Source of the DNA: a phage | Length of the DNA stretch: 64,000 nucleotides | Sequence record: PZ534511.1 | Reading direction: 5' to 3' (one strand) | In this document: positions 1 to 64,000 of the stretch, one piece after another | How the letters are laid out: every line of letters begins with the position of its first letter | Numbering within the stretch: position 1 is the first letter of the stretch | Program-made: the position numbers and the translations under genes | The notes under the pieces: model-generated | Told to the model about the DNA's origin: nothing | Database searches by the model: none | What the model saw: the letters and a program-made list of their open reading frames with translations, nothing else

Positions 1-632
1 GACCAACACCGTGCATTCAGGCAAACTTCTTGGAGGTGCATCCCAAGGCAGATGTCTTCATAGGTAACCCACCATTTGGCAAGAATTCATCTTTAGCTTG
101 CAAATTCTTCAACCATTGTGCATCATTGCTAGAGCTTGGAGGGGCTATAGCCTTCATCTTGCCACGGACATTTGAAAAAATATTTTTTGCAAACAAACTG
201 GACATGTCGATGCACCTTGTCTACAGCGAAAGGTGCCCTAAGAATTCGTTTTTACTTAATGGCAAACCTTATGACGTGCCATGCGTTTTCCAAATTTGGG
301 AGAAAAAGGAGTGCAATAGGGATCCTGTAGAGATTGGGGAGAATAAGTTATTTTCTTTTAGCACTCCAGATGACTACGACTTCTGTGTAAGACGTGTTGG
401 GTATAATGCTGGAAAAGTATTGGGGGAGGATGACCCAAAATCTGAAGAATCGACATATTTCATAAAATCTTTAGTTGACGGTGTTGACAGAGTGTTTGCT
501 GAATGCTATTCTTCTTTTCAAGAAGAAGCAGGTAAGACTGCTGGAATGAAGAGTATAGGTAAGAAAGAACTACAATATATTTTGGAGACCAGGTATGATC
601 AAAAGCATAGACTTGACCAAAGAACTTACTGA
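1..632 (+). CDS. N6-adenine DNA methyltransferase, C-terminal part (ORF enters window from upstream)
   Basis: FIGNPPFGK = amino-MTase motif IV (NPPF); reading frame open to window start. Confidence 0.6.
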   Translation, partial: PTPCIQANFLEVHPKADVFIGNPPFGKNSSLACKFFNHCASLLELGGAIAFILPRTFEKIFFANKLDMSMHLVYSERCPKNSFLLNGKPYDVPCVFQIWEKKECNRDPVEIGENKLFSFSTPDDYDFCVRRVGYNAGKVLGEDDPKSEESTYFIKSLVDGVDRVFAECYSSFQEEAGKTAGMKSIGKKELQYILETRYDQKHRLDQRTY

Positions 633-1053
633 TGCAAAAGCTTTTGGTGAGACAGCAGTACAAAGGGGGCAGGCGATGGGACTGGCACTACCTTTCGTCT
701 TAAAAGAGCACTTTACAGATTTTCAACTTATCAAGGGTGATAAGGGAATGCTTATCTTGGAGCATAAGTTGAGTAAGAAACGCTATAAAGTCGTTTTTAA
801 TTCTAAAGCTCCAACAAAACTGGGATTTAGAACTTACAATCTTAACCCATCCTACACTAAGGGTGTTGGAAGGGTAGAACAACAGCATTTCAGTGCCAGA
901 GCTTCTTTAGCCCCTTTGATGCTAAATTTCTCAGGGGTGGCTTTAGGATACCTTGATAAGAAAAGAGTTCTTCATGTTCGTTTCACAGACTTTGTAACGC
1001 TTTTAGCTAACAACGAGGTTGATGAAAAGGGACGTGTAAAAACAAACTTCTAA
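595..1053 (+). CDS. hypothetical protein
   Basis: ORF with GGAG RBS; overlaps MTase end by 38 nt; weak D..EHK nuclease-like motif only. Confidence 0.4.
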   Translation: MIKSIDLTKELTDAKAFGETAVQRGQAMGLALPFVLKEHFTDFQLIKGDKGMLILEHKLSKKRYKVVFNSKAPTKLGFRTYNLNPSYTKGVGRVEQQHFSARASLAPLMLNFSGVALGYLDKKRVLHVRFTDFVTLLANNEVDEKGRVKTNF

Positions 1054-1068
1054 TAACGCATAGTATGA

Positions 1069-1272
1069 TTGGAGACCGAAATGACACCAGAGTTAACAAT
1101 TCCAGACAGCTTTTCAGAAAACTTTATCCCAGAAATGATGAGTAAGATGCGATCATTGCTTGATCAGATTGAGGAGGCTGTTTGGGAAGACGATGCTGTA
1201 GTGGCTAACGAGCTGGTAGATAAGTGTAAAAGTATTATTGATGCAGTTGAAGAATACCACGGAGGTTTTTAA
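1069..1272 (+). CDS. hypothetical acidic protein
   Basis: ORF with RBS-like GGAG upstream. Confidence 0.4.
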   Translation: METEMTPELTIPDSFSENFIPEMMSKMRSLLDQIEEAVWEDDAVVANELVDKCKSIIDAVEEYHGGF

Positions 1273-1886
1273 TGGATATTATTGTTCTTAACGCCCCACC
1301 CAGCAGTGGTAAGGATCACATTGCAGGTCTCTTGTTGGAAGCTATTCCTAACTCACACCACCGTGAGGTTAAGGAAATGCTCTTCAGTGTGGCAATTAAG
1401 GCAGCTGGTGTAACTCCTCAACTCTGGAATGCACTTTATGACCGCCACTACAAAGAAGAGCCTTGCCCTTTCTTGATGATAGACGGCAAGCATGTTTCTC
1501 CGCGAGAATGGATGATCCATTGTAGTGAAAATCTGATTAAACCTGTCTTTGGTGAAGATGCTTTCGGTAAAGCCGCAGTCGCATCTTTGAAGAAAGATTT
1601 CCCTGAAGGTAAAGGGGTTATTGTTTACTCCGATGGGGGATTCAAAGAGGAGCTGGCATGCCTTAGCGAGTACGCATACAGCACAGGTGGAGATCTGTTG
1701 TTGTTCCGTATTCACCGTGTAGGATATGACTGGGGAAATGATTCCAGAACCTATCTAAGTCTGGAAAAGAACGGAATAAAAGGGGTTGAGTTTGATGTTG
1801 TAAACCCTGAAGGTGCACCTTGGGAGTGTGCATCTGAGATTGTGTGCAAGTATATTGATGCTAAAGAGGCCCAAGAAGAATGTTAA
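1272..1886 (+). CDS. P-loop nucleotide kinase-like protein (possible dNMP kinase)
   Basis: N-terminal P-loop-like NAPPSSGKD; sits in nucleotide-metabolism cluster. Confidence 0.4.
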   Translation: MDIIVLNAPPSSGKDHIAGLLLEAIPNSHHREVKEMLFSVAIKAAGVTPQLWNALYDRHYKEEPCPFLMIDGKHVSPREWMIHCSENLIKPVFGEDAFGKAAVASLKKDFPEGKGVIVYSDGGFKEELACLSEYAYSTGGDLLLFRIHRVGYDWGNDSRTYLSLEKNGIKGVEFDVVNPEGAPWECASEIVCKYIDAKEAQEEC

Positions 1887-2473
1887 TCGGAATTGATGTA
1901 GATTTGACACTGGTAGATTCAGGAACAGCATGGTGGGAGTGGTTGGAGCGTTTGTATGGTCCAGCCAGTAAGACAGTAGCTAAACCTTCTAATGGGCTAA
2001 TGTATTACGATCTGTCAAAGTATTGGCCTGATCGTCCCAAAGAAAACATCATAGGACCTTTTGATTTCTGGAGTGATCCGTTCCTCTACGACTTCCTTAA
2101 GCCTGAAGAGGGGGCTATTGAGGTTATGAAAGATTTGGTGGCTCGTGGTCACAAGCTTGCATTTATCTCGGTATGCAAGAAAGGTCACCTTGCATCTAAA
2201 TCAAGGTTCTTAAAGCGTTGGACCAGTGATTTTATGGATCTGGACGATCACACCCAGGGCCACGGCTTCTACGCCACACATTTCAAAGGGAATGTGGCTG
2301 TAGATGTTATAATTGACGACAGGCATGAATACCTGAACCAATTCGCTTCACGACCTGAAGTTATTAAAATCCTAAAAGATACGCCTTATGAGCAATTCGA
2401 GGAGTTAAAGGTCAGTGTTGACTATACCGCTAATAGCTGGTATAAAATAGGAAAATTTTTAGAAGGTATTTGA
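1880..2473 (+). CDS. HAD-superfamily phosphatase (putative 5' nucleotidase)
   Basis: HAD motif I GIDVDLTL (DxDxT) at N-terminus. Confidence 0.5.
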   Translation: MLIGIDVDLTLVDSGTAWWEWLERLYGPASKTVAKPSNGLMYYDLSKYWPDRPKENIIGPFDFWSDPFLYDFLKPEEGAIEVMKDLVARGHKLAFISVCKKGHLASKSRFLKRWTSDFMDLDDHTQGHGFYATHFKGNVAVDVIIDDRHEYLNQFASRPEVIKILKDTPYEQFEELKVSVDYTANSWYKIGKFLEGI

Positions 2474-2474
2474 A

Positions 2475-2675
2475 ATGGGCAGATGTTCTAAAGGTGGCGA
2501 TCCTGTAGTCAGATACGGTGACTGGCTAGAGGTGTATGATCTAGGAGGTAAGCTAGTGTATGCCTCTAGGATCACCCAAGATATGTGCTCTGACATGTTC
2601 AACAGATACCTTGCATTTAAGGCCAACATAAACCCAGACGAAATTTCCAAAATTAAAACAAGGAGAGCTAAATAA
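2475..2675 (+). CDS. hypothetical protein
   Basis: ORF packed between neighbours. Confidence 0.35.
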   Translation: MGRCSKGGDPVVRYGDWLEVYDLGGKLVYASRITQDMCSDMFNRYLAFKANINPDEISKIKTRRAK

Positions 2676-3658
2676 TGCTAAAACTGTGCACTGCAAAGAT
2701 TATTGCTGACAGCATTTCCGAGAAAGGTAAGCGTATCACCACTTTTGAACTAGAGTATCCTCGAATTATTCACTCAGAGCTTATGACGCACCGAGTGTTC
2801 AGCCGAAACGCCATGTCTTCCCGTGCAGTACCTGTCGGCAAGATGCTGCAACAGATTGTGGAGAATCCGGCAATGCCAGTTCGCTTCGGTGTAAATAAGC
2901 GAGGAATGGAAGATGGTGGAGAACACGATCAAAAGATCCGTGTAGAGTACACTGACATGGAGCTAACTCCTGAAGAGTTTTGGAAAGAAGCTGCAAAAAA
3001 CGCCGCTTGGCATGCAGAGAAGTTCGCCCTTGCTGGTTACCATAAGCAAGTATGTAACCGCTTAGTGGAGCCGTTCCAGCGCATGAAAACAGTTGTAACA
3101 AGCACCGAGTGGAATAATTTTTTCCACCTCCGTTGCTGGCACGATGCGGATCCTACGATTCAGATGTTAGCTAATTGTATGTGGGAGGCTCTTGAGAATA
3201 GCACTCCTGAAATCCTTAAACCGGGTCAATGGCACACACCATATGTAGAGCACGTTTATTTGGACGGCGAGTTTAACTATGCTGTACGTGACACAGAAGG
3301 AAAGCTTTGCATTCTCGATACTGGAGAAGCTCTGTCTATTAGTGCTAGTTGCTGTGCACAAGTATCTTATCGAAATATTGACAGCACGTTTGAAAAGGCA
3401 GACAGTGTGGCTAAAAAATTGATTGGTGGGGATCGTATTCATGCAAGCCCTTACGAGCACCAGGCAACACCTATGGATCACGATAATGCAATGGAACGTT
3501 TAAACTACTATCTATCTTCATGTGAAATCACACAAGACAGCTGTGTTTGGCAGGAAGGTGTAACCCATCAAGACCGTGATGGTAAATTCTGGTCTGCCAA
3601 CTTTTGTGGGTGGGTTCAGCACAGACAACTGCTTAATAACCACTTCGTGAAAGGTTAA
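2675..3658 (+). CDS. thyX: FAD-dependent thymidylate synthase ThyX-like
   Basis: THRVFSRNAMSSRA aligns to ThyX signature RHRxxSxxxxSxR(Y). Confidence 0.6.
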   Translation: MLKLCTAKIIADSISEKGKRITTFELEYPRIIHSELMTHRVFSRNAMSSRAVPVGKMLQQIVENPAMPVRFGVNKRGMEDGGEHDQKIRVEYTDMELTPEEFWKEAAKNAAWHAEKFALAGYHKQVCNRLVEPFQRMKTVVTSTEWNNFFHLRCWHDADPTIQMLANCMWEALENSTPEILKPGQWHTPYVEHVYLDGEFNYAVRDTEGKLCILDTGEALSISASCCAQVSYRNIDSTFEKADSVAKKLIGGDRIHASPYEHQATPMDHDNAMERLNYYLSSCEITQDSCVWQEGVTHQDRDGKFWSANFCGWVQHRQLLNNHFVKG

Positions 3659-3687
3659 TCCTATCACAGCGATAGGTAACTTTTGTG

Positions 3688-3716
3688 TTGACTAATAGTA
3701 TCAGATAATCTATAAT
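3688..3716 (+). promoter_or_regulatory. sigma70-like promoter (TTGACT-17-TATAAT)
   Basis: near-consensus -35/-10 hexamers with 17 nt spacer. Confidence 0.6.
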
Positions 3717-3756
3717 AATGGCTCACTTTGTTGGTGAGCCAGAAATGGAGACAGAT

Positions 3757-4218
3757 ATGAGTAATGTTATGATTCCTAAAAAGACATTTATTTCAGTTAC
3801 TTTGGATTTCCTATCTACCGTCCCTGGGTTTAACGTTCGCACACGAAACGGTCTCCGAGCTGCACTCTTTGCCGTGGGGTTTGATTTAAAAAATATCGAT
3901 GTTCTTCGTGGAAAAAACGTTCGATGCAAAAATAAGCCAACACATTATCGAAAGGCAGATGTATTTGCTGGTGTCATGCGTGCAGACTTTAGATACCCAC
4001 AAATGTATAACGGTGTAGATATTTTAGATGTAGATAAAGCACCCGGTGAGGCAATGCTTGTTCAAGATCTTCCGTATGATATCCCTGTAGAGGATCGTGT
4101 TAATGTAAGAAAGTATACAAAACAATCTGAAAAGGCTGAAGATATTCATATTGTTGATGAACCTTTCAATTTTGAAGATCTGCATCGCCTGGAAAAATTA
4201 TTCGGTATTGAAAGCTAA
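3757..4218 (+). CDS. hypothetical protein
   Basis: ATG at 3718 lies inside the promoter; first ATG with GGAG RBS is 3757. Confidence 0.45.
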   Translation: MSNVMIPKKTFISVTLDFLSTVPGFNVRTRNGLRAALFAVGFDLKNIDVLRGKNVRCKNKPTHYRKADVFAGVMRADFRYPQMYNGVDILDVDKAPGEAMLVQDLPYDIPVEDRVNVRKYTKQSEKAEDIHIVDEPFNFEDLHRLEKLFGIES

Positions 4219-4228
4219 GGTGGTGAAG

Positions 4229-4459
4229 ATGAGTCATAACTCCAAGTGGAAGGATCTTGGTTTTGCAAGTCGGGCAGAATATGTTGGTTGGCTTTGGTTC
4301 AACGGTCTGACAAACGATATTAAAATGTATGATGATGTTTATTATGACGAGTATACAGGTAAAATTATAAATATCTCTGTAGAAGAGGATACCTTTATCC
4401 AGCAAGATACTGATACCTGCCTTGATAAATACGTTAATGAAGTGGAGGAAGCAAATTGA
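4229..4459 (+). CDS. hypothetical protein
   Basis: ATG with AAGGTGG RBS; upstream part of track ORF overlaps previous gene. Confidence 0.4.
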   Translation: MSHNSKWKDLGFASRAEYVGWLWFNGLTNDIKMYDDVYYDEYTGKIINISVEEDTFIQQDTDTCLDKYVNEVEEAN

Positions 4460-6771
4460 TCACCAAGGTAATTAAAAGTAACGGATGTGAAGTGGCATTC
4501 GATCCAGAACGTTTAAATAAGGCAGCTATTTTCGGTGACGACGGTAACGGCAATTGGTCACATATTGCACTGGATGCATACAAACGACTGTATGATGGAT
4601 GTACAACCAAAGAAGTTAACCAAGCTATTATAGACTCCTGTGTTAGCCGTAAAGACGAAGCACATTCCCGGATGGCTGGTCGTGTTCTTATTGGTCAGAT
4701 TTATAAAGAGGCTTTTGGAGGGTTTACAAAGATCCCTTCCTTACCATCATTTTACAACGACATGGTTGAGAAAGGGTATTGGGAGGATATGGGTTATAGC
4801 TTTACCGAGTTAAACACTTTAGGCACTGTTATTGATCACAGTAAAGATCTCGGTTATGGCTATGCAGTCCTTAAACAGTTTCGCGACAAATACGGGATCA
4901 AGGATACTCTTAAAGACACCTTGTTTGAATCTCCCCAGATGATGTTTATGGGGATAGCAATGGCTGTCATGAAGAATATGCCGAAAGAACGTCGTATCAA
5001 CGATGTTGTAAAATTATACACTTATCTGTCCGACTTAAAGATCAATGCCCCGACACCGTACTTAAACGGGCTGCGCACAGGTAAGACAGGGTATGCATCT
5101 TGTTGTGTAATAAAAGCTGACGATACAGCAAAATCTATTGGTGTGGCACGTGAAGTTGCGTACACAATGACGGTTAACCAGGCAGGTATCGGCTACTACT
5201 TATCCTCAAGATCTGCAGGCGATGGTGTTCGTGGTAACACTATTAAACATATGGGTAAGATTCCGTATTATCGAGGTATTGATGCTGGTGTTAAGGAGAA
5301 CAGACAACAATCACGTGGCGGTTCTGCAACAGTATCATTCCTTGCACTGGACCCGCAGATTGATGAGCTAATCCGTTTGAGAAACCCTATGACTGTTGCT
5401 TCAAAAAGAATCAACACCATGGACTACTCCATCGGTATTAATAGGTCGTTTATCAACCGTGTGGCTAAGAATTTGGATTGGATGCTTGTTTCTTATAAGC
5501 ACGCGCCTCAACTGCATGAGGGTATCTTCACCATGTCTATGGAGGAGTTTGATGCAGAGGTTGATCGTATTGCTAAAGATGACAGTATTCCTAAAACATG
5601 GATCCGGGCCAGAGATCTTGCTGTTGAACTGATCACGCAGCGTACTGAGGTGGGAAGGCTGTATGTATACTGGACAGATGAGATGAATAGACATACACCT
5701 TTTAAAGATGTGATCTATTCAAGTAACCTGTGTGCAGAAATAGCCCTCCCGACAAAAGGCTATTCAGATATGCGTAATATCTTCAAGTACGATGCTGATG
5801 ATGGAGAGGTTGCATTGTGCTTCCTGTCATCTCTTGTAGCTGGGAGGGTTACTCCAGAGGAGTATGAGGATGTTGCATACTATACGGTGCTTATGATTGA
5901 CAATGTTATGGAAATCATGACATATCCGTATGAAAATATGGAAAGCACAGTTAAAAAACGCAGATCCATCGGGGTTGGCCTTACCAATGTTGCACATTTT
6001 ATTGCCAGCCACAAGGTTACTTACGGATCTCCTGAAAGTAAACAGCTCGTTCACGATCTTGCAGAACTTCACAGCTACAGCTTGCATAAGGCAAGTTTAC
6101 GGTTGGCAAAAGAGCGTGGTGTCTGCGAGTGGATGCATAAAACAAAATATCCAGAAGGTTGGTTACCAATCGACACCTATAACAAAGAGGTCGATAGCGT
6201 GGTGAAAGATCCTTCTCTTAAACAGGATTGGGAAGGGTTACGTAAAGAAATCGTTGAAAATGGTGGGCTACGTAATAGCGTTCTTGAAGCATATATGCCT
6301 AATGAAAGCTCTTCGCTGGCAACAAACACCACTAACGGGGTTTATCCTGTCCGTGAGCACATTATCTTTAAAAAGTCGCCACAAGGGCAGGTGCTGTTTA
6401 TCGTTCCTGACTATGATGAGTTGAAAGAGTATTACACTTCGGCTTGGGACGTTGATACTAACGACATGATCGATATGTATGCTGTGATTCAAAAATTCAC
6501 AGGTCAGGCAATCAGCGCGGATTTATACATAGACTACACCAAGTTGAAAGATGGTAAAATTTCAATGAAGGAGCAGCTAGGGTACCTTATCCGTGCCACT
6601 AAATTCGGAATGAAGACATGGTATTATTTAAACTCTAGGGTTGGTGCTGGTGACTCCTTGGCAGAGGAACTTCATGCCAAGAAACAGGCTGAAGATGAAA
6701 CCAGAAAGAACTATCCTTTGATTGCAGATAGTTCAGTTGAAGATCCGTATTGCGAAAGCTGTGCACTATAA
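4456..6771 (+). CDS. nrdA: ribonucleotide reductase class I large subunit
   Basis: 771 aa; ATP-cone-like N-terminus; NLCAEI active-site region; C-terminal CESC cysteine pair; TTG start with GGAGG RBS. Confidence 0.9.
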   Translation: MITKVIKSNGCEVAFDPERLNKAAIFGDDGNGNWSHIALDAYKRLYDGCTTKEVNQAIIDSCVSRKDEAHSRMAGRVLIGQIYKEAFGGFTKIPSLPSFYNDMVEKGYWEDMGYSFTELNTLGTVIDHSKDLGYGYAVLKQFRDKYGIKDTLKDTLFESPQMMFMGIAMAVMKNMPKERRINDVVKLYTYLSDLKINAPTPYLNGLRTGKTGYASCCVIKADDTAKSIGVAREVAYTMTVNQAGIGYYLSSRSAGDGVRGNTIKHMGKIPYYRGIDAGVKENRQQSRGGSATVSFLALDPQIDELIRLRNPMTVASKRINTMDYSIGINRSFINRVAKNLDWMLVSYKHAPQLHEGIFTMSMEEFDAEVDRIAKDDSIPKTWIRARDLAVELITQRTEVGRLYVYWTDEMNRHTPFKDVIYSSNLCAEIALPTKGYSDMRNIFKYDADDGEVALCFLSSLVAGRVTPEEYEDVAYYTVLMIDNVMEIMTYPYENMESTVKKRRSIGVGLTNVAHFIASHKVTYGSPESKQLVHDLAELHSYSLHKASLRLAKERGVCEWMHKTKYPEGWLPIDTYNKEVDSVVKDPSLKQDWEGLRKEIVENGGLRNSVLEAYMPNESSSLATNTTNGVYPVREHIIFKKSPQGQVLFIVPDYDELKEYYTSAWDVDTNDMIDMYAVIQKFTGQAISADLYIDYTKLKDGKISMKEQLGYLIRATKFGMKTWYYLNSRVGAGDSLAEELHAKKQAEDETRKNYPLIADSSVEDPYCESCAL

Positions 6772-6778
6772 TTTTAAA

Positions 6779-6797
6779 GGGGCTTCGGCCCCATTTT
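6779..6797 (+). terminator. hairpin GGGGC-UUCG-GCCCC + AUUUU between nrdA and nrdB (possible attenuator)
   Basis: perfect 5 bp GC stem with UUCG loop followed by T-run. Confidence 0.4.
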
Positions 6798-6809
6798 AGA
6801 GGTAGAATA

Positions 6810-7898
6810 ATGGCTGTATTTAATGCTGAGAACACCGCTCATAAAACTGGTGACTATCCGCTGTTTCTGGGACAGCAAATGGGTATGTACGACTCTATCA
6901 ACAAAAAATATCCGCAACTGTTCGAACTGTACAAAAAACAAAAAGAACAAGACTGGGCAGAGGATGAAGTGGATTTGTCGCAATCTATTTCAGATTTTGT
7001 AACATGCTCCAAGTCAACTTATGATGTAATGGTGCAGACCTTGATGTGGCAATGGGAGGCTGATAGCGTTGCGGCAAGATCGATCATCTGCCTCTTTTCA
7101 CCATTCATCACTAATAGTGAGCTTTTCACTCTATTGATGAAACAGTCAGAGATTGAAGTTCTTCACGCACTAACTTACTCAGAGATTGTTAGACAATGCC
7201 TCCCCAATGCCCGTGAGATTATAGAAGAGATTCAGGAAAACCAAAACGTTCTGAGCAGATCTGGCGTTATTGTCAAATACATGCAAGAGCTTGAGGTTAT
7301 TGGTGCAAAATACCGACTGGATCCTTCTAGTGTTGAAGAAGATATTGTGCGGAAATGCATTCTTAGAGCGCTTTTTGCACTTTTAGCTCTGGAAAGTATT
7401 GAGTTTATTGCAAGTTTTGCATGCACTTTCGCAGTAGCTGAACAGGGTATTTTTGTTCAGGTGGCACAGCTTGTTCAAAAAATCATGCTTGACGAAATGC
7501 TACATTCGAAAGGTGATTTTGCCATCATTGATATCCTGCTTAACGATCCAGCATGGGAGAAAAGCTTCCTGGAGATAAAAGGGGAGTTAAAAGAGATTCT
7601 TGATGAAGTACGAACCAAGGAGTACGGTTGGAGCGACTATATTTTCAGCGAAGGAAGAGCGATTATAGGCCTTAACTCACCGTTGCTTAAAGAATGGGTT
7701 GACTATAACTGCTCACCGATTTATGATTACTACGATATCGACAAAGACTTTGTGCCGCCAACAAAGGACCCGCTACCGTTTATGCAGGTGTGGATGAAAC
7801 CTTCATTGCAACAGACGGCGAACCAAGAAATGTCGAACACTGACTACCGAGTCAACACAACTGTTAACGACGCTGAAGAAGAAATTTGGGAGTTTTAA
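6810..7898 (+). CDS. nrdB: ribonucleotide reductase class I small subunit
   Basis: adjacent to nrdA; ferritin-like helices with E/H-rich motifs; start moved to ATG with GAGG RBS. Confidence 0.85.
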   Translation: MAVFNAENTAHKTGDYPLFLGQQMGMYDSINKKYPQLFELYKKQKEQDWAEDEVDLSQSISDFVTCSKSTYDVMVQTLMWQWEADSVAARSIICLFSPFITNSELFTLLMKQSEIEVLHALTYSEIVRQCLPNAREIIEEIQENQNVLSRSGVIVKYMQELEVIGAKYRLDPSSVEEDIVRKCILRALFALLALESIEFIASFACTFAVAEQGIFVQVAQLVQKIMLDEMLHSKGDFAIIDILLNDPAWEKSFLEIKGELKEILDEVRTKEYGWSDYIFSEGRAIIGLNSPLLKEWVDYNCSPIYDYYDIDKDFVPPTKDPLPFMQVWMKPSLQQTANQEMSNTDYRVNTTVNDAEEEIWEF

Positions 7899-7901
7899 TA
7901 C

Positions 7902-8180
7902 ATGAGCTGTGAAAAATCTTTTTTCTTTATTATTTACGGTAAAGATAACTGCCCACATTGTGTAAGAGCAAAAGAATTTGCAGTCAGTAAAGGTCTGCCT
8001 TTTGTATATAAGACACTTGGCGAGGGTTACACAAAAGAAGAGCTTATTGAGAAGTGCAGTCCAATCGTACCCAGAACGTTGCCGCAGATCTTCTTAGAAA
8101 GTAATCTTGAAAGTGCCCATATAGGCGGTGCCGATGATTTCATCTCTTTTGTTAAGAATGGTTTTGGAGAGAAAAAGTGA
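7902..8180 (+). CDS. glutaredoxin/NrdH-like redoxin
   Basis: 92 aa, CPHC active-site motif, sits between RNR genes. Confidence 0.6.
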   Translation: MSCEKSFFFIIYGKDNCPHCVRAKEFAVSKGLPFVYKTLGEGYTKEELIEKCSPIVPRTLPQIFLESNLESAHIGGADDFISFVKNGFGEKK

Positions 8181-10300
8181 AAGTTGTAAAACGGGACGGT
8201 AGAGAAGAGGTCTATAACGGAATTAAGGTGATCAAGGCGGCAGAGTCCGCCTTACTTGAGTCTGGACATACTGAAGAAGAAGCTTACCGGATCGCCTGCG
8301 CGGTTAATGAAGTTGTTGCTAACAATCTACCAACCGACCAGTGCACGATCTCTGTAAAAAATATCCATATCCTTGTTGAAGACGCTCTTATGGATATGGG
8401 TTTAAAATGTGCAGCCAGAGAATACATCCAGTATAGGCAGACAAGAGATAATAACAGAGAGGCAGGTGGAAAACTGCTTGCAGATATTAGTGGCTTCTTG
8501 GATCGCACTTGTGATGAATTTACAAAAGAAAACGCAAATAAGCCTACCAATCATGTACACACTCATCGTGACCTGCTTGCAGGCATCCTTAGCAAACACC
8601 TTGCATCAACACAGATCCTGCCAGACCGTGTCTCAGAAGAGCACAATAAAGGCTTCATCCATGTGCATGATCTTGACTATTTGATCAGTCCGTTAACAAA
8701 CTGTTGTTTGGTAAATTATCCAGATATGTTGGAAAACGGATTCAACATTGGTAACGCCCATGTCAGTAAGCCGAAGTCAATAGGGGTTGCAACAACAATC
8801 CTTAGCCAAATCTCTAGTGCAGTAGCTAGTGCTCAATATGGAGGTCAGACTATGAGCCATATTGATCATTATCTGGCACAGTATGCTGAAGCGACCTATG
8901 AGAAGAACCTTAAATTTTGCCAGGAACATTGGTTGCCAGATGCTGAGACTGTTGCAATGCAAATGACAGATAAAGACGTATTTGACAGCATGCAGACTTT
9001 ACTCTATCAAATCAATACGTTAACTTCTGTCAACGGGCAAACTCCATTCATCACACTAAGTTTAGGACTGGATACCTCGGTCTTTGGTAGAATGATTACC
9101 AAAAATTACTTGAAAGTCCACAAAATGGGTCTTGGTGAAGAACGGATCACACCTGTGTTCCCTAAAGTGCTGTTCTTCCTAGAAGAGGGTGTCAACATGA
9201 ACCCTGGAGATCCTAACTATGATTTGAAAAGATTGGCCCTGGAATGCTCTGCAGAGCGGATTTATCCTGACTTTGTTTCTGTTCCACTAAATCGTAAAGT
9301 GACAGGCTCGACAGATGGTAAAGTAACAAGCATGGGTTGCCGGAGTTTTCTTAGCAAATACAATGACTTGGAAACAGGCGAGGAGAAATACCTTGGCAGA
9401 TTTAACTTAGGCGTTGTTAGCCTTAACCTGCCAATGATTGCGGCAAAAGCTAAAACGGAAGGTGTTGATTTCTTTGCAGTTCTTGACGAATACCTGGATC
9501 TTGCATACGAGGCTCACCTTGTAAGGGTTAACCGTCTAAAAGGAACAAAGGCAGGGCAGAACCCTATCATGTGGTGTGAAGGCGCTCTTGCTCGCCTGGA
9601 TCCTGAAGAGAGTATTGATAAACTCTTCTATGAAGGGTACGCTTCCATCAGTATTGGGTATATTGGTGTGTATGAAACCTGTCAGATTTTGGGCAGGGAG
9701 GGTGACAAGGCTTTAGCTCTTGGAATACTTCAGCACATGAGAGATGCTTGTGAGCGATACAAGAAGGAAAGTAGACTAGCGTTTAGCTTGTACGGCACCC
9801 CTTCTGAGAGTCTATGCTATAAAGCTGCAACCTGTCTGGATCGTGAATATCCTGAAGTGTTGAAGCACGAGCATGAATATCTCACCAACAGTTTCCATCA
9901 GCCAGTATGGATCAATAGCTCTCCTTTTGATAAGTGGAAGTATGAGGAAGGTTTTGCTATGATCTCCTCTGGTGGAAACATCGGATATGTAGAGACACCA
10001 AATCTGAAAAACAACTTAGATGCTTTAGAAGCTCTTGTTGACTTCGGGTATAAACACATTATGTATTTTGGTATTAACCAACCTGTGGATAAATGTCTTA
10101 AGTGTGGTTTCTCTGGGGAGTTCAGTGCAACAGCTAAAGGCTTTGTATGCCCAGAGTGTGGAAACCATGAAGAGGGAACGATCAGTGTAATTCGACGTGT
10201 GTCCGGATACCTTTCCAGCCCTAACTCCCGTCCTTACAATAAAGGTAAGCAAGCGGAAGTTATCGAGCGAGTTAAGCACTATGGAAGTTGTAGTTGCTGA
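8177..10300 (+). CDS. nrdD: anaerobic ribonucleoside-triphosphate reductase (class III)
   Basis: 707 aa; C-terminal Zn ribbon CLKCG...CPECG and glycyl-radical motif RRVSGYL. Confidence 0.9.
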   Translation: MKVVKRDGREEVYNGIKVIKAAESALLESGHTEEEAYRIACAVNEVVANNLPTDQCTISVKNIHILVEDALMDMGLKCAAREYIQYRQTRDNNREAGGKLLADISGFLDRTCDEFTKENANKPTNHVHTHRDLLAGILSKHLASTQILPDRVSEEHNKGFIHVHDLDYLISPLTNCCLVNYPDMLENGFNIGNAHVSKPKSIGVATTILSQISSAVASAQYGGQTMSHIDHYLAQYAEATYEKNLKFCQEHWLPDAETVAMQMTDKDVFDSMQTLLYQINTLTSVNGQTPFITLSLGLDTSVFGRMITKNYLKVHKMGLGEERITPVFPKVLFFLEEGVNMNPGDPNYDLKRLALECSAERIYPDFVSVPLNRKVTGSTDGKVTSMGCRSFLSKYNDLETGEEKYLGRFNLGVVSLNLPMIAAKAKTEGVDFFAVLDEYLDLAYEAHLVRVNRLKGTKAGQNPIMWCEGALARLDPEESIDKLFYEGYASISIGYIGVYETCQILGREGDKALALGILQHMRDACERYKKESRLAFSLYGTPSESLCYKAATCLDREYPEVLKHEHEYLTNSFHQPVWINSSPFDKWKYEEGFAMISSGGNIGYVETPNLKNNLDALEALVDFGYKHIMYFGINQPVDKCLKCGFSGEFSATAKGFVCPECGNHEEGTISVIRRVSGYLSSPNSRPYNKGKQAEVIERVKHYGSCSC

Positions 10301-10363
10301 TACTTGACAAAAGCCACAAGGATGTGGCATATTATTGACACACAGTGAGCTAGGAGGTACAGT

Positions 10364-10480
10364 ATGTCTACAGGTATTTATAAAATTTGCAAGTGTGGTT
10401 GTCGTTGCAACCTTCGTTGGTGCAAGGCACTGGACGATTTTATTTGGCATTGCCCTAAATGTGATGCGGAGTATCTATGA
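10364..10480 (+). CDS. 38-aa Cys-rich zinc-ribbon micro-protein (below ORF-track size cut-off)
   Basis: AGGAGG RBS 7 nt upstream; CKCGCRC...CPKC; stop overlaps nrdG start (ATGA). Confidence 0.45.
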   Translation: MSTGIYKICKCGCRCNLRWCKALDDFIWHCPKCDAEYL

Positions 10481-10950
10481 ACATTGCCGGATACACAGAA
10501 ATATCTTACACCGAAGGGCCAGGTATTAGAACTGCCTTGTGGGTATCTGGGTGCCCACACGCTTGCCCTGGTTGCTTTAATCAGGCATTTTGGTCAAAAG
10601 ATAAGGGGAGGAAGTTCACTGAAGAAGACTTGCAAAAAATCTTGTCAGATTTAGATAACCCGTCTGTGTGCGGTATCTCTCTACTGGGTGGAGAACCCTT
10701 AGCATACTATAATGAGCCAGATATTATTAGCCTGATGGAGAAAATTAAGGAAAAATTTGGTGACAAGAAAACTATTCTTGTATATACTGGGTTCACATTT
10801 GACCATATCTCTAGTGATGTTCTTAAACTGGCTGATATCATCATTGACGGTAAGTATGTAAAAGATTTACCAACCAAGAAACCGTTCCGAGGCAGTGATA
10901 ACCAAAGAATGTTTAAAAAAGTATCAGACGGTTGGGTTCAGGTAGACTAG
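10477..10950 (+). CDS. nrdG: anaerobic RNR activating protein (radical SAM)
   Basis: CPHACPGC radical-SAM cysteine motif; directly downstream of nrdD. Confidence 0.85.
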   Translation: MNIAGYTEISYTEGPGIRTALWVSGCPHACPGCFNQAFWSKDKGRKFTEEDLQKILSDLDNPSVCGISLLGGEPLAYYNEPDIISLMEKIKEKFGDKKTILVYTGFTFDHISSDVLKLADIIIDGKYVKDLPTKKPFRGSDNQRMFKKVSDGWVQVD

Positions 10951-10953
10951 TTG

Positions 10954-10983
10954 TTGACAAAGCTTTGTTGAGTTGGTTATAAT
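10954..10983 (+). promoter_or_regulatory. sigma70-like promoter (TTGACA-18-TATAAT)
   Basis: consensus -35 and -10 hexamers. Confidence 0.6.
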
Positions 10984-11012
10984 TGCCGTAATGAAAGCAG
11001 AGGAGGTGCCAA

Positions 11013-11126
11013 ATGGCTAAAAAAGCCTTGAAGAAGGCGTACAAGAAAGAGATTGCGCTTGAGCTTAAGAAAAAACACAAGCGTGAAAAGAAACATCATG
11101 AAGATGAAGAGGGGGTGCAACAGTGA
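11013..11126 (+). CDS. 37-aa lysine-rich micro-protein (below ORF-track cut-off)
   Basis: AGGAGGT RBS; MAKKALKKAYKK...; stop overlaps next GTG start. Confidence 0.4.
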   Translation: MAKKALKKAYKKEIALELKKKHKREKKHHEDEEGVQQ

Positions 11127-11473
11127 CACAAGAACGTATCGATTTGGCTAATAAGTTTGTAGATCTCATTTTGCCACGGTTAGTTACTCAACATGCAGAC
11201 GCTATTTCCACTAATCTTGATGGCTTACGCCTAATGCTGAATCGCACAGATGACCCTCGTATTCGGGCTGATTTAGAAGCCTCTGCCAACAAACTGGAAA
11301 AGTTTTTGCAAGTAGACACGCAAGAAGCCTTGCACAAGATTATGGTAGAGGGTCTCTCTAAAGAATTTACCATTAAAGAGCTTAAGGAGCTGATCCACCA
11401 AGAAGAGATGAATATCCGAGTTCAGGCTGTTGCAAGCAGTATGGAAGCGGCTATCGAAAAACTGTTGCAGTAA
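11123..11473 (+). CDS. hypothetical protein
   Basis: ORF, GTG start coupled to upstream micro-ORF. Confidence 0.45.
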   Translation: MTQERIDLANKFVDLILPRLVTQHADAISTNLDGLRLMLNRTDDPRIRADLEASANKLEKFLQVDTQEALHKIMVEGLSKEFTIKELKELIHQEEMNIRVQAVASSMEAAIEKLLQ

Positions 11474-11511
11474 AAGTTCCAGACACATCTCAATCTGAAA
11501 GGAGTCCCAAC

Positions 11512-12306
11512 ATGGGTCGAGCTAAAGAAACAAAACGCATGCGTGATGAAGCTAAAGAGGCTCGCAAATCTGATCGCCTGCGTAAAGCTGCTGAGAAATT
11601 TGCTGACGAAAGAGAGCACACCGCTCCAGCTCTCCGACCGATGAATAAAAAACAAGAGTATTATCTCCACCTTCTTAAAACTAAACAGTTAGTGATCGCA
11701 ACAGGGCTGTTTGGCACAGGCAAGTCGTTTATGGCTGCAGCTTATGCTGCAGACCTGCTTCGTAAGAACGAGATTGATAGAATTATTGTTTGCCGCCCAA
11801 ATGTTGAATGCGGAAGCCATGGCACGGGGTTCAAACCTGGAGGTGTACTACAGAAAAACGAACCTTTCTTAAAATCAATTTTAGAAACTCTCAAAAAACG
11901 ACTCGGACCTGGTGCTTATAGTACGTTATTGGGAGACGGTCAGACTGGGCGCATCGAGGTGCAAGAGGTTGCAACAATCCGAGGTCGAGATTTCTCTGAT
12001 CGTTGCATCCTCCTAGTTGATGAGTTTCAGTTGACAACCTGTGCAGAGGCTTTGGCAATTGCCACACGGCTTGGTGAGCATGCACAAATGATTTGCATGG
12101 GAGACTTACGACAGAACGATCTCAAAGGCACCTCAGGACTTCAGTGGCTGATCGACTTCGTGACGAGGCACGAAATCAACGGTGTTGGTATCGTAGATTT
12201 TGACGAGCCAGGAGATGTGGTTCGCTCAGGTATTGGTAGACTGTTTGCACTAGGCCTTATGACTGACCGTAATAAAGGTGTGTGGACCCCTGAGGCAGGT
12301 TTATAA
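11512..12306 (+). CDS. phoH: PhoH-like ATPase
   Basis: Walker A GLFGTGKS and PhoH-like IVCRPNVECG. Confidence 0.75.
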   Translation: MGRAKETKRMRDEAKEARKSDRLRKAAEKFADEREHTAPALRPMNKKQEYYLHLLKTKQLVIATGLFGTGKSFMAAAYAADLLRKNEIDRIIVCRPNVECGSHGTGFKPGGVLQKNEPFLKSILETLKKRLGPGAYSTLLGDGQTGRIEVQEVATIRGRDFSDRCILLVDEFQLTTCAEALAIATRLGEHAQMICMGDLRQNDLKGTSGLQWLIDFVTRHEINGVGIVDFDEPGDVVRSGIGRLFALGLMTDRNKGVWTPEAGL

Positions 12307-12347
12307 TATATAGGAGAGAGGGTGATATTATTCACCCTCTATTTAAG

Positions 12348-13277
12348 ATGCGTTTAGGAGAACAGTTACCACGAGAAGAAGTGTTTATCAAGAAAGCTAC
12401 TGATAAGCATGGTGACAAGTATAATTACTCCAAAGTTGTATACAAAAACAACACAACACCTGTGAATATAGTGTGCAACAAGTGTGGTACAGTTTTTAGT
12501 AAAACTCCTAAGTCTCACCTTATAGGCGCAGGATGCCCAGATTGTAAGAACAGGGAGTTAAGTGAGAGATTCCGAATGTCCAAGGAGGAGTTTGTAAAAA
12601 GGGCAACAGAACTGCACAAGGGAAAGTATGACTACTCTCTTGTAAAAAGTTTTTCTAACAGGAACGACACTGTTACTATTATTTGCCCCATCCACGGAGA
12701 GTTCAAGCAGACAGTTGCAAATCATTTAGCTGGTGGGTGCTACAAGTGTGGAAAAAGAGCGACAGCTAAAAAGATGAGGAAGTCTAAAGATAGATTCATA
12801 GAGGATGCTACTCAACTACACGGAGACATATATGACTATTCAGAAGTGGAGTATGTGAATACCCACACTCCTGTAACCATTATCTGCAAGTCTTGCGGGT
12901 GTAAGTTTCTTCAACAGCCTGCAAACCACCTGTGCGGTAACGGTTGCCCAGAATGCTCTACTTCAGGATTCAGGCAGAGTACTAAAGAGAGCTGTCTGTA
13001 CCTTCTTGTTGATAATCTTACCATTCCCACGGTTATAAAAGTTGGGGTGACTATCAATCTACAAAGCAGACTATACAACATAAGAAGGAACACAAATTTT
13101 CCTGTTCACGTGCTTAAAGTATTTACTTTCGAACAGGGGTGTGCTACCATGCAGCTTGAAAAATTGGTGCATAAAGTATTTGCAGATCGCAACTGCCACT
13201 TCGAAGGTTTCGACGGGGCAACGGAGTGGTTCTGGTACTCTCATGATATTGTAGAGTTTCTAGAAGACAATTGTTGA
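12348..13277 (+). CDS. protein with three tandem zinc-finger-like repeats and C-terminal T5orf172/GIY-YIG-like domain
   Basis: three ~45 aa repeats (K.GDKY.YS.V.Y...C..CG...H..G.GCP.C) then LYLL..IKVG.T...RL...R......EWF-type domain. Confidence 0.5.
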   Translation: MRLGEQLPREEVFIKKATDKHGDKYNYSKVVYKNNTTPVNIVCNKCGTVFSKTPKSHLIGAGCPDCKNRELSERFRMSKEEFVKRATELHKGKYDYSLVKSFSNRNDTVTIICPIHGEFKQTVANHLAGGCYKCGKRATAKKMRKSKDRFIEDATQLHGDIYDYSEVEYVNTHTPVTIICKSCGCKFLQQPANHLCGNGCPECSTSGFRQSTKESCLYLLVDNLTIPTVIKVGVTINLQSRLYNIRRNTNFPVHVLKVFTFEQGCATMQLEKLVHKVFADRNCHFEGFDGATEWFWYSHDIVEFLEDNC

Positions 13278-13302
13278 CAAACAGATAAGCTTTATGTATT
13301 AT
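13274..13302 (+). promoter_or_regulatory. sigma70-like promoter (TTGACA-17-TATTAT)
   Basis: -35/-10 hexamers; overlaps upstream stop codon. Confidence 0.5.
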
Positions 13303-13332
13303 TACCGGGCAAGACAAGGAGAAGGAGATAGT

Positions 13333-13644
13333 ATGGCTACAATACAAGAGAAACTGAATAAAATATACTGCCTGTTTGTCTATAACGGCGAGACAATTTT
13401 GGCAAATAAAGGATCCAAGAATGTGTGGACCAAGGACAGTGGTGGTAATATAATCAACTTAGCGTTGCTACGTGAGCGCCGACACAGATTCTTTATCGAG
13501 TCTCGAATTATTGAAAGCAGCACCTGCTACAGAACAGGCGATAAAGTAATTGTTGACAATGATACGTGGTATGTGGTAGACTGGCAATCATTGAGCTGTG
13601 ATGCTTCTGACAATCGTAAGTATTCCATAGTGATTGCTAAATAA
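13333..13644 (+). CDS. hypothetical protein
   Basis: ATG with AAGGAG RBS; the 13294 ATG lies inside the promoter. Confidence 0.45.
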   Translation: MATIQEKLNKIYCLFVYNGETILANKGSKNVWTKDSGGNIINLALLRERRHRFFIESRIIESSTCYRTGDKVIVDNDTWYVVDWQSLSCDASDNRKYSIVIAK

Positions 13645-13704
13645 AGGTAAATGTAAATCAGGTTTAAATAAATAGCTTTCAACTTCCAATATTAAGGATT
13701 TCTC

Positions 13705-14754
13705 ATGAATTTAACACCTCGCAGCACCATGGTACACGGCATGAAAGAAAAACAGAACAGTTTCGAACCTATGAGTAATAAAATGTTTGGTATGCCGGGT
13801 GGTATTATGGAAACATACAGCTACCCAACACCTGTTGTTGACCACGTTCTTTATATCGACGATTTGGAAGACCTGCAGGATCATATGTCTCGTCTGCAGA
13901 CGATCCGTATGGCTCAGCCGGAAGAAAGCATTCGGGTGATCATCAATAGCCCTGGGGGGTGCGTGCACATTGCAATGGCTTATCTACAGGCATTCCGCGA
14001 GTCTCAGGCAAGCGTTGTTGCACATGCTGAAGGGATGTGCTGCTCTGCGGGAACAATCTTATGGCTGGGTTGCAAAGAACGCACTGTGGCTCCGGACACA
14101 GAATTTATGTTCCACTACTATCAAGGTGGCACTTATGGTAACGGTGTGAACATGAATACTCAGGTCAGCTACTGGAAAAAACGTTTTGAACGCCTGATTG
14201 AAAAATACTACGGTGGAGTGCTGACAGAAGATGAGATCGCATCCATCACAGCTGGTGGCGAAGTGTGGTTGGACGGAGAAGAGCTGGCAGCACGTACTGG
14301 AGCTATTATTCTGGATGAAGGCAACATACAACGCATCCAGAACGGACAAAAACCTAAAAAGCTTCTGGCAAAAGGTGATGAAGAAGGCGTGTTAGGTGAA
14401 GCAGGTCTTCCGGAGATTCATCAGTGCACATCTTTAGATGAGTTAGTTCATGCTGTTGAATCTGCAAAAGCGGGTGGTTCGAAAGGTGATGTTCACACTG
14501 TGTTCCTGAATCTGCAGATGGAAAGTGGCGAGACCGTCCGAATTGCCCTGGGTGAGATTACTTCAGAAGATCTGCAGAGATTCTCTGTCGTTGAACTTCA
14601 GGATATTCTGTCTCAATTGAAGACTACTCTGAACGGCGGTGAAGAGGTTAAGGTGAAAGATAAGACTCGCAAGCGTCTTGTGGACAATATTATTAAAACA
14701 GCAAAAGAGCTCAATGAAAAAATCCTGGGTGCAGGAATTGTCGAAGAAGCTTAA
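13705..14754 (+). CDS. ClpP-like serine protease (S14 family) with acidic C-terminal extension
   Basis: IINSPGG, GMCCSAGTIL (Ser), FHYYQGG (His) in ClpP-like order. Confidence 0.65.
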   Translation: MNLTPRSTMVHGMKEKQNSFEPMSNKMFGMPGGIMETYSYPTPVVDHVLYIDDLEDLQDHMSRLQTIRMAQPEESIRVIINSPGGCVHIAMAYLQAFRESQASVVAHAEGMCCSAGTILWLGCKERTVAPDTEFMFHYYQGGTYGNGVNMNTQVSYWKKRFERLIEKYYGGVLTEDEIASITAGGEVWLDGEELAARTGAIILDEGNIQRIQNGQKPKKLLAKGDEEGVLGEAGLPEIHQCTSLDELVHAVESAKAGGSKGDVHTVFLNLQMESGETVRIALGEITSEDLQRFSVVELQDILSQLKTTLNGGEEVKVKDKTRKRLVDNIIKTAKELNEKILGAGIVEEA

Positions 14755-14765
14755 ACATTAATTCT

Positions 14766-14790
14766 AAAGCCCTCTTCGGAGGGCTTTTAT
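14766..14790 (+). terminator. rho-independent terminator
   Basis: AAGCCCTC-UUCG-GAGGGCUU hairpin followed by UUUAU. Confidence 0.7.
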
Positions 14791-14805
14791 GATCTGGAGA
14801 TTTGC

Positions 14806-15339
14806 ATGACTTGTGCTAGAAAACCTGATGAACAACGTAACGCCTACGATGAGTATGTGACACCGGAGTGGTGTGCAGAAGGGCTGTATGACCTCATTCC
14901 GTTCCCAGAAGATTGGGCCTATTTGGAGCCTTGCAGAAATAGCGCCTCAGGCGTGTTCTACTCCCGTATGCCGTTAGGATCTGCATGGGGAGAAATCCAA
15001 GAAGGTGTTGACTATCTGAATACAGAATACAACCATGTTGACTGTATTATCACCAACCCACCATACAGCCTGGCTCGTGAGTTTGTAGACAAGGCGTTGA
15101 AAGATGCTGACGTAGTTATTATGCTTTTGCGTCTTAATTTTCTGGAAAGCAAAGCCAGATTTGAATGGTGGCTTGATAATGCACCTACCACTGTGATCAC
15201 AATATCTAAGCGTCCGTCATTCCAATCCAACGGTAGAACGGATGGGCAGGCATATGCCTATTTTGTATGGGACAAGAAAAACCGTCTAGACTTGCCGCCA
15301 TTTATGTGGTTGGCACCACCAGAGGTAGACTTGAAATGA
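14806..15339 (+). CDS. phage Dam-like N6-adenine DNA methyltransferase
   Basis: DEYVTPEW N-terminal motif and ITNPPY catalytic motif. Confidence 0.7.
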   Translation: MTCARKPDEQRNAYDEYVTPEWCAEGLYDLIPFPEDWAYLEPCRNSASGVFYSRMPLGSAWGEIQEGVDYLNTEYNHVDCIITNPPYSLAREFVDKALKDADVVIMLLRLNFLESKARFEWWLDNAPTTVITISKRPSFQSNGRTDGQAYAYFVWDKKNRLDLPPFMWLAPPEVDLK

Positions 15340-15620
15340 AAATGAGTGCTAAGGACAAGTTGCACCAGTTGGCGCTAAAACGTCCTGTAACGCTCCCTGA
15401 CGAGCTTAACTCCATTTATGATGCGATTGTAGGGGAGATACAAAATAAAGCGTTAGCAGGCTTTCTGGGATGCGGATTTTCGATAAATCTACCCTCGCAT
15501 CTCTCAGATTACTTCCCGCATATTGTTGGGGATTTGAGGGCAGGAGGTCTGCAGGTAGATGTTGTTGGCATCTCTCCAGAGAAAAATAACACGGTTGCCT
15601 ACTTGACAGTAACTTGGTAG
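15336..15620 (+). CDS. hypothetical protein
   Basis: start set at ATG overlapping MTase stop. Confidence 0.4.
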   Translation: MKMSAKDKLHQLALKRPVTLPDELNSIYDAIVGEIQNKALAGFLGCGFSINLPSHLSDYFPHIVGDLRAGGLQVDVVGISPEKNNTVAYLTVTW

Positions 15621-15654
15621 TTGTGTATTGTTGTTATCAACAAGGGGGTCATTT

Positions 15655-15894
15655 ATGTACAAGTCATTTTCAATTTACTCAAGACAGGCGAAACACTACA
15701 CAGAGATTCTGATCACTCAGAAAAAATCTGTAGAAGGTGAGTGGGAATATCATCATAAAATGTTGCGTCCAGACTGGGTTTTTGATAGGCTTATTGCTAT
15801 GATCCCTCTTGGAGAAGTATACCCTCTGACAGGTCATAGGGATGCTTGGGATTTAATTGATTACATAGATTCATTTAAGGAGCCTAGTGTATGA
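15655..15894 (+). CDS. hypothetical protein
   Basis: ATG with AAGGGGG RBS. Confidence 0.4.
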   Translation: MYKSFSIYSRQAKHYTEILITQKKSVEGEWEYHHKMLRPDWVFDRLIAMIPLGEVYPLTGHRDAWDLIDYIDSFKEPSV

Positions 15895-16289
15895 AGATTG
15901 AGATCACTAAAGAAGGTAAGAAAGTGTCTGGCGATTATGCAACAGTAATTCGGGATGTAATGTTTGAAGTAACCCAGACTGGTACTTCTAAGGTTGGTCA
16001 AACGGTAAGTGTGCAAGGTAATATTGCCGCAGGTGAAAAGATAATCATCGTGATCAAAGGACAAGACCCTGTGGAAGGAACAGTGGGCCGAGGAGGCTAC
16101 CTGTGCATTTCTGAAGAACCGCGTATGCTGGTTGCTGATAACTTCACAGGTAAAAAGCGGGTATGTAACACGGACGAGGTGATGATTATCTATCCAGTCA
16201 ACCAAGATGATCCGGCAACATGGATTGTGGGAAATGAAATCTTCTCTTTAGAAGAGTTATCCTTCCCAGCTCCGCGCTCTGTTCAGTAA
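15891..16289 (+). CDS. hypothetical protein
   Basis: ORF with AAGGAG RBS. Confidence 0.45.
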   Translation: MKIEITKEGKKVSGDYATVIRDVMFEVTQTGTSKVGQTVSVQGNIAAGEKIIIVIKGQDPVEGTVGRGGYLCISEEPRMLVADNFTGKKRVCNTDEVMIIYPVNQDDPATWIVGNEIFSLEELSFPAPRSVQ

Positions 16290-16328
16290 TAATTTATCTT
16301 ACCAGGGACGGTAGAAGTAGGAGGTAGC

Positions 16329-16562
16329 ATGAAAGTTAAATTTCTTACAGATTTAGGATACCCTTCCTTGGTTGACTGCATCGGTAAAATTGTGGAAGCA
16401 AAACGGCTATCTGCAAACGATAATGTTGTCATGGTTAAGGGAAAAGATTTATTAGCTGCAGGTGCAGAGTCTGGCAGGATCTCTCCTGACTATACGTATT
16501 ACCTGTCTTTAAGCAATCTACCAGAACGAGGCGGCAAAGGCCTTGAAGTTGTGGAGGAGTGA
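16329..16562 (+). CDS. small protein, member of MKVK...VEIVEE paralog family
   Basis: MKVKFL...G.DLLAAGA...GLEVVEE resembles ORFs at 19993-24375. Confidence 0.5.
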   Translation: MKVKFLTDLGYPSLVDCIGKIVEAKRLSANDNVVMVKGKDLLAAGAESGRISPDYTYYLSLSNLPERGGKGLEVVEE

Positions 16563-16567
16563 CAGGT

Positions 16568-17092
16568 ATGCTTCTGATTAACTGGGAAGACCTCTATGGG
16601 GACAAAGACCCTGTTGCGTTTGTTGGTCGTAGGTGGAGGTACACTGAAGAACAACTGGCTGCAAAAAATTTAACTGCAAAACGCAGAAAGATTATCCAAT
16701 GCAAGTACAAATACGCACAGTTTGCTGCAAAAGTGTCTCCACAAATCGAGAGCTTTGTACTTAAATTGTATGACGAGTATCTCAAATTCAAATTGGATTT
16801 TGTGCAGGTATACCGTGCACAGGTACGTCCAGATACCAGCATTTGTAGATGGAAGGTTGTTTGTGACGGTAAAGATTTGCCACTCAGCTTGACAATTGAG
16901 CAGCGTTGGGGGTATCATGAGTGTGGTCTGTATGAGACTTGGGATGTCATTGTAGATCCTGCTAAGTACCTGAACACAGAGGAGCTGGAATATATCAATA
17001 AGGTTATTCTAGATATGTTTTTCAACTACACCCGTGAAAACTCCGAGAAAGAACGAGATAATTTTCTTGACACCATCAGCAACCATCTGTAG
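16568..17092 (+). CDS. hypothetical protein
   Basis: ORF; ATG with GGAGGAG RBS. Confidence 0.45.
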   Translation: MLLINWEDLYGDKDPVAFVGRRWRYTEEQLAAKNLTAKRRKIIQCKYKYAQFAAKVSPQIESFVLKLYDEYLKFKLDFVQVYRAQVRPDTSICRWKVVCDGKDLPLSLTIEQRWGYHECGLYETWDVIVDPAKYLNTEELEYINKVILDMFFNYTRENSEKERDNFLDTISNHL

Positions 17093-17122
17093 TATATAAT
17101 TTAACCTACAAAGGGAGGGCTA

Positions 17123-17359
17123 ATGAGTATAAATGTTGTGCTAATAGGTTACCTGGTAATAGCCGCTATAACAGCGGTATTCTTGACAGGTGTATGCATC
17201 GTGTCCAGACGAAGGGTGAAGTTTGATGATTTTATCACCATCATCACTGCTGCACCTTTTTGGCCTGTTGTTATCTTCATCGTGATAATGTGCCTGGTTG
17301 ATTACTACAAGAATATCCGTAAGGAGAAAAAGGAGGGTAGGGATGGAGACCGCACCTAA
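17123..17359 (+). CDS. small membrane protein (2 predicted TM)
   Basis: two hydrophobic stretches. Confidence 0.45.
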   Translation: MSINVVLIGYLVIAAITAVFLTGVCIVSRRRVKFDDFITIITAAPFWPVVIFIVIMCLVDYYKNIRKEKKEGRDGDRT

Positions 17360-17578
17360 AACTGTTTATACTGTTCTTAAAGAGATTGCGTTCTACGCAG
17401 ATCTTAGCCAGGCACCTTTATGGGAAAAGAGCATGTATTTAAAATGGTGCGTTAATTTAGGGAGACCTTCCAGTGTTTCAAGCCATGTTTATTGAGATGC
17501 TATCTGGGGTATTGTTACTGGTAGCCATCTTAGGTGGTGCAGTTCTGATGTATAACTATCTTGAAAAAGGAGACAGCA

Positions 17579-17764
17579 ATGGCAAAAAATAAATCTTTAG
17601 AGCAGGCTGAAAACCTTCTCCACGAGCTAGTAAAGGAGTGGAAAGTTGAATACTCAGATTTTAATGCACGAGAGGGTGAAGATTATTGGCCTACGGAGCG
17701 CTCAGAGGGCGAATGGTATCAAGATTTTATAGAGTGGTTATATCAGACGTGCGATGAGGGGTGA
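17579..17764 (+). CDS. hypothetical protein
   Basis: ATG with GGAG RBS inside track ORF 17561-17764. Confidence 0.35.
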   Translation: MAKNKSLEQAENLLHELVKEWKVEYSDFNAREGEDYWPTERSEGEWYQDFIEWLYQTCDEG

Positions 17765-18231
17765 CGATGTTTGTTAAATATGTAAAAACGTGCCTCAACA
17801 GTCTTGGCAGAGAGCATTGGTACACTTTGCTTGAAAAAGGGGAAATTTTAACAAAATCTGGAAAGATAACTTTGATACCTCTTGATAGTAAAGGTAAAGA
17901 CCCGTCACGACTTGTTATAGATGATTACGTTACAGGTGTGACGTTCGAGGTCTCTGTGGAGAGGTTAATACGCAGAGCTGGCGGCCCTTATGACCGAAGA
18001 GAGTATGTTTTCGATTCCGTTACAGAGATGGGGGAGCATCCGTCTTTAATGTTCAGGATGGTAATCAGAGATATGAGGTCATCTATAGATAGGATCGTAA
18101 AGGACATTAAGGAACCTTTTAGAGTAAAAGTTAAGAAGTTTTTCGATTCTAAGATTAACATACTTGCCGTTGCACTAGGTGTAGTTCAACTTCTGTTAAT
18201 TTTGCACTATTTTGAACTACTATTTAAGTAG
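17761..18231 (+). CDS. hypothetical protein with C-terminal TM helix
   Basis: ORF; hydrophobic C-terminus. Confidence 0.45.
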   Translation: MTMFVKYVKTCLNSLGREHWYTLLEKGEILTKSGKITLIPLDSKGKDPSRLVIDDYVTGVTFEVSVERLIRRAGGPYDRREYVFDSVTEMGEHPSLMFRMVIRDMRSSIDRIVKDIKEPFRVKVKKFFDSKINILAVALGVVQLLLILHYFELLFK

Positions 18232-18293
18232 TAGTTGAGATATGGCACAAAGGATGTGCCATAGTGAAATAAACTAAGAAAGAGGTAGAGAGA

Positions 18294-18641
18294 ATGCCAA
18301 AGATTAAAACGTTATTACTGTGGGTAGCTGTTTTAGCTTTTATAGGGTACTGGACTTGGGAAACTGAATTAAAAGATATCGGATATACCAGTCTTGAGAG
18401 CAAGGCGTGCATTGGCATAACCGATGCGTTCAGGCAAAATGCTATGGATCACGAATGTGTTGATGCAGATATAGATGAGAAACTGTCTAAGGACAAAGAT
18501 TTTTACCATGGGCATGCTTTACTTGATAGTGGTGACACTGTAGAGTTCTGGTCGTGGTTTCGTGAAGATGGAACAATAAAAACAGCAGTAAAGATCTCTA
18601 ACAAAGAGTTAATGCTGTTGCAGCAAAAGGAGGCTCAATGA
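18294..18641 (+). CDS. hypothetical protein with N-terminal TM/signal segment
   Basis: MPKIKTLLLWVAVLAFIGYW hydrophobic N-terminus. Confidence 0.45.
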   Translation: MPKIKTLLLWVAVLAFIGYWTWETELKDIGYTSLESKACIGITDAFRQNAMDHECVDADIDEKLSKDKDFYHGHALLDSGDTVEFWSWFREDGTIKTAVKISNKELMLLQQKEAQ

Positions 18642-18925
18642 TCTGGATATCCTATGCTGATGGCACCATGCTGTATACTGCAGGTACCAGATATGAAGTT
18701 CAGGAGAACGATAAAAAATTTATCGTAAAAACATTTGACAAGGACGACAACCTTTTGCTAGAATTGACTTACAAAGTTGGAGAGGTATCCAATATCCAGT
18801 TGGATTGTGGTCATAAAGATAATCCACTCAAAAAACCTGGAGTAGGTAAGGCTTCAGAAGAACGTCTGTCTCGTATTGCAGAAAGCGTTTCTCCCCAAAA
18901 ATCTAAGAAGAGGACTAGAAAATGA
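18638..18925 (+). CDS. hypothetical protein
   Basis: ORF overlapping neighbours by 4 nt. Confidence 0.45.
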   Translation: MIWISYADGTMLYTAGTRYEVQENDKKFIVKTFDKDDNLLLELTYKVGEVSNIQLDCGHKDNPLKKPGVGKASEERLSRIAESVSPQKSKKRTRK

Positions 18926-19116
18926 AAAACTTACGTTTTAACACTTATTACTACAACACATTGAATGATTTGTATTATATTGTTCGAAGTAAAAGTCCTG
19001 AAACAGTCCTATTCTGCCGCGAACCTTTCAAAGGGGAGGAAGTAGAGTCTGAGATGAATGTTAGCCAGATCACCTCTTTGTTGCTCTCAGGCGCAATGGA
19101 AGAAGCAATATTCTAA
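18922..19116 (+). CDS. hypothetical protein
   Basis: ORF. Confidence 0.4.
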   Translation: MKNLRFNTYYYNTLNDLYYIVRSKSPETVLFCREPFKGEEVESEMNVSQITSLLLSGAMEEAIF

Positions 19117-19134
19117 ACCAGGCGGGAGGGTTTT

Positions 19135-19320
19135 ATGAAGCACTATTGCCTGTCTGGTAGAATGGGTGCAGATTGTGATTGGGTTTTCTTAAAACTTGTC
19201 AGCATTCGAGAGTTCATCCCAGAGGAAGAGCAAGAAAGCGAGCTGATGTCATGGATCAACCATTACGGTAACACTTTTCGGCATGTTAAGGTAGAAGAGT
19301 TGCCAAGCGAGGCTGATTGA
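19135..19320 (+). CDS. hypothetical protein
   Basis: ORF with GGGAGGG RBS. Confidence 0.4.
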   Translation: MKHYCLSGRMGADCDWVFLKLVSIREFIPEEEQESELMSWINHYGNTFRHVKVEELPSEAD

Positions 19321-19322
19321 CT

Positions 19323-19412
19323 ATGATTGCATCAATATTAACGTTTATGGGTGGCGTGGCATTCGGATTCATTGTTTGCCTGTTTATAGTGATTATGTCT
19401 ATGCGAGGCTGA
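19323..19412 (+). CDS. 29-aa hydrophobic micro-protein (below ORF-track cut-off)
   Basis: single TM-like stretch filling gap between genes. Confidence 0.3.
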   Translation: MIASILTFMGGVAFGFIVCLFIVIMSMRG

Positions 19413-19415
19413 ATT

Positions 19416-19712
19416 ATGAAACTTTTTGAGTGGTTTAAAAAGTTTAAATATAAAGCTGTAGCCATCGTGCCGTGGTCCATTCAGTGGGTTGATGAATGTG
19501 GTCTACCAATACCTGGTGACAAAGATACTGGGTACTGGATTATGATGGAGAACGGGTTTGGAAAGAGAAAGTATACGTGCACAAACTCTACTCGATCTGC
19601 ACTTAATAGAGTGCCTGGTTACAAACTTATGGTTGTGTGGAAAATGTCAGGCGTTCCTCCAGCCAATGCTCAATTTCTTACTGACAATCCAACCACGGTG
19701 GAGGGAGATTGA
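19416..19712 (+). CDS. hypothetical protein
   Basis: ORF. Confidence 0.45.
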   Translation: MKLFEWFKKFKYKAVAIVPWSIQWVDECGLPIPGDKDTGYWIMMENGFGKRKYTCTNSTRSALNRVPGYKLMVVWKMSGVPPANAQFLTDNPTTVEGD

Positions 19713-19714
19713 TA

Positions 19715-19996
19715 ATGAAAAAGGTTAACAGTGGTGAAGTTGAGTTTAAACTTGTCGGGAAAGGCACTTACTGGGAAGTTCGTCAAAAGGTATATTTGTT
19801 CGGTCTTATTCCCTATTGGTCTAAATTCTACTGGGGAGCTAACGAGTTGGGAAGATACGCCACCAAATCAATGGCACTTATTGGTATAGCAGAGTACATT
19901 GCAGCCAGAGATAGGGTTGGAGACACTTATTACTATACTGCGGACGATATTCGTAACAGTGTTTACGTCCCACAACCACCTGATGGAGACCGTTGA
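19715..19996 (+). CDS. hypothetical protein
   Basis: ATG with GGAG RBS. Confidence 0.45.
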   Translation: MKKVNSGEVEFKLVGKGTYWEVRQKVYLFGLIPYWSKFYWGANELGRYATKSMALIGIAEYIAARDRVGDTYYYTADDIRNSVYVPQPPDGDR

Positions 19997-20220
19997 TGAA
20001 AGTTAAAGTTTTAGATTCAAGCTTCTATATTGGTCAAGAGCCTTTGGTTGGAAAAGTGTTTACCGCTGTTCCTAATAAAGATTACCCTGACCTTTTAAAA
20101 ATAAAAGGGTCAGCTCTTATTGCCGCTGGCGCATCTCAGGAATGCTTTGACAGTCAGTGGACCTACAACTTTGCCCTAGGAGAGGATGTGGAGATAGTGG
20201 AGGACGATCATGAAGGTTAA
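19993..20220 (+). CDS. small protein, MKVK...VEIVE paralog family
   Basis: MKVKVLDSSFYIGQ...GSALIAAGA...DVEIVED. Confidence 0.5.
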   Translation: MMKVKVLDSSFYIGQEPLVGKVFTAVPNKDYPDLLKIKGSALIAAGASQECFDSQWTYNFALGEDVEIVEDDHEG

Positions 20221-20464
20221 AATTCTTGACTCTAACGTCTACTTGGGACAATCCTTCCTGAAAGGAAAGGTCGTACCTGCGGCATACTTCGAATGGTTGC
20301 CTGACAACGATCCTGTGCGTCAGAAGCATTCCACTGTATCACACTGTGTGGTATTTATTCGCGGGTCAGATCTGATCAAAGCTGGTGTCCCCAAGTATTA
20401 CTTTGAGGAAGAACATTACTATGCCTTCGGTGTAGGAACAGATGTAGAGATTGTAGAGCGGTAG
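20210..20464 (+). CDS. small protein, MKVK...VEIVE paralog family
   Basis: MKVKILDSNVYLGQ...GSDLIKAG...DVEIVER. Confidence 0.5.
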   Translation: MKVKILDSNVYLGQSFLKGKVVPAAYFEWLPDNDPVRQKHSTVSHCVVFIRGSDLIKAGVPKYYFEEEHYYAFGVGTDVEIVER

Positions 20465-20465
20465 T

Positions 20466-20864
20466 ATGAAGAACAAGCTTTTCAAAGTAACAATGAAAAT
20501 TCGCGGAGCTTGGAGCGTAAAGCAAGGACGTATTCCAGAATTTGAGAAAGACTTCTACGTAGTCTCCACCTCGGAGGAGGCTGCATGCTGGCAGGCTGGC
20601 TATGCCTATGCAAGAACATGGTACGAAGGGTACCAGACTGGTGGCTATGACGGAGAAATTATCAGCAAAGGTGCAGAAGAAATTAATGTGTTGACAAGTG
20701 AAAAAGTTTTTGTTATAGTGCATCCAGATTCCAGAGTGAAGCATTACTGGAATGCCAGAACAAAAACTTGGACACCGTTTGCAGATTCTGCTACACCACT
20801 TTTAAACCAAAAAGCTCTTGACTCTGCCCCGAGCTATGGGGTTGTTGAAGAAAAGCTAAACTGA
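20466..20864 (+). CDS. hypothetical protein (paralog of 22676-23071)
   Basis: shared HP.S...YW......WTP...T.L pattern. Confidence 0.5.
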   Translation: MKNKLFKVTMKIRGAWSVKQGRIPEFEKDFYVVSTSEEAACWQAGYAYARTWYEGYQTGGYDGEIISKGAEEINVLTSEKVFVIVHPDSRVKHYWNARTKTWTPFADSATPLLNQKALDSAPSYGVVEEKLN

Positions 20865-20881
20865 AACAGTGAGGTGCCACT

Positions 20882-21172
20882 ATGATGGATTTAGTTCTGA
20901 ATATTGATAACGCAGGAGAGGTTAAAGACGATGGTGTAACAAGCATGTACCAACCATGCCCTGCCAAGATTGACTCAAAATGGACCTATAAGTTTGACGG
21001 AGAGATCTTTGCAAATGATGAAAAGGTTGTAGATGCTGCAGCCATTTTGAACGCTCTAGGGTACGACCCTGTGAATTCTTTGATCAAGGATCCTGTTGAG
21101 TTTGCAGAGTATGTTCGAAAAATGGCAGATCTTGCTGTAGATATTTTAGATACTATCGACAACAAGCTGTAA
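20882..21172 (+). CDS. hypothetical protein
   Basis: ORF with GAGGTG RBS. Confidence 0.45.
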   Translation: MMDLVLNIDNAGEVKDDGVTSMYQPCPAKIDSKWTYKFDGEIFANDEKVVDAAAILNALGYDPVNSLIKDPVEFAEYVRKMADLAVDILDTIDNKL

Positions 21173-21178
21173 AAACTG

Positions 21179-21207
21179 TTGACACAACGCTTCAGCTATA
21201 GTATTAT
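21179..21207 (+). promoter_or_regulatory. sigma70-like promoter (TTGACA-17-TATTAT) upstream of hpf
   Basis: -35/-10 hexamers. Confidence 0.55.
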
Positions 21208-21259
21208 TGTTTTCAAAGAGAGATGGTTGTTATTCTCCCTTCCTTGAGAGGAGCACGTT

Positions 21260-21577
21260 ATGCAAATTGAGATCACTGGCAACGTAGAAATCACCGAAGG
21301 TATGGTGTCTTTCATTTCCCACAAAATGTCAAAACTGGAGCGTCTACATCCTTCTGTAAATCATGCACGTGTAAGTGTAAAAGTTGAAAATGATCACCAG
21401 GAAGTTATGGCGTTCATTTTTGACACTTCTGGAAAAGAAGTTATTGCCAAAGCTAAAGGCAGTGATGCTTACGAGGCAACTGACCGTATGGTAGATGTTG
21501 CAGCACGTCAGCTGGCTAAATGTGGTGGAAAGAAAGGTAAAGGGAAAGGAAAAGTAAAGATTGACTTTGGAGAATGA
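21260..21577 (+). CDS. hpf: ribosome hibernation promoting factor / RaiA family protein
   Basis: MQIEITGNVEITEG...KLE...VSVKVEN...GSDAYEATDRMVDVAARQLAK closely parallels E. coli HPF (MQLNITGNNVEITEA...DMYAAIDGLIDKLARQLTK), recalled from memory. Confidence 0.8.
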   Translation: MQIEITGNVEITEGMVSFISHKMSKLERLHPSVNHARVSVKVENDHQEVMAFIFDTSGKEVIAKAKGSDAYEATDRMVDVAARQLAKCGGKKGKGKGKVKIDFGE

Positions 21578-21586
21578 GGTGCTACA

Positions 21587-21688
21587 ATGGGCGTGATTAA
21601 GAAATTAGTCCCAAGTGTAGAGATTGCATGCTTTGAAATTATGTTTGCAATCGCAGTTGTAGTTAATGTGTTAGGTTACGGCTATTGA
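21587..21688 (+). CDS. 33-aa hydrophobic micro-protein (below ORF-track cut-off)
   Basis: GAGGTG RBS; single TM-like stretch. Confidence 0.3.
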   Translation: MGVIKKLVPSVEIACFEIMFAIAVVVNVLGYGY

Positions 21689-21714
21689 TATCAAATAATT
21701 GAGGAGACCTCTAA

Positions 21715-21984
21715 ATGAAAATTAAATTATTCAAAACTGAGCTGGCAGACAAAAACTGTGGACTGGTTGAAGGCATGATTGTTGAAGCACAACCAGTGGA
21801 CTACATGAAGGTGGTTCGTGATGCCTTGGGTGAAGGTTTTGATCTGATGGAGCCAGCTCTGCGAGAAGATGTCATCGAGATGGCTAAAAAGCACACACCT
21901 GAAGGTCTGGTGGTGTTTGTTGCACCGGGTAACGGAGAAGAGTTGATTGTAACTCCGGATGTGTATGAGATTGTAGAGGAATAA
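21715..21984 (+). CDS. small protein, MKVK...VEIVE paralog family
   Basis: MKIKLFK...ends VYEIVEE. Confidence 0.5.
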   Translation: MKIKLFKTELADKNCGLVEGMIVEAQPVDYMKVVRDALGEGFDLMEPALREDVIEMAKKHTPEGLVVFVAPGNGEELIVTPDVYEIVEE

Positions 21985-22075
21985 TCCTGCTTGGATTAGC
22001 ATACTTCCTCGATAAGGAAGGTTTGTAATTATTTGTGGGAAAGGAATCCCAATCTCTTACCAGAGGTGATACTAT

Positions 22076-22339
22076 ATGATTGTTTATTTTAAAACTTCAG
22101 GTGGATACCCTGATTCTCAAAGCTTGATCGGAAAAACGTGCACAGCATACTCACCTCTTGATGAGGAGGTAGGCGATATTCTACGGAATATGTATCGGAT
22201 TGATCCTCAAGAAGCTTTTGATCAAAACCTTGTATTTGTCAAGGGCTCAGACATGAAGTCTTTGGGAGCATTCCCTGAAGCAGATGATGATGCCGTTTAT
22301 TCGTTCATGACCCCTTTTGAAGCTATGGTTGTTGGGTGA
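22076..22339 (+). CDS. small protein, probable divergent family member
   Basis: similar size, ...VFVKGSDMKSLGA... core. Confidence 0.45.
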   Translation: MIVYFKTSGGYPDSQSLIGKTCTAYSPLDEEVGDILRNMYRIDPQEAFDQNLVFVKGSDMKSLGAFPEADDDAVYSFMTPFEAMVVG

Positions 22340-22346
22340 TAATATG

Positions 22347-22676
22347 AAAGTACGCTTTATTGGTGAAACAATTCCTGTGCATCTCCGGTCGCCTGAGGAT
22401 TCTGCAGATCTTGCATCTCAAAAGGCGAGAGGTTATGATAAGAAAGTAACCTCAACTGATGTAGTGCTTGAGGCTACTAGTCTACCTGACCCTGCTGCAT
22501 TCTTTAATCATTATGGGTACTATTTCAGCAATCTGATGAATATCGGTGAGCTTGTGTTTATTAGTGGTGGAGAGATTGTTAGCAAGCTTGGCGGCGATCC
22601 GGATGTCTTTCATGAAACCTGTCCTTTTGCATTTGTGGTAGGTTCAGATGTGGAAGTTATTGAGGAGGTGCGGTAA
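22347..22676 (+). CDS. small protein, MKVK...VEIVE paralog family
   Basis: MKVRFIGE...ends DVEVIEEVR. Confidence 0.5.
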   Translation, partial: KVRFIGETIPVHLRSPEDSADLASQKARGYDKKVTSTDVVLEATSLPDPAAFFNHYGYYFSNLMNIGELVFISGGEIVSKLGGDPDVFHETCPFAFVVGSDVEVIEEVR

Positions 22677-23071
22677 TGGTAAGCCTATACCGTGTTGAGT
22701 ATAGCTCAGATACTGTATACAACGTAAGAAGCAAAGATCGCAGCGACAGAGTGCAAGAAATGTATGTTCTTGCCGACAGTCCGTTATCTGCAGCGTTCAA
22801 GGCAGGGGCTCTTGCATCTCGTTGGAAATTTGAAGGCGGATCTTTCTATGAAGAAACCCTTGAAGATTCTGTTGTTATTTCTTCTGTAGAGGTTTCAGAT
22901 GACTACGAAGGGAAAAAGTTCGTAATGCGGCACCCACACAGCAACATTGCGTACTACTGGGATGTTCTGAACAACGAGTGGACCCCAGATCTTCAGAAGG
23001 CTACTGTGCTAACACCGTTTTTGGCAGATAAGTTCCCACCAGAAGGTAATTTATCCGCACTGTTTCAGTAA
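22676..23071 (+). CDS. hypothetical protein (paralog of 20466-20864)
   Basis: shared RHPHS..AYYWD....EWTP...ATVLTPF pattern. Confidence 0.5.
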   Translation: MVSLYRVEYSSDTVYNVRSKDRSDRVQEMYVLADSPLSAAFKAGALASRWKFEGGSFYEETLEDSVVISSVEVSDDYEGKKFVMRHPHSNIAYYWDVLNNEWTPDLQKATVLTPFLADKFPPEGNLSALFQ

Positions 23072-23089
23072 TTTTCTTGCACACAGGTG

Positions 23090-23118
23090 TTGACAACGCC
23101 AACCCTGTGTGAAATAAT
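23090..23118 (+). promoter_or_regulatory. sigma70-like promoter (TTGACA + AATAAT-type -10)
   Basis: consensus -35; A/T-rich -10 at about 17 nt. Confidence 0.45.
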
Positions 23119-23150
23119 ACCTTCATCTTAACAAGACAGGAGACCGATTG

Positions 23151-23408
23151 ATGAAGATTAAATTGAAAAACCTTGAAACGGCAGAGATTCAGGACGGTGT
23201 TGATTTCCGTTCTAAAGATGGTGACATCTTAGAGGTAAATATTCCAACCTACGAGCTGATTAAAGGTTTTGGCAACGTTCCGGAAGAGGATATTACAGAA
23301 ATTCTTATGATGTTGATTCTTGACGGAACTGTGTTTGTAGGTGAAGGTGAGAACGCTATTGCAATCCCAGGCCATTTTTATGAAGTAGTTGACGAAGAGG
23401 TGCTGTAA
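23151..23408 (+). CDS. small protein, MKVK...VEIVE paralog family
   Basis: MKIKLKNL...ends YEVVDEEVL. Confidence 0.5.
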   Translation: MKIKLKNLETAEIQDGVDFRSKDGDILEVNIPTYELIKGFGNVPEEDITEILMMLILDGTVFVGEGENAIAIPGHFYEVVDEEVL

Positions 23409-23759
23409 ATGAAAGTAGAAATTACCGGTTTTGATGTGAATGTGGTTCCGGAAGATATTTTAGCTAAACTTCCAGAAGGTTTTGGTAACGGCGTTGTGGT
23501 GGATGCTGTTCCTCCTACCAAAGACATTCTGCTGCAGTATGGTGTAGCAGAGGAAGATGTCGATAAAGTTCTTACAATGATGGCAATCGATCGTGTTGTC
23601 GTTGTTAAAGGTCTCGATAATTTTGAGAGTGATCCCCTGATTATTCGTGGAGATGACTACAAAATCATCGATAATGAAGGCCAAGAGTTCTATGAACCTT
23701 GTGCAGAAGATATTCTTAACTTATTACTGGAAGCAGGCACCGAAGAGGAGGACGAATAA
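23409..23759 (+). CDS. small acidic protein, family-like
   Basis: MKVEITG... acidic C-terminus. Confidence 0.5.
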   Translation: MKVEITGFDVNVVPEDILAKLPEGFGNGVVVDAVPPTKDILLQYGVAEEDVDKVLTMMAIDRVVVVKGLDNFESDPLIIRGDDYKIIDNEGQEFYEPCAEDILNLLLEAGTEEEDE

Positions 23760-24088
23760 TGAAGATTGACCCGTTACTGAAGGCTCGTGCAGAAAAAGCG
23801 TACACTATTAAGCTGACTAATCTGGTTCCTACTTGTCATCCGGATGTAGGTTGGCCCGAAGGTTTGGTGGAGGGAACTGTAACAGCTGCATACCTTCCTA
23901 ACATCAAATACCTCATGGAGATCTTAGAGATGGATGAGGAAACTGCAGAACAGTTCCAGTTGGATATGAAACAAAGTGGGACTCTGGTTATTCACGGGTG
24001 GTACAATACTAAAGATGCAGAAGACCCTCTGGTAACTTCTAATCTAGCATATGAAATCTTAGGACCTTTGAACCTGGAGAAAGACTAA
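23759..24088 (+). CDS. hypothetical small protein
   Basis: ORF translationally coupled to neighbours. Confidence 0.45.
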   Translation: MKIDPLLKARAEKAYTIKLTNLVPTCHPDVGWPEGLVEGTVTAAYLPNIKYLMEILEMDEETAEQFQLDMKQSGTLVIHGWYNTKDAEDPLVTSNLAYEILGPLNLEKD

Positions 24089-24375
24089 TGAAAGATCTGG
24101 TTAAGATTAAGATTAAAGATACCAATGGAGAACTCAGTCATTTTGGAATTAATGATGGTGACGAGCTGATCGCACACCTGCCTACCAAGGAAGTTGTAAG
24201 CAAAGCAGTTGCCGGAGAAGAAGATGCAATGCAGGCTGCAGGTGTGGATGAAAACTATGTAGCCATGTGCATGTGCCGAGATCAGGTTGTTCTGTATAAA
24301 GCGTATCGACCAAACGGAGCCACGGAGTGGCTTGTATTTCGACCTGAAGGATATGAAATCTTAGAGGCACTATGA
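24088..24375 (+). CDS. hypothetical small protein
   Basis: ORF; ends GYEILEAL. Confidence 0.45.
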   Translation: MKDLVKIKIKDTNGELSHFGINDGDELIAHLPTKEVVSKAVAGEEDAMQAAGVDENYVAMCMCRDQVVLYKAYRPNGATEWLVFRPEGYEILEAL

Positions 24376-24464
24376 TAAATCTTGCCAAGGTTGCAATGGT
24401 CCTGCTAATTATTTGCTGGTCAGTAACCTTAACACTGTGTCTTGTATTTCAGTGAGGTGCTTGT

Positions 24465-24728
24465 ATGAACATCCTGATGTGGGTTATAGCAGTGGCGTTT
24501 GTTGCATGTTTTTGCTGCTGGGTTGCGGTGAGGATTTCTGTAGCTACCCTTCGGAAGTTGGGGTTCTCAGAATGGGATATTAATATCCTTTCTTTTCGCA
24601 ATGAAACAATCTCAGCCGCCCTGCTTTGTAAGAAATTCAAGTGGGAACCTTGTGAGGTCATGAGCTATCTAAGAACAGGCGATATCCCTGAAAGATTTAA
24701 AAAAGTTCTTGACGGCAAGGATAAATGA
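24465..24728 (+). CDS. small membrane protein
   Basis: hydrophobic N-terminus MNILMWVIAVAFVACFCCWVAV. Confidence 0.45.
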   Translation: MNILMWVIAVAFVACFCCWVAVRISVATLRKLGFSEWDINILSFRNETISAALLCKKFKWEPCEVMSYLRTGDIPERFKKVLDGKDK

Positions 24729-24883
24729 CAGTATAGTGACTAACAAGAGGTGAGGAGTGACTGATTTTACTGAAGCTTTAATGATGGCCTTGTCTGTTTT
24801 AGCGCTATCGGTGTGTTTTGGGGCGTTATTCACATCTCTGGTTAAAGTTTTACATACAGTATTATTACCCAAGGAGCGCAGTA

Positions 24884-25135
24884 ATGACGAAGATTGACTT
24901 GAATGCTGGCGACCATGTTGTTGTCAAATGCATCGGAGATTATCTTGGATTCACAATCGGCAATACTTACGAGGCGGTAGTGGCGAAGGTTTATCATGAT
25001 AAAGTCCTCAGTCTTGTATTTGACTGCGATGATGATGGAGATGACCGATACGTCTGTGAGGTGCTGGCACGAGACGACAGTGAAGACCAGAAATTCCTGG
25101 TTATTGAACTAAACGGTATTTTTGTAGAACGTTAA
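24884..25135 (+). CDS. hypothetical protein
   Basis: ATG with AAGGAG RBS. Confidence 0.4.
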   Translation: MTKIDLNAGDHVVVKCIGDYLGFTIGNTYEAVVAKVYHDKVLSLVFDCDDDGDDRYVCEVLARDDSEDQKFLVIELNGIFVER

Positions 25136-25163
25136 TTTAAAACAACATAAGGAGACTCTTACT

Positions 25164-25469
25164 ATGGCTAAATCTAAAGTTGAACTGTTCACCTCTCTTC
25201 CTTCTGACACTGCAGAGCGTGATCGCCTTCGCAAAACAATCGAAGAACTGGTGGAACTCCAACTTCAGATTAAAGATCTGAAAGATGCCATCAAGGATAT
25301 CATTCTCGTTGAGAAGCAGGATCACCTGTATTCTCCTAAATTCATCAAATCTCTGGTGGCTACCGAGTTCGATATTCGCTATGAGGCTGAAAAACGTCGA
25401 GCTAAAATCGAAGAAGAGGTTGAGCACATGTCCGAGGCAGACATTCTGTTCAAACGCTCTGTAGAATAA
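25164..25469 (+). CDS. hypothetical protein
   Basis: ORF with AAGGAG RBS. Confidence 0.45.
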   Translation: MAKSKVELFTSLPSDTAERDRLRKTIEELVELQLQIKDLKDAIKDIILVEKQDHLYSPKFIKSLVATEFDIRYEAEKRRAKIEEEVEHMSEADILFKRSVE

Positions 25470-25478
25470 TGACAAAAA

Positions 25479-25501
25479 GAGGGGCTTGGACCCCTCTTTT
25501 T
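25479..25501 (+). terminator. rho-independent terminator
   Basis: GAGGGGC-uugga-CCCCUC hairpin followed by UUUUU. Confidence 0.7.
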
Positions 25502-25524
25502 ACTATCTATGAAGGAGATTTGAG

Positions 25525-25851
25525 ATGGGTATACCTATCACTGTAAAAGAATTGAATGAACGTGATGCAGGTGGTCTATGGCCTGCACGAAAAATCCGCT
25601 GCGTCTATATGAAAGAGAATCTTGAACATCTTGATCAACAGATAAAGGTCGGCGATATTTTCGAGGTCTTCTATTCCAATCGGCGCAACTGGGAAACCAT
25701 TCAACCCTCCGGTTTTGTTCTTGCTAAGCTCGACACTGGAGAAGTGATTATCCCAGGGTTGGATATTGTCTTCGAAATTATCCAGGAGTGGGATCCGGAT
25801 AAGATTAGATACGAAGAGTTATTCGGTAAAGGTATTATCAAACCTGTGTGA
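25525..25851 (+). CDS. hypothetical protein
   Basis: ORF with AAGGAG RBS. Confidence 0.45.
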   Translation: MGIPITVKELNERDAGGLWPARKIRCVYMKENLEHLDQQIKVGDIFEVFYSNRRNWETIQPSGFVLAKLDTGEVIIPGLDIVFEIIQEWDPDKIRYEELFGKGIIKPV

Positions 25852-26159
25852 GGTGGATTATGTCTACAAAGGCGGCTAAATACTCTTACATGCCATCAAC
25901 CTCTGCAGAGGTAGACTTTAGTTTCGATGTGTTTCCACTGTTTGAGGTGGTTCTGGCATACCCAACAATACTATCTACTCCTGAATCACTTGTGCCTGTT
26001 AAGTTGCAGAACGCTATGCATTCTATGCACTACAACAATAAATGTAGGCACAGATGGTGTCAGGACGAGGAAAAAGATTTGGATAGTTTGAGAGATTTTG
26101 ACAGTCACCTTTTGACACCTTTCAGCTACTCCAACCTTGATAAGCCCTCATGGGTATAG
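25848..26159 (+). CDS. hypothetical protein
   Basis: ORF. Confidence 0.4.
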   Translation: MRWIMSTKAAKYSYMPSTSAEVDFSFDVFPLFEVVLAYPTILSTPESLVPVKLQNAMHSMHYNNKCRHRWCQDEEKDLDSLRDFDSHLLTPFSYSNLDKPSWV

Positions 26160-26183
26160 CAAAATATCAAATTTAAGACACCT

Positions 26184-26210
26184 AGGACGCTCTGTGGCGT
26201 CCTTTTCTTT
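26184..26210 (+). terminator. rho-independent terminator
   Basis: AGGACGC-ucugu-GGCGUCCU hairpin followed by UUUCUUU. Confidence 0.65.
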
Positions 26211-26372
26211 ATCTGGTGCACGATTGCATACCTTGGACAGATAATCTCGTTACAGAGCGTTTAAGAGCTTCCTACAAACAAATCTCTCTTTCGAGCGTAG
26301 CGAGAACGCACGTCCGTTTTGACCCAAATCACCATACGCTCGGATTTTAACCAAACCCTCGCGGCGTTTCTG

Positions 26373-26401
26373 TTGACACATTACCGATCCAGTGATAGTA
26401 T
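26373..26401 (+). promoter_or_regulatory. sigma70-like promoter (TTGACA-17-TAGTAT)
   Basis: -35/-10 hexamers. Confidence 0.5.
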
Positions 26402-26421
26402 CCACACATAGTTTGTAGAAT

Positions 26422-26523
26422 ATGGAGTACACAATGAGAACATTGTCCGAAGTTTTAGTGGTGATCCTGATGATCATTACGTCCATAGCGGCTGTTGCCG
26501 GAATACTCACGGGTGGAACATGA
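26422..26523 (+). CDS. 33-aa hydrophobic micro-protein (below ORF-track cut-off)
   Basis: single TM-like stretch; stop overlaps next ATG. Confidence 0.3.
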   Translation: MEYTMRTLSEVLVVILMIITSIAAVAGILTGGT

Positions 26524-26732
26524 TCAACACACATGCATCTGAAGAGACATCCGAAGGAGTGACCATATGTCCCTTGGATGAGCCAGTTAAAGAGGAAAAC
26601 TTAGATTCTGAGGACTCTTCATCTTCGTCCCAGACAGATCCTGAGGCTGATGACCTGACGTGGGAGGACATCGTAGATATCTGGTTCTCTATTATGCCTG
26701 AGCACGAAGAGTTCAGAGGTGGTAGACTATGA
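26520..26732 (+). CDS. hypothetical acidic protein
   Basis: ORF; Ser/Asp/Glu-rich. Confidence 0.4.
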   Translation: MINTHASEETSEGVTICPLDEPVKEENLDSEDSSSSSQTDPEADDLTWEDIVDIWFSIMPEHEEFRGGRL

Positions 26733-26771
26733 AGCACCGAGCCCACACAGGTTCCTCATGCTAAAGCATGG

Positions 26772-27982
26772 CCTGAAGAGGCAAACGTGTATAATTCTTG
26801 TGCATTGGAACGTATAAAACCCTGTTCACACTCTCATTCCCAGAGGAGATTTTATGAAGATAGAAATATTTGGTGGGGCTGACAACACTCGTGGCCTGAT
26901 TTACCTTGAATTCGATGAATCATACCTGCCAGAGGTGTTAAATATAGACTCTGTTGCTGAGGCTTTGGGAGTAAACCCTAAAGAACTCCACTCTTGTGCT
27001 GAGATCGATGGTTGGGAAGAGACCATGAATATTGATTTCAGTGAAGTAGAGGATGAACCGCTGGACTGACACACAATTAGCTGCCCGGCTAAAGTGCTGG
27101 AAGCACCTATAACACATCTTTCAACTAAATTTCCTACCACCACAATCACTTACCTCCCACACATGACTGTTTGCTTGTTTAGTGAGCAGTCATGCCTTGA
27201 CATTCTTGCCTATCCTGATAAAATTAAGTTCTTCTCTTTTCTTTTACCGAGTAATTCGGGTTTTCTGTTCTCTTCGGTTTGAAGGGGTATGGAGATACAC
27301 CTGAGTGAACAGGGTGAACAACCGAACCATTGGCTATGGCATTAGCATGGCGAAGCGGACGGGTGACGAAAGAGTGGCCGGAGGACACCAGTCACTGCCA
27401 TATGATATATGGGTGATAACCTGAAGAGTCTGAATAAGTGTTTAAGTACCAGTCAGAGGAAAAGGTGAATGGTAGCCGAAGGGGGAGGGGGGTTTCTTGT
27501 ATCTTTAATTTGTATATTATGTATACACTTGTAAACCAATCTCATCTGAATCTGTTTACCACACAAGGCGGATAGAGACAAATATTACCTATTAAACTTG
27601 AATTATTTATAGAAAATACCACAACACCACTTAAGTCTTTGATTTTACACACAAATCTTACAGATATTCAGCCTCCCTATTTAACATACCTGTAACATAT
27701 TCCATACTCTACCTGTCTGATCAATTTACTCCCACCACATCCCCACATTTTCCTTGTCTGTACTACCCCTGCCCCGCCGGGAGTCCCGTCATATCTGGCT
27801 TTCCAGCAAATATCACACCCACAAATATCATTGCCTGAAGAGGGTTTCATCCCATAACACATGCCTTACCTGAAGAGCGCTTCATACACCACGTAAATTT
27901 TTTAATTGACCTCCCCTTCCCCGCCGGAGAGGTTGGCTTTTCCCACACAGACCTGAAGAGTCAGCCAGAAATATCTGAAGAG
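26772..27982. repeat. six dispersed copies of 9-mer CCTGAAGAG (one TCTGAAGAG)
   Basis: copies at 26772, 27420, 27834, 27869, 27952, 27974 on the same strand. Confidence 0.6.
26854..27069 (+). CDS. hypothetical acidic protein
   Basis: ORF with GGAG RBS. Confidence 0.45.
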   Translation: MKIEIFGGADNTRGLIYLEFDESYLPEVLNIDSVAEALGVNPKELHSCAEIDGWEETMNIDFSEVEDEPLD

Positions 27983-28610
27983 GGTCTAGTTCTGCCCTGT
28001 CATGAGCGGTAGCGACTGGAGTGCTGCCAGGCGGACGAAATGGGAATACTTCTCATTCTTATAATAATTCTCAAATATCGAGGCAGTGAGGCAAATTAAT
28101 AGGTGAGGCCGTTCACACAGTGGCACAACATTTGCAACCTATCTTGTGGGGGTGAATGAGAATACCTATCATTGTGAGAATAGTTATCATTACGGGCAAT
28201 TTAACATAATACCCATTATGCGCACCACTGGCGATACATACAGGGATTGATAACATGAGTTACAGTTTACGCATATAACAATCATATTTCTTACTATTTG
28301 TGTGGGATATAGTTAGCAGCCAATAGATTAGATATTGACCTGCAGACTTCCAACCGTCTAGACGTCTAAACGCCCACACAACAAGGATTATACATACATC
28401 GCTGAATGTAAACAGGGCCGCAAAAATGCTACCATACCAGTTTGTAAATTTTTCATGCAGCACTTGACAAAGAGGAGAAAAACTTGTCTGACACACCGGA
28501 CACAATATGGCACAATAACGACTGTTATTATTTCATGTTTCACTGTTCACGTATAGATTGTTCCCGCATAGACTGTTTACACCTTGACAGTTTACACAGA
28601 TATGATAAGC

Positions 28611-28860
28611 CATGACATTCGTTTGCATGAAAACAATTAGCAAGTTAACAATTAACAAGTTAATAATATATGACATAATATAAAAGCAGGGCAACTATTA
28701 GCAGATCTATAGTTGCCTTGCTTGTTATGTCATGATTAACTAAATACAAGGCAACTATGATCTGATTAATAGTTTGCAGACAAACTATCACGGGGGTGAT
28801 GGTTACTGCTTTTATATTATGTCGCGACTCCGTCGCGCCATGCCATTCGTTTGCATAGTT
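28611..28860. repeat. cluster of inverted and direct repeats (candidate origin or regulatory site)
   Basis: 18-mer CATGMCATTCGTTTGCAT x2; 21-bp inverted pair at 28668/28807; AAGGCAACTAT and its complement x4. Confidence 0.55.
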
Positions 28861-29470
28861 GCCTTATTGTTACAGGTAAAACAATTACATTATTAATTAT
28901 TTCTTATCTTTCTGTTAGTCATCTAATGATTCCAGTTAGTATAGTAACGTACAGTAAACATTAGACGACTAAAGATTTCTCTGCTTATGATAACTTGCCG
29001 TGACAATTTCGGACTGTTTACGAAAAATGTTGACACCTGAGCTGATTTATGTTATGCAATTTAAACGAATAATTATTTTATGCAGGTATTGACTATTCCG
29101 TTATTCTATGGTTGGAATAAATACTTAGCAAGCTATAGAATGGTGAGCGTACGTAAATTCTGAAATCTGGCGGCTATAGTTATACTCGATTTTTCGCATA
29201 GGACACGCTTTCGATGTTGTGTAAGTGTATGACTTATAAGAATTTTTATTTGTTGACAAGATATTGAAGATATGCATCAGGTTAAAATTTATGCAATAGC
29301 GGCATTACGTGCAATTTTGGGAGAGAAAACGGGCAAAAATGGCCTTGCTACCACACAATGAAAAATTATGCAATAGTTATTTTCCATGTATATTTGTACA
29401 GTGTGTGGGATTAATAGCTAGTCAATTATTCCACTTGCCAGGTAGGGCCGTTTATGGTAGGAGAAGAGCA

Positions 29471-29498
29471 GACAAAAAGAAAGGGGCCTAAGCCCCTT
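29471..29498 (-). terminator. rho-independent terminator for the minus-strand gene block
   Basis: GGGGC-uuag-GCCCC hairpin followed by U-run on minus strand, just after stop of 29517 gene. Confidence 0.55.
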
Positions 29499-29516
29499 GA
29501 TAATTCAGTTAAAAAA

Positions 29517-29936
29517 TTATAATGATTCGTATATTTCAAAAATCCGATTTGCCAGGTCGTTACGGTAGCGGAATTTTTCCTCACGTTTGATCATAAGATC
29601 TTTATAACCGTACTCTTTAAGCACTTCATTAACTTTATGGCGGCATACTTTCATATTATCCTGCGCGTCACCAATAAATCTGTTGCTATGGTGCATGGCT
29701 TTAATTTCTTCTTCCAGGACCAGGGCAACTATGCGGACCGGATCAAGCTGATAGGCGGTAACATCCATGCGGCATTGTAGACGGCTTTTAACGTCCGCCA
29801 CCGGATATACTGCAACCTCTTCCCCGTCAACATTGACAATAATTAGTTTACCATCGATTTCGAATCCTTTCGCCGCCGGACCGTGACAAAAAGCGTTATC
29901 AAAGCTATATGCCGGATTATCAGATTTAATGTTCAT
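29517..29936 (-). CDS. hypothetical protein
   Basis: ORF with GAGG RBS. Confidence 0.5.
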   Translation of the reverse strand: MNIKSDNPAYSFDNAFCHGPAAKGFEIDGKLIIVNVDGEEVAVYPVADVKSRLQCRMDVTAYQLDPVRIVALVLEEEIKAMHHSNRFIGDAQDNMKVCRHKVNEVLKEYGYKDLMIKREEKFRYRNDLANRIFEIYESL

Positions 29937-30081
29937 GGTGTTTTTTACCTCTCAGTTAATTTTCTTACAACTTCCCTTCAAAAAAGAATATAGCAAAACT
30001 GCCGATCCCTGTCAACCAAGGATAGCATAATTTTTATGTGATCAAGGGGCTTTATTGCCCCTGACCATGTAACTTGTTGTA

Positions 30082-30347
30082 TTATTTGTTGCTCATCCAG
30101 TTTTCCCAAGCTGCCTGATAATCTGCCTCACTACGGCGGATCTCTTCTTGCTCTTCAAGCCGGATCTCTTCTTCCAGGTACCCCAGGATATCGGATTTTT
30201 TGGTCTGGCGTAGCATCCAGTCATCTTTTTTGCGAGTAAAGATCTTATAAGCTTTCTCGCAAACCTCTTTTTTGCTACCTTTTTGGACTTCAAGAATTCT
30301 GTAGGCCATGTACTGAACTAATTTAAGCTGATCCAGACGTTTCATGA
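30082..30347 (-). CDS. hypothetical protein
   Basis: ATG preceded by AAAGAGGAAAACATC cassette. Confidence 0.45.
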
Positions 30348-30423
30348 TGTTTTCCTCTTTATGTGGTTCGTTTTGATTAGTTGATAATACAGCAGTTCGC
30401 AGATCAGTTTTTAGCAATTCATG

Positions 30424-30642
30424 CTATTTACTCACAAGGGTGTCGAAAACAAATTTTTCTTTATTGTCTAAACTCACGTATCCGATTCGACCACGCAAGC
30501 CGCAAGTAGTGCCGTACTCGTAACCATTAAGGCCTTTAACCTTCCAATCCGTACCCATTAAAACCGCATTATATTCCTGACCAACTACAAAAGCGCCCCC
30601 AGTCGATTCAATGCAAACAACTTTAATTTTACGGGTTGTCAT
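30424..30642 (-). CDS. hypothetical protein
   Basis: ORF with GGGAGAAAG RBS and upstream hairpin. Confidence 0.45.
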   Translation of the reverse strand: MTTRKIKVVCIESTGGAFVVGQEYNAVLMGTDWKVKGLNGYEYGTTCGLRGRIGYVSLDNKEKFVFDTLVSK

Positions 30643-30702
30643 TTTCTTTCTCCCTTTGTGTGGTTCTGATTAGTGGGCCTTTTGGCCCGTGTCATTATCT
30701 TA

Positions 30703-30978
30703 TTACTTACGGCGGCAGAATTCAAGCGTTTTTAATTGATAATCTTCCTCAGCCTGGAGTACAACCGCCTCGATCATTTCGTTGGCATTGTTGAAGCCAT
30801 ATCCTTTAGCGAATTCATCCGCACCACCTTCGTGATCATGTTCTGCGTTCATCGCTTCCACGAAATGGAATTCAAGATTATTGAGATAAGGGCTTGATGT
30901 TCCGTCCTCTTTTTCGATGAGATCCCAAATAGCATTAAAACGTGATTCAACTTCTTGGTTAATCCAGCTTAACATGGC
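30703..30978 (-). CDS. hypothetical protein
   Basis: ATG with GGAAGAGAGG RBS. Confidence 0.45.
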   Translation of the reverse strand, partial: AMLSWINQEVESRFNAIWDLIEKEDGTSSPYLNNLEFHFVEAMNAEHDHEGGADEFAKGYGFNNANEMIEAVVLQAEEDYQLKTLEFCRRK

Positions 30979-31187
30979 GTTTTCCTCTCTTCCGGTTGTT
31001 GTGTGGGCGCTTTTGCCCCCTTCGAGATAAATGCTACCCCACCACCTGGCAGATGTCAACGGTTTTTATAGTTTTTATATAGCAGGCACACCCGGTGATT
31101 GTCTCCCCCTGTCGCCAGGTGCCTGCCGTGAAACAAGTATAACAAAAAACAGGACCATTGCAAGCCCTGTTTTGTAGTTTATAAATA

Positions 31188-31379
31188 TTATATTTTTTCG
31201 CCTATGTAGTCCGGTCGGTTTTTCTCTGTCATGCGCTTTAGCAATTCTTGCATGTTGCTTATGGCTTGCAGTGTATCCCCTTCCAGACTTGAATCAACAT
31301 AATCAGGATCGTCTATAACCTTTCTATGATTATGATAACGCAGTACCGCCAATACCTTTCTAACTTGTTCGATATTCAT
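31188..31379 (-). CDS. hypothetical protein
   Basis: ORF. Confidence 0.4.
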   Translation of the reverse strand: MNIEQVRKVLAVLRYHNHRKVIDDPDYVDSSLEGDTLQAISNMQELLKRMTEKNRPDYIGEKI

Positions 31380-31391
31380 TTTTACCGCTCT

Positions 31392-31526
31392 TTAAAACAA
31401 GGTGCCAACCGTTTCCAATAGATCACTGACTACCAGGACAATACCGATCAGCACATACCTAACCATAAGGGGAAAGAGCGCCAATATTGCCACCACAATC
31501 CCCAAGGTGATGATTATCTTTCTCAT
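31392..31526 (-). CDS. 44-aa hydrophobic micro-protein (below ORF-track cut-off)
   Basis: MRKIIITLGIVVAILALFPL... TM-like. Confidence 0.3.
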   Translation of the reverse strand: MRKIIITLGIVVAILALFPLMVRYVLIGIVLVVSDLLETVGTLF

Positions 31527-31528
31527 GG

Positions 31529-31813
31529 TTAACGGTTTACGTAAGCTTTACCGTTTACGGTGATGGGCAGATCTTCCAGGTCTGGATCTTCCTTAAGGTC
31601 GCGAGCAAGCTCACCGCACCGGACACCCTCGAATCCGTAGTACTCTGTTGTGCCGTCCTTAAAAGTTTTAGTGGCAAGGCATAAGCGATAAGTAACCCCG
31701 ATTCGATTGACGGCATGAATATCCGTTAGATTAACCTCTTTTGCCAGCTCTTTGGCCATTACAGGCGCATTAAGTCCAACAACTAGGGCAACCACTGCGA
31801 TCATCTTTTTCAT
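31529..31813 (-). CDS. putative secreted protein (signal peptide)
   Basis: MKKMIAVVALVVGLNAPVMA signal-peptide-like N-terminus. Confidence 0.5.
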   Translation of the reverse strand: MKKMIAVVALVVGLNAPVMAKELAKEVNLTDIHAVNRIGVTYRLCLATKTFKDGTTEYYGFEGVRCGELARDLKEDPDLEDLPITVNGKAYVNR

Positions 31814-31904
31814 TGTGTCTATCCTCTTTCTGCTACGTTTAAGGCGGCGGTAACCGCCTGTTTATGCTTTGTTGGTTAATTTTCGGGTATCGGTATAAAT
31901 TAAA

Positions 31905-32120
31905 CTATGCTGTACGCTCAACTATAACAACGGTTTGGGGGATCTCACCTTCCACCACTAATAAGGCCTTTTTCTGCGTGATGGATATCTTTACCCGTTG
32001 CAGCGTGGCGGTGAAGTCTTTCATTTCGTCACGTGGTGTTTTAGTGCAATACCAGATCTCAGGCTTGCCGATCTGTAAGTTGCGTAAAAATTCTGTTTTG
32101 CCTGTTTTGTTAGTGATCAT
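31905..32120 (-). CDS. hypothetical protein
   Basis: ORF. Confidence 0.4.
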   Translation of the reverse strand: MITNKTGKTEFLRNLQIGKPEIWYCTKTPRDEMKDFTATLQRVKISITQKKALLVVEGEIPQTVVIVERTA

Positions 32121-32129
32121 TTGCCAACC

Positions 32130-32234
32130 TCACCCGATACCGTTGGAAGACAAGATCATATTAGACATGGTTGCAATCAGGCCAATACCCAGGGCAATAG
32201 CTAGGATCACCGCATCAATTAATTTCTGTTTCAT
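32130..32234 (-). CDS. 34-aa hydrophobic micro-protein (below ORF-track cut-off)
   Basis: MKQKLIDAVILAIALGIGLIA... TM-like. Confidence 0.3.
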   Translation of the reverse strand: MKQKLIDAVILAIALGIGLIATMSNMILSSNGIG

Positions 32235-32324
32235 CTTGTTTTCCTCTTCTTGTTCCAGGTGGCGGACCATTCCACCGCCTTATGTATTATGCTTTGTAAG
32301 ATGGTTGTTTGTTTTCAAACTATT

Positions 32325-32504
32325 TTAACGATAATCATCGTACGCTTTATTAACCTGGCGAATATAACATTCAAAAGCCAGATCAATAGATTTATATTCA
32401 CGGATATACTCACCATAGGAAACCACATACATTTCTATAGCTTCCTCATATGCGAGGAGAATAGAATCCAAGCCTACGATCTCAGTCTTTGCAATAATAG
32501 CCAT
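32325..32504 (-). CDS. 59-aa hypothetical protein (below ORF-track cut-off)
   Basis: ATG preceded by promoter-hairpin-RBS cassette. Confidence 0.35.
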   Translation of the reverse strand: MAIIAKTEIVGLDSILLAYEEAIEMYVVSYGEYIREYKSIDLAFECYIRQVNKAYDDYR

Positions 32505-32551
32505 GATTTTTATCCTCTTTGTGGTTGGTGGGGCTTGCCCCTTTGATTTAT

Positions 32552-32579
32552 ATACTACAGTCTTATATGGTCATGTCAA
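32552..32579 (-). promoter_or_regulatory. sigma70-like promoter (minus strand TTGACA-16-TAGTAT)
   Basis: hexamers read on minus strand, followed by GC hairpin and RBS. Confidence 0.5.
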
Positions 32580-32689
32580 CTATTTTCAAAAAATTTTTCT
32601 GCTGTGATATTTTTCCCGGTAGGGTTCGCTACTTTCAAAATTCTATCATGCACCGGACGCCCAAAAGAATAAGCGCCGTACACAGTAAA

Positions 32690-32809
32690 CTAATAATCGC
32701 CGTCAGGTTGTACTATTACCGCCGCATAGGGTACGCCTTTTTCGTTATTGCTGACAAAATAGATCACGTTGCCATTAATAGCCTCGGTGCGTTTAATTTG
32801 TTCCATCAT
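32690..32809 (-). CDS. hypothetical small protein
   Basis: ATG with AAAGAGAGG RBS. Confidence 0.35.
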   Translation of the reverse strand: MMEQIKRTEAINGNVIYFVSNNEKGVPYAAVIVQPDGDY

Positions 32810-32864
32810 GATGATTTGCCTCTCTTTATTTTCATAATTGGGGGCCTTTTCGGCCCCGCCAGGT

Positions 32865-33149
32865 TTATTTGTTGATAGCATGCAGCGGGAAAGGTACGCC
32901 AGGTTGATAGATAACTTTTACAACCTCATCAGGACAAAAGAAGTTGCAGAACTCACCGCAATAGGCCTCATCCTCTTTTAGCTCTTCATCGACATACTCA
33001 AAAAAGTAGTCGATGCTTGGATAATCCTGACCGGGATTATAGTCAACCATTGTCAGGACTAGTTCAAGATCGTTGCGTAGGATATGCATACCCGCTTTTA
33101 AGTATTTTGCTTCCATTTCTACTACATCGCCAACGGTAACAATAGCCAT
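32865..33149 (-). CDS. hypothetical protein
   Basis: ORF with GGAG RBS. Confidence 0.45.
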   Translation of the reverse strand: MAIVTVGDVVEMEAKYLKAGMHILRNDLELVLTMVDYNPGQDYPSIDYFFEYVDEELKEDEAYCGEFCNFFCPDEVVKVIYQPGVPFPLHAINK

Positions 33150-33374
33150 GGTTTTAACTCCTATCTATCCGGTTAATGATTGGGGGCCGCCCCCCTGACA
33201 CGTCCTATTATCCATATTGTAGGGCTTGATGCAAGTACTTCTTTAAAAATTTTTTAAGCGCCTTGGGGGCCGCTGTAGCGCCAAAATAATAAAGGCCATG
33301 CAACCGCATAGCCTTTATGTGATTATATCGCTGCAGGCCCTGCCATGGGCCTTATTTTGCATCATTTGCTGGAA

Positions 33375-33674
33375 TTATTCAGAGAAAACATCGTTCACAA
33401 TAGCGATCACAATGCCGCCCACCTTGTCACGGTCAACAATGCACAAATCACCATAGATCATGTGGTAGTCTGGATGATCTTTCACGGAATAGTCAATGAG
33501 TGTCTTCTTATCGTCCAGCTTTTTGACTTCCATGGTCATTGTAATGAATTGATCGTTAAATGCACTATTGCGGAAGATCATTACCTGGCCGCCTTGACAT
33601 CCAGTGATCTCAACTTCCACGCCGTCTACGATCTGACCATCAAAGAAATAAAGATTATTGGCGGGTATAAACAT
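33375..33674 (-). CDS. hypothetical protein
   Basis: ATG with AGGAG RBS. Confidence 0.45.
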   Translation of the reverse strand: MFIPANNLYFFDGQIVDGVEVEITGCQGGQVMIFRNSAFNDQFITMTMEVKKLDDKKTLIDYSVKDHPDYHMIYGDLCIVDRDKVGGIVIAIVNDVFSE

Positions 33675-33718
33675 GATCATTGCTCCTTTTTGCACTGATT
33701 ATTTTAACAGGGTTTAAA

Positions 33719-33763
33719 TTTACTTTATTGATGGTCCTGGAGTCAAGACCATCTAAAAATAAA
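33719..33763. repeat. 45-bp palindromic element, copy 1 of 3
   Basis: TTTACTTTATTGATGGTCCTGGAGTCAAGACCATCTAAAAATAAA. Confidence 0.7.
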
Positions 33764-33765
33764 TT

Positions 33766-33966
33766 TTACAGGCCTACAATCTCTTTGATTCGTTTAACTG
33801 CTGCCTCAGCGCCTTGGGGGTAGAAATTATGATAACCAATCACGCGGGTAATACTGATCGCCACCTGATGATCTTCATAATACCCCTTGAATATTTCTTG
33901 ACCATCAACCAGCACAGCAATTTTTTCTTCTTTTTTGAAGTTAATAACGCGGATATTGTTGCTCAT
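33766..33966 (-). CDS. hypothetical protein
   Basis: ATG with AAAGGAGAAAC RBS. Confidence 0.4.
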   Translation of the reverse strand: MSNNIRVINFKKEEKIAVLVDGQEIFKGYYEDHQVAISITRVIGYHNFYPQGAEAAVKRIKEIVGL

Positions 33967-34110
33967 TTTGTTTCTCCTTTTGGAACTTTGTCTATGTGGT
34001 GGGGGAGTGTCTCCCCGTTGATTGTTATTATCCATATTCTGGACCGGATTGCAACACCCCGGAAGAAAAATTTTTTGAAAAGTTAGGCCCCCAGGGATCG
34101 GGGGCCGTTA

Positions 34111-34230
34111 TCAGGTGCGTACAGCGATAAAATACATCCCTACGCCTAACAATATTTCAAGGGCGATGATCTCCAGCCATACCATAACACGGCGCGCCTT
34201 ATCGGTGCGGGGCTTATCCTTGGGTGTCAT
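34111..34230 (-). CDS. 39-aa hydrophobic micro-protein (below ORF-track cut-off)
   Basis: AGGAGGAAAGGGGGG RBS; TM-like C-terminus. Confidence 0.35.
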   Translation of the reverse strand: MTPKDKPRTDKARRVMVWLEIIALEILLGVGMYFIAVRT

Positions 34231-34250
34231 CGTCTCCCCCTTTCCTCCTG

Positions 34251-34472
34251 TTAGTAGTGACGTGGTTTGCAATGGCCCCCAGGAGTATTATCACCACGCA
34301 CATTACAAGAAAAATTATCTCTGTCGTTGTTCGATCCATTGTTATAAAATTCCTTAAGATCAGGCCTGAAAATAAAGCTTTCATTATTGAATCCATCCCG
34401 CCAGGCGGCTGGCCTCAAATCTTCACTAAATGGATTAATTAACGTGGTATTATTTAAACGGCTGGCCCACAT
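34251..34472 (-). CDS. hypothetical protein (frame ambiguous with overlapping 34214-34339 TM peptide ORF)
   Basis: two overlapping ORFs in different frames; cannot decide by eye. Confidence 0.25.
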   Translation of the reverse strand: MWASRLNNTTLINPFSEDLRPAAWRDGFNNESFIFRPDLKEFYNNGSNNDRDNFSCNVRGDNTPGGHCKPRHY

Positions 34473-34821
34473 ATTTTCTATTCCTCTCAAATAAGCGATC
34501 CGCCTCAGTTAAACAAATCTCATGGGCGTGATCTCTGGTTTTAGCTTCATCGAAAACCTGTTGTGCAAGGCTGCAACGTAGGGAGACTGGAAGATCACTA
34601 TAATAGGCGTTGACAAACGTTTGAGCGTCGTACAGGTCTGAAAATACTTTACCCTTTCTATTATTCCCCTTGTCAACAATTGCAAGGATAACCAATACAA
34701 TAGTTGCAACCACCCCCAGGAAAATAGATATAATAAACCATAAAAAGGCGGATCTTCCCATCTTGCCAGCGATCCAGGCGTTAAACAAGGCAACCAATAC
34801 AGCCAAAATAATAAATTCCAT
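34450..34821 (-). CDS. membrane protein
   Basis: two hydrophobic helices; ATG with AAGAGG RBS. Confidence 0.45.
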   Translation of the reverse strand: MEFIILAVLVALFNAWIAGKMGRSAFLWFIISIFLGVVATIVLVILAIVDKGNNRKGKVFSDLYDAQTFVNAYYSDLPVSLRCSLAQQVFDEAKTRDHAHEICLTEADRLFERNRKYVGQPFK

Positions 34822-34885
34822 TCTATGTACCTCTTTTACAGTTCTGATTAACAATAAGGCGGCAAATATGCCGCCTGTTACCTGA

Positions 34886-35266
34886 TTAAAAATTATCGCC
34901 GTAAATCTTTCCGCTTTCTACCCATACCACCACGCGAGGCATACTATCCCACACGTCTTGTTTTAGATTGAGCGCGTGCAATTCTTCGGTGGTGCTCATA
35001 CCGGGCACGGGCTGATTGTATACTGCAAAACGACCACCCGCATAATCATAGGCTAGAGTTAAATCACACTGGATCATCTTTTTGATCATGGCATTAAGCA
35101 TGGCGTTAGCCGCATACTGATCACGTTTTAAAGGCAACTCTTTGATTAGTTTGCGATAGTTTTCGATATGGTCGCACACTGTTTCACGCGGAAGATCTTT
35201 CATATCCTCGCGAAAGGTAACCAGGTTAAACATAACGGTGTCAATAGCTTTAGTAGTGTTTTTCAT
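34886..35266 (-). CDS. hypothetical protein
   Basis: ATG preceded by promoter-hairpin-RBS cassette. Confidence 0.45.
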   Translation of the reverse strand: MKNTTKAIDTVMFNLVTFREDMKDLPRETVCDHIENYRKLIKELPLKRDQYAANAMLNAMIKKMIQCDLTLAYDYAGGRFAVYNQPVPGMSTTEELHALNLKQDVWDSMPRVVVWVESGKIYGDNF

Positions 35267-35320
35267 GATGTTTTCCTCTTTGTTTTGTGTGGGGGCAAAC
35301 GTCTTGCCCCCTTGAGTTTT

Positions 35321-35348
35321 AATATAGCAGGTTTTTAGGTTATTGCAA
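35321..35348 (-). promoter_or_regulatory. sigma70-like promoter (minus strand TTGCAA-16-TATATT)
   Basis: hexamers on minus strand followed by GGGGGCAAG...TTGCCCCC hairpin. Confidence 0.5.
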
Positions 35349-35356
35349 CACTTTAT

Positions 35357-35980
35357 TTATGAAAAAGTCATCTCGCCATCTTCATCCACATCAAACCGCC
35401 AATCATTGGCCTCGATAAGGCCGATCAGGTTTTCGGTAGTGAATTGTTCAAGATAGGCCCCCTCCAGGTCTACGTAAACCTTGCGGGATAGCTCCCGTAC
35501 CGTCTCGGTGATCAGCTCTTCCAGGTCTTCCACTTTGTTTTCTTGTTTGGCGGTCAGATCTAGCCAGGTGGTATCAATGTATCCGCTTACAGTGTTTTCA
35601 TGGCTGTAATGGCTGTACTTGTCGCGTTCAACACTGGCTGATAACTCGCCATCGTGCATTGTGCCGAACAAGTGACGAATTGATCGGAACTTGGTCAGGG
35701 CCTTTACTTTACGCAAAAATTTTTCTAAATCCACGTTTTCAGCACTGATTGAAGCGCCGTCACCCTGGCACCAAAAGCCGGACCAATGTACTTCGGTATC
35801 TTCAAGGCCGTACTCTGGAAAGATATATTCTTTGTAGTGTTCAATTACACTTTCTGCAAAAAAGTCATCCCCGCTGTGTTCTTCTCTTTCGCGTACCATT
35901 TCAATGGCTTTTTCTTTTTGTTCGTCGGTCAGCACGTCGAAAGATAAATTGTAACCTGTGGTAATGTTAACGGTGGTCAT
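35357..35980 (-). CDS. hypothetical acidic protein
   Basis: 207-aa ORF; no confidently recognised motif. Confidence 0.5.
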   Translation of the reverse strand: MTTVNITTGYNLSFDVLTDEQKEKAIEMVREREEHSGDDFFAESVIEHYKEYIFPEYGLEDTEVHWSGFWCQGDGASISAENVDLEKFLRKVKALTKFRSIRHLFGTMHDGELSASVERDKYSHYSHENTVSGYIDTTWLDLTAKQENKVEDLEELITETVRELSRKVYVDLEGAYLEQFTTENLIGLIEANDWRFDVDEDGEMTFS

Positions 35981-36037
35981 GATATTTTCTCCTGTTTTCT
36001 TTGTTAGTGGCGGGAAGTTTTCCCGTTTACGTGTTTA

Positions 36038-36065
36038 AGTATACTTATCAAGATTTACTTGTCAA
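36038..36065 (-). promoter_or_regulatory. sigma70-like promoter (minus strand TTGACA-16-TATACT)
   Basis: hexamers on minus strand followed by CGGGAAAACUUCCCG hairpin and RBS. Confidence 0.55.
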
Positions 36066-36315
36066 CACTATTTTTTAAATTATTGTGGCGCAAAATGTTT
36101 AAAATCTCCTCAACGTCATCAACACGGCGGCAATTTTTAAACGCTACCAATTGCCCCATGATTTTAATCACTGGGCGGCCTTGCCAGTGCCCCTGGAGAA
36201 AGCGCGCCTTGACTTTATCGGTGGAACTATCACGCCACCAAATAGCCTTGTTGTTGCAGTAGTAAAAATTATTCAGGACAACATCAACTTTATCAAAATT
36301 TTTTAATTTACGCAT
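36055..36315 (-). CDS. hypothetical protein
   Basis: ORF with AAAGGAG RBS. Confidence 0.4.
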   Translation of the reverse strand: MRKLKNFDKVDVVLNNFYYCNNKAIWWRDSSTDKVKARFLQGHWQGRPVIKIMGQLVAFKNCRRVDDVEEILNILRHNNLKNSVDK

Positions 36316-36496
36316 GGCGTTTACTCCTTTCTCTCTTTGATGTGGTTAGTATAGCTAACCTGTTGACGATGTCAATGATATTTTTAACGCCATAAAACGG
36401 CCTTGGGCGATGTTTTCAGGTTAAAGGGGGCGATTGCATAGGTGGGGGCCTTTTTGGCGCTTACAGGGCCAACCAGGGGCGCTATTCGTAGGATAG

Positions 36497-36525
36497 AAAT
36501 AAAAAGCCCCGCACAATGGCGGGGC
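36497..36525 (-). terminator. rho-independent terminator (minus strand)
   Basis: GCCCCGC-cauugu-GCGGGGC hairpin followed by UUUUUAUUU on minus strand. Confidence 0.55.
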
Positions 36526-36533
36526 GTTGGTTG

Positions 36534-36734
36534 TTATTTGTCTTTATGGCGGTATCGTTCTGCCTGTCGTTCACGTTCCAAAAGTAGGCCGGGCAATTTA
36601 CGATCATAATGATTACGCCAGATCTTCCCAAACCTTTTTGGCTTATTCAGTTTATTGTTACGCTGGCGGCGTTCTGGCAGCTCTTCGGAATCATGAGGGC
36701 GCTTTACAATTTTCTCGAAATTAATTTTCATATA
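36534..36734 (-). CDS. small highly basic protein
   Basis: Arg/Lys-rich; ATG with AAGGGGGG RBS. Confidence 0.4.
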   Translation of the reverse strand, partial: YMKINFEKIVKRPHDSEELPERRQRNNKLNKPKRFGKIWRNHYDRKLPGLLLERERQAERYRHKDK

Positions 36735-37077
36735 TTCCCCCCTTGCTAACTTCAATATTGGCCTGAATAGCCCGGATACGGCGCTTTATAACTTCCTGAT
36801 CTGTGTGATCGTATCCCCAAAAGTCTACAATTTTTGCGCCCCCAGCCTTTAGGCGGTATAGTGTTTCCTGCATTTTGTAAGCCGGGATCGGTCGCGGTGT
36901 TACCTGGTCGCCCTTCTCATTCTTGTACTTGATAATGTAGTCTTCATTGTCGTTGAATACCCAAAATGGGTATTCTGTGAGCGCGTTGCTCTCTTTTTCG
37001 TTTTTAGATTGGATCTTGTTTACAATTAAAGCCGTAGCAATAGCGCCAATAATAAAACTTGCCCCGCTGATCATGTA
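36721..37077 (-). CDS. membrane-anchored protein
   Basis: N-terminal TM helix; AAAGGAGA RBS. Confidence 0.45.
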   Translation of the reverse strand, partial: YMISGASFIIGAIATALIVNKIQSKNEKESNALTEYPFWVFNDNEDYIIKYKNEKGDQVTPRPIPAYKMQETLYRLKAGGAKIVDFWGYDHTDQEVIKRRIRAIQANIEVSKGGIYEN

Positions 37078-37149
37078 CTTTCTCCTTTCATTGTGTTGAT
37101 AAACTGTCTTTATAGATGGCCCTGCTACCAGGACCACCGAAAAAACAGC

Positions 37150-37395
37150 TTATTTGACGATACCGACAAAACAGATCCCGCCTTCCCCTATATAGGCAAT
37201 ATCGGTAATTTTATAATTTGTCAAGATCCGCGTGTTCAGATCATTAATAAAATCGGTCATCGCGTTGGTGTAGTTGTCTTCCGTGTCTAAGGCATAATCC
37301 CAGGTGTAAACCTTTTTACGTCCGAAGCCTTTTACCATGATACGGGCGCTTTTGGTGTTGGTGGGCGCATAATATTTTGTGATTAGTGCTGCCAT
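37150..37395 (-). CDS. hypothetical protein
   Basis: ORF with GAGGAG RBS. Confidence 0.45.
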   Translation of the reverse strand: MAALITKYYAPTNTKSARIMVKGFGRKKVYTWDYALDTEDNYTNAMTDFINDLNTRILTNYKITDIAYIGEGGICFVGIVK

Positions 37396-37435
37396 GGTTT
37401 TAACTCCTCATTAGTTCAGTGTTAACAGTGTAAAG

Positions 37436-37480
37436 TTTACTTTATTGATGGCCCTGGAGTCAAGGCCATCTAAAAATAAA
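37436..37480. repeat. 45-bp palindromic element, copy 2 of 3
   Basis: TTTACTTTATTGATGGCCCTGGAGTCAAGGCCATCTAAAAATAAA. Confidence 0.7.
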
Positions 37481-37482
37481 TT

Positions 37483-37824
37483 TTACTCGTTTTCTTCCAG
37501 CTCTGAAAGCTCTTCTTTCATTTCTTCCAGCTCTGTCTGCAATTCCTGGTATTCTTCATCGTCCTCAATATCCAGGCTGTCGATGTAGTCGCTAAATCCG
37601 CAGCGGTAAGCGATAGGATCTAACTCCTTGAGGATACGCGACGGAAGAAAAGAAATGTTTCCGATCATAATTTCGCCGTAGATCTCGTCTAACCATTCAT
37701 CATAGTTTTCGTCGTACTTGTCCTCGTCGATTTCAAAGTTATCGATCTTATTCTCAAGGTCTGCGATCTGTTTTTTCAGTTCAGCGATCTGCATAGCTTT
37801 TTCTGCGGCGGTCATAGTAGTCAT
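37483..37824 (-). CDS. acidic coiled-coil protein
   Basis: Glu/Asp-rich heptad-like sequence. Confidence 0.45.
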   Translation of the reverse strand: MTTMTAAEKAMQIAELKKQIADLENKIDNFEIDEDKYDENYDEWLDEIYGEIMIGNISFLPSRILKELDPIAYRCGFSDYIDSLDIEDDEEYQELQTELEEMKEELSELEENE

Positions 37825-37875
37825 GGTGTTTTTCTCCTTTTGTGTATTCTGGGAAGTTTTCCCGTTTATGTGCTT

Positions 37876-37903
37876 ATTATATCGATTTAAGTTAGCTTGT
37901 CAA
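37876..37903 (-). promoter_or_regulatory. sigma70-like promoter (minus strand TTGACA-16-TATAAT)
   Basis: consensus hexamers followed by GGGAAAACUUCCC hairpin and AAAAGGAG RBS. Confidence 0.6.
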
Positions 37904-38023
37904 TTAAAAGTTTAAGAAAAATTTTGCGACACCGTTGGCGCTACCCATCAACATTTGCGCCAGGATGTACCCAATGATGCAAACGATAATAGTTACCTTT
38001 GTGTGCTGGCGTGTAGTACTCAT
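37904..38023 (-). CDS. 39-aa hydrophobic micro-protein (below ORF-track cut-off)
   Basis: GAAAGGGGGG RBS; TM-like. Confidence 0.35.
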   Translation of the reverse strand: MSTTRQHTKVTIIVCIIGYILAQMLMGSANGVAKFFLNF

Positions 38024-38057
38024 CTTTAAGCCCCCCTTTCCGCTCAACTGTGGTTAG

Positions 38058-38102
38058 TTTACTTTATTGATGGCCCTGGAGTCAAGGCCATCTAAAAATA
38101 AA
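38058..38102. repeat. 45-bp palindromic element, copy 3 of 3
   Basis: TTTACTTTATTGATGGCCCTGGAGTCAAGGCCATCTAAAAATAAA. Confidence 0.7.
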
Positions 38103-38103
38103 C

Positions 38104-38499
38104 TCAGTAAGTTTTCAGTACTTTCCCGTCCAACCTGTCTAACTGAATCTCAATAGCTGCAGAAAACCTATTGTAAACCACATCGCCCAGGGAGTCCAGC
38201 CAATCTATGACGTTATACACCTGCTCTTTATTCTTGCAAGTCCGGATCCGTTTCATTACGTAAGACGGATCAATATTAGCGCTCTCGTTGTTGTGGTCAT
38301 GCGCCTGGCCTGCTGCGCTAGTTATAGATTTTACAACCACCTGAAAGGGCTTTAAGGTGCCTTTTGCGTTCATCTCACGCGCTTTCGCGGCGCGGTTGTT
38401 GTATGTTACACAACGGTGGCAAATGTTGACCAAATGCATATCAATAATTTTTTCATCGTTTGCCAGTTCGTTCATGATGCGGCGTACGTTCTTATTCAT
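38104..38499 (-). CDS. hypothetical protein
   Basis: ORF preceded by hairpin and AAAGGAAAAAAG RBS. Confidence 0.45.
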   Translation of the reverse strand: MNKNVRRIMNELANDEKIIDMHLVNICHRCVTYNNRAAKAREMNAKGTLKPFQVVVKSITSAAGQAHDHNNESANIDPSYVMKRIRTCKNKEQVYNVIDWLDSLGDVVYNRFSAAIEIQLDRLDGKVLKTY

Positions 38500-38583
38500 G
38501 ATCTTTTTTCCTTTGTGTTGGCGGGAAACATTCCCGCCTTTTGTGTATAGTTTACTTGAATTTTGCAGCGTGTCAATAATTTT

Positions 38584-38982
38584 TTATTCGTGGGCACATG
38601 TTACAATGTGTTTTTTATAGCCCAGGTGGTCAGCAAGTGCCGACAAAAACTCTTCTTCGTAGATCCAGCCGTCGGCAGTGATCCCCATAGCATTTAATGC
38701 GCCCTCAAGTGCTGCGTTAGCTTTATCGTAACCGTGACCGCTCGCCTTGCCGCCAGTATAACCGTACTTATTGTTCTTGTTGTCGTGAATCCAAAACACG
38801 CAGTAGTGAGTGTTCCCGCTGGCGGCGGCATAATACCGGATCTCAGCTACTTCGTGCAAATTATTGTCATCGTCCAGGCCCACCAGATTATAAGCCTTGT
38901 AAAATCCACGATCACGGCGGCAGTTCTTGACATCAGAAAAAGAAAAGTCCGCATTATCAAAATTAAAGGTAGTGGTTTTCAT
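38584..38982 (-). CDS. hypothetical protein
   Basis: ORF with AAGAGGA RBS. Confidence 0.45.
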   Translation of the reverse strand: MKTTTFNFDNADFSFSDVKNCRRDRGFYKAYNLVGLDDDNNLHEVAEIRYYAAASGNTHYCVFWIHDNKNNKYGYTGGKASGHGYDKANAALEGALNAMGITADGWIYEEEFLSALADHLGYKKHIVTCAHE

Positions 38983-39046
38983 GATTTTATCCTCTTAGTG
39001 TCTTTTGTGCTTTTAGTGTATTTGGTGTCGGACTATATGTCAATAC

Positions 39047-39244
39047 TTATTTTTTATTAAACCAGTGGTTGATCTGTCCTTTTGTCAGGGCGCAACGATC
39101 AAGCTGTTGCAGGGTATAGCTATGACCGCGACGAAATTTATAAAGGCCTTGCCCGTTGTTAATGGTTACATCCACCCGGCAAATCACTTGATTGGTGACC
39201 ACCTGGCGAGTGTTGCGACGTACTTTGATCCCGTATGCGTTCAT
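39047..39244 (-). CDS. hypothetical small protein
   Basis: internal ATG with AAAGAGGA RBS. Confidence 0.35.
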   Translation of the reverse strand: MNAYGIKVRRNTRQVVTNQVICRVDVTINNGQGLYKFRRGHSYTLQQLDRCALTKGQINHWFNKK

Positions 39245-39325
39245 AAATTTATCCTCTTTACTGGTTAGTGCGGTGTTGTTCACCTTGTAGGGTAATAATA
39301 CCATGATTAACCTTGTTGTCAACGA

Positions 39326-39502
39326 CTATTTTAAATTATTTTTATGATAGAATCCACCTGCCGCCCCCCGCCAGGTTAACCACCATTTTTTTTCGTACTC
39401 TTCTTTATGTTCCAACGCTCCCGCCATAACCTTTTCAACCAGGGCGATAGCTTCCGTATCATTAATCACTACATTTCCCAGGCGAGTAGCATTACCTTTC
39501 AT
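39326..39502 (-). CDS. hypothetical small protein
   Basis: internal ATG with AGAAGAGG RBS. Confidence 0.35.
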   Translation of the reverse strand: MKGNATRLGNVVINDTEAIALVEKVMAGALEHKEEYEKKWWLTWRGAAGGFYHKNNLK

Positions 39503-39610
39503 TTTTGTACCTCTTCTGTAGCTGTTTACTTTATAGTGCGGACCTGCCAGGCTGGCCCCGCCAGGTTGCAACGGTTAGCGCATCAGGTTAGAAAAATTTT
39601 TTGAAAAGTG

Positions 39611-39639
39611 TTGACAGCGGCCCCGCCAGGCGGCATAAT
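39611..39639 (+). promoter_or_regulatory. plus-strand sigma70-like promoter (TTGACA-17-CATAAT) inside the minus-strand block
   Basis: hexamers preceded by A/T-rich tract; points into noncoding repeat region. Confidence 0.5.
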
Positions 39640-39959
39640 ATACCTATCGAAAGGACGGCAGGCACCGGTGACGGGGGAGACAACCACCGGGGATGGGCGC
39701 TTCATAAAATGAGAACGGTTATCATTATCATTTAAAAATTTATGCAAAAAATCCTTGCCTTCTTTGTCCTGTGTGATACTATAATAACAAGCCGGGGCAG
39801 CAGGGGCCGGGAGACAATCACCGGGCCTGCCCGTTATTCTGCAAACGAGAATAATTATCATTCAAAATTCTAAATAAGAATCCCTCGCATTTAATAAATT
39901 TAATTAGCATGCTAATTACCCTCCGTAACAATTTCCTATAAAACAGTGCCCCATAAAAT

Positions 39960-40440
39960 ATTCCCATATAGAAATTTTAAAAATCCATTTCTGAAAACGA
40001 AAAATAGATTTCGTCCCCAAAAATTTCAGGTCGAGATCCGGAACGATTTCCAGAAAATCCGATTCAGAAAACGAAAAACAGATCGAGTACTGAGAAATTT
40101 ATCGAGAAAAATTTTCAGAAAATCCAAGCCCTGGAATGAAAAGTAGATCGAGTACCTGGAAAGCTGCACCGCAACTTCAAGATAGTGGTTAGATTGTTAC
40201 CATAGAAGGTCAAGGGTAAGTGGAGGAAGTTCTAGTAGAGGGAGGTTAGCATGTGTGGGAAATCTATAATGGTGGTCTGGAATATGGTGCAAACGATAGG
40301 ATGAGCTATTCAGCTTGTCGCGCCTACTCTGAAAAATCCATTTTAGTTTTCGATCCATTTTCTGATTTTCTAAGAATTTTAAAATATCCAGCCCGGTGAA
40401 ATATCAAAAGGAGGAAATCCATTTTAGAAATCCCCCTTAT
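39960..40440. repeat. degenerate tandem and dispersed repeats in noncoding DNA
   Basis: recurring TTTCAGAAAATCC, GAAAACGAAAAA, AGATCGAGTAC and AAATCCATTTT words. Confidence 0.55.
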
Positions 40441-40467
40441 ACTTGATATGCCAGGAATTTTCAAGTA

Positions 40468-40797
40468 TCAGTTGTCTTTGTTTTTAGGTTTGTACATGCG
40501 CAGAGGTATGGTCTTTGTAACATTCCATTTCCTCAACCCTTCCCAGCTCCAGTTGTGGGCGTGGTATCCGGTTATGCATGCACTACTGGAGTGATCGTAA
40601 GCATAAGAGAACGCTAAGCGCACCAGGTGGGGCCAGTCCTTCCATGGTTGTGGACCGTAAGCTTTTCTCCAACACCGACACAAACTAAATGTCTCAAGAA
40701 TAGGAAGGATAACAAATCCATACACCGCCACCAGAATAGCCAGCGCAATGATTGTCAGGAATACATACCCTGCAGTTGAAATGATGATCTCTGTCAT
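40468..40797 (-). CDS. membrane protein
   Basis: N-terminal hydrophobic helices. Confidence 0.45.
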   Translation of the reverse strand: MTEIIISTAGYVFLTIIALAILVAVYGFVILPILETFSLCRCWRKAYGPQPWKDWPHLVRLAFSYAYDHSSSACITGYHAHNWSWEGLRKWNVTKTIPLRMYKPKNKDN

Positions 40798-40991
40798 TTG
40801 TCCTCCCCTTTCTTACGAATATAGATGTGAGAGCCTGCCTGTATATAAATTTCTCGACCATCTTCTGCAAAGATATGAAATACACGATCACCTTCGTACT
40901 CGATACGAGATATTTTCATAATGGTCTTTCCACCTGGGATACGGATCTCGTCCCCCACAGCGATGTTCCATGCAGATTTAAGCTTAAACAT
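40794..40991 (-). CDS. hypothetical small protein
   Basis: internal ATG with AAGGAAGGTG RBS. Confidence 0.4.
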   Translation of the reverse strand: MFKLKSAWNIAVGDEIRIPGGKTIMKISRIEYEGDRVFHIFAEDGREIYIQAGSHIYIRKKGEDK

Positions 40992-41229
40992 CTGCACCTT
41001 CCTTTGGGAGCTCGAACTCTGGCATAGCCATATACGCCACAACAGGGTTGTAATCAAAGTAGAAATGACCGTTAATTATCCCAGTTTTGTGAGCATAGTC
41101 ACCAGATCCTGCAAGAACAACCTCGCAAACTCCGAAATCAACCTTGCCATTCTCATCTGCCATGGCTACAATATACTTTCCTAGAGGCATGTTTTTAACG
41201 CCGTCTACAAATGTCCACCCTTTGTTCAT
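40984..41229 (-). CDS. hypothetical protein
   Basis: ORF. Confidence 0.4.
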   Translation of the reverse strand: MNKGWTFVDGVKNMPLGKYIVAMADENGKVDFGVCEVVLAGSGDYAHKTGIINGHFYFDYNPVVAYMAMPEFELPKEGADV

Positions 41230-41250
41230 AACTTTATCTCCTGGACTTTC

Positions 41251-41583
41251 TTAAGGTAACCAGTAAACAATTTCGCCTTTCAGTTCCATGTCGTTACCGA
41301 CATAGATTTTCCAGCCATCCATTTTAGCCACTGCAGGAGTGAAGTCCGAAGAACCACTAACCTCTTTCCAAGTCCCGTAGTCAGGTTGCCAGATATAGAA
41401 TCCACCTTCCTTGTCCCATGCTCCATATACCACATCGAGCAGGTTGCCCATTGCAACAATAGTAGGCCGTGGGAATAATACATCTACAGATGCGCCACAA
41501 TTTCGGGTATCTTTTAAGTTGCAATCCCAAAAGATGTCTGCCAGTGTGGCGGCGATAGCTTTACGTCTTTCCAATGTTACCAT
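41251..41583 (-). CDS. hypothetical protein
   Basis: ORF. Confidence 0.45.
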   Translation of the reverse strand: MVTLERRKAIAATLADIFWDCNLKDTRNCGASVDVLFPRPTIVAMGNLLDVVYGAWDKEGGFYIWQPDYGTWKEVSGSSDFTPAVAKMDGWKIYVGNDMELKGEIVYWLP

Positions 41584-41593
41584 GGCACGATAC

Positions 41594-41785
41594 TCACTTG
41601 TTGTTAATAAGTTCTAAAACTTTCTGTCTTACTTTGTCAAGGTCTGTGGATTCAAAAACTGCACGATATCCCCAACTTTGCCCATAGGAGTGACTGCAAT
41701 CCCCGTAGCACCATTGCTCAATTTGATAGTATTCAAGGAACGGGTGCTGTCTAACTATGATACCATCCCGGTTAAAAATTACCAT
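41594..41785 (-). CDS. hypothetical protein
   Basis: ORF with GAGGGTG RBS. Confidence 0.4.
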   Translation of the reverse strand: MVIFNRDGIIVRQHPFLEYYQIEQWCYGDCSHSYGQSWGYRAVFESTDLDKVRQKVLELINNK

Positions 41786-41848
41786 AATACATCACCCTCT
41801 GTTAGTTTATGCGTATATTATACACTGCAGTTTTCAGATGTCAACCTC

Positions 41849-42043
41849 TTACAGATTGCTCCAGTACAATCGGCATTTACATTTTGGGCAATGAGGTTCT
41901 TTTATGTAGTAACCGTCAGTCTTTGGAACACTTTTTGGTGCAGTTTTAAGATTGTACCTGGTAAAACATCGGAAGCAGGTTACCTCTCCCACCTGTTGAT
42001 CGTTGATCCACTCACCGGAGTAAAGTTCTTTCTTGTTTCTCAT
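41849..42043 (-). CDS. small Cys-rich (zinc-ribbon-like) protein
   Basis: CFRC...CPKCKC; internal ATG with GGGAGAG RBS. Confidence 0.4.
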   Translation of the reverse strand: MRNKKELYSGEWINDQQVGEVTCFRCFTRYNLKTAPKSVPKTDGYYIKEPHCPKCKCRLYWSNL

Positions 42044-42294
42044 AATTCTCTCCCAAATCCTCTGCAATCTTATACCAAAATCTCCAGCCAGAAAGCACAC
42101 GGGAACACTTTGAGGATTGAATCTTTACTTGGCTCGGAAGTTCTTTTTCCGTATGGTAGGTAGAAATACCCTCCTGCAGATTCGAATATAGCTCCTTCGG
42201 TTGTATCTACCACAGCAAGAATTAAGATTTTAGTCTCCACAGTGCTCTCCTCTCTTAGTTGTCGTGGAAACTATATCACCTCAGAAGATGGTCG

Positions 42295-42753
42295 TCAACA
42301 CTTTTTGTACTCCACCACGACAATATCTATGTCGAAAGTGGCAAGGTTAATAACGTCCTCTACGTGTTCCAACTTCAAACCGCCTATGCCGCACCCGATC
42401 TTAGGGATGTAGAATGGTAAAGTCGATCCGCTGAATACTTCATTGACTAGCTCAAAGCCTTTCAGGATTGAGAAATACTCAGCATTAGGTCCTGGGTAGA
42501 ACTGGGTATATAGATTGATTCCGTAGACAATACCTATCGGAGATAAGTGCTCCCATCGGGAGAACGCACCCAGTTTACTTAGGCAACCGTATCTAGTCTC
42601 TTTGTCGGCTGACAGTGCTTGAGGAAACTCACGGGCAATCTGTTTTGCTATACCCTTGCCCATTGTGTGGAAGCAGTTACAACCGTGGATCAGGTGACCA
42701 GCACCACTCTTAAAAAGGGAGATTAAATCTCCCTCTACAGTATCAATAATCAC
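42295..42753 (-). CDS. macro-domain protein (TARG1/DarG-like ADP-ribose processing fold)
   Basis: EGDLISLFKSGAGHLIHGCNCFHTMGKGIAKQIAREFP parallels TARG1 GDLF...HCIS.D..MGAGIA core; later GCGIGGL; start placed at GTG with AAGAGGAG RBS. Confidence 0.6.
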   Translation of the reverse strand: MIIDTVEGDLISLFKSGAGHLIHGCNCFHTMGKGIAKQIAREFPQALSADKETRYGCLSKLGAFSRWEHLSPIGIVYGINLYTQFYPGPNAEYFSILKGFELVNEVFSGSTLPFYIPKIGCGIGGLKLEHVEDVINLATFDIDIVVVEYKKC

Positions 42754-43168
42754 GGTAAGCCAGCTCCTCTTCCGCAATTTCAAAAAACTCAGTCCAGCAC
42801 TGTGGCATATTGGAGTTACCGAAGTGGCTTTCATAGTAAAGGTTCTTACCGCTAGGAAGGTAGAAATCTGTTACCTCATAAAATCCACAATCGTCGCACT
42901 CACCTTCTTCAAACTTGGCCTTAACCTTAATACCGAGGAAGGTGAAAAGTTTATGGACATCTTCAGTTTCGAACTCCCAGGGAATGTTGTTTTCCGCATC
43001 GGTGTAGAACTGGATCAGCAGACCATTGTCCAGTTTACCAAAATACTCTGTGAAGTAACTTCCTTCCCAGAAATCTTTATGACAAATAATATCCATGCGT
43101 TTGCCCATAATAATGGTGTGAGCGTTTTGGGCATCGTCACGAATCAGTTTTGGCATTTCATAGATCAT
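42743..43168 (-). CDS. hypothetical protein
   Basis: ORF. Confidence 0.45.
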   Translation of the reverse strand: MIYEMPKLIRDDAQNAHTIIMGKRMDIICHKDFWEGSYFTEYFGKLDNGLLIQFYTDAENNIPWEFETEDVHKLFTFLGIKVKAKFEEGECDDCGFYEVTDFYLPSGKNLYYESHFGNSNMPQCWTEFFEIAEEELAYRDY

Positions 43169-43236
43169 CTTAGTTCTCCGGGTTCAACAGGTGGTGGTGC
43201 TACAGGAAGATCATAAAACATGGCTATCACAGTCTC

Positions 43237-43434
43237 TTACACAGGAATTGCTTCAAATAGACCGTTATCTATACCGTCCTTCAGATAGAGATTATATTCT
43301 ATGTCGGTATCTGTATAAAGGGCAGCATCCAGCATTCTATCTGTGAGTCCATCCATCGGGTGGAGAAACCACCACCCACGCCAGTCAAAGTAACAGCCTG
43401 GTGCATCTTCTCTTACACGGATTCGATAAATCAT
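43237..43434 (-). CDS. hypothetical protein
   Basis: ORF with AGGAGG RBS. Confidence 0.4.
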   Translation of the reverse strand: MIYRIRVREDAPGCYFDWRGWWFLHPMDGLTDRMLDAALYTDTDIEYNLYLKDGIDNGLFEAIPV

Positions 43435-43530
43435 GGGCAGTGGCCTCCTGTTAGTTATACATCCCAGTTTTCTTCGTTCATCACGTCCTCCCGTTCTATG
43501 AAGTTATAATTACACACCTTTCAACTTGTG

Positions 43531-43947
43531 TCAACAGAAAACTTCAACAAATTCTTCCACAGTTTTAATGTCGTGGGAAAAAGGTTTACGGCTATAACGG
43601 GCAATAGCACTATCAACCACCGCCCGGTACTCCAAATCTTCAGAATATTTCATGAAGCATTGCAGCGTCTCTGGGCAGATAGCTAAATAGCTCCACCACC
43701 CCTCTTCAGATTGGTAGTCGAATCCCATACTCTCCAACCATGAAGCATATACGCCTGCACCTTCAAGCCAGTGAGTATTTTCATCCAGAAACTTGTTAAT
43801 AGACATGTGAGCTTCTAAGCATTTATCCAGCTCTTTTCCGTTAACCAGCCATGCACTGACTGTGGCGCATCCAAGGTCTACAGATTGAGTTGACAGGTTG
43901 TATTGGTCATAGTTCTCAGGTTTAACAATGATATCTTCTAATGTCAT
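43531..43947 (-). CDS. hypothetical protein
   Basis: ORF with GGAG RBS. Confidence 0.45.
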   Translation of the reverse strand: MTLEDIIVKPENYDQYNLSTQSVDLGCATVSAWLVNGKELDKCLEAHMSINKFLDENTHWLEGAGVYASWLESMGFDYQSEEGWWSYLAICPETLQCFMKYSEDLEYRAVVDSAIARYSRKPFSHDIKTVEEFVEVFC

Positions 43948-44009
43948 TTTTCAGATCTCCTTATACAAAAATGCCCCACCATTTCGGGCAGGGCTATGTT
44001 AACTAGATG

Positions 44010-44588
44010 TTAGAAGTATTCATAGAGGTATCCATCGGGAGCTGGAATTTTTTCATGAATGTAGTAACCAACATATATTCCGGTTTCTCTGCTGCAAGAG
44101 TTGTGGGATACCCACTCTTTAAGAACGTTGCCATTCATGTCCAACCTCCTTACATTTTTGCACCGTCTACCGCTGGTGCTTCTATGTAACAAAATATCCT
44201 CTGTCTGCTTGTCTTTATTTTCTCCCCAGGTCGTTAAACGGATATTATCAAAAGAGTACCCTTTGAAATCATCTATCCTGTCACAAGAAGGCTTTTTCCT
44301 TTTGTCGTATCCGCTGGCTACCCACTGATCATACAACTCTTTGTAACCGTTCAGGTATAGCCACTCCTTAAACTCTTTTTTGGTGTAAGTCGGAGGAGGG
44401 TGACCTCTTTGCTTGCTGTTGCACTTTTGAGTCTTGTACAACACACGTATTACACCTTTTTCTGAAGAGTCTTTAGCAAATTGGTCAGCCTCCCTGCTGG
44501 CCTTCTTACAGCACTCTTTGCACGTTGATTTGTTGCTGGTATAGAAGTCGGAGGCCTCCTTGTCCTCCCCACAACGTTTGCATTTCAT
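44010..44588 (-). CDS. zinc-finger protein with degenerate HNH_3-like segment
   Basis: N-terminal CKRCG...CKECC; RIDDFKGYSFDNIRLTTWGEN resembles HNH_3 core but lacks the first His. Confidence 0.35.
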   Translation of the reverse strand: MKCKRCGEDKEASDFYTSNKSTCKECCKKASREADQFAKDSSEKGVIRVLYKTQKCNSKQRGHPPPTYTKKEFKEWLYLNGYKELYDQWVASGYDKRKKPSCDRIDDFKGYSFDNIRLTTWGENKDKQTEDILLHRSTSGRRCKNVRRLDMNGNVLKEWVSHNSCSRETGIYVGYYIHEKIPAPDGYLYEYF

Positions 44589-44596
44589 AACTGACC

Positions 44597-45823
44597 TTAG
44601 AAAGGGATCGAGTCATCGAACTCATACTGCGCCGGATTCTGATCCATCGGGTCATCTTCCTCATCATTTACAGGAGGAGCGTCTATAGTGTTTTGCTGTG
44701 GAGCAGCTTCCTGCTTGGCAGCTTGAGGTTCTTGATGGTCAGTGGACCCAGCACCGTTCTTGATCCAATCGTACAACGGCTCAGCCAGATTAGTCAAGAC
44801 ATCTTTTGCTTCTGCAGTAATTGCCGCTGCAAAATCCTCAACTTTCGTTTTCTTGTCAATACGGCGACAAGCGTTCAACACCGCATTACCGACACTGGCA
44901 CCTACTTCATCTTCGGTTCGGTTGGTGGCTTGAGCATACTCTTTCTTAAGCTCAATGGTGACTACGTGCAGTGTTTTAGCCACACCTAGTGGGTCGTCTA
45001 CCTTAAACCCGCGATCCAGGATGATTTGCAACGCGTTGATGCTATGTCCCGTCTCCACACCAATAGGGTCGTAAGAGGATTTACGCTTGCCACCAGAGCC
45101 TTGAGTGCCGTTCTCTGCCTTAGGGGGATAGGCTTTGAAACCACTGATAATGTTTCCGGTGTCTTTGTCAACAATGGCTGCAACACGACCACCTACCACC
45201 AGGTCTTTAAGCTGCTCATCAGTTACAACCATAGCACCTTCGCCAATCTTGTGGTCATTAACAGTAACCACGTTGCCAACAATCTGAGTCACATCGCCAT
45301 AGATGCGTAAAACGTCCTGATTGGCATTCTGCTGAGGTTTCTGCTTCTGGCCTTGTGATTGTGCACCTTGTTGCTGTTTTTGCTGCTGAGTCGCTGCTGG
45401 AGCCTCTCCTGCACCCAGCTTGACCATCTTAGCCAGTGAGCCTTTGTAATAGGTCTTACCGTTATGCTCGTTTGCCTTCAAAGGGATATTTACGATCCAT
45501 CCCGGCGTTACGGTTTCCCACTTGTCATCAATTTTAACAGAGACAGAGTCTTGATGACCAGGTTTAAGCAGCTTATCACCCATGCTGATCCAAACTTCTT
45601 CACCACCTTGAAGCAGGTTATCAGAGGAATCCAGTTCAGAAATCAGTAAAGAGATGGTGTGGCTGGATTCAATTTTCTTACCTTGCCACACAGTGGTTTT
45701 AATACCTGTTGTAGGATCAGCACCTTTGATAGGCTTGATGCTGACACGTTTAATCATGCCGTGAGCCAGTAAAACAGTTTCACGCGGATTCATCGGGTTA
45801 GCGAATTGTTGAATAACGCTCAT
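44597..45823 (-). CDS. putative single-stranded DNA-binding protein
   Basis: Gln-rich linker and acidic C-terminal tail ending DDSIPF (bacterial SSB tip DDDIPF); in replication module. Confidence 0.5.
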   Translation of the reverse strand: MSVIQQFANPMNPRETVLLAHGMIKRVSIKPIKGADPTTGIKTTVWQGKKIESSHTISLLISELDSSDNLLQGGEEVWISMGDKLLKPGHQDSVSVKIDDKWETVTPGWIVNIPLKANEHNGKTYYKGSLAKMVKLGAGEAPAATQQQKQQQGAQSQGQKQKPQQNANQDVLRIYGDVTQIVGNVVTVNDHKIGEGAMVVTDEQLKDLVVGGRVAAIVDKDTGNIISGFKAYPPKAENGTQGSGGKRKSSYDPIGVETGHSINALQIILDRGFKVDDPLGVAKTLHVVTIELKKEYAQATNRTEDEVGASVGNAVLNACRRIDKKTKVEDFAAAITAEAKDVLTNLAEPLYDWIKNGAGSTDHQEPQAAKQEAAPQQNTIDAPPVNDEEDDPMDQNPAQYEFDDSIPF

Positions 45824-46188
45824 TATTTGTCTCCTTGTTCTTCGTTAGTGTTTGCCGTATGTGCAAACCCTGCTTGAATTAATTTGTCCTGAACTTGAGC
45901 CAACAGCCCCATTGCAAAACTTGTAGTCCCAGAGAGGGCCATTAGCATATCTCGTTGTTGAGCTACCCAACCTAAGGCATAGTCCAAACGACGATATTTT
46001 TCTTCTTCACGCAGAGCCTGAAATAATTGTTCAGCCTCCGGTTGTTGTGTGAGCTCCTGAAGTCTTCCCATGAAAGAAGAAAGCACTAGCAAAAGAGACA
46101 CTTGATCTTTACTTAACCCTAAGAAAAATTCTTGAGGTTGTTCTTGCTCGTTCATTGCAACCGACGTTTGATCGTTCATTTGTTCCAT
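45823..46188 (-). CDS. hypothetical acidic protein
   Basis: ORF with GGAG RBS. Confidence 0.45.
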   Translation of the reverse strand: MEQMNDQTSVAMNEQEQPQEFFLGLSKDQVSLLLVLSSFMGRLQELTQQPEAEQLFQALREEEKYRRLDYALGWVAQQRDMLMALSGTTSFAMGLLAQVQDKLIQAGFAHTANTNEEQGDK

Positions 46189-46271
46189 TATGGAATCTCC
46201 GATTTTATTTGAACAACATAGAAGGAGACACTATTTTAGCATCCCCTTCTGCAAATTACAATAGGTATTTG

Positions 46272-46517
46272 TTAGCCAATCACTTCAAAAGTTCCCCAAT
46301 TCCCGTCTAGCAGGCAGGTGATCGGATCCCCATCGTCGTCAAAGATTTCAAAGTTTTCAGCATCCAGGATGTGGTCCTCGAACACAATACTCTCGTCGCC
46401 ACCACCAGAAATAACAGCGTATTCCTTACCTTGAGTCAAGTTTTGACACCCTTTGCCACCAAAACCTACTTCCACACAACGTACTTTCTGTCCTGCGCGA
46501 GCAACTGCTTCAGCCAT
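46272..46517 (-). CDS. hypothetical small protein
   Basis: ORF with AGGAG RBS. Confidence 0.45.
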   Translation of the reverse strand: MAEAVARAGQKVRCVEVGFGGKGCQNLTQGKEYAVISGGGDESIVFEDHILDAENFEIFDDDGDPITCLLDGNWGTFEVIG

Positions 46518-46534
46518 CTTAAGGTCTCCTGATA

Positions 46535-46837
46535 TTAATCGTCAAGTTCAAAATAGATTTTAACAGCTTCATCAAAGATTGGAATCCCGATGTTGTTGAT
46601 AAGCTGCCAAACTACCATATCTTTACCTGGGTCTGGGAGAATGTCAACCTTTCTCCATGCGCTGTATATCCAGTTTGGACCACCTTCTGCACTAACTGGC
46701 AGATTTTCACCAGCCTCCTGCAGATACTTATACAGCAAAAGATATTCTGGATACTCTAGAACACTGTCCTCTGTAGTATATAGCAGTTCACGGTATACTT
46801 TTAAAAACCCTGCTGGGGTGATGTTTTCAGTCTTCAT
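46535..46837 (-). CDS. hypothetical protein
   Basis: internal ATG with AGGAG RBS. Confidence 0.4.
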   Translation of the reverse strand: MKTENITPAGFLKVYRELLYTTEDSVLEYPEYLLLYKYLQEAGENLPVSAEGGPNWIYSAWRKVDILPDPGKDMVVWQLINNIGIPIFDEAVKIYFELDD

Positions 46838-47219
46838 TTGCTGCTTCTCCTGCATTCATCAGATCTGCCATAGCGTCACCCACGAAGAGAACAACCACAT
46901 CGTTGACAGCGTCAGCATCATCTTTATTGACGTTGCTGAATTTAGGACACACAGCAATGATCATATAGACACCGTTACCAACCTGAACTGTCCGTGTGGT
47001 GCACATCATGGCGGTATTTGTGCCTTCTTTGAAGGCGAAGCCTTGAAGACGCTCCTCTAAAGTGTTACCGGTAGATTTCAGAAGCGCCAGCTCGTCCAAG
47101 TCATAGATGATATCTCCGGAAGTTAGTGTTGCCTTGCCATCAGACACCATAATAACTCCATCAGCACCGTCAAGCTTAGAGGCTTCAAAGATATCAATAT
47201 CCCAAATATTTTTCATCAC
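46827..47219 (-). CDS. hypothetical protein
   Basis: ORF. Confidence 0.45.
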   Translation of the reverse strand: MMKNIWDIDIFEASKLDGADGVIMVSDGKATLTSGDIIYDLDELALLKSTGNTLEERLQGFAFKEGTNTAMMCTTRTVQVGNGVYMIIAVCPKFSNVNKDDADAVNDVVVLFVGDAMADLMNAGEAANED

Positions 47220-47476
47220 GCTTCCTCGTCGTCTAAGGAGTTGAAGATTTCACCGAAGTATTCTAAGACTTCTAGCTCCCGTGTGGTGCAGAAAACACAG
47301 TCACCGTTGTCATCCTCGATAACGGCCTCTTTACCCAGCACATCTACTTCAAGTTTATCGTTCAACAGGACGGCCCCTGTGTAAACTTTGTCAGCTGTGC
47401 AGTCCCGAAAAGCGGAGTCCTTCTCCAGATAGTCTGGCTTAACCTTGGCTTTAATTCGTTGATATTGTTTGGTCAT
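47216..47476 (-). CDS. hypothetical small protein
   Basis: internal ATG with AAGGAG RBS. Confidence 0.4.
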   Translation of the reverse strand: MTKQYQRIKAKVKPDYLEKDSAFRDCTADKVYTGAVLLNDKLEVDVLGKEAVIEDDNGDCVFCTTRELEVLEYFGEIFNSLDDEEA

Positions 47477-47539
47477 TGCTATGGTCTCCTTTTTCTTAGA
47501 TGGGGCCATTATATCTGGCCCCATCTTTCTTGTCAAGTA

Positions 47540-47794
47540 TTAATGTTCAGGTTTTACAAAAACCACTTCGTTAACGGTGCACCAGACAGAATCTCCTTCA
47601 TCATCTTTAAAGGTAAGGCACTGGGCTGAGTTTTCCAGCTCATCAATCTCTTCTTGTGATAAAGGAGCCCCTTCTTCCAAAAGGGCTTTTACTAAAGGGT
47701 TCTCACAAAACTCTGCTTCATAAATAGCACCAAGCGTGCAATCTTTAAAAGCTCGGTCATTTGCAACGCATGCTGGTTTCAACATGATTTTCAT
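47540..47794 (-). CDS. hypothetical small protein
   Basis: ORF with GAGGAG RBS. Confidence 0.45.
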   Translation of the reverse strand: MKIMLKPACVANDRAFKDCTLGAIYEAEFCENPLVKALLEEGAPLSQEEIDELENSAQCLTFKDDEGDSVWCTVNEVVFVKPEH

Positions 47795-47870
47795 TTTAGC
47801 AGTCTCCTCAATTATTTAAAAATCAACTCTCTGTTTGTGTGAAGCATCTTATATCTAATCTTACTTCTTG

Positions 47871-48242
47871 TCAATGACTATTTTCAATCAGCCACACAGG
47901 GTCGAGGTAAATTTGTTGGCGTGTTGCCCAATGACAAACTTCATTGTACGTCTGAACCTCTTTGTCTGTCAATTCACGAATAGGCTCATCTATACCCTCA
48001 TTTTTGTGGTAATCCCATTCTGCGTCTATCTCCCACAGCCATGACTTGTTGTCACCACGCTTACGCACACAGAAGTCACCAGGGCGGCCTGCCAGTGCAT
48101 TTAAGAACTCGTTCTCCACTCGCTCCTGGAGAATACTGAGGAGCAAAACGTTGGAGCATGATCGTAAAATATGCTTCAGCTCACAGTCATCGATCTCAAC
48201 TTCGATACGTTGTTTGACTGTGTGGGTACCTTTTACTAACAT
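47871..48242 (-). CDS. hypothetical protein
   Basis: ATG with GAGGAGG RBS (track ORF used TTG). Confidence 0.45.
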   Translation of the reverse strand: MLVKGTHTVKQRIEVEIDDCELKHILRSCSNVLLLSILQERVENEFLNALAGRPGDFCVRKRGDNKSWLWEIDAEWDYHKNEGIDEPIRELTDKEVQTYNEVCHWATRQQIYLDPVWLIENSH

Positions 48243-48252
48243 TCTACCTCCT

Positions 48253-48447
48253 CTAAACGAACTCTGCAAGGGTTGTGTTGTTCACTGCACCACAGTAAAT
48301 GGAGTATCCCAGCCCATTAGAGTGCAGAAACCACGGAGTGCCGAAATTATCTTTCACGTAGACATCGCCGTTGCTTGTAAAGGGCCAATATTCTTCACCA
48401 AGGGTGAAATACCTACTCATACCCTCAGCCAGATACTTTACTTTCAT
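48253..48447 (-). CDS. hypothetical small protein
   Basis: ORF with AAGAGGA RBS. Confidence 0.4.
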   Translation of the reverse strand: MKVKYLAEGMSRYFTLGEEYWPFTSNGDVYVKDNFGTPWFLHSNGLGYSIYCGAVNNTTLAEFV

Positions 48448-48671
48448 AGGTCCTCTTCAACAGCTACAAACTTGGCAAGCAGGGTGGTTCCGTAGATATG
48501 ATACTCACCGTTTGCCAGATGGGAGATAAACCAGGCAATCCCTTCCTCGTCTTTAATCATCTTGTTTGCACGATCTTTATCGTAATAAACCTCGTAGGTC
48601 TTTCCTTCTTTAAAGAAGGACAGGTCTGTCATCTTTTCTTCTACAAAAGTAGCTTTAACCAAAGTTGTCAT
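48444..48671 (-). CDS. hypothetical small protein
   Basis: ORF with AAGGAG RBS. Confidence 0.4.
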   Translation of the reverse strand: MTTLVKATFVEEKMTDLSFFKEGKTYEVYYDKDRANKMIKDEEGIAWFISHLANGEYHIYGTTLLAKFVAVEEDL

Positions 48672-48952
48672 TGATCGGTCTCCTTCTTGTTAAGTCTGAA
48701 TACTGCAATAATAGCATTCCCAAGGTGCAGTGTCAAATCATTTCCAAGATACCACAACATTCCACGGTCATCTTTAATGAAAGGGTAACAATCTGGTGCC
48801 TTCCAGACATTGTACACTTTCCCAACCTGAAAGAAATCAGGCCCTGTTGGGATTTTGGTGCCAGGCCACACTTGAGATACCTGAACACACTCCACCTGCA
48901 TAATAACAGGAATAGTCATGGATGTAAATGTTTTTGTTGGTTCTACTACCAT
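48668..48952 (-). CDS. hypothetical protein
   Basis: internal ATG with AAAGAGGAG RBS; avoids overlap with polymerase exon 2. Confidence 0.4.
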   Translation of the reverse strand: MVVEPTKTFTSMTIPVIMQVECVQVSQVWPGTKIPTGPDFFQVGKVYNVWKAPDCYPFIKDDRGMLWYLGNDLTLHLGNAIIAVFRLNKKETDQ

Positions 48953-49001
48953 AAAAGTCTCCTCTTTGCTCAACAACACTTCCATGTGTTGATAGTTTAC
49001 A

Positions 49002-49355
49002 TTAGTGACAATCACCCCAATTACGACCACACAAGTATTCACCTGTGATCTGGAACGGGACTCCCATCATTTTAGAAGCTTGCCAGAAGCAATGCACCAC
49101 CATTTCACCCACAGGGCTCCAGATAAGTTCAAGCTTTCCGTCATCGTTCAGGATAGGATCGTACACCGTGTTTCCGTCTCTGTCAACCACTTCGTTTCCG
49201 TCCTCATCCTTGCGTGCCTTTTTGTACTTATGACCGTCGAACACATGAAGTTTGGCTTCCTGCTCTGCCTTAAATGCTTCCAATTCTTCAATTGTGTCGA
49301 AGGTGTACACAGTCTTATACTTAGGCGTGTCAGGGACCTGAAGTTGGTACTCATC
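49002..49355 (-). CDS. DNA polymerase (family A), C-terminal segment / exon 2
   Basis: begins DEYQLQV (completes motif C HDE) and ends GRNWGDCH-stop, matching family A C-terminus (Pol I ...NWDQAH); preceding ATG has no RBS. Confidence 0.6.
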   Translation of the reverse strand, partial: DEYQLQVPDTPKYKTVYTFDTIEELEAFKAEQEAKLHVFDGHKYKKARKDEDGNEVVDRDGNTVYDPILNDDGKLELIWSPVGEMVVHCFWQASKMMGVPFQITGEYLCGRNWGDCH

Positions 49356-50198
49356 CATCTGTTCAGGTAGGTCGTTAAGCTACCCCGCACCATTACGTGC
49401 ATAGCCATACAGTTTCCTGTATGGATCGGACTACCTCACTGCCTTGGTAACAAGGCACCTCCCATTTCGACCGCACTTGCTGGCCTACTCTACTCGCTTC
49501 TTCACACCAACCTGTGTTGGAGCTATGCTTTCGATAGTCTCTGAACGTTACTACCAGGTGTAGTTTTTAGAGATATGTTTCCACTGTCTTCTTTGCTTTA
49601 TAGCCCTGACGGTCTCATAAGGATATCCAAGATCCCTAATCTCGCATTGTCGTAGACCACTCTGCAACAGTTCGCAAATCTCTATTACCTCATCTTCTGT
49701 CAGCACAGCGTTGGCATTATACTCACCAACTGGCCTTACTCTGAGGTCATTATCATAGGCGTGCTTGATATTTCCACCAGGGGTGGTCCATTCCAGGTTC
49801 CAGTATGCATTGTTGTACTTATTCCCATCCTTATGGTTCACCCATGTGAGCCTTTCAGGATCCGGGTTTGATACAAAGCATTCAGCAACCAGGTGGTGGA
49901 CACCTTTTGTGCACTGCTTCCCCTCGATTAGCATGGTTACGCAAAGGTAACCTCTACCATTATCAAAACAAAACATTGTTGTATGATCACGTTTCGATAA
50001 AGGTATTGTTCCATCATCAAACACGGTATACCCGTGATAATCAGCTGTTCTAGCCATTTTAACTACACCCCTTTAGTCTTCGCTGCGGATTAGCATATTG
50101 AGCTTTTACCATACTCAGGTGTAAAAGTCAACTTAGCTTTCCCGTCAATTAAAGAGGTTATTCGACATAGATCACTCTATGAAGCCACAATGTTATTT
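49356..50198 (-). mobile_element. putative group I intron carrying an HNH homing endonuclease ORF
   Basis: interrupts polymerase exactly within motif C; exon ends in U, insertion ends in G; HNH ORF with own RBS; GC-rich structured 3' segment. Confidence 0.5.
49551..50057 (-). CDS. HNH homing endonuclease (HNH_3 type)
   Basis: LTWVNHKDGNKYNNAYWNLEW HNH_3 core; located inside polymerase insertion. Confidence 0.75.
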   Translation of the reverse strand: MARTADYHGYTVFDDGTIPLSKRDHTTMFCFDNGRGYLCVTMLIEGKQCTKGVHHLVAECFVSNPDPERLTWVNHKDGNKYNNAYWNLEWTTPGGNIKHAYDNDLRVRPVGEYNANAVLTEDEVIEICELLQSGLRQCEIRDLGYPYETVRAIKQRRQWKHISKNYTW

Positions 50199-52622
50199 AT
50201 GGTAATAGATAATACGACGGACACCTTCATCGTACCACCCACGCTTCACCATTTGGTGGTGCATGAGTATCCCAACTAAGTCACACAGCGATGCACCACC
50301 ATTCTGTTGGTATGCATTAAGTAAAGAGTGTTTAGATCGGGTCCAGATAGCATGACCATCAAAAGAGTAGATAAACTTCTTACCCGTTGCTTCCCAGAAT
50401 TTCTCCAGATCCTCTTTACGCCCCTTAAGACCAGGGTTGGCATCCCAAAGTGCATCGATTACCCTTTGTCCCAACTCTGGAGAGATGTCCAGCATATCTG
50501 CAACTTTATCTTTTTGTGCCCCGTACATAACCCCATACGTGATAGGTTTACCGTCGTTACGAGACACCTCTCTGCCTGCTACTTTTGTATATGCCTCAGC
50601 ATTGTTTTGGTGTGCGTCCCCGTTACTTACAACATCATAATACAAGCCGTTGTCGAACTCAAAGGCACCCCAAGCCCCGATAAGCTGCTCTAAGTTGGAC
50701 CCGTCAATACCGATCTGAAAGTATCCAGGAGGAACACCCCACAGACTACGCATCTCTTTACCCATAACCACTTTAGGAGATGGTTTAGGCATGTTTGCAC
50801 AAATACTGTGTTTCTGTCGTGAAGTGTTTGTTAACCCAGAACTTTTAGCAGGAAGCTTATGGTCAATCTTCAAACGTGGGTGATTAAGAAGACCAGTATC
50901 AACCTTATCCTCCTTGATTGGATCAAGGACCGATCTGCGGTTTCGCAATGATAACCACAAGACGATATCTTTAGCCATCTCTCCGTTCAATTTTTCAAGA
51001 TTCGGGCATAGGTGTCCAAACGTATCTTTCAGTTGCGGAGAAGTAATAAGTGCCCTAGCTTTTCTACGTATTTTCCCGAATACTTCCTTTTTAATCCTTT
51101 CGGAGTTAGGAAAGCTTCGGAACTTGTGCACGGTTGTCTGGAACTTAGCATCAGTTTTGTTCCAGAAGTTGATAATCAGGTCACAATACTCTGACTCTAA
51201 AAGCTCGTCCATATATGCATATACTCGTGCATCAACATCTGCATCAGGTAGAGCTTTCTTCTTGCTGTCTTTAGTTACATCCTTAGTTCTCCACATTGTC
51301 GGAAGCCAACCAGCACTGATCAGGTATCGCTTAATGTCGTCCTGGTTGCTGATTTTCATAGGTATCTTGCAGTCCGGCATTCGCTTCTGCTGTAGATCAC
51401 TTATTGCCTGATCCATTAGCTCTTTAGGTAAAGGTTGTGGTGTGGAGGTGCCCTTAATATAGCCTCTCAAGAAATCAGCCATCTTATCGGGGTCTTTGCA
51501 GCCCATCTCTTCACACCATTTTATCCCTATCTTACTGACATCTCCTGTAGAGGTAAATGCTCGCTTAGGTGGGGCTTTGAACTCTAAAGCGCTCATGTCT
51601 ACAGGGTAGCCAAGCTTATCTTTTAACCATTTCCAGCCATTATTGGAAATTGTCCCATCTTGGTTGAACGGCTTTTCAGGGAATTTAGGCCGCTGAGATA
51701 TTGATAACTCTTTTAAAGGAAGTTGAGGTTCAACACGATCAGCGATCTCTTTCATCCACGCATCACAGCGGTCACGTAAAGCAATAGCCCCGTCTATGTC
51801 GAAATACACACCCTGACGGGCCTGCAGCTCCATCAGGAAGTGCTGCAGCATGCCTCGGCGTAATGCGTTCTTCCAGGTGATCTTCTTGAACCCTTTCGGC
51901 TTCTCTTTGGCAGGATCGTACATAAAGTTCTGCATGTCAGATTTGCCGTAGAATACACCTTTTGATTCCGCTACCAGCTCTTTCCAGAGCAGCTCCTGGA
52001 TGATAACGTCCTCGAATACACGATCCACATACTTCCACAACGGAAGATCGCGCCAGTCATCAATTTGAACTTTCTGGTTACCAAGGGCGTAGCCCCATGC
52101 CATAAGGCCGTGAGGACCAACAGGCTGCATTTTCTTAGTAACCGGGTTGAATACAGAGTCCGGACAACCTTTTGGTAAAGGGCGATCAGGCCACAAAATT
52201 CGACTCATCGCCAACGTATCAAACAGGTTAACCTGGTGGTCGTTGATAGTCCCCATGCATTTAGGATCACGGAACATATCAAAATGAATACCGGATAATC
52301 TTTCCATCAGCATAAAGTCATAACTGTAGCAGTTATGGCAGTTCAAAGCTGTTGGTGACCAGTCGGAATTGCCTGTAAGCCAACCTTCCAACTCCGAAAA
52401 ATCTGCTATGCGAACTTCAAAATCTTTATAAAGAGTTTTCTTTGCCAGAATGAAGTTCTTGGCCTTTTCTATATCCTCCTCGGAGTAGTGTGTGCGGTCA
52501 TTTAGAGGAAGGAACAGCATAAAACGGTTCTTATTCAGCTCTTTAAACAGACCGCAGTGATAATAAAGATCTGGGTCTTCCAAAAGCCCAGAGGCCTCCA
52601 GATCGAAGCACCAATTACTCAT
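50199..52622 (-). CDS. DNA polymerase (family A), N-terminal segment / exon 1
   Basis: Exo I FDLEASGL; motif A-like GIDGSNLEQL; motif B-like RNDGKPITYGVMYG; ends ...RRIIYYH just before expected HDE. Confidence 0.8.
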
Positions 52623-53353
52623 ACTGTCCCCTCCTGTTTCTTCTCAGCATTCTTTCTTGCAGCTATTGCATCGTCCCTATTCTTGAAATACCCAAGGCAT
52701 TTCCTTTTACCATCTACATAAATTCTGGCTACCCATCTTTCATGGGTTTTATCCCAATTCACCCCTGAGCAACCGCTGGTATTATTATACTGCACGGCTC
52801 TTCCACTCTTGTGCGAAAAACCATTATCTTCGAAGAACTTTCTTGCCCACTCTGCCTCTTCAAAAGTTCTGTACTGGCCTAGCCAGACCCTTTCCCCTAC
52901 AGAGTCTGTGCCTTGAGCTATCCATGCATCTCTTTCTTCAGAATAGTGCACCCCGACCCTGCCAGATTTGTTGTTGCTACGAGGTATCTTGCAACTTTTC
53001 TTTTTGTTATCTGTGGGCTCGAGTAGTTGCAAATTTTGAATACTGTTATCAGCCACACCACCTGTTTCCCTTATCTCCTTGATGTGGTCAACCTCATACC
53101 CTTCCGGTACAGGGCCGTTAAACATTTCCCAGATTATGACGTGGGCACCTTTAGTGCAATGCTTTCCTAGACTAACTACAGGCCTGCCATCAGCATCTTG
53201 CCCCTTGTCAGCTCTGGAGCCTGCTGAAGTTTTAACATATCCTACACCGCTACCTGCCAGAATGTCTATCTTCCAAAAAAGATTTTGACCGTCATACTCC
53301 AGTATCTCTGACCACAGGTGGTTGGCTACACAGTGGTCTCTGAACTCGTTCAT
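52619..53353 (-). CDS. free-standing HNH endonuclease with two AP2-like DNA-binding domains
   Basis: EVDHIKE...NSIQNLQLL HNH core; two RVGVHY/SGVNWD...W.A.I...G AP2-like repeats. Confidence 0.7.
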   Translation of the reverse strand: MNEFRDHCVANHLWSEILEYDGQNLFWKIDILAGSGVGYVKTSAGSRADKGQDADGRPVVSLGKHCTKGAHVIIWEMFNGPVPEGYEVDHIKEIRETGGVADNSIQNLQLLEPTDNKKKSCKIPRSNNKSGRVGVHYSEERDAWIAQGTDSVGERVWLGQYRTFEEAEWARKFFEDNGFSHKSGRAVQYNNTSGCSGVNWDKTHERWVARIYVDGKRKCLGYFKNRDDAIAARKNAEKKQEGTV

Positions 53354-53411
53354 AAAGTGTTCTCCTTAAAGGGGAGGCGGTTGTACTACCCCTCCCACTC
53401 TTTGTTAAACA

Positions 53412-55490
53412 TTAAAAAGGTGTTTCATCATCTTCAAAACCGGGGACCGGATCAGAAGATGGATCATCGTACTGGAGGTCTTCCTGCGTGTCAACAGGCT
53501 TAATAGTAGGAGTTACAACCTTATCAGCTACAACCTTGCCCATAGGTGTTTCTACAACTGCATGCTCTTGGTCCTCAAACATGGCCTGAGGTCTCCAAAC
53601 AACCTCCCCACCTTCTCCGTCTGTAAACATCTGCATTTCTTTGTCCCAGTACCAATTACTGGCATCATGGAACTTACCTGTATGTGGGTCCATAACCAAA
53701 GTATCCGCAATACCCAATGTTTTTGCTGGACGGTTTTTAAGACCTACTAAACGGACACGACCACGAGAACGATCTACCATTTCTTCAGCCTCAACACCTA
53801 TGACTACCCAACTCAACTGTTCAAGCCCAGCCGATCCTCGCAAATTCTCTTTTCGCACAGGATACCAGAAAGGTAACGGGTTACCATCCTTGTCCTTAGG
53901 AGGCACAATCTCTGTACGTTTGAGGTGAGCGATCACTAGGATAAACACGTTAAACTGCTTACAAAACGCAGCCAGTTGGGTCATAGCCATGTCCAGCTCT
54001 TTTCGCTCATCCTTAACATTAAGCCCTGAAATTACCATGGACAGGTGATCCAGCACAATATAACGGCAATGGTACAGGCAAACCATTTGCTTAAGCTTGG
54101 TAATCAACTCGTCCACCGGAATAGATCCGAAATGTTTGAACACTTTGATTTTTCCAGCTTTTGCCCATGATTGGTGAATCTCTGCGTGTTCTTGATCAGT
54201 TAAAAACTGGCTAGGATCTTCAACAAACTCTTTAACATCAAACCCTAACTGGTTTGCATACAAGGAGTTAATTGCTTCCTCTGGGTCCTCCTCAAGATGA
54301 ATCATGCATAGACGATCATCCTCTTCGTAATCATCAGCCTTTGGACATGTCGGGTCCATTAGGTATCTTGCAATACAGTGTTCCAGTTTTTTAGCTACAG
54401 TTGTTTTACCGCCTCCTGATGGACCTGTAAGCATTACAAGTGTCCCTTTGTGCAAGCCTTTCAGCATTTTTTGCAGTTTTGGGAACTCTGCGCTGATATC
54501 TACCCCGTTGGAAGTCTTTTTCCGCAAAGATTCGATAGAGAAGTCTTCTAAATCCGACACAGCATCCGGCACATACTTAACAGGATGCCGGAACATGTTT
54601 ACAATATCTTCCAGCTTTTTAGCCTTCAGCATGTCACGGATATCTTTTACACCATCAGGGTCGTTTACCTCGCCAGGATATTCCACGTGGTAAACGTTAT
54701 CAGCCATCAAAAATGCTGCGATATTATGTGTGGCTTCAACACCTTTGATAACGTGTTTTTGCTTCTCTATCTCGTTAGCTGCATCGTTGTCCATTGCAAG
54801 GACCACTGTTCCGTAGCTACGGATAAATTTCTCATTGTTTGCAAAAGTATCTACTGCGTTTGCACATCCACAGTTAATTCCAACAAAAGGTAGGCAGGGT
54901 TTTCCTGCCAGATCACCACCGTTGATAACTGCGTCGATCCCGTCCTGGACCTCTTTAGCCCACTGCTTCACTTTTGCCGGGGCTTTAGCGTTGGTGAGAA
55001 TCCCTTTTACTTGTATCTGATATGCAGCCTGCCATGCTGCAATAACATCACCTTCTCCCTCACAAACGTTAATCTGCTTACGGTTGTTGGAAGATGCACA
55101 CAGCTTTTGACCAAACATCTGGGAGTTAGCCTTCACTATGCCTACTACAGACCAGTGCCCTTTCTGCTCTTTCGGCTTAGTCCAGTCACGCTTTTTGAAA
55201 CCGGACAGATTTCCGTAGCGGTCGTAATATGGGAAATATGTTGCAGTGACTGTCACACCATCTTCTTGGGACAATGCTGATCGCACACCAAAATATTGTG
55301 CAGCCATCAGACCGATATTTTGTTGTGGGACAGGGACAATTTTAGTATTTTCTAAAACAGTCTCTACAGTTTCAACCTCTTTTTCATCACGATAGTCTCG
55401 TTTCATACTACCCCCACTTTTGTATCTTGTTGCAACCGGGTTTGGCTCACCGAAACGGTTGTATGCAGATGCCATAAATTTACTTCCCAT
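53412..55490 (-). CDS. primase-helicase (T7 gp4-like: TOPRIM primase + DnaB-family helicase)
   Basis: TOPRIM VCEGEGD and MDNDAANE; Walker A GPSGGGKTT; acidic C-terminal tail ending ETPF. Confidence 0.8.
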   Translation of the reverse strand: MGSKFMASAYNRFGEPNPVATRYKSGGSMKRDYRDEKEVETVETVLENTKIVPVPQQNIGLMAAQYFGVRSALSQEDGVTVTATYFPYYDRYGNLSGFKKRDWTKPKEQKGHWSVVGIVKANSQMFGQKLCASSNNRKQINVCEGEGDVIAAWQAAYQIQVKGILTNAKAPAKVKQWAKEVQDGIDAVINGGDLAGKPCLPFVGINCGCANAVDTFANNEKFIRSYGTVVLAMDNDAANEIEKQKHVIKGVEATHNIAAFLMADNVYHVEYPGEVNDPDGVKDIRDMLKAKKLEDIVNMFRHPVKYVPDAVSDLEDFSIESLRKKTSNGVDISAEFPKLQKMLKGLHKGTLVMLTGPSGGGKTTVAKKLEHCIARYLMDPTCPKADDYEEDDRLCMIHLEEDPEEAINSLYANQLGFDVKEFVEDPSQFLTDQEHAEIHQSWAKAGKIKVFKHFGSIPVDELITKLKQMVCLYHCRYIVLDHLSMVISGLNVKDERKELDMAMTQLAAFCKQFNVFILVIAHLKRTEIVPPKDKDGNPLPFWYPVRKENLRGSAGLEQLSWVVIGVEAEEMVDRSRGRVRLVGLKNRPAKTLGIADTLVMDPHTGKFHDASNWYWDKEMQMFTDGEGGEVVWRPQAMFEDQEHAVVETPMGKVVADKVVTPTIKPVDTQEDLQYDDPSSDPVPGFEDDETPF

Positions 55491-56274
55491 TAATTCTGCT
55501 CCTTACTACAGGCTCGTTTGCTAAGAATACGGCTTTTGCCCAGCCACGTGGTGTGAGGCTTCGAATCATCTTCGTTCTTGCACTCTTTCCACCCAGCTTG
55601 GCGTGTTGCATGGAATACCCGCTAACCACGTCAACTATTTGCGGGACAGGTTTTGTGGCTGGGATTATAAATCCATTACCTATCCAGCCGCAAGTTATTT
55701 TTGGATAGGCATCACGTGGAGCTATAAATTCAGGAAACCATGGATTTACATCATCTTCCGGTAAATACCCGCCATAATCCGAAGGGTGAAAACGGTAATC
55801 AGGTTTGCGCCACAGTGTGGACATAACACCTACAGGATTCTCTACATGCCACGGGCAATCGTAAATCTCTCCCAACTCTTCCGCAACCCGAGCATCCTTT
55901 ACAGCATTAATTTGGATCAGTGGGTCCTTAGCCAGCTTTTTCTTAAAGTGTGCAGCTCCTGATACCGCTAAATGCGTGCACGGAGGAAATGCAAGAATAA
56001 AGTCTGGAGCTGGATACATGCAAAAAGTTTCTTGAGGGAACCATGGGTCAATCCAATAATCCACATAGTGAATGTTAGGATGATCGGTTATCACCTCTGC
56101 ATAACTGCCGTGGTCAGCACCTTCTGCATTAAAGCACAGGCACAGGTACCCAGCTTTTGCCCAGTCAATAACTGCACCACCAGACCCGTCAAATAGACTC
56201 CACACAACACCTTTGTGGTAGTGTTCTTTGTAGATGAATTTCAATTTGCTGTCTCCTAATGCAAAAAGCCCCAC
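55480..56274 (-). CDS. putative DNA cytosine-5 methyltransferase
   Basis: motif I-like FDGSGG, PC-like FPPCTHL, ENV motif HVENPVG. Confidence 0.5.
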   Translation of the reverse strand: MGLFALGDSKLKFIYKEHYHKGVVWSLFDGSGGAVIDWAKAGYLCLCFNAEGADHGSYAEVITDHPNIHYVDYWIDPWFPQETFCMYPAPDFILAFPPCTHLAVSGAAHFKKKLAKDPLIQINAVKDARVAEELGEIYDCPWHVENPVGVMSTLWRKPDYRFHPSDYGGYLPEDDVNPWFPEFIAPRDAYPKITCGWIGNGFIIPATKPVPQIVDVVSGYSMQHAKLGGKSARTKMIRSLTPRGWAKAVFLANEPVVRSRINGK

Positions 56275-56295
56275 CCTTTCGGGCAGGGCCTAGTG

Positions 56296-56778
56296 TTAAA
56301 CCCGGATACCTATTGTATACTCGGTGGATACCAATGTCAAATCTAAATTTAAAATTTCTTGCATCTCATAGTATGCGTCCAGGGTGAGATACATTTCCCC
56401 ATCCTTTTCTACATACTTGTCCAAGTGCTTGAGGCATTTCGGATAACTATCGAGTGCAGCTTTCAGACACTCAAATTCTGTGCTGTTGATGAATCCTTCC
56501 ATCTTGGCTACCCGTTCTGGAGTAACGATAGCACTGTAGTGAGATTTAGCTTCCTGGATGCAATGGGTCCAAGCATCAACTTTCTCTTCGAAAAGTCCGA
56601 AGAACTTCTTTTTAGTGAGCTTCAGATTCTTTAAGTGCTTAAGCACTCGGTTGCCGATCACAGCCACATCACGAAACTTAAGGATCACTTTGTCGATATC
56701 CTCGCGGCCTATTTTCACAAAGCAAGCCTCACACATTTCAGGAGCTGCGTAACCTACTTTCCACATAAAATCTGACAT
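56296..56778 (-). CDS. hypothetical protein
   Basis: ORF with AAGGAG RBS. Confidence 0.45.
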   Translation of the reverse strand: MSDFMWKVGYAAPEMCEACFVKIGREDIDKVILKFRDVAVIGNRVLKHLKNLKLTKKKFFGLFEEKVDAWTHCIQEAKSHYSAIVTPERVAKMEGFINSTEFECLKAALDSYPKCLKHLDKYVEKDGEMYLTLDAYYEMQEILNLDLTLVSTEYTIGIRV

Positions 56779-56790
56779 AACACTATCTCC

Positions 56791-57189
56791 TTATTCTTCC
56801 TGAAAAGCTATGATATCATATGAACTTGCAGATGATCCTGGTGAAGAATGACTCCAATCCAGGTCATCAGAGTAGTCAGCGTACTGTGCACCGCTACGTA
56901 GTTTGTATTTTACCCACTTACCTGGTGCAGGGTTTTCACCACCTTCCCATACTTCCCAGCCTTCTGGCAGGCCGTCCTGAGCATAGTCATCCACCTCACT
57001 AATGATCTTAGGGTTTGGCACCAAGATCCCCGCAGGCTCTTCCTTCCGGATAAGTGTCCACACAGCGTAGGTATCTGAGCAGGCGCATGATAGCAAAGTA
57101 TATCCACTATTCAGAACTTCTGCAAGCTCTTTTTCAGCATCTTCCAATTTAGTTAAGTGGTATTGGATAATCTTCACACCTGTAATCAT
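56791..57189 (-). CDS. hypothetical protein
   Basis: ORF. Confidence 0.45.
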   Translation of the reverse strand: MITGVKIIQYHLTKLEDAEKELAEVLNSGYTLLSCACSDTYAVWTLIRKEEPAGILVPNPKIISEVDDYAQDGLPEGWEVWEGGENPAPGKWVKYKLRSGAQYADYSDDLDWSHSSPGSSASSYDIIAFQEE

Positions 57190-57533
57190 CAGAAACCTCC
57201 CACTTCTTCAGCAAATGCAGCTGCTGTCGTCGCTGCATCCAGATAGGACTCTAGTTCACGGGCTGCACGTTTGTAAATTGAGTGTCGCAAATCGTTTGGC
57301 AGTTGGTGGAAGTCCACCTCTTCACCGTTGTGGTAAACATGCACATCGGTAATTTGTCTAAATCCGTAATAGTCAACATCAGAATCACGGCACTCCGGGT
57401 CTGGCAACTGGACAACTGCCTGAGCTTCTACAGTAAACATATCGTCAAGTTCGAAATCGATTTCAAAAGTGTATGGTTTATAACGTTTCATCATTTGATT
57501 GTACTCTTTATTGATCAGACATATCTTTCGCAA
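57189..57533 (-). CDS. hypothetical protein
   Basis: ORF. Confidence 0.45.
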   Translation of the reverse strand: MRKICLINKEYNQMMKRYKPYTFEIDFELDDMFTVEAQAVVQLPDPECRDSDVDYYGFRQITDVHVYHNGEEVDFHQLPNDLRHSIYKRAARELESYLDAATTAAAFAEEVGGF

Positions 57534-58833
57534 TTAAGGCCGGGGTAAGTTTGTAATAACGGAAGCCACCACCACCTTGCCAGTTTACAGACTTAGAAAT
57601 ACCACCTTGATCTTCGCCATCGATCACTTTTTCCAAGCGCGGAATAATATGGGTATGACAATGATCACCCAGTTCGATCAAGATCCAACGTCTTTTCATT
57701 TTGTGAGCTACAGCAGCAGTAGTTCCCGAACCACCGAATGAATCCAATACCAAATCGCCTTCTCGCGTACACATCTCGAAAATCCGCTTCAAAAGCGCTT
57801 CTGGTTTTTTACCATTTTTGAAACTAACGCCACCTTCATTTGCTATTCCATTCCAACTAATATCTGTCCAAACATCAGTTATTAGTTCCGCAGGCTGCAT
57901 CTCACCGTCAATTTCCAAAAGCCTGTTGGAGTAAAAGACCATTTGCCTACCATTTGCGATATAAAATCCTTCAACATCCTCATTTGGATGTACATAAACC
58001 TTATCCCTGTCTTTCTTTGACTTCTCGATAGTTTCTTTTCTCTTTATTTTAGCACCACCACCAATTGCAACAGATTGAAATACACGTTCTGCATTATCAA
58101 TTGCGAATTGTGCTAATTCATCATCGAATGTGTCAGGCAGTTTTTTCTTGGCTTCTTTTGCATCTTTATAGCCATTGGCCTTTGCAAACGCATCGGCAAT
58201 ACCACACCACGTCCAATTTTTATAATGGTCATCCGGGTTTAATAGGTATTTGTTATATCCTGTATCATACCCTTTAGGTATATAGATTTTGTTAAGCGGT
58301 TTCTGGTTGCGATCTTTTGCATATACAAGCAAAAAGTTTGCTGTGGAGAAAACTGTGGCTCCTGTTGCCTTAAATCCTGAAGGGGAATTTGTGGTCATCG
58401 AGATGGTATTTAACTGATTTGCACGACCAAAAATCTCGTCCATCAAAACTTTTAAATACGCCATTTCGCAACCATCTAAGTGAACGAATATTACCCCATC
58501 ATCACTCAGAAGATTACGAATTATTTCTAACCTATCCCTCATTAAGCCCAGCCAAATGGAATGCTCCAGGCTATCATCGTAGTGCTCAAAAGCCCTCCCG
58601 GTATTGAATGGTGGGTCTATGTAAACACACTTCACTTTGCATGCATACTCTTGCTCTAGCGCCTTCAATGCTAATAAGTTATCTCCAAAAATCAGTTTAT
58701 TATCAAAAATATCGTTTTCGGTCACCTTCTGGCTGTGGTAAGATTTGCTAGAATCTTCTAACAAAATGTGCGGCTCTAACTTTTTGCGCTCGTTTTTACC
58801 TATCCAGGTAAGTTCTAATTTGGTTTTACTCAT
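57508..58833 (-). CDS. DNA methyltransferase (beta-class N6-adenine or N4-cytosine)
   Basis: motif IV IDPPF before motif I FGGSGTT (beta-class order). Confidence 0.7.
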   Translation of the reverse strand: MSKTKLELTWIGKNERKKLEPHILLEDSSKSYHSQKVTENDIFDNKLIFGDNLLALKALEQEYACKVKCVYIDPPFNTGRAFEHYDDSLEHSIWLGLMRDRLEIIRNLLSDDGVIFVHLDGCEMAYLKVLMDEIFGRANQLNTISMTTNSPSGFKATGATVFSTANFLLVYAKDRNQKPLNKIYIPKGYDTGYNKYLLNPDDHYKNWTWCGIADAFAKANGYKDAKEAKKKLPDTFDDELAQFAIDNAERVFQSVAIGGGAKIKRKETIEKSKKDRDKVYVHPNEDVEGFYIANGRQMVFYSNRLLEIDGEMQPAELITDVWTDISWNGIANEGGVSFKNGKKPEALLKRIFEMCTREGDLVLDSFGGSGTTAAVAHKMKRRWILIELGDHCHTHIIPRLEKVIDGEDQGGISKSVNWQGGGGFRYYKLTPALIAKDMSDQ

Positions 58834-58894
58834 CGTTTGGTGCTCTCCTTAGTTTTTGTGGGGAGGAGTGCCTCCCCTTTATACTCACACCTTA

Positions 58895-59236
58895 CTACTC
58901 AAGGTCTTCAGAGTCAAGCTCAAAAAGAATCAAACTGTGCATGCCTGCAGAGAGATTAACACACCCTGCAACAATAAGGGTTTGATAGTAAGGTCCAGCA
59001 CCCTCAATGTCTTCGTTAAAATCTACAACAAGGTAGTCACCTTTGTTAAAGGTGTATTTGTCCGATGTAAACGCAAAACCTGCCCAGTCTCCTACTGCAG
59101 GATCTTTATCAGTCACCTTTGTTAGCAGTAGATCTTTTTCACGAGATCTTTTAGTAAAATCGTGAATCACAACATTCTTCTCTTCAGGAGTCGGATTGCC
59201 ACACACGTAGTTAACGATATTTCTCCACAAACTCAT
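58895..59236 (-). CDS. hypothetical protein
   Basis: ORF with AGAGGGG RBS. Confidence 0.45.
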   Translation of the reverse strand: MSLWRNIVNYVCGNPTPEEKNVVIHDFTKRSREKDLLLTKVTDKDPAVGDWAGFAFTSDKYTFNKGDYLVVDFNEDIEGAGPYYQTLIVAGCVNLSAGMHSLILFELDSEDLE

Positions 59237-60603
59237 ACGTCCCCCTCTTCTGCTCTGGTTTCAAAATCTTTCCTGACAATTTTGTCTAAGTCAGGGAATG
59301 TTGTATTGTAAAACTCTACGACTCGCGGGTCAACAATAATGTCAACTTCTCTTAGTGGACGCAACAAGTTTATTCCTTGTATTGTCTTAACCCGACTCAA
59401 AGCAACATACGTCATCCCAGGAGAGAAAGCTCCGTTCTTTCCAAGGTCCAGGTTGTAACAATCTAGCGTAAGTCCTTGACTTTTATGAGATGTTACGGCG
59501 TACCCAGATTTCAGAGGAAGTTGCTTGTATGACCCAATCACTACCCTCTCTATAAACTTCTCCATCTTCCTTTCTGCAATGTTGTATCTCTGAGAGGGCT
59601 TATACTCGTTATTCTCCCACAACCTCTGCTCTATGTCAACCTGTGTTCCATCTTCAAGCTCTACCACCACCGCCTTGTTCTTAAATTTAACAATTGTGGC
59701 ACGTGTTCCGTTAACATAATAAGGTACCTTGTGCGTCGGGTCAACATCGTTGGCGGTTATCATAACTTTCATGCCAATTTTCAACTTCATCTCCTGCTCA
59801 ACTGGCAGGGTGGAGGGAAACTTACCCTTCATTTCACCAGTGTATACCTTCTCTGGGGCGTTGATGGCATCATAGAACCTTCTGTTCACTTCCTCTGCTT
59901 GTTTGTTGGTGGCGCAAATTGTGAGAGCGTCTGTTGGTACACCGCCTTTGTAACAGCGAGCATTAAGTTCTGCTACAACCTCTTTTATGCGACGACCCTC
60001 ACGAACACAGTTGAGCATTGTGGCAAATCGAATAGACTCCTGTCGGAACTGATCTACTAAGGCTATGTTGTGGAGGTCAAGCTCTTTCCAAGATTCGGTA
60101 TAGCAACACAGGTCCGTATGGTAGAAGTTGAAGTAGGCTTCCTTCTCCATAGAAGAGACAACAGGAGGTGCCTGGTAAAAATCGCCAAACAATATGACCT
60201 GTATGCCTCCGAAAGGTTTGTCATTTTTTCGAAGGAAGCGGAGTTTCCTATCCATCTCTATAAACTTATCAGCACGGATCATAGAGATTTCATCGATAAT
60301 CAGGATGGTAAATGCCTTGCTTTTCAAAGGCTTTGCTGTTTTTGCCCTTATTGCGGTCCAGTCTGACTCCATGCTCACACCTGCTGCAAGATCGAAGGTT
60401 CGGTGTGCTGTTGCTCCATTAACGTTTAAAGCGGCTACCCCTGTCGGGGCAACCGTTATGCAAGAGTCTCCATACATTGACTGGATCATGTTGATGAGAT
60501 ACGTCTTCCCACAACCTGCAGGTCCTGAAACGAAGACATTCTCACCACTCATGATTGCAACGAGGGCAGCATCTGTGCCTACATCATACTGCCCTTTTTC
60601 CAT
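59233..60603 (-). CDS. Dda/Pif1/RecD-like SF1 DNA helicase
   Basis: Walker A VSGPAGCGKT followed by VAPTGVAA. Confidence 0.75.
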   Translation of the reverse strand: MEKGQYDVGTDAALVAIMSGENVFVSGPAGCGKTYLINMIQSMYGDSCITVAPTGVAALNVNGATAHRTFDLAAGVSMESDWTAIRAKTAKPLKSKAFTILIIDEISMIRADKFIEMDRKLRFLRKNDKPFGGIQVILFGDFYQAPPVVSSMEKEAYFNFYHTDLCCYTESWKELDLHNIALVDQFRQESIRFATMLNCVREGRRIKEVVAELNARCYKGGVPTDALTICATNKQAEEVNRRFYDAINAPEKVYTGEMKGKFPSTLPVEQEMKLKIGMKVMITANDVDPTHKVPYYVNGTRATIVKFKNKAVVVELEDGTQVDIEQRLWENNEYKPSQRYNIAERKMEKFIERVVIGSYKQLPLKSGYAVTSHKSQGLTLDCYNLDLGKNGAFSPGMTYVALSRVKTIQGINLLRPLREVDIIVDPRVVEFYNTTFPDLDKIVRKDFETRAEEGDV

Positions 60604-61808
60604 TACGCCTCCTCGTAAAGAATGTCGATAGTGTTACCGTCACGATCAACTACATATTCAATAGGGTCTCCATCTTTGCGTGCTTCCGGAGCTACCACAA
60701 TCTCATAGCGGCATGCACGGCACTTAGCGCTATTGTGTTGGTATGGCACACTAACCACATCTGCAGGGTCAACCATAACAGTCATTACAGTGCCGTAGCT
60801 CTTTGCATACTCTTTGCTGGCGCAGTGTAAGCCATAAGAGCACGCAGCTTCCGGATCATCCTCTACAAAGTTACGAGGCATGGATACAAAAGCCCCCTGG
60901 TATTGTGGAACTTTACCACTGTGCCAATCCACCCACTTGCTGCCGTTAAACTGAACCCCTTTGTAGCAAATGATTCGACCATCTTCTGCAATCTGGATAT
61001 CGTTGGCCTGCATAAAATCGTAGAGCATGTTTACAGATTTTGCAGAAGGATTGCGCAGCAGGCGAACGAGGAATTTCACATAGCGGTCATCCAGTGTTCC
61101 GTCTGCATAATCTTTCTCAATTTTCTTTGCAATGGTGGATCGCATCTCTACACCGTAGTAGTAGAGCTTACCATCTTTCATGACCAGGTTGTCTGCAAGT
61201 GTGGTGAACTCATTCTTGCGTTCCAGCCAGACAAGGATTTCACCAATTGCCTCATCATATTCCTGAACAGAGATATGGTCGAAGACTTTCTGGTAAACTT
61301 CCTCACTTTCGCTGCGGCGAATTTCAAAAATGCCTTCGTTGCAGGTGATCTGGAGGAGTTCCCCACAAATAACTACCAAAGGCTCAATACTTCGAGTCTG
61401 TTGCTGAGATACGCTGCTCACCACCTCCAGCACCGGATCTTTGACTTCTACTAAAGGTTCTTCTGACTTGATTGCTACCCCAGTGAACCCCACACCATGA
61501 ACAACACACAGTGGGTATACCACGCCCCAACGTTTAACGGACCCTTCGCCTAAATCTAAGATCATGGCGTACTTACCGTTATCTTCCAGACCGTATCGAA
61601 ATAAACGGGCCTCTTCGCGGGTTTCAAAATCCTCACGGGTGTAGCAGACGCTGTCACGGTCAGGATCGAACAACTCTGGGGCACCAACTGCCAGTGTCCA
61701 GGTTGTGTCGCCTTTCTCAATGGCACATGTGAAACCCTTCTTCTCAAGTTCTGCACGGCGGTCTCGTGCTTCTTTACGGGTTTTGAAATGTTCGTAGATG
61801 AAAATCAT
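60603..61808 (-). CDS. rIIB: rIIB-like protein
   Basis: C-terminal CSYGLHCASKEY...VDPADVVSVPYQHNSAKCRACRYEIV resembles recalled T4 rIIB C-terminus; immediately downstream of rIIA-like gene. Confidence 0.55.
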   Translation of the reverse strand: MIFIYEHFKTRKEARDRRAELEKKGFTCAIEKGDTTWTLAVGAPELFDPDRDSVCYTREDFETREEARLFRYGLEDNGKYAMILDLGEGSVKRWGVVYPLCVVHGVGFTGVAIKSEEPLVEVKDPVLEVVSSVSQQQTRSIEPLVVICGELLQITCNEGIFEIRRSESEEVYQKVFDHISVQEYDEAIGEILVWLERKNEFTTLADNLVMKDGKLYYYGVEMRSTIAKKIEKDYADGTLDDRYVKFLVRLLRNPSAKSVNMLYDFMQANDIQIAEDGRIICYKGVQFNGSKWVDWHSGKVPQYQGAFVSMPRNFVEDDPEAACSYGLHCASKEYAKSYGTVMTVMVDPADVVSVPYQHNSAKCRACRYEIVVAPEARKDGDPIEYVVDRDGNTIDILYEEA

Positions 61809-61818
61809 CTTGGTCTCC

Positions 61819-63801
61819 TTATTTGATGTTATTCTTTGTATCGATCAGTTCACGGTATTCAATCATAGCAGGAGTGTCCCAATATTTCAAGCCTACATGC
61901 TTCAAAAGTGGGTATTTCTTTTCCAATCTTGCAATATAGGCCTTCCCGCATTTAACTCGGTTGGCGATTAAGATTTTGGCACGATGATTTAGCTCACTGT
62001 GCTTCCACGCGGTGTTACCTTCCCACTTGTGGAAATGTGGCCGATAATTTCCAAAATCTTGCATGGGAATAATTTTCCCTAATTGTCTATACAGGCTGTC
62101 ATATGAAGTTTCATTTGCTGCGCGAGTCAGTAAGAATTTCCAAGCATCCTCTTTCAACAAATGTTCCACATTTTTCTCTGTAACATACTGGCAATCAGGA
62201 TCAGTCCAAAGCAGACGGGATTCTGATACCAGGTACAGGTCTTCCCCTTCAGGAATCTGGAGTGCCGCACGCACACGGTCATAATTTTGCTGGTAGATGT
62301 TACTCAGCTGTCCCAGCCAACAACTTCCACGTTGGATATCACCTTCATAAGGAATGCAGTGCTTAATCTTCTTGAACTCTGCCTTAGTAATACGTTCACG
62401 ACGGAAGTAACCATCCTTCTCAAGCTTTTTAACCCAATAACCTGGCTCGTAATGAGTTTTTGTTTCACCTTTCTTCGCAGGTCGGCGAGGGAGCTCTGAT
62501 AACAATTTGACAGTATCTGCAAAGAACGGATGGTGTGCCGCCTCTTTAAACTCTTTCACTAGATCCGTATTCCGGCAATAGAAAACGTTGCGTCCGGTGA
62601 TTTCGCTTAAATAGTTACACTTATTTCGGTTATATTTGCCATCTCCGTCGTTAAATACAAGGTATACACCTCGTAAGAACTCCGACTTTCCGTAACGAGC
62701 ATAGCCTATGCGGCCTTTATTTAAGCCTCCAGCGAAAATTTCACAATCGCCTAAGTCGCCAAGCCCTGTTTCTTCCCATCTGTCCCACATAAAATTCTTA
62801 CCGAAGATGTGCCCGAACACTCCACTGTTCTTCATCATCTCACGTGCTTCTGAGGATGTTTTTGCTGTCTCCAATTCCGCAACAACTTCTGCCCCACGAA
62901 GACGGATACCCTCTTTGACAAAAGCCTCCAGACGCTCTTGGAATCCACCATCGTCGTGCCCCTCTATGGTCCATTCGCGCCCAGGGTTAATATTGCAATC
63001 CCCGATAGGGATCTCTACACAGATTGCAGGGTAGTCTGTCAATGTTTCCAGAAACTTAGAGCGGTAAGGTTGGTGTCCCATCACCACACGGCTCTCATCA
63101 GAGCTGGTATAACCTTTCAGGATGGTCATTTTCCAACCATCCTTCTCGTAGTGATACTGCGCCTCAACCTTATCACCTTCCAGCATCTTACTGGTCATAG
63201 GGTCGGTAACGGTAAACGGAAACTTTGCATAGCGTAGGCATGACGCAATAGCAGTGCGATATTTCAGGACATGCTCTTTCTTAACATGGAACTGAACTTT
63301 TACCCCGTTGTGCTCTTCAGTCTTCCGCTCACGGATCTTGGTAACGTTTGGGATACCCTGATCCAAGAACAATAGATATGTGCTTTCAACACCATTGTGC
63401 ACACTGATAACATCGAAAGTGTCCACCATACTGAACGGAGCCTTTGAACCAACACCTTTATTACCTACCAGAGCGTTGCTGTTGCGCTTGGTTGACTCCC
63501 CGAGATTCATGAAAGTGTTGCGGACCATCTCTTCTGACATGCCCAATCCAACGTCCTGCACAAAGAAGTATGGTTCAAGGTCTGTAGGAGAGTGAATAAT
63601 GATCGGTACATCACCCCGTCCAGACTCAACATGGGAGTCCACGGCATTGAAGATTGGTTCACGGCAGCTTGCCAGCACCTTATCTTCGTAAATCCCTTTA
63701 ATGATTAGCCCAAAAGTCTCTTTGTTCAGAGAAATTGAGCCCCTGGTGACCTCCATATTCCCGGTTAGTACCGCTTTAGTTTCATTACTGTTTACAATCA
63801 T
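61819..63801 (-). CDS. rIIA: rIIA-like protein (GHKL-type ATPase fold)
   Basis: N-box-like EPIFNAVDSH, G1 VQDVGLGMS, G2 GNKGVGSKAPFSMVDTF, matching recalled T4 rIIA GLGSKSPFSYTDTF. Confidence 0.8.
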   Translation of the reverse strand: MIVNSNETKAVLTGNMEVTRGSISLNKETFGLIIKGIYEDKVLASCREPIFNAVDSHVESGRGDVPIIIHSPTDLEPYFFVQDVGLGMSEEMVRNTFMNLGESTKRNSNALVGNKGVGSKAPFSMVDTFDVISVHNGVESTYLLFLDQGIPNVTKIRERKTEEHNGVKVQFHVKKEHVLKYRTAIASCLRYAKFPFTVTDPMTSKMLEGDKVEAQYHYEKDGWKMTILKGYTSSDESRVVMGHQPYRSKFLETLTDYPAICVEIPIGDCNINPGREWTIEGHDDGGFQERLEAFVKEGIRLRGAEVVAELETAKTSSEAREMMKNSGVFGHIFGKNFMWDRWEETGLGDLGDCEIFAGGLNKGRIGYARYGKSEFLRGVYLVFNDGDGKYNRNKCNYLSEITGRNVFYCRNTDLVKEFKEAAHHPFFADTVKLLSELPRRPAKKGETKTHYEPGYWVKKLEKDGYFRRERITKAEFKKIKHCIPYEGDIQRGSCWLGQLSNIYQQNYDRVRAALQIPEGEDLYLVSESRLLWTDPDCQYVTEKNVEHLLKEDAWKFLLTRAANETSYDSLYRQLGKIIPMQDFGNYRPHFHKWEGNTAWKHSELNHRAKILIANRVKCGKAYIARLEKKYPLLKHVGLKYWDTPAMIEYRELIDTKNNIK

Positions 63802-64000
63802 TTATTGCGCTCCTTGTAGTAGATATGGCTCCCGAATTGAGCTGTCCTCTGCATCTTTTTTGCCCATTTCGGTCGTACTTTGGTTGTATGGTAGTGTGTT
63901 GCTCCACCTGTTATGTCCATAGCCATGTATGCAACATGGTTGTTATTATAGACCTTTAGAAGCATCTTTGCAAGACTTTTAGCGTGATCCCATGAATCTT
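63798..64000 (-). CDS. hypothetical protein, C-terminal part (ORF enters from beyond window end)
   Basis: minus-strand frame open from window end to TGA overlapping rIIA ATG. Confidence 0.4.
   Translation of the reverse strand, partial: DSWDHAKSLAKMLLKVYNNNHVAYMAMDITGGATHYHTTKVRPKWAKKMQRTAQFGSHIYYKERNK

Follow-up and report, generated by a model that had tools for sequence, protein, structure and literature searches.

In the window analysed here, the whole 64,000-nt stretch of record PZ534511.1 from an rV5-like (Vequintavirus) lytic coliphage, one 16-nt sequence recurs in two noncoding regions. What does this sequence do in both places? The original prediction had listed four copies and offered three readings: a shared operator, a binding site of a replication protein, or the conserved 3' end of related small RNAs. 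The answer we favour, with a probability of about 0.6, is that the motif is the Fur box, the site of the ferric uptake regulator of the host, and that it stands in arrays in two gene-free regions.

A 19-bp palindrome in two gene-free regions

All four 16-mers are found on the + strand as predicted, at 28158, 28176, 39711 and 39847. Exact matches to GAGAAYNNTTATCATT occur at 28176, 39711 and 39847, which is 3 against 0.01 expected from 100 dinucleotide shuffles. When two or fewer mismatches are allowed, the window has 7 matches against 1.6 expected, and neither count was attained by any of the 100 shuffles. The motif search that had been proposed as a check thus puts the 16-mer above background. 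The copy at 28158 (GAGAATACCTATCATT) is one base off the predicted consensus, with C where T was required; it does stand in tandem with the copy at 28176, at an offset of 18 bp. The observation is real but incomplete. The complete element is a 19-bp imperfect palindrome, AATGAGAAT-N-ATTMTCATT, with the 7-1-7 core TGAGAATnATTMTCA, and the 16-mer takes in just a portion of it. Further copies lie at 28039-28057, at 28057-28075 (weak), at 39873-39891 (degenerate) and at 39714-39732 (overlapping at +6), and there is a third GC-rich unit besides the two described. The main spacing between boxes is 29 bp in the module described below and 18 bp in the terminal repeat, and overlapping copies at +6 are seen at 39708/39714 and in most module boxes.

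The first region is the terminal repeat of the genome, with these features:

28030-28488, unstranded: direct terminal repeat (DTR) of 459 bp with four boxes, from alignment to Gotham
28039-28057, unstranded: Fur-like box a, AATGGGAATACTTCTCATT, 16 of 18 consensus positions, 10 bp from the left genome end
28057-28075, unstranded: weak box b, TCTTATAATAATTCTCAAA, 13 of 18 positions, 18 bp past box a
28155-28173, unstranded: Fur-like box c, AATGAGAATACCTATCATT, containing the 28158 16-mer
28173-28191, unstranded: Fur-like box d, TGTGAGAATAGTTATCATT, containing the 28176 16-mer

In a gap-free alignment, window position 28030 corresponds to the first genome base of Gotham and to its annotated 459-bp repeat_region, and terminal repeats of 459 bp have been reported (PMC7471380). 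The block is nearly invariant among relatives, with divergence on both flanks, and is present at 90% identity or more in 118 phage records. Since the repeat is conserved as a whole, little can be concluded from how well its boxes are kept within the genus: box a is unchanged in 10 of 11 Vequintaviruses, the single variant shifting towards the consensus, and added constraint on the boxes of this repeat is only borderline (p = 0.05 over core positions, p = 0.11 over whole boxes), a point against the Fur reading. The boxes form two pairs with an offset of 18 bp within each, and the pair of c and d is annotated as a repeat_region in navn and naswa. Box b, with a perfect right half (ATTCTCA) and a poor left half, is doubtful. 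None of these four copies is preceded by a GC-rich unit or a strong promoter.

The second region, 39611-40162, has no genes and is a module in which two rightward sigma-70 promoters are combined with GC-rich leader hairpins, boxes and iterons:

39611-39639, + strand: promoter P1, TTGACA-17-CATAAT, 11 of 12 consensus matches
39646-39707, + strand: GC-rich unit 1, leader of the P1 transcript, core GGAGACAACCACCGG at 39676-39690
39708-39732, unstranded: box e, AATGAGAACGGTTATCATT, and a copy overlapping at +6, AACGGTTATCATTATCATT; top-scoring with the iron-box matrix
39755-39785, + strand (rightward): promoter P2, TTGCCT-16-TGnTACTAT / TATAAT, read from the sequence
39789-39843, + strand: GC-rich unit 2, core GGAGACAATCACCGG at 39810-39824, followed by conserved YTATTCTGCAAAY
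39836-39865, - strand: candidate weak leftward promoter, TTGAAT-18-CAGAAT, 8 of 12 matches, with box f in its spacer
39844-39862, unstranded: box f, AACGAGAATAATTATCATT, which is box 1 of the module and contains the 39847 16-mer, 17 of 18 positions
39873-39891, unstranded: degenerate box g, AATAAGAATCCCTCGCATT, 14 of 18 positions, 29 bp past box f
39962-40162, + strand: three iterons of about 62 nt (…AAATCCNATTYNGAAAACGAAAAAYAGATCGAGTAC…), GATC in 2 of the 3 window copies

P1 runs opposite to the neighbouring genes, which are on the - strand. The boxes lie 52-100 nt downstream of the strong promoters P1 and P2, and in the promoter scan no box overlaps the strong promoter of any gene. A sigma-70-like promoter is found 60-63 nt upstream of box 1 in most other genera examined, the exceptions being W70 (56 nt) and anhysbys (no promoter resolved). 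The 29-bp phasing of the boxes is also present in anhysbys, EC152, KP12, PcCB7V and PBES02. For the putative leftward promoter over box f, the hexamers are kept in 11 of 13 phages, with a score under the promoter-scan threshold. The iteron region is a putative origin of replication.

As predicted, the copies at 39711 and 39847 each lie 3' of a GC-rich unit. These two units are truly paralogous, with the common core GGAGACAAYCACCGG. Unit 1 is paralogous both to unit 2 and to the following unit at 31.1 kb:

31082-31163, - strand: third GC-rich paralogue, hairpin at 31082-31126, directly after a sigma-70 promoter
31136-31163, - strand: that promoter, TTGCAA-16-TATACT

The homologous promoter is annotated as P168 in rV5, and the same three unit copies occur in all Vequintaviruses compared. 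No box follows the third unit, so unit and box are separable elements. The hairpin of the third unit has z = -3.4, and the fold of unit 1 is weakly better than shuffles (z = -1.2). The RNA fold of unit 2 is at most a candidate; positions 39808-39898 of the window are 75-86% conserved in other genera.

Match to known Fur boxes

Does the palindrome belong to a known class of sites? The phage consensus AATGAGAATnATTMTCATT equals the Fur consensus of Xanthomonas campestris, AATGAgAATcATTctCATT (PMC1790865), and the palindrome equals the E. faecalis Fur boxes TGAGAATGATTCTCA and TGAGAACGATTCTCA (PMC6056675). GAGAAT/ATTCTC half-sites are also present in two classical Gram-negative iron boxes, GATAATGAGAATCATTATT and TGTAATGATAACCATTCTC (PMC10665472). 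Box e read on the - strand (39711-39729, GATAATGATAACCGTTCTC) agrees with the classical 19-bp Fur consensus GATAATGATAATCATTATC at 16 of 19 positions, the best in the whole window. An iron-box matrix was built from 10 classical boxes, a second-hand list in the methods section of PMC10665472. With this matrix the same site is the top match of all 64 kb, scoring 21.6 bits where the best of 100 shuffles reached 16.8, and 7 of the 9 top window matches fall in the terminal repeat and the module. The phage boxes score 21.6, 14.6, 13.3 (box d, among the top matches of the window) and 13.2 bits, while real boxes score 6.2-18.5 when left out one at a time. The search also works in the opposite direction. 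A matrix made only of phage boxes was run on 600-640 kb of E. coli K-12, and its six best matches (11.5-16.3 bits) all lie in the fepD-entS, fepB-entC and fepA-fes intergenic regions; the next best match has 6.3 bits. These three regions are footprinted Fur operators (PMC2189734).

The clustering recurs in related phages. In the complete naswa genome 7 of the 8 matches of at least 12 bits lie in the two loci; the counts are 8 against 1.0 expected at this threshold and 4 against 0.02 at 19 bits or more, and with a matrix built from other genera the homologues of boxes a, c and f score 23.1, 19.5 and 23.5 bits. PVP-SE1 shows the two-locus pattern as well: of seven matches over 50 kb, five are in a gene-free gap of 2.2 kb, which BLAST did not align to rV5, and one is in the module. 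The module with its 29-bp-phased boxes is kept across two phage subfamilies and six host genera, with one or two rightward promoters that each run into a GC-rich leader ahead of the boxes and iterons. Whether the host is Escherichia, Salmonella, Klebsiella, Enterobacter, Cronobacter or Pectobacterium, the phage boxes have one consensus. Pairwise identity between genera averages 0.91 in box 1 and 0.79 in box 2, against 0.60 for the spacers and 0.39 for the downstream DNA, and the iterons diverge, the corresponding repeats of other genera being different in sequence from those of the window. Constant boxes amid divergent spacers, downstream DNA and iterons are what a shared, conserved host factor predicts. 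No report of Fur boxes in these phages was found in the literature.

The "shared operator" option of the original prediction is thus the one that gains support. The motif behaves as a dyad protein site whose half-sites drift independently without compensation, and it matches the Fur box class. It is identical with Fur boxes, clustered and conserved; that Fur binds it, and all effects downstream of binding, we infer from these features of the sequence.

Alternative readings of the boxes

There is a further question of concern, whether another protein might read the same boxes. They could be the operator of a dimeric, non-Fur DNA-binding protein of the phage itself, for example a small early protein, with Fur-like specificity. 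Such a protein would regulate the rightward promoters and the origin region, and also something at the terminal repeat. Several features fit. The left half-site is GAGAAT in 24 of 26 phage boxes, while classical E. coli boxes favour T there (8 of 10), and this oriented asymmetry could point to a protein other than Fur. The 29-bp and 18-bp phasing is unusual, and it is also a counterpoint to Fur, as it is unlike typical chromosomal clusters, in which sites overlap at 3 or 6 bp (PMC2189734). The distance from promoter to box is fixed at 60-63 nt, and dozens of small early proteins with no assigned function are encoded around the locus. However, iterons would be expected to co-evolve with a phage protein, and they differ completely between genera while the boxes stay constant. 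The box matrix finds true E. coli Fur operators and nothing false in 40 kb, a result that this explanation would have to put down to a remarkable coincidence. A tblastn search of these phages gave no Fur homologue, and no candidate protein was identified. We consider a phage-encoded reader unlikely.

Another explanation is that the boxes are initiator or terminase sites common to the genome end and the origin. One cluster, inside the terminal repeat, indeed comes within 10 bp of the physical genome end, and the other adjoins the iterons. Yet the module cluster is 11.5 kb away from the genome end, and the lineage-specific iterons, or the CTGAAGAG-type repeats found again in the gap of PVP-SE1, are better candidates for such sites. 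This reading also leaves the identity with a host repressor consensus unexplained, and we regard it as improbable. The replication-protein site of the original prediction fares alike: its origin-like location stands, but it is not the best fit, given that the true iterons next to the boxes differ by genus and the boxes are uniform. Nor do the boxes fit as iterons or initiator sites, for they are dyads with one consensus in all genera while the direct repeats at 39962-40162 vary.

Could the motif act in RNA, as the 3' end or a hairpin of small RNAs from P1 and P2? Strong promoters stand directly before the GC-rich units, the motif follows each of the two units on the same strand, and the palindrome could fold into an AU-rich hairpin. 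Against this, the four terminal-repeat copies have no such unit or promoter before them, the third unit has no motif after it, and the promoter and terminator scan found no U-tract terminator past the motif. Nor do the base pairs covary inside the palindrome: at positions 6/14 of the 26 boxes, G/A occurs 13 times, G/C 10 times and T/A never, so that the asymmetry is never compensated. Rfam 15 gave no match in the window at the gathering threshold, and for the module and three distant loci no family of relevance at E <= 1. The small-RNA option of the original prediction is hence very improbable. The last reading, a chance AT-rich word or a functionless remnant of neutral duplication, can appeal to the uninformative within-genus conservation of the terminal repeat, but it is effectively refuted by the exact-match counts, the genome-wide clustering in naswa, the recurrence of boxes in the unalignable PVP-SE1 gap and their retention across subfamilies while spacers were randomised.

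A possible link to host Fur

How does the favoured reading, host Fur on phage boxes, compare with known systems? At Fur-regulated promoters (E. coli iucA, fepA-fes and entC, with GATAATGATAATCATTATC; the 7-1-7 form TGATAATnATTATCA; Xanthomonas AATGAgAATcATTctCATT) the dyad and its length are the same. The phage boxes score in the range of real chromosomal operators. Some copies overlap at a 6-bp offset as chromosomal sites do, but the main spacing is 29 or 18 bp. Unlike chromosomal boxes, they lie in gene-free DNA of a virulent phage, off iron-gene promoters, while 83% of E. coli Fur clusters overlap promoters (PMC2189734). The putative Fur arrays also differ from chromosomal clusters in their 29/18-bp phasing and in a left half that is nearly always GAGAAT.

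Phage DNA bearing host Fur sites has precedents in temperate phages and prophages. The stx1 promoter is Fur-regulated. Temperate lambdoid coliphages have a Fur box upstream of sitABCD (PMC6969025). Both have one box, placed at the promoter of an iron-related cargo gene that the prophage expresses, whereas here a lytic phage with no cargo gene has multi-box arrays in its terminal repeat and origin-like region. Sites for host factors at phage origins and ends are known as well, such as IHF at lambda cos and P1 pac and DnaA boxes at P1 oriR. The phage boxes are likewise placed beside iterons and at genome ends, but the factor in question would be a repressor that senses metal and not a protein of architectural or initiator type. 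PrrF1/PrrF2 and RyhB, tandem small RNAs under Fur control, resemble the module in that two tandem paralogous short units each have a Fur box; their box lies over the promoter, while the phage box is downstream of strong promoters, no terminator follows and any RNA is putative. The GC-rich units recall HK022 putL and putR, which are promoter-proximal antiterminator RNAs: they too are paralogous structured leaders directly after strong promoters, several per genome. They have no sequence or Rfam similarity to put and no covariation support, and a put-type role is only a lead.

If the boxes are Fur sites, host Fur-Fe2+ dimers would occupy the arrays in an iron-replete cell. In the module, Fur would sit at +52 to +100 relative to both P1 and P2, and would also cover the spacer of the putative weak leftward promoter. 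Bound Fur may then act as a roadblock or occluder, which would make noncoding transcription towards the origin-like iteron region, or perhaps replication, iron-dependent. Such binding should be no strong block to growth, as these phages plaque well on rich, iron-replete media.

A second effect may come from copy number. Many Fur-box copies per cell sequester Fur and derepress the Fur regulon, which is reportedly the basis of the FURTA assay of Stojiljkovic, Baumler and Hantke (1994). That assay is a laboratory cloning artefact, and we know of no natural, selected Fur sponge. A packaged genome would have roughly ten or more boxes, the terminal repeat being present twice, and they would be amplified in infection. 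The replicating phage DNA should therefore titrate Fur as a multicopy Fur-box plasmid does, and this would tend to derepress host iron uptake. The boxes suggest that the phage plugs into the iron sensing of its host. The phage encodes the ribonucleotide reductases NrdAB and NrdDG, and derepressed iron uptake, if true, would suit a phage with iron-dependent ribonucleotide reductases.

The repeated 16-mer and its two loci

The four 16-mers of the original prediction are all present, at 28158, 28176, 39711 and 39847, and GAGAAYNNTTATCATT stands above background: it has three exact matches (28176, 39711 and 39847) where 0.01 are expected, and seven matches with at most two mismatches against 1.6 expected. 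The copy at 28158 lies where it was predicted but departs by one base from the proposed consensus. Is the 16-mer the whole element? A search with 311 bp of the second locus reached, unexpectedly, other genera and another subfamily at 75-86% identity, only around the 39847 copy, and a perfect palindrome, AATGAGAAT-G-ATTCTCATT, is present in PVP-SE1. As the loci of other genera show the palindrome, the 16-mer is only part of the dyad AATGAGAAT-N-ATTMTCATT, whose 19-bp copies are called boxes here. The following additional copies were found.

Additional box copies in the window
28039-28057, box copy
28057-28075, box copy, weak
39714-39732, box copy, overlapping at +6
39873-39891, box copy, degenerate

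The boxes of the second locus recur with a 29-bp phasing in those six lineages that have more than one, and those of the first locus form two pairs with a spacing of 18 bp.

Lytic coliphages of the rV5-like genus Vequintavirus share 91-95% identity with the window region, which also aligns at 94-97% identity to the complete genome of naswa, in reversed orientation. The first locus sits in a 2.6-kb gene-free gap with convergent gene blocks on either side, labelled merely 'non-coding' in the rV5 paper. The terminal repeats of phage Gotham were experimentally defined as 459 bp (PMC7471380); since its first base aligns to 28030, the terminal repeat spans 28030-28488 and encloses the tandem motif pair. 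Two Danish records annotate this pair as a repeat_region. The 'attL/attR' of phage R7 was considered as a terminal repeat and rejected, being actually an 80-bp assembly overlap. The second locus, hereafter the module, sits in a 1-kb gene-free gap within the leftward early-gene block.

The complete naswa genome (138.6 kb) was scanned with a matrix built from other genera. Eight matches reached at least 12 bits against 1.0 in the null, seven of them within the two loci, and four reached at least 19 bits against 0.02 expected. PVP-SE1 repeats the two-locus pattern over 50 kb: five of its seven matches fall in its own 2.2-kb gap, which lies between convergent blocks and gives no BLAST alignment to rV5, and one in its module. 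Mean pairwise identity between genera is 0.91 for box 1 (39844-39862) and 0.79 for box 2, against 0.60 for the spacers and 0.39 for downstream DNA. Within Vequintavirus, extra constraint on the terminal-repeat boxes is just borderline (p = 0.05 to 0.11 in an underpowered purifying-selection test), because conservation is so high over the full length of the terminal repeat. In a pattern scan of IMG/VR, 16 of 19 matches were chance ones inside coding sequence. About 20 'Campylobacter phage' records (MG065659, MG065666 and others) probably carry the wrong label or are contaminant assemblies, their identity to rV5-like coliphages being 93-97%.

Some other repeats were seen around the first locus. 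CTGAAGAG has 16 copies in the window, where 5 are expected; four crowd the 150 bp that flank the terminal repeat immediately on its left (27835-27982), and further copies are at 26539, 26773 and 27421. The PVP-SE1 gap has similar repeats, CCTGAAG(A/T)G and CCTAAAGAG. The CTGAAGAG repeats may serve as a signal in packaging or end recognition. A terminal-repeat stretch of about 30 nt, TTTAACATAATACNCNTTATNCGCACCAC (28200-28232), is kept in the otherwise unalignable PVP-SE1 gap (L038, about 21436-21465).

Resemblance of the boxes to Fur operators

What kind of site is the dyad? Its core TGAGAATnATTMTCA differs by one symmetric base from the 7-1-7 consensus of Fur, TGATAATnATTATCA. Full-text searches for the sequence found the identical 19-mer as the published Fur-box consensus of Xanthomonas campestris (PMC1790865), and, among the Fur boxes of E. 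faecalis, TGAGAATGATTCTCA and TGAGAACGATTCTCA (PMC6056675). The half-sites GAGAAT/ATTCTC occur among classical Gram-negative iron boxes (PMC10665472). With a matrix built from the ten classical boxes listed there, the top match of the whole window is 39711-39729 on the minus strand, at 21.6 bits against a shuffle maximum of 16.8, and seven of the nine top matches are inside the two loci. Reciprocally, a matrix trained on the phage boxes only was used to scan E. coli K-12 from 600 to 640 kb. The six best matches (11.5-16.3 bits) all lie within the enterobactin cluster, in its three regions of divergent promoters, fepA/fes, fepD/entS and fepB/entC, and nothing else exceeds 6.3 bits. These sites are footprinted Fur operators, with coordinates matching those of Chen et al. 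2007 after a version shift.

At box positions 6/14 (n = 26) the combination G/A occurs 13 times, G/C 10 times and T/A never. Each half-site drifts on its own, with never a compensating change in the other, which is the behaviour of a protein site, not of a hairpin. Judged by sequence, the boxes are of Fur type; they form clusters, are restricted to two control regions and have been conserved.

Other regulators were compared as well. Sites of ArgR, IHF, DnaA, Zur, KdgR and Fis, whose E. coli consensuses were compared by eye, fit more poorly than Fur. A perfect palindrome, TTAGCATGCTAA, directly follows the module boxes (39904-39915), and the gap holds sites like those of SlyA (TTAGCAAGYTA) and MetJ (AGACGTCT), with coordinates 28637-28662, 29125-29135 and 28360-28367. 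None of these exceeds chance (7 against 2.6 expected; 1 against 0.6).

Promoters, leader units and iterons

The module carries two rightward sigma-70 promoters, P1 and P2. In the other genera the conserved order is a strong rightward promoter, a structured 'unit A' of about 95 nt, a second rightward promoter, 'unit 2', palindromes and iterons. The palindrome is held in two to four 19-bp copies, and the distance from promoter to box is 60-63 nt in most genera.

Promoters, iterons and units
P1, rightward, promoter TTGACA-17-CATAAT, 11 of 12 matches
39755-39785, rightward, promoter P2
TTGAAT-18-CAGAAT, leftward, candidate weak promoter with box f (39844-39862) in its spacer, kept in 11 of 13 phages
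39962-40162, three iterons of about 62 nt, spaced 74 and 65 bp, GATC in two of three
31082-31126 (feature 31082-31163), minus strand, third GC-rich unit, core GGAGACAATCACCGG, directly after a promoter homologous to rV5 P168
L006:1321-1418 (PVP-SE1), unit A, homologues in L004, L007, L027, L029, L031, L032 and L008

The iterons are direct repeats, most of which contain GATC in the conserved module. Like the spacers and downstream DNA they drift between genera, standing at the same position with different sequence. The iteron region is likely the origin of replication that the authors of the rV5 genome paper were unable to place. Two extra copies of AAATCCATTTTAG lie beyond the iterons (40334-40346 and 40415-40430). 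A GC-rich word, CCCCGCCAGG, occurs three times (39355-39375, 39541-39570 and 39618-39634), directly upstream of P1 and within its -35/-10 spacer; phage W70 also has it in the spacer of promoter A.

As predicted, a GC-rich unit precedes each second-locus copy of the 16-mer, and the units are real paralogues with the common core GGAGACAAYCACCGG. Could the motif then be the 3' end of related small RNAs, as was also proposed? This explanation is weak: units and boxes are separable, the third unit being followed by a second promoter and no Fur-like box. The same three copies are found in all Vequintaviruses examined. Each copy has directly upstream a sigma-70 promoter that reads into it, so promoter-proximal leader element is the most fitting description of the unit. 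The hairpin of the third unit, GCAGGCAC…GTGCCTGC, has z = -3.4, and it may be a leader hairpin acting as a put-like antiterminator or a 5' stabiliser. A reading of the units as tRNA or small RNA was rejected: single-sequence folds of the GC-rich units are weak and mostly no better than shuffles, RNAalifold yielded no consensus structure for unit 2, and the strand test of the outer helix is weak (55 of 64 cells paired on one strand versus 50 of 64 on the other). Rfam searches of the window and distant loci, at the gathering threshold and at permissive E-values, gave no relevant match. R-loop formation by G-rich units was rejected, the G/C skew of unit 2 being inconsistent across genera.

Unit A, which is absent from the window, follows the strong promoter in non-rV5 genera and occupies the position of unit 1 in rV5-like phages. 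Its consensus fold has 17 pairs, five of them compensated, with G·U pairs valid solely on the promoter-sense strand, and its loop-to-downstream complementarity co-varies (CCCC/GGGG versus CTACCA/TGGTAG). No Rfam family contains it; it is a candidate for a new noncoding RNA of phages.

Possible roles of the boxes

Why would lytic phages carry such boxes? One scenario, to which we give a probability of about one in four, is that a lineage of virulent Enterobacterales phages, Vequintavirinae and Stephanstirmvirinae, recruited host Fur as a cofactor by way of the phased boxes at both loci, making early noncoding transcription or origin firing iron-responsive, and that their amplifying DNA is a natural Fur sponge that derepresses host iron uptake for iron-dependent ribonucleotide reductases. 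Host Fur-Fe2+ would bind the boxes; at the module it would gate rightward noncoding transcription from P1/P2 into the iterons, an origin-like arrangement, and also the weak leftward promoter. Amplified phage DNA, with some ten boxes per packaged genome, might titrate Fur in the manner of multicopy plasmids that carry Fur boxes, and this could profit a phage encoding NrdAB and NrdDG.

Some features count against the Fur reading or are unaccounted for by it: the nearly invariant left half-site GAGAAT, the 29-bp and 18-bp phasing, and the lack of overlap between boxes and any strong gene promoter. The main rival, a phage-encoded protein with Fur-like specificity, is considered unlikely. No Fur homologue was found among phages of these groups, thus any Fur-family protein binding the boxes must be the host's. 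A packaging or initiator site, despite the boxes lying in a terminal repeat and beside iterons, and chance recurrence, given the counts against expectation, are both weak explanations.

Fur boxes are textbook promoter operators of iron genes in bacteria, some of them prophage cargo. Within the literature searched, they have been reported on phage DNA solely in front of cargo genes of prophages, sitABCD being one example, and no report of Fur boxes, a replication origin, transcriptomes or such modules was found for rV5-, PVP-SE1- or phAPEC8-like phages. What seems new is a familiar operator in an unfamiliar architecture and place, the terminal repeat and an origin-like region of a lytic phage. 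The finding pins down the likely origin region, opens a first functional way into the extensive 'non-coding' DNA of these phages, and offers a candidate natural case in which a replicating virus titrates a transcription factor. If host Fur is indeed recruited, strictly lytic and therapeutically relevant phages, the relatives of rV5, PVP-SE1 and phAPEC8, would read or manipulate the iron status of their host. This gives a concrete and cheaply testable hypothesis for the way in which iron availability, in the gut or infected tissue, governs the success of infection, and bears on iron-dependent phage efficacy.

Follow-up and report, generated by a model that had tools for sequence, protein, structure and literature searches.

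A multi-hairpin element beside the terminal repeat of rV5-like phages and their sister genera

Introduction

Phage phi29 encodes, a few hundred bases away from the left end of its genome, a structured packaging RNA (pRNA) of 120-174 nt. The helix formed by its 5' and 3' ends closes a multi-helix junction, and in relatives it is the structure, not the sequence, that is preserved. Strand-specific folds of 60-300 nt occur at plasmid single-strand origins, integron attC sites, the Frpo promoter of the F plasmid, and the hairpin promoters of phage N4. In such folded single-stranded DNA sites the stems show covariation, with no further constraint on the sequence. We know of no covarying multi-helix element beside the terminal repeat of T7. 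For direct terminal repeat (DTR) ends, the proposed mechanism is extension at staggered nicks (PMC5557969). In T5, the injection-stop-signal region (Repeat Region 3 of the left terminal repeat) is large and untranslated and straddles the repeat boundary (bioRxiv 10.1101/866236).

The rV5-like phages, together with their sister genera (PVP-SE1, GAP31, the KPP-1/KB57 group, and others), rank among the most often isolated of the broad-host-range phages for therapy and biocontrol. Their ends, origin, signals for packaging, and non-coding functions have hitherto been essentially uncharacterised. The locus described here lies in a stretch of 64,000 nucleotides (the window; record PZ534511.1) from a Vequintavirus, an rV5-like myovirus of E. 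coli. A dense cluster of repeats at 28611-28860 had been read as a candidate origin or as a partition or packaging site. The repeats belong to a previously undescribed multi-hairpin element that is common to rV5-like phages and their sister genera. As in T5 (bioRxiv 10.1101/866236), nested direct and inverted repeats and palindromes that are conserved in relatives stand at a terminal-repeat boundary.

The ORF-free gap and the chromosome ends

The repeat locus lies inside a 2.45-kb gap without ORFs, on which two gene arms converge; the counterpart of this gap in rV5 is marked 'non-coding' (Kropinski 2013, PMC3606486). No Pfam domain was found in the five small proteins that flank it. The physical ends of the chromosome fall within the gap. 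The records of Gotham and ECP2309 carry exact 459-bp repeats at both ends (annotated as a repeat_region in Gotham), and the records of HdK5, YN3, and ECP2309 stop at the base equivalent to 28488. The terminal repeats map to 28030-28488, and the DTR coordinates of the window (Table 1) are a homology transfer from these relatives at 89-96% identity; the repeat is single-copy in the window, the sequence of which is collapsed or concatemeric. A terminal redundancy of 458 bp has been published (Korf 2019), and the published DTRs of the subfamily, 458 bp and 514 bp in length, agree with this placement. KPP-1, another member of the subfamily, has been classed as T7-type by PhageTerm.

The boundary motifs of the DTR recur in six genera, and the closing helix of the element, P1, always lies 180-430 bp inside. 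In particular, G(A/G)CGGAC on the left and TTGACA(A/G)GGAG..TTGT on the right are separated by 460-515 bp in phages of Vequinta-, Mydo-, Seuna-, and Henunavirus and coincide with the PhageTerm coordinates of KPP-1. An exact short repeat at both ends and conserved, sequence-defined boundaries indicate that these ends are of the T7 type. From the ends determined in the other records, it follows that the locus lies within the virion DNA, 120-370 bp from its left end.

Short-repeat variable arrays adjoin the DTR at both of its outer boundaries. An exact short DTR in a non-coding junction, with such arrays outside both boundaries, is also the arrangement of the T7/T3 junction, in which the SRL and SRR arrays of T7 reportedly occupy the same places outside the repeat (Dunn and Studier 1983). 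Unlike T7 and T3, the Vequintavirinae are myoviruses of 130-150 kb without a phage RNA polymerase, and there is no sequence similarity between the junctions. Moreover, any role of the element in end formation is only putative, and one of these phages, FV3, is without it.

Repeats and their fold in the window

The repeat cluster is real and above chance. The 18-mer CATG(A/C)CATTCGTTTGCAT occurs twice, as noted in the original prediction, with its second copy starting at 28839 and not 28838; even when three mismatches are allowed, these are the only matches in 64 kb (0.13 expected). AAAACAATTA, which had been placed after each copy, stands one base past the first but 21 nt past the second (28878-87). 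The inverted pair is present and perfect over 18 bp, not 21, and its arms are 116 nt apart. AAGGCAACTAT and its complement occur four times, just as described, at 28688 (+, one mismatch), 28709 (-), 28748 (+), and 28855 (-); the whole window holds eight matches with at most one mismatch against 1.5 expected, a count reached in 0 of 100 shuffles. The palindrome GGCAACTAT-N10-ATAGTTGCC is also found, although AGATCT, said to be central, lies off-centre within N10; the palindrome extends to 15-bp arms (28684-98 and 28709-23) with 93% complementarity. The setting is indeed A/T-rich (GC 0.377 against approx. 0.43 in the window), and the cluster runs past 28611-28860, with 15-bp tandem repeats (28542-28577 and 28632-28667) and a further hairpin (28783-28804). 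The two GATC sequences (Dam sites) within 152 nt are not significant, and the surrounding gap is GATC-poor.

Table 1. Coordinates of the features in and around the locus (positions in the window)
Feature	Position	Strand	Remark or basis
ORF-free DNA	27070-28029	none	right end of the virion chromosome, left of the DTR; concatemer junction
Invariant block within the left part of the gap	27134-27493
Hypervariable stretch just outside the left DTR boundary	27974-28013
Direct terminal repeat (DTR), 459 bp	28030-28488		starts GGCGGACG, ends ...AAAAACTTGTC
GACAYAAT-like unit array	28489-28530	+	spacing ~10-11 bp, from 2 bp past the DTR end
15-bp tandem repeats, TGTTCACGTATAGAT and variants	28542-28600	+	copy number differs among phages
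18-mer direct repeat, copy 1 (DR1)	28611-28628	+	left recombination partner in the FV3 deletion
15-bp tandem repeat AACAATTAACAAGTT, 2.4 copies	28632-28667	+	variable in relatives
Nearly invariant block (folded element and 3' tail)	28669-28875	+	alignment of 19 relatives
P1 5' arm GACATAATATAAAAGCAG	28672-28689	+	closing helix, 18 bp
H1 palindrome (AAGCAG)GGCAACTAT-N10-ATAGTTGCC(TTGCTT)	28684-28723	+	inverted-repeat search
H2-like region	28709-28777	+	inverted/direct repeats, minimum-free-energy folds
H3 hairpin AACTATCAC-GGGG-GTGATGGTT	28783-28804	+	abuts the P1 3' arm
P1 3' arm CTGCTTTTATATTATGTC	28806-28823	+	pairs with 28672-28689
Signature TGTCGC-N7-TCGCGCCA	28820-28840	+	contains hairpin GCGAC-TCC-GTCGC at 28824-36
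3' tail: DR2 (28839-56) overlapping the ATAGTTGCCTT copy (28855-65)	28839-28872	+

The inverted and direct repeats are shown to be the strands of one closed fold, which consists of P1, the nested H1, H2-like, and H3 helices, and a 3' tail (Table 1). P1 starts 184 bp from the DTR end at 28488, and an extended -10-like sequence, TGaCATAAT, lies inside its 5' arm (28671-79). H1 contains a G.U wobble on the + strand, and its variation among relatives falls mostly in the 10-nt loop. In the H2-like helix, ATAGTTGCCTTG (28709-20) is perfectly complementary to CAAGGCAACTAT (28747-58), and a degenerate second copy of the palindrome is found at 28747-28777. The tail can also pair with the interior strand 28741-59 to form an alternative helix.

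Conservation in related phages was checked and is strong. The block is found in 118 of approx. 122 Vequintavirus records, and over 28694-28853 the relatives are 97.5-99.8% identical, as opposed to 59-70%, with indels, just upstream; within the genus, the spacers and loops of the block are also invariant. This pattern supports strong selection on the locus as a sequence or structure element. That the locus is non-coding, as first proposed, is borne out by the annotations, which place no gene beneath it in most of approx. 120 relatives. Only ORFs of 40-43 aa are present at the locus, and the invariant block contains 1-nt indels that break the frame. Small ORFs, encoding either a 19-25-aa peptide or the 40-43-aa products, were rejected because of these indels and a conservation pattern that is not codon-like.

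Conservation and covariation across genera

Phages of Mydovirus, Seunavirus, Henunavirus, and Avunavirus share this architecture and its distance from the predicted DTR ends, but in different sequences. In all sampled genera the closing inverted repeat is perfect and 18-22 bp long, with arms 116-226 nt apart, and approx. 11 distinct variants of the P1 arms, all of them perfect, are distributed over five genera. Covariation was counted over 12 sequences and 49 pairs. Pairing is kept in 99.7% of cells, compared with 91.2 +/- 0.7% after shuffling and 24-52% when the partners are slid, and double-sided changes occur in 18 of the 49 pairs, compared with 7.1 +/- 1.7 in shuffles (18 was reached in 0 of 500) and 1-4 in slid controls. 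H1, H3, and P1 swap sequence between close relatives and keep their complementarity; for example, otherwise near-identical elements carry TGATAA/TTATCA, TGCGA/TCGCA, or TCGAAAC/GTTTTGA at H3, one per lineage. Extra hairpins are inserted within loops (H3 of Mydovirus and H1 of UViG43), and the fold z-scores range from -9 to -13. The origin of iterons plus a palindrome that had been proposed is not supported: the repeats are strands of helices of which the pairing, and not the sequence, is conserved over five genera, and there are no phased iterons. Since selection acts on base pairing, the element would work as a folded single strand.

Homology of the window element to those in other genera is supported by a signature, TGTCGC-N5-14-TCGCGCCA, that abuts the closing helix, is followed by the second direct-repeat copy, and is found once in each of 35 loci from four genera (GGTGGCTCGCTACGCTCGCCACC is the Henunavirus variant). 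The window contains it only once, in the N7 form, against 0 expected by chance. Outside Vequintavirus, the H2 helix GTGTTATCGTGGC/GCCACGATAACGC is invariant; the interior of the window element differs and has the analogous H2-like helix instead, and Vequintavirus is therefore a divergent subtype. Av-05 differs as well. A U-rich tract follows DR2 in most of the other genera.

Sensitive blastn with window sequences matched Vequintavirus records only, and the link between genera came via the published DTR coordinates of KPP-1. Neighbouring genes could not serve as anchors across genera because the genes that flank the locus in Vequintavirus and KPP-1 are not homologous. Scans of metagenomes and IMG/VR with invariant 17-22-mers added few new lineages, and the exact H1 palindrome was uninformative: its matches in IMG/VR were two vequintavirus contigs and three unrelated sequences in which it is an ordinary intergenic hairpin. 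An invertible segment or a MITE was rejected, as the orientation of the interior is identical in all lineages and the 18-mers stand 43 and 15 nt away from the arms and do not abut them.

Within Vequintavirus, H3 with the U-rich arm that follows it resembles an intrinsic terminator, and the locus might accordingly be read as two back-to-back terminators that insulate the converging gene arms. On the + strand, the hairpin 28779-28810 would be followed by UUUUAUAUU, and on the - strand the hairpin 28723-28684 would be followed by the same U-rich arm. In support, 28783-28804 was called as terminator-like, the 18-bp arms, read as sequence, give a U-tract after a hairpin on both strands, and a bidirectional terminator was expected between genes 163 and 164 of rV5 (Kropinski 2013, PMC3606486). 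However, the resemblance is confined to Vequintavirus; the arms are not U-rich in other genera (e.g., CTCCCGTGTTATTGTGTCGC), yet P1 is conserved and covaries there. Each gene arm already has its own terminator beside its last gene (29498-29481 and 27247-27259), and H2, the tail, and the fixed distance from the DTR would be left unexplained. A terminator pair is thus a very improbable account of the element.

Hypervariable DNA, the FV3 deletion, and protein-binding sites

Alignment of 19 relatives revealed hypervariable short-repeat DNA with modular indels between the DTR and the element (28490-28668). Its 15-bp repeat at 28632-28667 is replaced in some relatives by a terminator-like hairpin (GGTCACCCCTTCGGGTGTTTCT), and such a hairpin stands on the + strand directly 5' of P1 in 7 of the 19 vequintaviruses and in PVP-SE1. 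Next to the DTR, the core of the GACAYAAT array is that of the P1 arms (TGACATAAT), with 2-5 copies in relatives. The recurrence of this core as direct repeats near the DTR cut suggests that the arms may also be protein-binding sites.

In FV3, which is viable, 28629-28838 is missing: the whole cluster has been cleanly lost by recombination between the two 18-mers, and the DTR and the GACAYAAT array are kept. The deletion is natural, not engineered, and is known from a single genome record of 2012 that could represent a laboratory variant. The loss indicates that the structured block is probably not indispensable for replication or packaging. A packaging site, one of the functions originally suggested, comes closest as regards neighbourhood, the locus being 120-370 bp from the right DTR boundary, but the block itself is absent from viable FV3.

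The element could also be an array of duplex binding sites for a phage protein, such as the terminase small subunit, a repressor, or an initiator, in which motifs and not helices matter. Motif families do occur in both orientations, with GGCAACTAT present four times and, in other genera, a motif of approx. 13 nt, CSMCACRATWACRC, present five times; the sequences of H2 and of the repeat AGCCACGATAACGCGAACGAAA do not vary between genera and are conserved without covariation; and in vequintaviruses, though in none of the other genera, phased GACAYAAT units are found at +2 to +42 from the DTR end. Short repeated motifs a few hundred bp from cleavage are likewise found in the R-sites of lambda cosB, the hexamers of phage P1 pac, and pacL/pacR of SPP1, and the GACAYAAT units are comparable in that they are one helical turn apart and start 2 bp from the cut. 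In contrast to the folded block, those sites are read as duplex, and their motifs are conserved without compensatory change; moreover, the phased array lies outside 28611-28860, and the structured block is non-essential. As H1, H3, and P1 change sequence yet stay complementary, a protein would have to be re-specified each time. In addition, spacers and loops of the block are invariant within the genus, and no DNA-binding domain was detected in the neighbouring genes. A binding-site array is therefore an unlikely explanation of the block as a whole; in Vequintavirus, we infer that the GACAYAAT array is a better candidate than the folded block for binding by terminase.

A replication origin at the locus is highly unlikely. 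A/T-rich non-coding DNA with repeats and palindromes is common to the locus and iteron origins such as lambda ori and those of theta plasmids, the rV5 origin could not be located by its authors (Kropinski 2013, PMC3606486), and priming of synthesis by a structured transcript or a single-stranded fold is conceivable. However, the cumulative GC skew is maximal at the locus and both gene arms are transcribed toward it, which looks like a terminus and not an origin, and this point coincides with the physical chromosome ends. The DnaA-box consensus TTWTNCACA has 0 matches in 27652-29600 and 6 in the whole window (8.6 expected), unlike the T5 region with its ordered set of eight DnaA boxes. Unlike iteron origins, the locus is without phased direct iterons that are conserved across genera (the 18-mers are 228 bp apart, and DR1 is missing in V18), no initiator-like gene is found among its neighbours, and it can be deleted, as in FV3. 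The comparison with T5 is further limited by the length of the T5 terminal repeat (approx. 10 kb) and by base pairing, which is backed by covariation in the Vequintavirinae and is not known from T5. To our knowledge, two-step injection has not been described for rV5-like phages.

RNA or single-stranded DNA

The evidence argues for an accessory, non-essential element at the genome end that acts as a folded single strand, the + strand, and most probably as RNA, a reading to which we give about even odds. The element is a conserved non-coding fold carried by all sampled Vequintavirinae 180-430 bp inside the right DTR boundary, that is, at the left end of the packaged chromosome and within the concatemer junction. 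As RNA, it could be a structured ncRNA or a structured part of a transcript that runs rightward from the genome end; in an alternative form, the same + strand would be exposed as single-stranded DNA. Its accessory role would be tied to the genome end; for instance, it may influence what happens at the DNA that is packaged first or last, act in transcript processing via the perfect 18-21-bp helix, or counter a host factor. The element is not likely to be a replication origin or an indispensable terminase recognition site.

Each of the 14 cells that depart from Watson-Crick pairing is G.U on the + strand, without a single A.C, an asymmetry that comprises only approx. 4 independent events, and GNRA loops (GAAA, GAUA, and GUAA) are found in several lineages. 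Both features lean toward RNA. In size, position, and conservation pattern, the element is comparable to phi29 pRNA. It differs from pRNA in that it has no Rfam counterpart, is dispensable in FV3, and is known from its sequence alone; in addition, the Vequintavirinae package DTR genomes by terminase, whereas the genomes of phi29 are protein-primed. The Rfam searches, in which phi29 pRNA was included, covered 26000-30500 of the window and the loci of KPP-1, PVP-SE1, pEp_SNUABM_01, and Av-05 and gave no match at E <= 1. No sigma-70 promoter was found at a conserved offset on either strand of the element loci across genera, and the literature searched contained no transcriptome or expression data for Vequintavirinae. 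The terminator-like hairpin that precedes P1 in some vequintaviruses and in PVP-SE1 would speak against RNA, since it would block read-through from the DTR. A dedicated Vequintavirus sRNA, with the promoter TTAACA-16-CATAAT, a start near 28686, and a terminator near 28815, was rejected as a general explanation because such an RNA would be without the P1 5' arm, its -35 box lies in hypervariable DNA, and these features are absent elsewhere.

A DNA-level structure is possible, though clearly less probable than RNA. The fold would form in single-stranded or supercoiled DNA and act in cis in junction processing, repeat regeneration, packaging, or priming. Parallels are the hairpins and palindromes proposed for T7-type ends, the single-strand origins of plasmids, and recombination sites that fold. 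The element adjoins the DTR boundary in every genus. P1 is without G.U in any lineage (0 in approx. 228 cells) and always Watson-Crick. Raw folding energies favour the + strand by 6-13 kcal/mol, and composition-corrected z-scores are equal on both strands; folding energy was therefore not used in choosing a strand. The G.U-free P1 and the equal z-scores fit a DNA-level constraint as well as they fit RNA. The lack of a conserved promoter and the interior of the Av-05 element, which contains C-GTA-G mini-hairpins typical of stable DNA loops, also count in favour of a DNA fold. Moreover, since DTR ends would be extended from staggered nicks, strand displacement would occur nearby (PMC5557969). 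However, DNA to the right of 28488 stays double-stranded in the simple staggered-nick model. Extrusion from duplex is poor for arms that are 116-217 nt apart, FV3 can propagate in the absence of the element, and the asymmetry (G.T only, at the DNA level) and GNRA loops lean the other way. The systems with folded single-stranded DNA sites pass through a single-stranded stage in replication or recombination, and we know of no such stage, recombinase, or virion RNA polymerase in Vequintavirinae.

A more specific proposal is a long shot: the genome-end RNA or folded DNA might serve as a cofactor when large myoviruses form or use their T7-type ends, and contain a two-state switch. Candidates for such a cofactor are a structured RNA, either pRNA-like or associated with terminase, and a strand-specific fold, which would aid regeneration of the terminal repeat or mark the first-entering end. 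By means of alternating repeat copies, the switch could pass between nested P1/H2 and side-by-side hairpins or tail pairing, and it would sense whether the junction is linear, concatemeric, or transcribed.

Implications for rV5-like phages

The analysis places the physical chromosome ends of these phages in a gap regarded as 'non-coding' and indicates that the ends are sequence-defined across genera. It also identifies a structured element that is backed by covariation and has no Rfam counterpart. The pairing of P1 and H3, together with the natural deletion in FV3, provides a concrete, mutable target for studies of T7-type end biology in large myoviruses, and annotators can use the element to mark where the genome truly starts. 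If the element acts as RNA, it would represent a new family of phage ncRNA; if it acts as folded DNA, it would be unusual, among lytic phages with double-stranded DNA, as a structure specific to one strand.

Position of the repeat locus at the genome junction

The window phage, an E. coli myovirus of the rV5-like type, belongs to Vequintavirus and is matched by approximately 120 phage records at 90-96% identity; its repeat locus lies in a gene-free gap between converging gene arms. In the rV5 genome paper, this gap was drawn as a box marked 'non-coding', a bidirectional terminator was expected there but not found, and the origin was not located (PMC3606486). Several GenBank records begin or finish within the gap. 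In particular, the Gotham and ECP2309 records each have a terminal repeat, exact over 459 bp, that maps to the same window interval (in Gotham it is annotated as a repeat_region, over bases 1-459 and over the final 459 bases), and the last base of the HdK5, YN3, and ECP2309 records is the equivalent of window 28488. HdK5 was linearised at abrupt read ends, with a terminal redundancy of 458 bp (Korf et al., PMC6563267). Because record ends and exact terminal repeats map there, the gap is a concatemer junction, the phage having a short exact direct terminal repeat (DTR); some other reports, by PhageTerm output, describe vequintaviruses as circularly permuted or headful. With DTR coordinates transferred by homology, the repeat cluster falls within unique sequence, 120-370 bp from its left end.

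Features of the junction and of the element (window positions)
Feature	Position	Description
Plus-strand gene arm	ends at 27069	
Gene-free gap	27070-29516	2.45 kb; contains the repeat locus
DTR	28030-28488	by homology to Gotham and ECP2309
15-bp tandem repeats	28542-77, 28632-67	not among the features originally listed
18-mers	starts 28611, 28839	
Perfect inverted repeat	28672-28689 with 28806-28823	18 bp
P1		closing helix of the element
H1		hairpin adjoining the P1 5' arm
H2		long-range helix enclosing variable hairpins
H3		hairpin plus GAGTTA linker, adjoining the P1 3' arm
Tail		conserved; holds copy 2 of a direct repeat whose copy 1 is the H2 3' strand
Helix A-B	28684-98 with 28709-23	window
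Helix B-C	28709-23 with 28747-58	window
Helix C-D	28747-58 with 28854-72	window
Hairpin	28783-28804	beyond the features originally listed
Minus-strand gene arm	stop at 29517	last gene, 139 aa

Alignment of 19 relatives and a conservation profile resolved three zones around the DTR and the element. The DTR is 92-98% identical, and the DNA just outside both of its boundaries (27974-28013 and 28494-28653) is hypervariable (59-70% identity), with short repeat units gained or lost as modules. Hypervariable DNA adjoining both boundaries, with a conserved DTR between them, suggests that repeats expand and contract, or recombination occurs, chiefly at the processing sites. The third zone, from 28669 to approx. 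28875, is nearly invariant (97.5-99.8% identity over 28694-28853), its rare differences falling mainly in the 10-nt loop of a palindrome; 1-nt indels within it rule out coding. The block is carried by 118 of approximately 122 Vequintavirus records. The exception is FV3, a viable rV5-like phage whose locus retains a single hybrid 18-mer (…GCCATGACATTCGTTTGCATAGTTGCC…): the direct repeats recombined, and the DNA between them was cleanly lost. Since FV3 was isolated and propagated without the cluster, the whole cluster is dispensable there, as judged from one natural deletion.

The repeats themselves largely agree with the original prediction. The two 18-mers are present and are the sole matches in 64 kb even with up to 3 mismatches, the second starting one base later than predicted (28839, not 28838); AAAACAATTA, described as following each, is separated from the second by 21 nt. 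The inverted pair is perfect but spans 18 bp rather than 21 bp, and the palindrome GGCAACTAT-N10-ATAGTTGCC has arms extendable to 15 bp, with AGATCT off-centre and not central. As predicted, four copies of AAGGCAACTAT or its complement lie inside 180 bp; eight near-matches in the whole window compare with 1.5 expected, and no shuffle reached eight. An unrelated viral contig (IMGVR_UViG_3300037721_000035; L008, 4780-5060), found solely through its exact palindrome, carries a dense cluster of GGCAACTAT and GGCAACCAA in both orientations, intergenic and downstream of an ORF.

Other features flank this locus. A second nearly invariant non-coding block in right-end unique DNA (27134-27493; 96-100% identity among relatives) is accompanied by a near-consensus promoter, TTGACA-16-TAAAAT with TG (27197-27224), and a small terminator-like hairpin (27247-59). 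The block shows only mild structure (z = -1.85) and no Rfam match, and it may represent a further non-coding transcript or a site related to packaging. CCTGAAGAG occurs nine times in the window versus 0.46 expected, five copies lying within or beside the gap (27420, 27834, 27869, 27952; also 26772), often as the loop of small hairpins, e.g., GACCTGAAGAGTC. TTATGCAAT recurs over 29050-29380. GATC is scarce in 27720-29588, with two sites in 1.87 kb versus approx. 10 from genome density; both sites (28704 and 28759) make up GGCAACTAT palindrome loops, one in each of the two palindromes.

A family of related elements in other genera

In the Klebsiella phage KPP-1 (Mydovirus), a T7-type DTR of 514 bp was placed by PhageTerm at 116,316-116,829 (PMC9862379). 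The KPP-1 junction has the window's layout, and the DTR boundaries are alike in both: GTGCT.. precedes and G(A/G)CGGAC follows the left boundary, and CTTGACAA.GAG.AGA..TTGT precedes the right one. Approximately 310 bp inside the DTR, KPP-1 carries a perfect 21-bp inverted repeat around 164 nt of nested hairpins, then TGTCGCTCGCTACGCTCGCGCCA, the window equivalent of which is TGTCGCGACTCCGTCGCGCCA. Units similar to CCTGAAGAG (GACCTGAAGTGTCAGCC, AATCTGAAGGGACTCC) occupy the same place in KPP-1, left of the DTR.

A blastn search with the KPP-1 segment matched 68 records, from phages of Klebsiella, Salmonella, Cronobacter, Proteus, Raoultella, Erwinia, and E. coli. Every lineage examined (KPP-1, Mydo, PVP-SE1, GAP31, 4MG, pEp_SNUABM_01, Av-05, KNP2, BIS47, Ro1, and several uncultivated contigs) has a closing inverted repeat that is perfect over 18-22 bp, its arms separated by 116-226 nt; arm sequences vary by lineage, and in each the two arms are exactly complementary. 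The DTR boundary motifs recur in six genera at a spacing of 460-515 bp, and in these the start of the closing helix is in all cases 180-430 bp past the predicted DTR end, a distance that P1 of the window matches. Moreover, the signature TGTCGC-N-TCGCGCCA adjoining P1 occurs once in each of 35 element-bearing loci and once in the window (0 expected), where a repeat copy follows it as part of the family layout. The window's element, the interior of which is unlike that of other genera, is thus a divergent member of a cross-genus family.

A rightward motif, TTGACA-N12-TATGC(A/T), lies directly downstream of the element in other genera; it occurs at window 29254-29277 and 29031-29060, in L027 (a compared sequence) at 3594-3620, and at equivalent places in PVP-SE1, GAP31, and 4MG. 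As 12 bp is not a sigma-70 spacing, it may represent a phage-specific promoter class.

E. coli chromosomes have no similarity to the element, the sole 'plasmid' match being a vequintavirus genome deposited as a plasmid. A 137.6-kb 'plasmid' record for E. coli of cattle faeces (CP057073.1) is a vequintavirus genome, and 18-19 'Campylobacter phage' records (GenBank MG0656xx) are E. coli vequintavirus genomes by sequence.

Selection on base pairing

RNAalifold recovered P1, H1, H2, and H3 from 12 non-Vequintavirus sequences. Across 49 pairs in that alignment, 99.7% of cells are paired, versus 91.2 +/- 0.7% in shuffles and 24-52% when partners are slid by 1-3 columns; 18 pairs are changed on both sides, versus 7.1 +/- 1.7 in shuffles (0/500 reach 18) and 1-4 with slid partners. 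P1 shows compensatory changes in 12 of its 19 pairs and is broken at one terminal position only. H3 is fully replaced between otherwise near-identical elements (TGATAA/TTATCA, CGATA/TATCG, TGCGA/TCGCA, TCGAAAC/GTTTTGA), and extra hairpins are inserted in loops only. Complementarity kept despite sequence change shows that base pairing is under selection, a pattern that a binding site in duplex DNA would leave unexplained. H2 and flanking AGCCACGATAACGCGAACGAAA are sequence-invariant, which implies that in part of the element the sequence itself is recognised as well. At the base of H1, other genera have an invariant CGATCA...TGATCG, and the GAP31 stem has lost GATC, its loop holding one. In rV5 (L004), phita32, and LL12 (L013, L020), a lineage-specific 33-bp insert, TTAACATCCTCGAGACGAAGGCTATGCCTGAGT, directly follows H1.

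In the window interior, alternative helices link the four GGCAACTAT copies into a chain; other genera follow the same logic with five copies of one motif of approx. 13 nt in alternating orientation. Taken as a whole, the domain has fold z-scores of approx. -8 to -12, whichever strand is folded. That the locus is a conserved folded element of the genome end is very probable.

The original prediction of a cis-acting, non-coding site is supported. Its 'iterons' are helix strands, and an origin of replication is disfavoured: cumulative GC skew reaches its maximum at the locus, both arms are transcribed toward what is a physical chromosome end, phased iterons are not conserved, and FV3 lacks the locus. 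No DnaA boxes occur in the element, no Rfam family matched in any genus examined, and proteins of neighbouring genes have no recognisable domains. A pair of face-to-face terminators would be consistent with the U-rich arms in the window but does not fit other genera, whose arms are not U-rich. Neither an invertible segment nor a miniature transposable element fits.

RNA or single-stranded DNA, and a possible role

RNA is the favoured form of the element, with somewhat less than an even chance. All non-Watson-Crick cells in the counted helices are plus-strand G.U (14 cells, approximately four events) with no A.C, the window H1 shares this asymmetry, several loops are of the GNRA type, and the overall pattern matches that of structured RNA. 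However, a sigma-70 promoter at a conserved offset was found on neither strand, G.U pairs are absent from P1 throughout, composition-corrected z-scores are the same for both strands, and no transcriptome was found in the literature searched. Moreover, a plus-strand terminator-like hairpin lies directly upstream of P1 in seven vequintaviruses and PVP-SE1; in the former (including L002, L003, L014, and L022), it is the lineage-specific, GC-rich GGTCACCCCTTCGGGTGTTTCT. A single-stranded DNA fold is rather unlikely.

The position beside sequence-defined genome ends is conserved, pairing is constrained, and the element is non-essential in one natural deletion. We assign a probability of about 0.5 to the full reading, an RNA-leaning element with an accessory role, the function of which would be linked to the genome end. 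If transcribed, P1, a perfect helix of 18-22 bp, would offer a good site for double-strand-specific processing. The alternating repeats would permit a two-state fold. For terminase binding in this genus, a better candidate, judged from sequence, is a variable array in which each helical turn has one GACAYAAT-like unit (+2, +12, +22, +32, and +42 relative to the DTR end); its core is common to the P1 arm, and the array was not seen in other genera.

Relation to known systems

The phi29 pRNA is a structured RNA whose coding region lies close to the left end; it has a closing helix and is conserved in structure, not in sequence. The element is similar in form to it and to folded single-stranded DNA sites and is a member of none of the systems compared here. 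In T7, short-repeat arrays flank the terminal repeat, and the T7/T3 concatemer junction, with its exact short repeat flanked by such arrays, is the closest analogue by position. The T5 injection-stop region has nested repeats, palindromes, and DnaA boxes at a repeat boundary (bioRxiv 10.1101/866236); nested repeats and palindromes across the boundary are found here as well, whereas DnaA boxes are found in T5 only. The element is rated as a new family of phage genome-end elements that are structured and non-coding; it is subfamily-wide, supported by covariation, and apparently undescribed.

Follow-up and report, generated by a model that had tools for sequence, protein, structure and literature searches.

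T4-like phages carry expression cassettes known as PeSLs, which combine a sigma70 promoter preceded by AT-rich sequence, a stem-loop of the form G(n)-loop-C(n), and a Shine-Dalgarno (SD) sequence and ATG at the 3' end (Arbiol 2010). The stem-loop occupies one of five positions, downstream of the -10 hexamer among them, and PeSLs lie in ORFan-rich, plastic regions and are associated with indels (Arbiol 2010). When the stem-loop of PeSL211/210 was placed between a strong promoter and lacZ, expression was cut about as strongly as by rrnB T1 (Arbiol 2010).

Here, we analyze a stretch of 64,000 nucleotides (the window) from the genome of a Vequintavirus, an rV5-like coliphage with 92-94% identity to Gotham and rV5. 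A preliminary description had proposed a repeated promoter, hairpin and ribosome-binding site (RBS) ahead of eight minus-strand genes. Its interpretation as a whole is partly supported: the unit is real and enriched far above chance, but the description overlooked the match to the published PeSL cassette and the fact that, as genome comparison indicates, the cassettes coincide with junctions at which relatives have gained or lost genes.

Anatomy and enrichment of the hairpin cassettes

Eleven hairpin cassettes were found, all ahead of minus-strand genes, ten at 30.6-39.3 kb and one at 58.8 kb. The region is the counterpart of rV5 ORF164-195, and every product is a hypothetical protein. Each cassette reads, 5' to 3', AT-rich upstream tract, sigma70 promoter, gap of 8-12 nt, G(n)-loop-C(n) hairpin, leader, SD and ATG. 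Among the eight starts originally listed, the full unit is present at 30642, 32504, 33966, 35266, 35980, 37824 and 38499; the remaining gene begins at 30345 rather than 30347 and has the RBS box but a poor promoter and no hairpin. Two promoters given as examples (37903-37876 and 36065-36038) are exact, and the three example hairpins (30688-30675, 35311-35291 and 36025-36011) begin 8-12 nt past the -10 hexamer, as described. Cassettes at 30975 and 33149 within the range of that description, a weak one at 39244 and one outside the range at 58833 extend the list.

30343..30403 (-), leader of gene 30345-30082: CCACATAAAGAGGAAAA / ACTAATCAAAACGAACCACATAAAGAGGAAAACATC box; poor promoter (8/12, without -35); no hairpin
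30640..30725 (-), cassette of gene 30642-30424: weak promoter TTGAAT 30725-30720, 17-nt spacer, TAAGAT 30702-30697 (8/12); gap 8 nt; hairpin GGGCCAAAAGGCCC (GGGCC-AAAA-GGCCC) 30688-30675; leader ACTAATCAGAACCACACAAAGGGAGAAAGAAA; z = -2.65
30973..31059 (-), cassette of gene 30975-30703: -35 TTGACA 31059-31054; -10 TAGCAT 31036-31031; gap 10 nt; imperfect hairpin GGGGGCAAAAGCGCCC 31020-31005; leader ACACAACAACCGGAAGAGAGGAAAACGCC; fold -10.8 kcal/mol, z = -1.64
32502..32579 (-), cassette of gene 32504-32325: -35 TTGACA 32579-32574; -10 TAGTAT 32557-32552; gap 10 nt; hairpin GGGGCAAGCCCC 32541-32530; leader ACCAACCACAAAGAGGATAAAAATC; fold -6.9 kcal/mol
33147..33234 (-), cassette of gene 33149-32865: -35 TTGCAT 33234-33229; -10 GATAAT 33212-33207; gap 11 nt; hairpin GGGGGGCGGCCCCC 33195-33182; fold z = 0.16
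33964..34054 (-), cassette of gene 33966-33766: -35 TTGCAA 34054-34049; -10 GATAAT 34032-34027; gap 10 nt; hairpin GGGGAGACACTCCCC 34016-34002; leader CACCACATAGACAAAGTTCCAAAAGGAGAAACAAA; z = -2.84
35264..35348 (-), cassette of gene 35266-34886: -35 TTGCAA 35348-35343; TGn-extended -10 TATATT 35326-35321; gap 9 nt; hairpin GGGGGCAAGACGTTTGCCCCC 35311-35291; leader ACACAAAACAAAGAGGAAAACATC; fold -15.9 kcal/mol, z = -3.87
35978..36065 (-), cassette of gene 35980-35357: -35 TTGACA 36065-36060, 16-nt spacer, -10 TATACT 36043-36038; gap 12 nt; hairpin CGGGAAAACTTCCCG 36025-36011; leader CCACTAACAAAGAAAACAGGAGAAAATATC; fold -7.5 kcal/mol, z = -1.63
37822..37903 (-), cassette of gene 37824-37483: -35 TTGACA 37903-37898, 16-nt spacer, -10 TATAAT 37881-37876; gap 12 nt; hairpin GGGAAAACTTCCC 37863-37851; leader AGAATACACAAAAGGAGAAAAACACC; fold -5.5 kcal/mol, z = -1.74
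38497..38576 (-), cassette of gene 38499-38104: -35 TTGACA 38576-38571; -10 TAAACT 38554-38549; gap 10 nt; hairpin GGCGGGAATGTTTCCCGCC 38538-38520; leader AACACAAAGGAAAAAAGATC; ATG 38499; fold -14.6 kcal/mol, z = -4.09
39242..39322 (-), weak cassette of gene 39244-39047: TTGACA-16-TATTAT, TGn-extended; gap 10 nt; 4-bp hairpin GGTGAACAACACC 39284-39272; z = -0.85, alone not significant
58831..58917 (-), outlying cassette of gene 58833-57508: TTGACT-17-TAAGGT; gap 11 nt; hairpin GGGGAGGCACTCCTCCCC 58877-58860; leader ACAAAAACTAAGGAGAGCACCAAACG; z = -2.71

The promoter spacer is 16 nt in 8/11 hairpin cassettes versus 2/16 other promoters (Fisher P = 0.003), and the 25 nt upstream of -35 are 73% AT versus 57% for the region. 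Predicted leaders each fold into one 5'-proximal hairpin with the SD unpaired in every fold. Five folds reach z <= -2.6 and the remainder are weaker, the hairpins at 37824, 32504, 39244 and 33149 being weak; the z at 33149 is low because shuffled G/C runs fold as well. Stems and loops (CACT, TGT, AAC, AGACG, ACA, CAAG, AAAA) share no sequence, and hairpins and gaps are mostly unrelated in sequence while pairing and position are kept. The cassettes at 37824 and 35980 are 92% identical across hairpin and initial transcribed region (repeat family D7). In relatives, the 33966 hairpin is replaced by GGGGA-GCTAA-TCCCC, so that the stem is retained with its top pair and loop altered; the 32504 hairpin is longer (GGGGC-AACAA-GCCCC), and the 33149 hairpin has another sequence in L004 and L008.

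Between hairpin and SD, the leaders are U-poor, A/C-rich and ACACAAAG-like (A 54%, C 20%, G 17%, T 9%; the region has 25% T). On the minus strand of the 10-kb stretch, ACAAAG occurs 11 times, in six cases 17-25 nt ahead of a start codon. Direct repeats in the region fall into RBS boxes, hairpins and a second cassette class (class B), and the most reiterated repeat is the RBS box with the first codons included (families D1 and D5).

We tested enrichment conservatively on promoter-gene pairs at 29.4-39.4 kb, counting hairpins of dG <= -5 that begin 7-13 nt past -10. Seven of 14 pairs were positive against 0.03 expected per promoter (P = 5.5e-8), one of the seven (37395) being a spurious promoter call ahead of a class B repeat; six positives with intergenic-only hairpin density as the null gave P = 2.7e-4. 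Such a hairpin was seen in 1/8 plus-strand pairs (1-26 kb) and 1/7 minus-strand pairs above 39.4 kb, both of them terminator-like or non-cassette hairpins. Four promoters in the cassette stretch, among them 36315, 38982 and 29936, have no hairpin.

In class B, the stem-loop surrounds the -35 hexamer. The copies, a terminator/promoter composite and a promoter with its -10 hexamer in a loop are:

38046..38102 (-), class B copy 1: TTTATTTTTA-GATGGCC-TTGACT-CCAGGGCCATC-AATAAAGTAAAC; promoter TTGACT-18-TAAACT, T/A-rich tract upstream; repeat family D2
37424..37480 (-), class B copy 2: core identical to copy 1; ahead of gene 37395-37150; families D2 and D3
33707..33763 (-), class B copy 3: ahead of gene 33674-33375; one C-G stem pair is T-A, changed in both arms (GATGGTC...GGACCATC)
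37108-37144, fourth, degenerate class B copy
31136..31173 (-), composite called terminator and promoter alike: AAAACAGGGC-TTGCAA-TGGTCCTGTTTT, TTG, TATACT; hairpin around the -35 hexamer, then T-run and -10 hexamer
47474..47536 (-), promoter of gene 47476: TTGACA-17-TATAAT, with the -10 hexamer in the loop of GATGGGGCC...GGCCCCATC

Hairpin position and its possible role

The hairpin lies 10.3 +/- 1.1 nt from the -10 hexamer, and the distance from hairpin to ATG is more variable, at 27.8 +/- 4.1 nt. Taking the seventh nucleotide after -10 as +1, stems begin at +3 to +7 and leave a predicted unpaired 5' tail of 2-6 nt; a gap of 8-12 nt thus puts the stem-loop no further than ~25 nt into the transcript predicted for its cassette. 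The proposal that the hairpin sits at the predicted transcript start is supported by this geometry. A fixed distance from -10, a variable distance to ATG, the lack of a U-tract and a free SD fit a 5'-proximal leader hairpin, not a terminator or translational repressor.

The arrangement recurs in Phapecoctavirus, Avunavirus and the jumbo Asteriusvirus, making four genera with Vequintavirus: it is present at 16/21 promoters of Phapecoctavirus tuntematon, at 7/15 of Asteriusvirus ph0011, and in Avunavirus 24-2-1. A gap of 10-12 nt (mode 10-11 nt) is kept in these three genera and stem sequences differ. C-G/G-C swaps occur in stems between paralogues, and G.U pairs in relatives favor the sense RNA, 11 versus 3 (P = 0.03). 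Common descent instead of selection could partly account for the fixed geometry.

We consider it probable that these are PeSL-type early-gene expression cassettes in which the hairpin has a role and modules are exchanged. Each small ORF would have its own unit, with a near-consensus sigma70 promoter and UP-like AT-rich tract read by unmodified host polymerase. The hairpin would cap the 5' end of a monocistronic early mRNA, leaving few unpaired nucleotides and hindering 5'-end-dependent decay by RppH and RNase E, followed by an unstructured, U-poor, A/C-rich leader. From position and composition we infer that the hairpin may stabilize mRNA. RNase E prefers U-containing sites, in which a U-poor leader is hence poor. 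Protection of the ompA type tolerates an unpaired 5' tail of ~2-4 nt, and the predicted tails lie at or above this limit. In read-through transcripts from upstream cassettes, the hairpin would fold locally and keep leader and SD open whatever precedes them.

The original PeSL reading, that stem-loops are attenuators or terminators which stop or weaken read-through from the cassettes upstream, leaving each ORF to depend mainly on its own promoter, draws on the lacZ result, on the PeSL211/210 stem-loop in L018 being followed by TATACTACAC with no classical U-tract, and on the tight packing of the window cassettes with few canonical terminators in between. We find it unlikely here, as a hairpin located beyond the predicted start of its cassette would reduce that cassette's transcript just as much, and a stopper of read-through has no need of a fixed 10 +/- 1 nt from -10, a position that varies in RB49. 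The sense 3' flanks are A/C-rich with 9% T and have no U-tract, which argues against sense termination, whereas canonical U-tract terminators occur elsewhere on the strand (36525-36506, 34106-34086, 33318-33289 and 29498-29481), showing that the phage terminates with U-tracts. Termination of antisense transcription, which the preliminary description had also raised, is barely plausible. Four hairpins (35291, 38520, 34002 and 37850) were called terminator-like on the plus strand, and 5/11 plus-strand flanks have at least five T in the first 8 nt; this does not hold as a general property, since flanks are not T-rich in 6/11 (GTGTCATT, TGACACGT, TTCGAGAT) and flanks in the tuntematon and ph0011 cassettes are of the CTACGTGAT or TTGATGTAAAA type. 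No gene in the stretch lies on the plus strand, where promoter matches are weak (9/12) at best, the G.U pairs favor the sense strand, and the T-richness is the A-rich initial transcribed sequence, reversed.

Control of translation by the hairpin, likewise suggested earlier, is unlikely given the unpaired SD and the variable distance to it. A role in translation as a structural insulator, with the unstructured leader serving as a standby site for ribosomes or as an enhancer that binds S1, and with mRNA stability of lesser weight, appears quite unlikely: the open SD and leader, the A-rich, U-poor composition, the placement of ACAAAG and the reiteration of the RBS box favor it, but the hairpin is placed by the promoter and not by the SD, and promoters on the plus strand of this phage lead to the SD with no hairpin in between. 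This role is compatible with the cassette reading we prefer rather than exclusive of it. It is improbable that the hairpin is a functionless hitch-hiker on one promoter lineage spread by copy-and-paste recombination. The unusual 16-nt spacer, near-identical pairs (37824 and 35980), and inserted modules of relatives with nearly the same hairpin as Phapecoctavirus cassettes point that way; against it, most window hairpins and gaps are unrelated yet keep pairing and position, orthologues alter loop or stem top and keep the stem, and the geometry persists across four genera with differing promoter variants. Very improbable, finally, is that the inverted repeats at +3 to +25 serve, as DNA operator or RNA hairpin, to bind a factor of phage or host origin by which early transcripts are shut off or marked. 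Their position overlaps the classical operator location just past the start, and stems and loops are fairly uniform in Phapecoctavirus and Asteriusvirus (GGGCGGCAATGGTGCCGCC, GGCGGGAATAGTTCCCGC, GGGGAGAAATGATTCTCCCC), with AAU(G/A)G-like loops recurring; in the window they share no sequence, and the conservation of pairing alone, through paralogue swaps and sense-strand G.U pairs, argues for nucleic-acid structure over a sequence-specific site.

Gene exchange and comparison with PeSL cassettes

Gene-sized indels between relatives have junctions in the cassettes. Gene 30424-30642 is missing from L004, L005 and L008, with the crossover inside the common leader ACTAATCA..CCACAyAAAGrGGA (the leader of 30642). 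Insertions in L003, L005 and L006 at 31147-31187, 32176-32250 and 33367 each carry a promoter, GGGCGGCAATAGTGCCGC hairpin, leader and ORF, and the 31136-31173 composite is an insertion junction in L004 and L005. In ORFs common to the window phage and ph0011, homology ends at the start codon. Gene-sized indels end in intergenic DNA regardless, so where their junctions lie is no more than suggestive. The reiterated cassette, above all its leader/RBS box and hairpins, could supply short homologies for insertion, deletion and exchange of cassette-plus-ORF modules within Vequintavirus and with other coliphage lineages; overlapping homology (10-31 nt) is present at only some indel junctions, and none was obvious at the Gotham deletion junction.

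The window cassettes show every defining feature of PeSLs (Arbiol 2010) that could be tested, including gene-sized indels between close relatives with junctions in cassettes and inserted ORFs with their own cassette. RB49 PeSLs share the A/C-rich leader (for example AACACAAAACAAAAGGAGAA), and the RB49 PeSL at L018 22243 has its hairpin past -10, as in the window. Stem-loop position varies in RB49, whereas the window hairpin is fixed relative to -10. The window cassettes are thus the counterpart, in an rV5-like phage, of the PeSL cassettes of T4-like phages, where they direct the expression of small early genes and mark sites at which such genes are exchanged between phages.

Cassette anatomy and genomic setting

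Genes in the window lie on the plus strand at 1–26 kb and on the minus strand at 29.4–64 kb, and the region of interest is the counterpart of rV5 ORF164–195, a run of small minus-strand genes that are all annotated as hypothetical. Vequintavirus genomes such as vB_EcoM_Gotham and rV5 match this entire region at 92–94% identity. In the rV5 genome paper, sigma70-type promoters and terminators are predicted for this region and no promoter-hairpin unit is described, and the Gotham record lists PhagePromoter predictions only. Scanning the entire window with Rfam 15 gave zero matches at the gathering score. A search of the literature found no previous account of the cassette for rV5, phAPEC8 or PVP-SE1, the PVP-SE1 paper itself lying outside its coverage, and nothing relevant on transcriptomes or mapped transcription starts in Vequintavirus or Phapecoctavirus.

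Reading and scanning the minus strand confirmed the promoters and GC-rich hairpins that a preliminary description had quoted from 30340–38560. Most of the gene starts it listed carry the unit, but the start placed at 30347 is really at 30345 and has a leader box without a hairpin or a good promoter, and the promoter of 30642 is weak. The parts follow a single order: an AT tract, −35 and −10 hexamers, 8–12 A-rich nucleotides, a G(n)-loop-C(n) stem-loop, a leader of 20–35 nt, a Shine–Dalgarno (SD) sequence and ATG. Eleven cassettes have fixed coordinates; ten lie at 30.6–39.3 kb, and the plus-strand block at 1–26 kb contains none.

Cassettes of the window, named by the start of the gene that follows
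58833, minus strand: cassette, distant from the others, promoter 8/12
39244, minus strand: cassette, weak
38499, minus strand: cassette
37824, minus strand: cassette
35980, minus strand: cassette
35266, minus strand: cassette
33966, minus strand: cassette
33149, minus strand: cassette, promoter 8/12
32504, minus strand: cassette
30975, minus strand: cassette
30642, minus strand: cassette, promoter 8/12

Most of the promoters score 9–12 of 12 against the consensus. The 25 nt upstream of the −35 average 73% AT, compared with 57 ± 11% in the region, and AAAAATTTTT-like tracts recur there. The leaders are 54% A and only 9% T and often include CACAAAG or a near variant; 6 of the 11 minus-strand occurrences of ACAAAG in the 10-kb stretch fall 17–25 nt ahead of a start codon. 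Good promoters without a hairpin precede the starts at 36315, 38982 and 29936. A 16-nt spacer separates the hexamers in 8 of 11 hairpin-bearing promoters versus 2 of 16 others, 14 of which have 17–18 nt (Fisher P = 0.003). The hairpin-bearing promoters are a distinct subclass.

Several neighboring elements depart from this plan. Upstream of genes 32234 and 31813 (32257–32300 and 31845–31875, minus strand), ACAAAGCATAAT or ACAAAGCATAAA is followed 2–6 nt on by a GGCGG...CCGCC hairpin with no recognisable −35, and these regions may represent a different promoter class with ACAAAG as an upstream element. At 35253–35283 and 38969–38999 the repeated ribosome-binding (RBS) box runs on into unrelated genes and takes in their first four or five codons (ATGAAAAMCACTAC) at 87% identity, which suggests either that crossovers occur inside the N-terminal codons or that early codons are selected to be A-rich.

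The stretch at 39560–40450 has few convincing ORFs, carries direct repeats TTCAGAAAA(C/T)... at about 39989–40120 and divergent promoter-like sites, is probably the 'non-coding' box on the rV5 map, and may function as an origin or in packaging. The GC-rich element GGGGGAGACAAYCACCGGG is conserved in three copies, at 31091–31109 on the minus strand and at 39673–39691 and 39807–39825 on the plus strand, the latter two within a largely non-coding stretch. It is embedded in a longer imperfect stem (GGCAGGCACC...), with a consensus fold computed from three sequences only. Two copies lie downstream of a promoter-like site (31163–31136; TTGACA-17-CATAAT at 39611), and the third has upstream only a TATAAT, noted by eye and unscored. 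Possible identities of the element are a small RNA and a protein-binding site.

Placement of the hairpin relative to the promoter

Hairpins were detected by folding energy; a stricter rule (a perfect stem of at least 5 with at least 4 GC) missed most cassettes. By the strict energy criterion, a hairpin starts 7–13 nt past the −10 in 7 of 14 promoter-gene pairs at 29.4–39.4 kb, where 0.03 per promoter is expected (P = 5.5e-8); one of these hits rests on a spurious promoter, and six hits set against the density of intergenic hairpins give P = 2.7e-4. Plus-strand promoters of the same phage run directly into the SD. Every predicted leader folds into a single 5'-proximal hairpin that leaves the SD free, with z ≤ −2.6 against shuffles in five and weaker values in the rest.

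The distance from −10 to stem is 10.3 ± 1.1 nt and that from stem to ATG 27.8 ± 4.1 nt, which ties the hairpin to the promoter and transcription start and not to the ribosome site. Assuming that transcription starts at the seventh nucleotide after the −10, the first paired base falls at +3 to +7. What stands ahead of these small early ORFs is a reiterated, non-random, promoter-anchored stem-loop followed by a U-poor, open leader. The observation made in the preliminary description is confirmed, and its interpretation is partly supported.

Relatives, other genera and module exchange

All eight close relatives keep the cassettes, and stem regions that differ still form a stem; at 92–94% identity these genomes offer few stem changes, and the stem-preserving ones are anecdotal.

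Hairpin differences between the window and its relatives (minus strand)
33966 stem: GGGGAG-ACA-CTCCCC in the window, GGGGA-GCTAA-TCCCC in relatives
32504 stem: GGGG-CAAG-CCCC in the window, GGGGC-AACAA-GCCCC in relatives
31813: loop changed in relatives

The same architecture dominates early regions of other phages, accounting for 16 of 21 promoters in Phapecoctavirus tuntematon and 7 of 15 in Asteriusvirus ph0011, and it is also present in an Avunavirus. The hairpins of these phages hold 11 G.U pairs in the sense fold versus 3 in the antisense fold (P = 0.03), a count that leans slightly towards a structure formed by the coding-strand RNA; stems in the window itself have zero G.U pairs.

Cassettes in other genera
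Phapecoctavirus tuntematon: TTGACA-16-TAAGAT gtatcacata GGGCGGGAAGTGGTTTCCCGCC aacaacagagag...ATG
Asteriusvirus ph0011 (jumbo phage): TTGCAA-16-TATAAT gttttacatgaa GGGGAGAAATGATTCTCCCC aagaacaggag...ATG

With a gap whose mode is 10–11 nt in all genera, the unit of −10, 10–12 nt, G(n)-loop-C(n) hairpin and U-poor leader is found in Vequintavirus, Phapecoctavirus, Avunavirus and the jumbo Asteriusvirus, and as a minority subclass in Krischvirus RB49. The geometry of the cassette is conserved across four genera, and the cassette sits where genes have been gained or lost.

Six relatives, each aligned with the window, differ from it by eight gene-sized events. The junctions fall in the leader box, in hairpins or in a composite terminator/promoter; whole-gene indels must end between genes in any case, and this placement is suggestive. 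Gene 30424–30642 is missing in three relatives (L004, L005 and L008), and the hybrid sequence places the crossover within the leader common to both flanking cassettes (ACTAATCA...CCACAyAAAGrGGA); after the loss, the downstream gene comes under the promoter and hairpin of the upstream cassette. L003, L005 and L006 have insertions at 31147–31187 (the composite terminator/promoter), 32176–32250 (the leader of gene 32234) and 33367, each of which supplies an ORF together with a promoter, GGGCGGCAATAGTGCCGC hairpin and leader of its own, a cassette of Phapecoctavirus flavour. Direct repeats in the region group into families formed by RBS boxes, by hairpins and by class B, a second repeat family whose hairpin encloses the −35 hexamer.

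At 36348–36400, an insertion of 23 nt, TTGACAGTGATTTTATTTAAAGC, is present in seven of the eight relatives (L001–L004 and L006–L008) and gives the 36315 promoter a second copy of its −35 region. The outcome is a tandem or slipped promoter, a type that Comeau et al. call degraded PeSLs (promoter-early stem-loops, a regulatory cassette family of T4-like phages).

Small ORFs with 65–88% nucleotide identity are shared among rV5-like, phi92-like, jumbo and T4-like coliphages; their homology ends at the start codon, and the upstream cassettes differ. The window has three such ORFs in common with ph0011 (32325–32504, 32582–32737 and 35429–35931), and an ORF shared with RB49 lies at 10005–10141 of L015 and 18356–18483 of RB49. 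A 207-aa protein had only two close loci in IMG/VR. For a 90-aa protein linked to RB49 by the rV5 annotation, tblastn matched 148 records, and RB49 was absent from the 40 of these listed as a spread sample.

Proposed role and likeness to known elements

We propose that host RNA polymerase would initiate a few nucleotides ahead of the stem and that the nascent RNA would form a 5'-proximal hairpin that would restrict RppH and the RNase E sensor of 5' ends. The U-poor leader would offer few RNase E sites and stay open to ribosomes, the local fold of the hairpin would insulate each RBS from upstream context in read-through RNAs, and the repeated cassette would supply homology for module exchange. 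We consider the whole package of 5' hairpin cap, open leader, insulation and exchange homology fairly probable, and the identity of the cassettes as PeSLs more certain than the stabilisation step.

Other roles for the hairpin can be weighed against this one. One is attenuation of read-through, the original reading of PeSLs; promoter and terminator activity, along with mini-circles, has been shown for those of RB49 and phi1 (PMC2839356, PMC4122927). The sense-strand 3' flanks of the window's hairpins are A/C-rich and never a U-tract, U-tract terminators stand elsewhere on the same strand (36525–36506, 34106–34086, 33318–33289 and 29498–29481), and we regard attenuation as unlikely here. A mainly translational role, for a hairpin that precedes a free SD and keeps its spacing to the promoter, strikes us as improbable. 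The hairpin might also be a functionless hitch-hiker on exchanged cassettes, which seems quite improbable for stems that still form where relatives differ.

Loops of the AAU(G/A)G type recur in two genera, so that a shared host or phage factor is possible; that the hairpin is a protein-binding site we rate as very improbable. Readings of the CsrA, RegB or RNase III type were dropped: the loops lack GGA, RNase III would require longer stems, and the annotations of these records list no such nuclease. The preliminary description had suggested that the hairpins could also act as antisense terminators. Plus-strand flanks with at least 5 T in 8 occur in only 5 of 11 cassettes and related phages do without them, so the idea is rejected as a general property and is scarcely tenable as the main role. 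The T-richness is simply the A-rich initial transcribed region in reverse.

Beyond the single phage, we venture, as a speculation that may well prove wrong, that early mRNAs of large virulent coliphages commonly carry the unit as a selected device at their 5' end, perhaps recognised by such a shared factor, and that the unit flags a cross-family pool of self-expressing ORFan modules moving between unrelated phages of the same host. The literature searched describes neither a 5' geometry conserved across families nor the module exchange. If rV5-like, phi92-like and jumbo coliphages share the cassette logic, it would be a general way for large virulent phages to retain and trade self-expressing accessory genes, many of which probably serve host takeover or anti-defence. 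A fixed 5'-proximal hairpin with a U-poor leader also yields a design rule, open to direct test, for making early mRNAs stable and their translation independent of context, possibly of use in phage engineering and synthetic expression cassettes. For annotation, the motif marks the true starts of very small ORFs and predicts where therapeutic phage isolates differ in gene content.

Like intrinsic terminators, the cassettes place a short GC-rich stem-loop in intergenic DNA, but theirs sits past a promoter and not past a gene end and is missing the sense U-tract; a GC-rich hairpin with an immediate U-tract is found in none on the sense strand, and on the antisense strand T-rich flanks are inconsistent. 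Work by Belasco and by Keasling reportedly describes 5'-terminal stabilising stem-loops, such as the ompA 5' UTR hairpin, the T7 phi10 leader and engineered 5' hairpins. In an ompA-type stabiliser the stem-loop lies at most about 2–4 unpaired nucleotides from the mapped 5' end. The cassettes resemble these in having a stable hairpin a few nucleotides from the predicted 5' end, then an unstructured, U-depleted leader and SD, although their unpaired tail of 2–6 nt, counted from a predicted 5' end, is borderline. Moreover, ompA-type hairpins are gene-specific, whereas the window's elements are reiterated and mobile.

The closest likeness is to PeSLs. As defined in RB49 and phi1, these are reiterated cassettes that combine an AT-rich tract, a near-consensus sigma70 early promoter and a polyG...polyC stem-loop with the SD/ATG of the gene that follows (Arbiol et al. 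2010, PMC2839356). They concentrate in hyperplastic ORFan regions, were proposed as recombination sites for modular gene shuffling, and fall into five subclasses by stem-loop position, one of them downstream of the −10 (Arbiol et al. 2010, PMC2839356). Comeau et al. 2014 (PMC4122927) extended them to other T4-like phages only (T4/PST, KVP40/nt-1), and it is only in such phages that PeSLs have so far been described. Other subclasses occur in the window as well.

Other promoter-associated stem-loops of the window
33707–33763, 37424–37480 and 38046–38102, minus strand: class B, three copies of a 57-nt repeat TTTATTTTTAGATGGCCTTGACTCCAGGGCCATCAATAAAGTAAAC, with a degenerate copy at 37108–37144
31173–31136, minus strand: composite terminator/promoter, stem-loop round the −35 at 31173–31146
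46200–46260 and 47499–47536 (gene 47476), minus strand: promoters with the −10 in a hairpin loop, AGAAGGGGA-tgcTAAAATagtg-TCTCCTTCT and GATGGGGCC-agaTATAAT-GGCCCCATC

The class B hairpin encloses a TTGACT −35 with an 18-nt spacer to TAAACT, and the copy at 33718–33753 has a compensatory C-G to T-A change in its stem; the family is a PeSL-like subclass distinct from the cassette. The promoters at 46200–46260 and 47499–47536 belong to the subclass overlapping the −10.

Every PeSL feature that can be checked in silico is present in the cassettes: an AT-rich tract, a near-consensus sigma70 promoter, a G(n)-loop-C(n) stem-loop and SD with ATG, repeated ahead of small ORFans in a plastic region and at the insertion, deletion and replacement junctions of close relatives. 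The RB49 cassettes likewise have A/C-rich leaders (AACACAAAACAAAAGGAGAA), but their stem lies mostly between or over the hexamers, whereas the window's commonest subclass has it after the −10 at a fixed 8–12 nt, probably inside the transcript; RB49 cassette 22243 shares the latter arrangement. Unlike the T4-like phages from which PeSLs were described, the carrier here is a Vequintavirus (Vequintavirinae), unrelated to Straboviridae, a difference that bears on the described host range and not on a mechanistic feature. As far as sequence shows, the window's cassettes are PeSL-type elements of a lineage outside the T4-like phages, and most of them belong to the leader-hairpin subclass.
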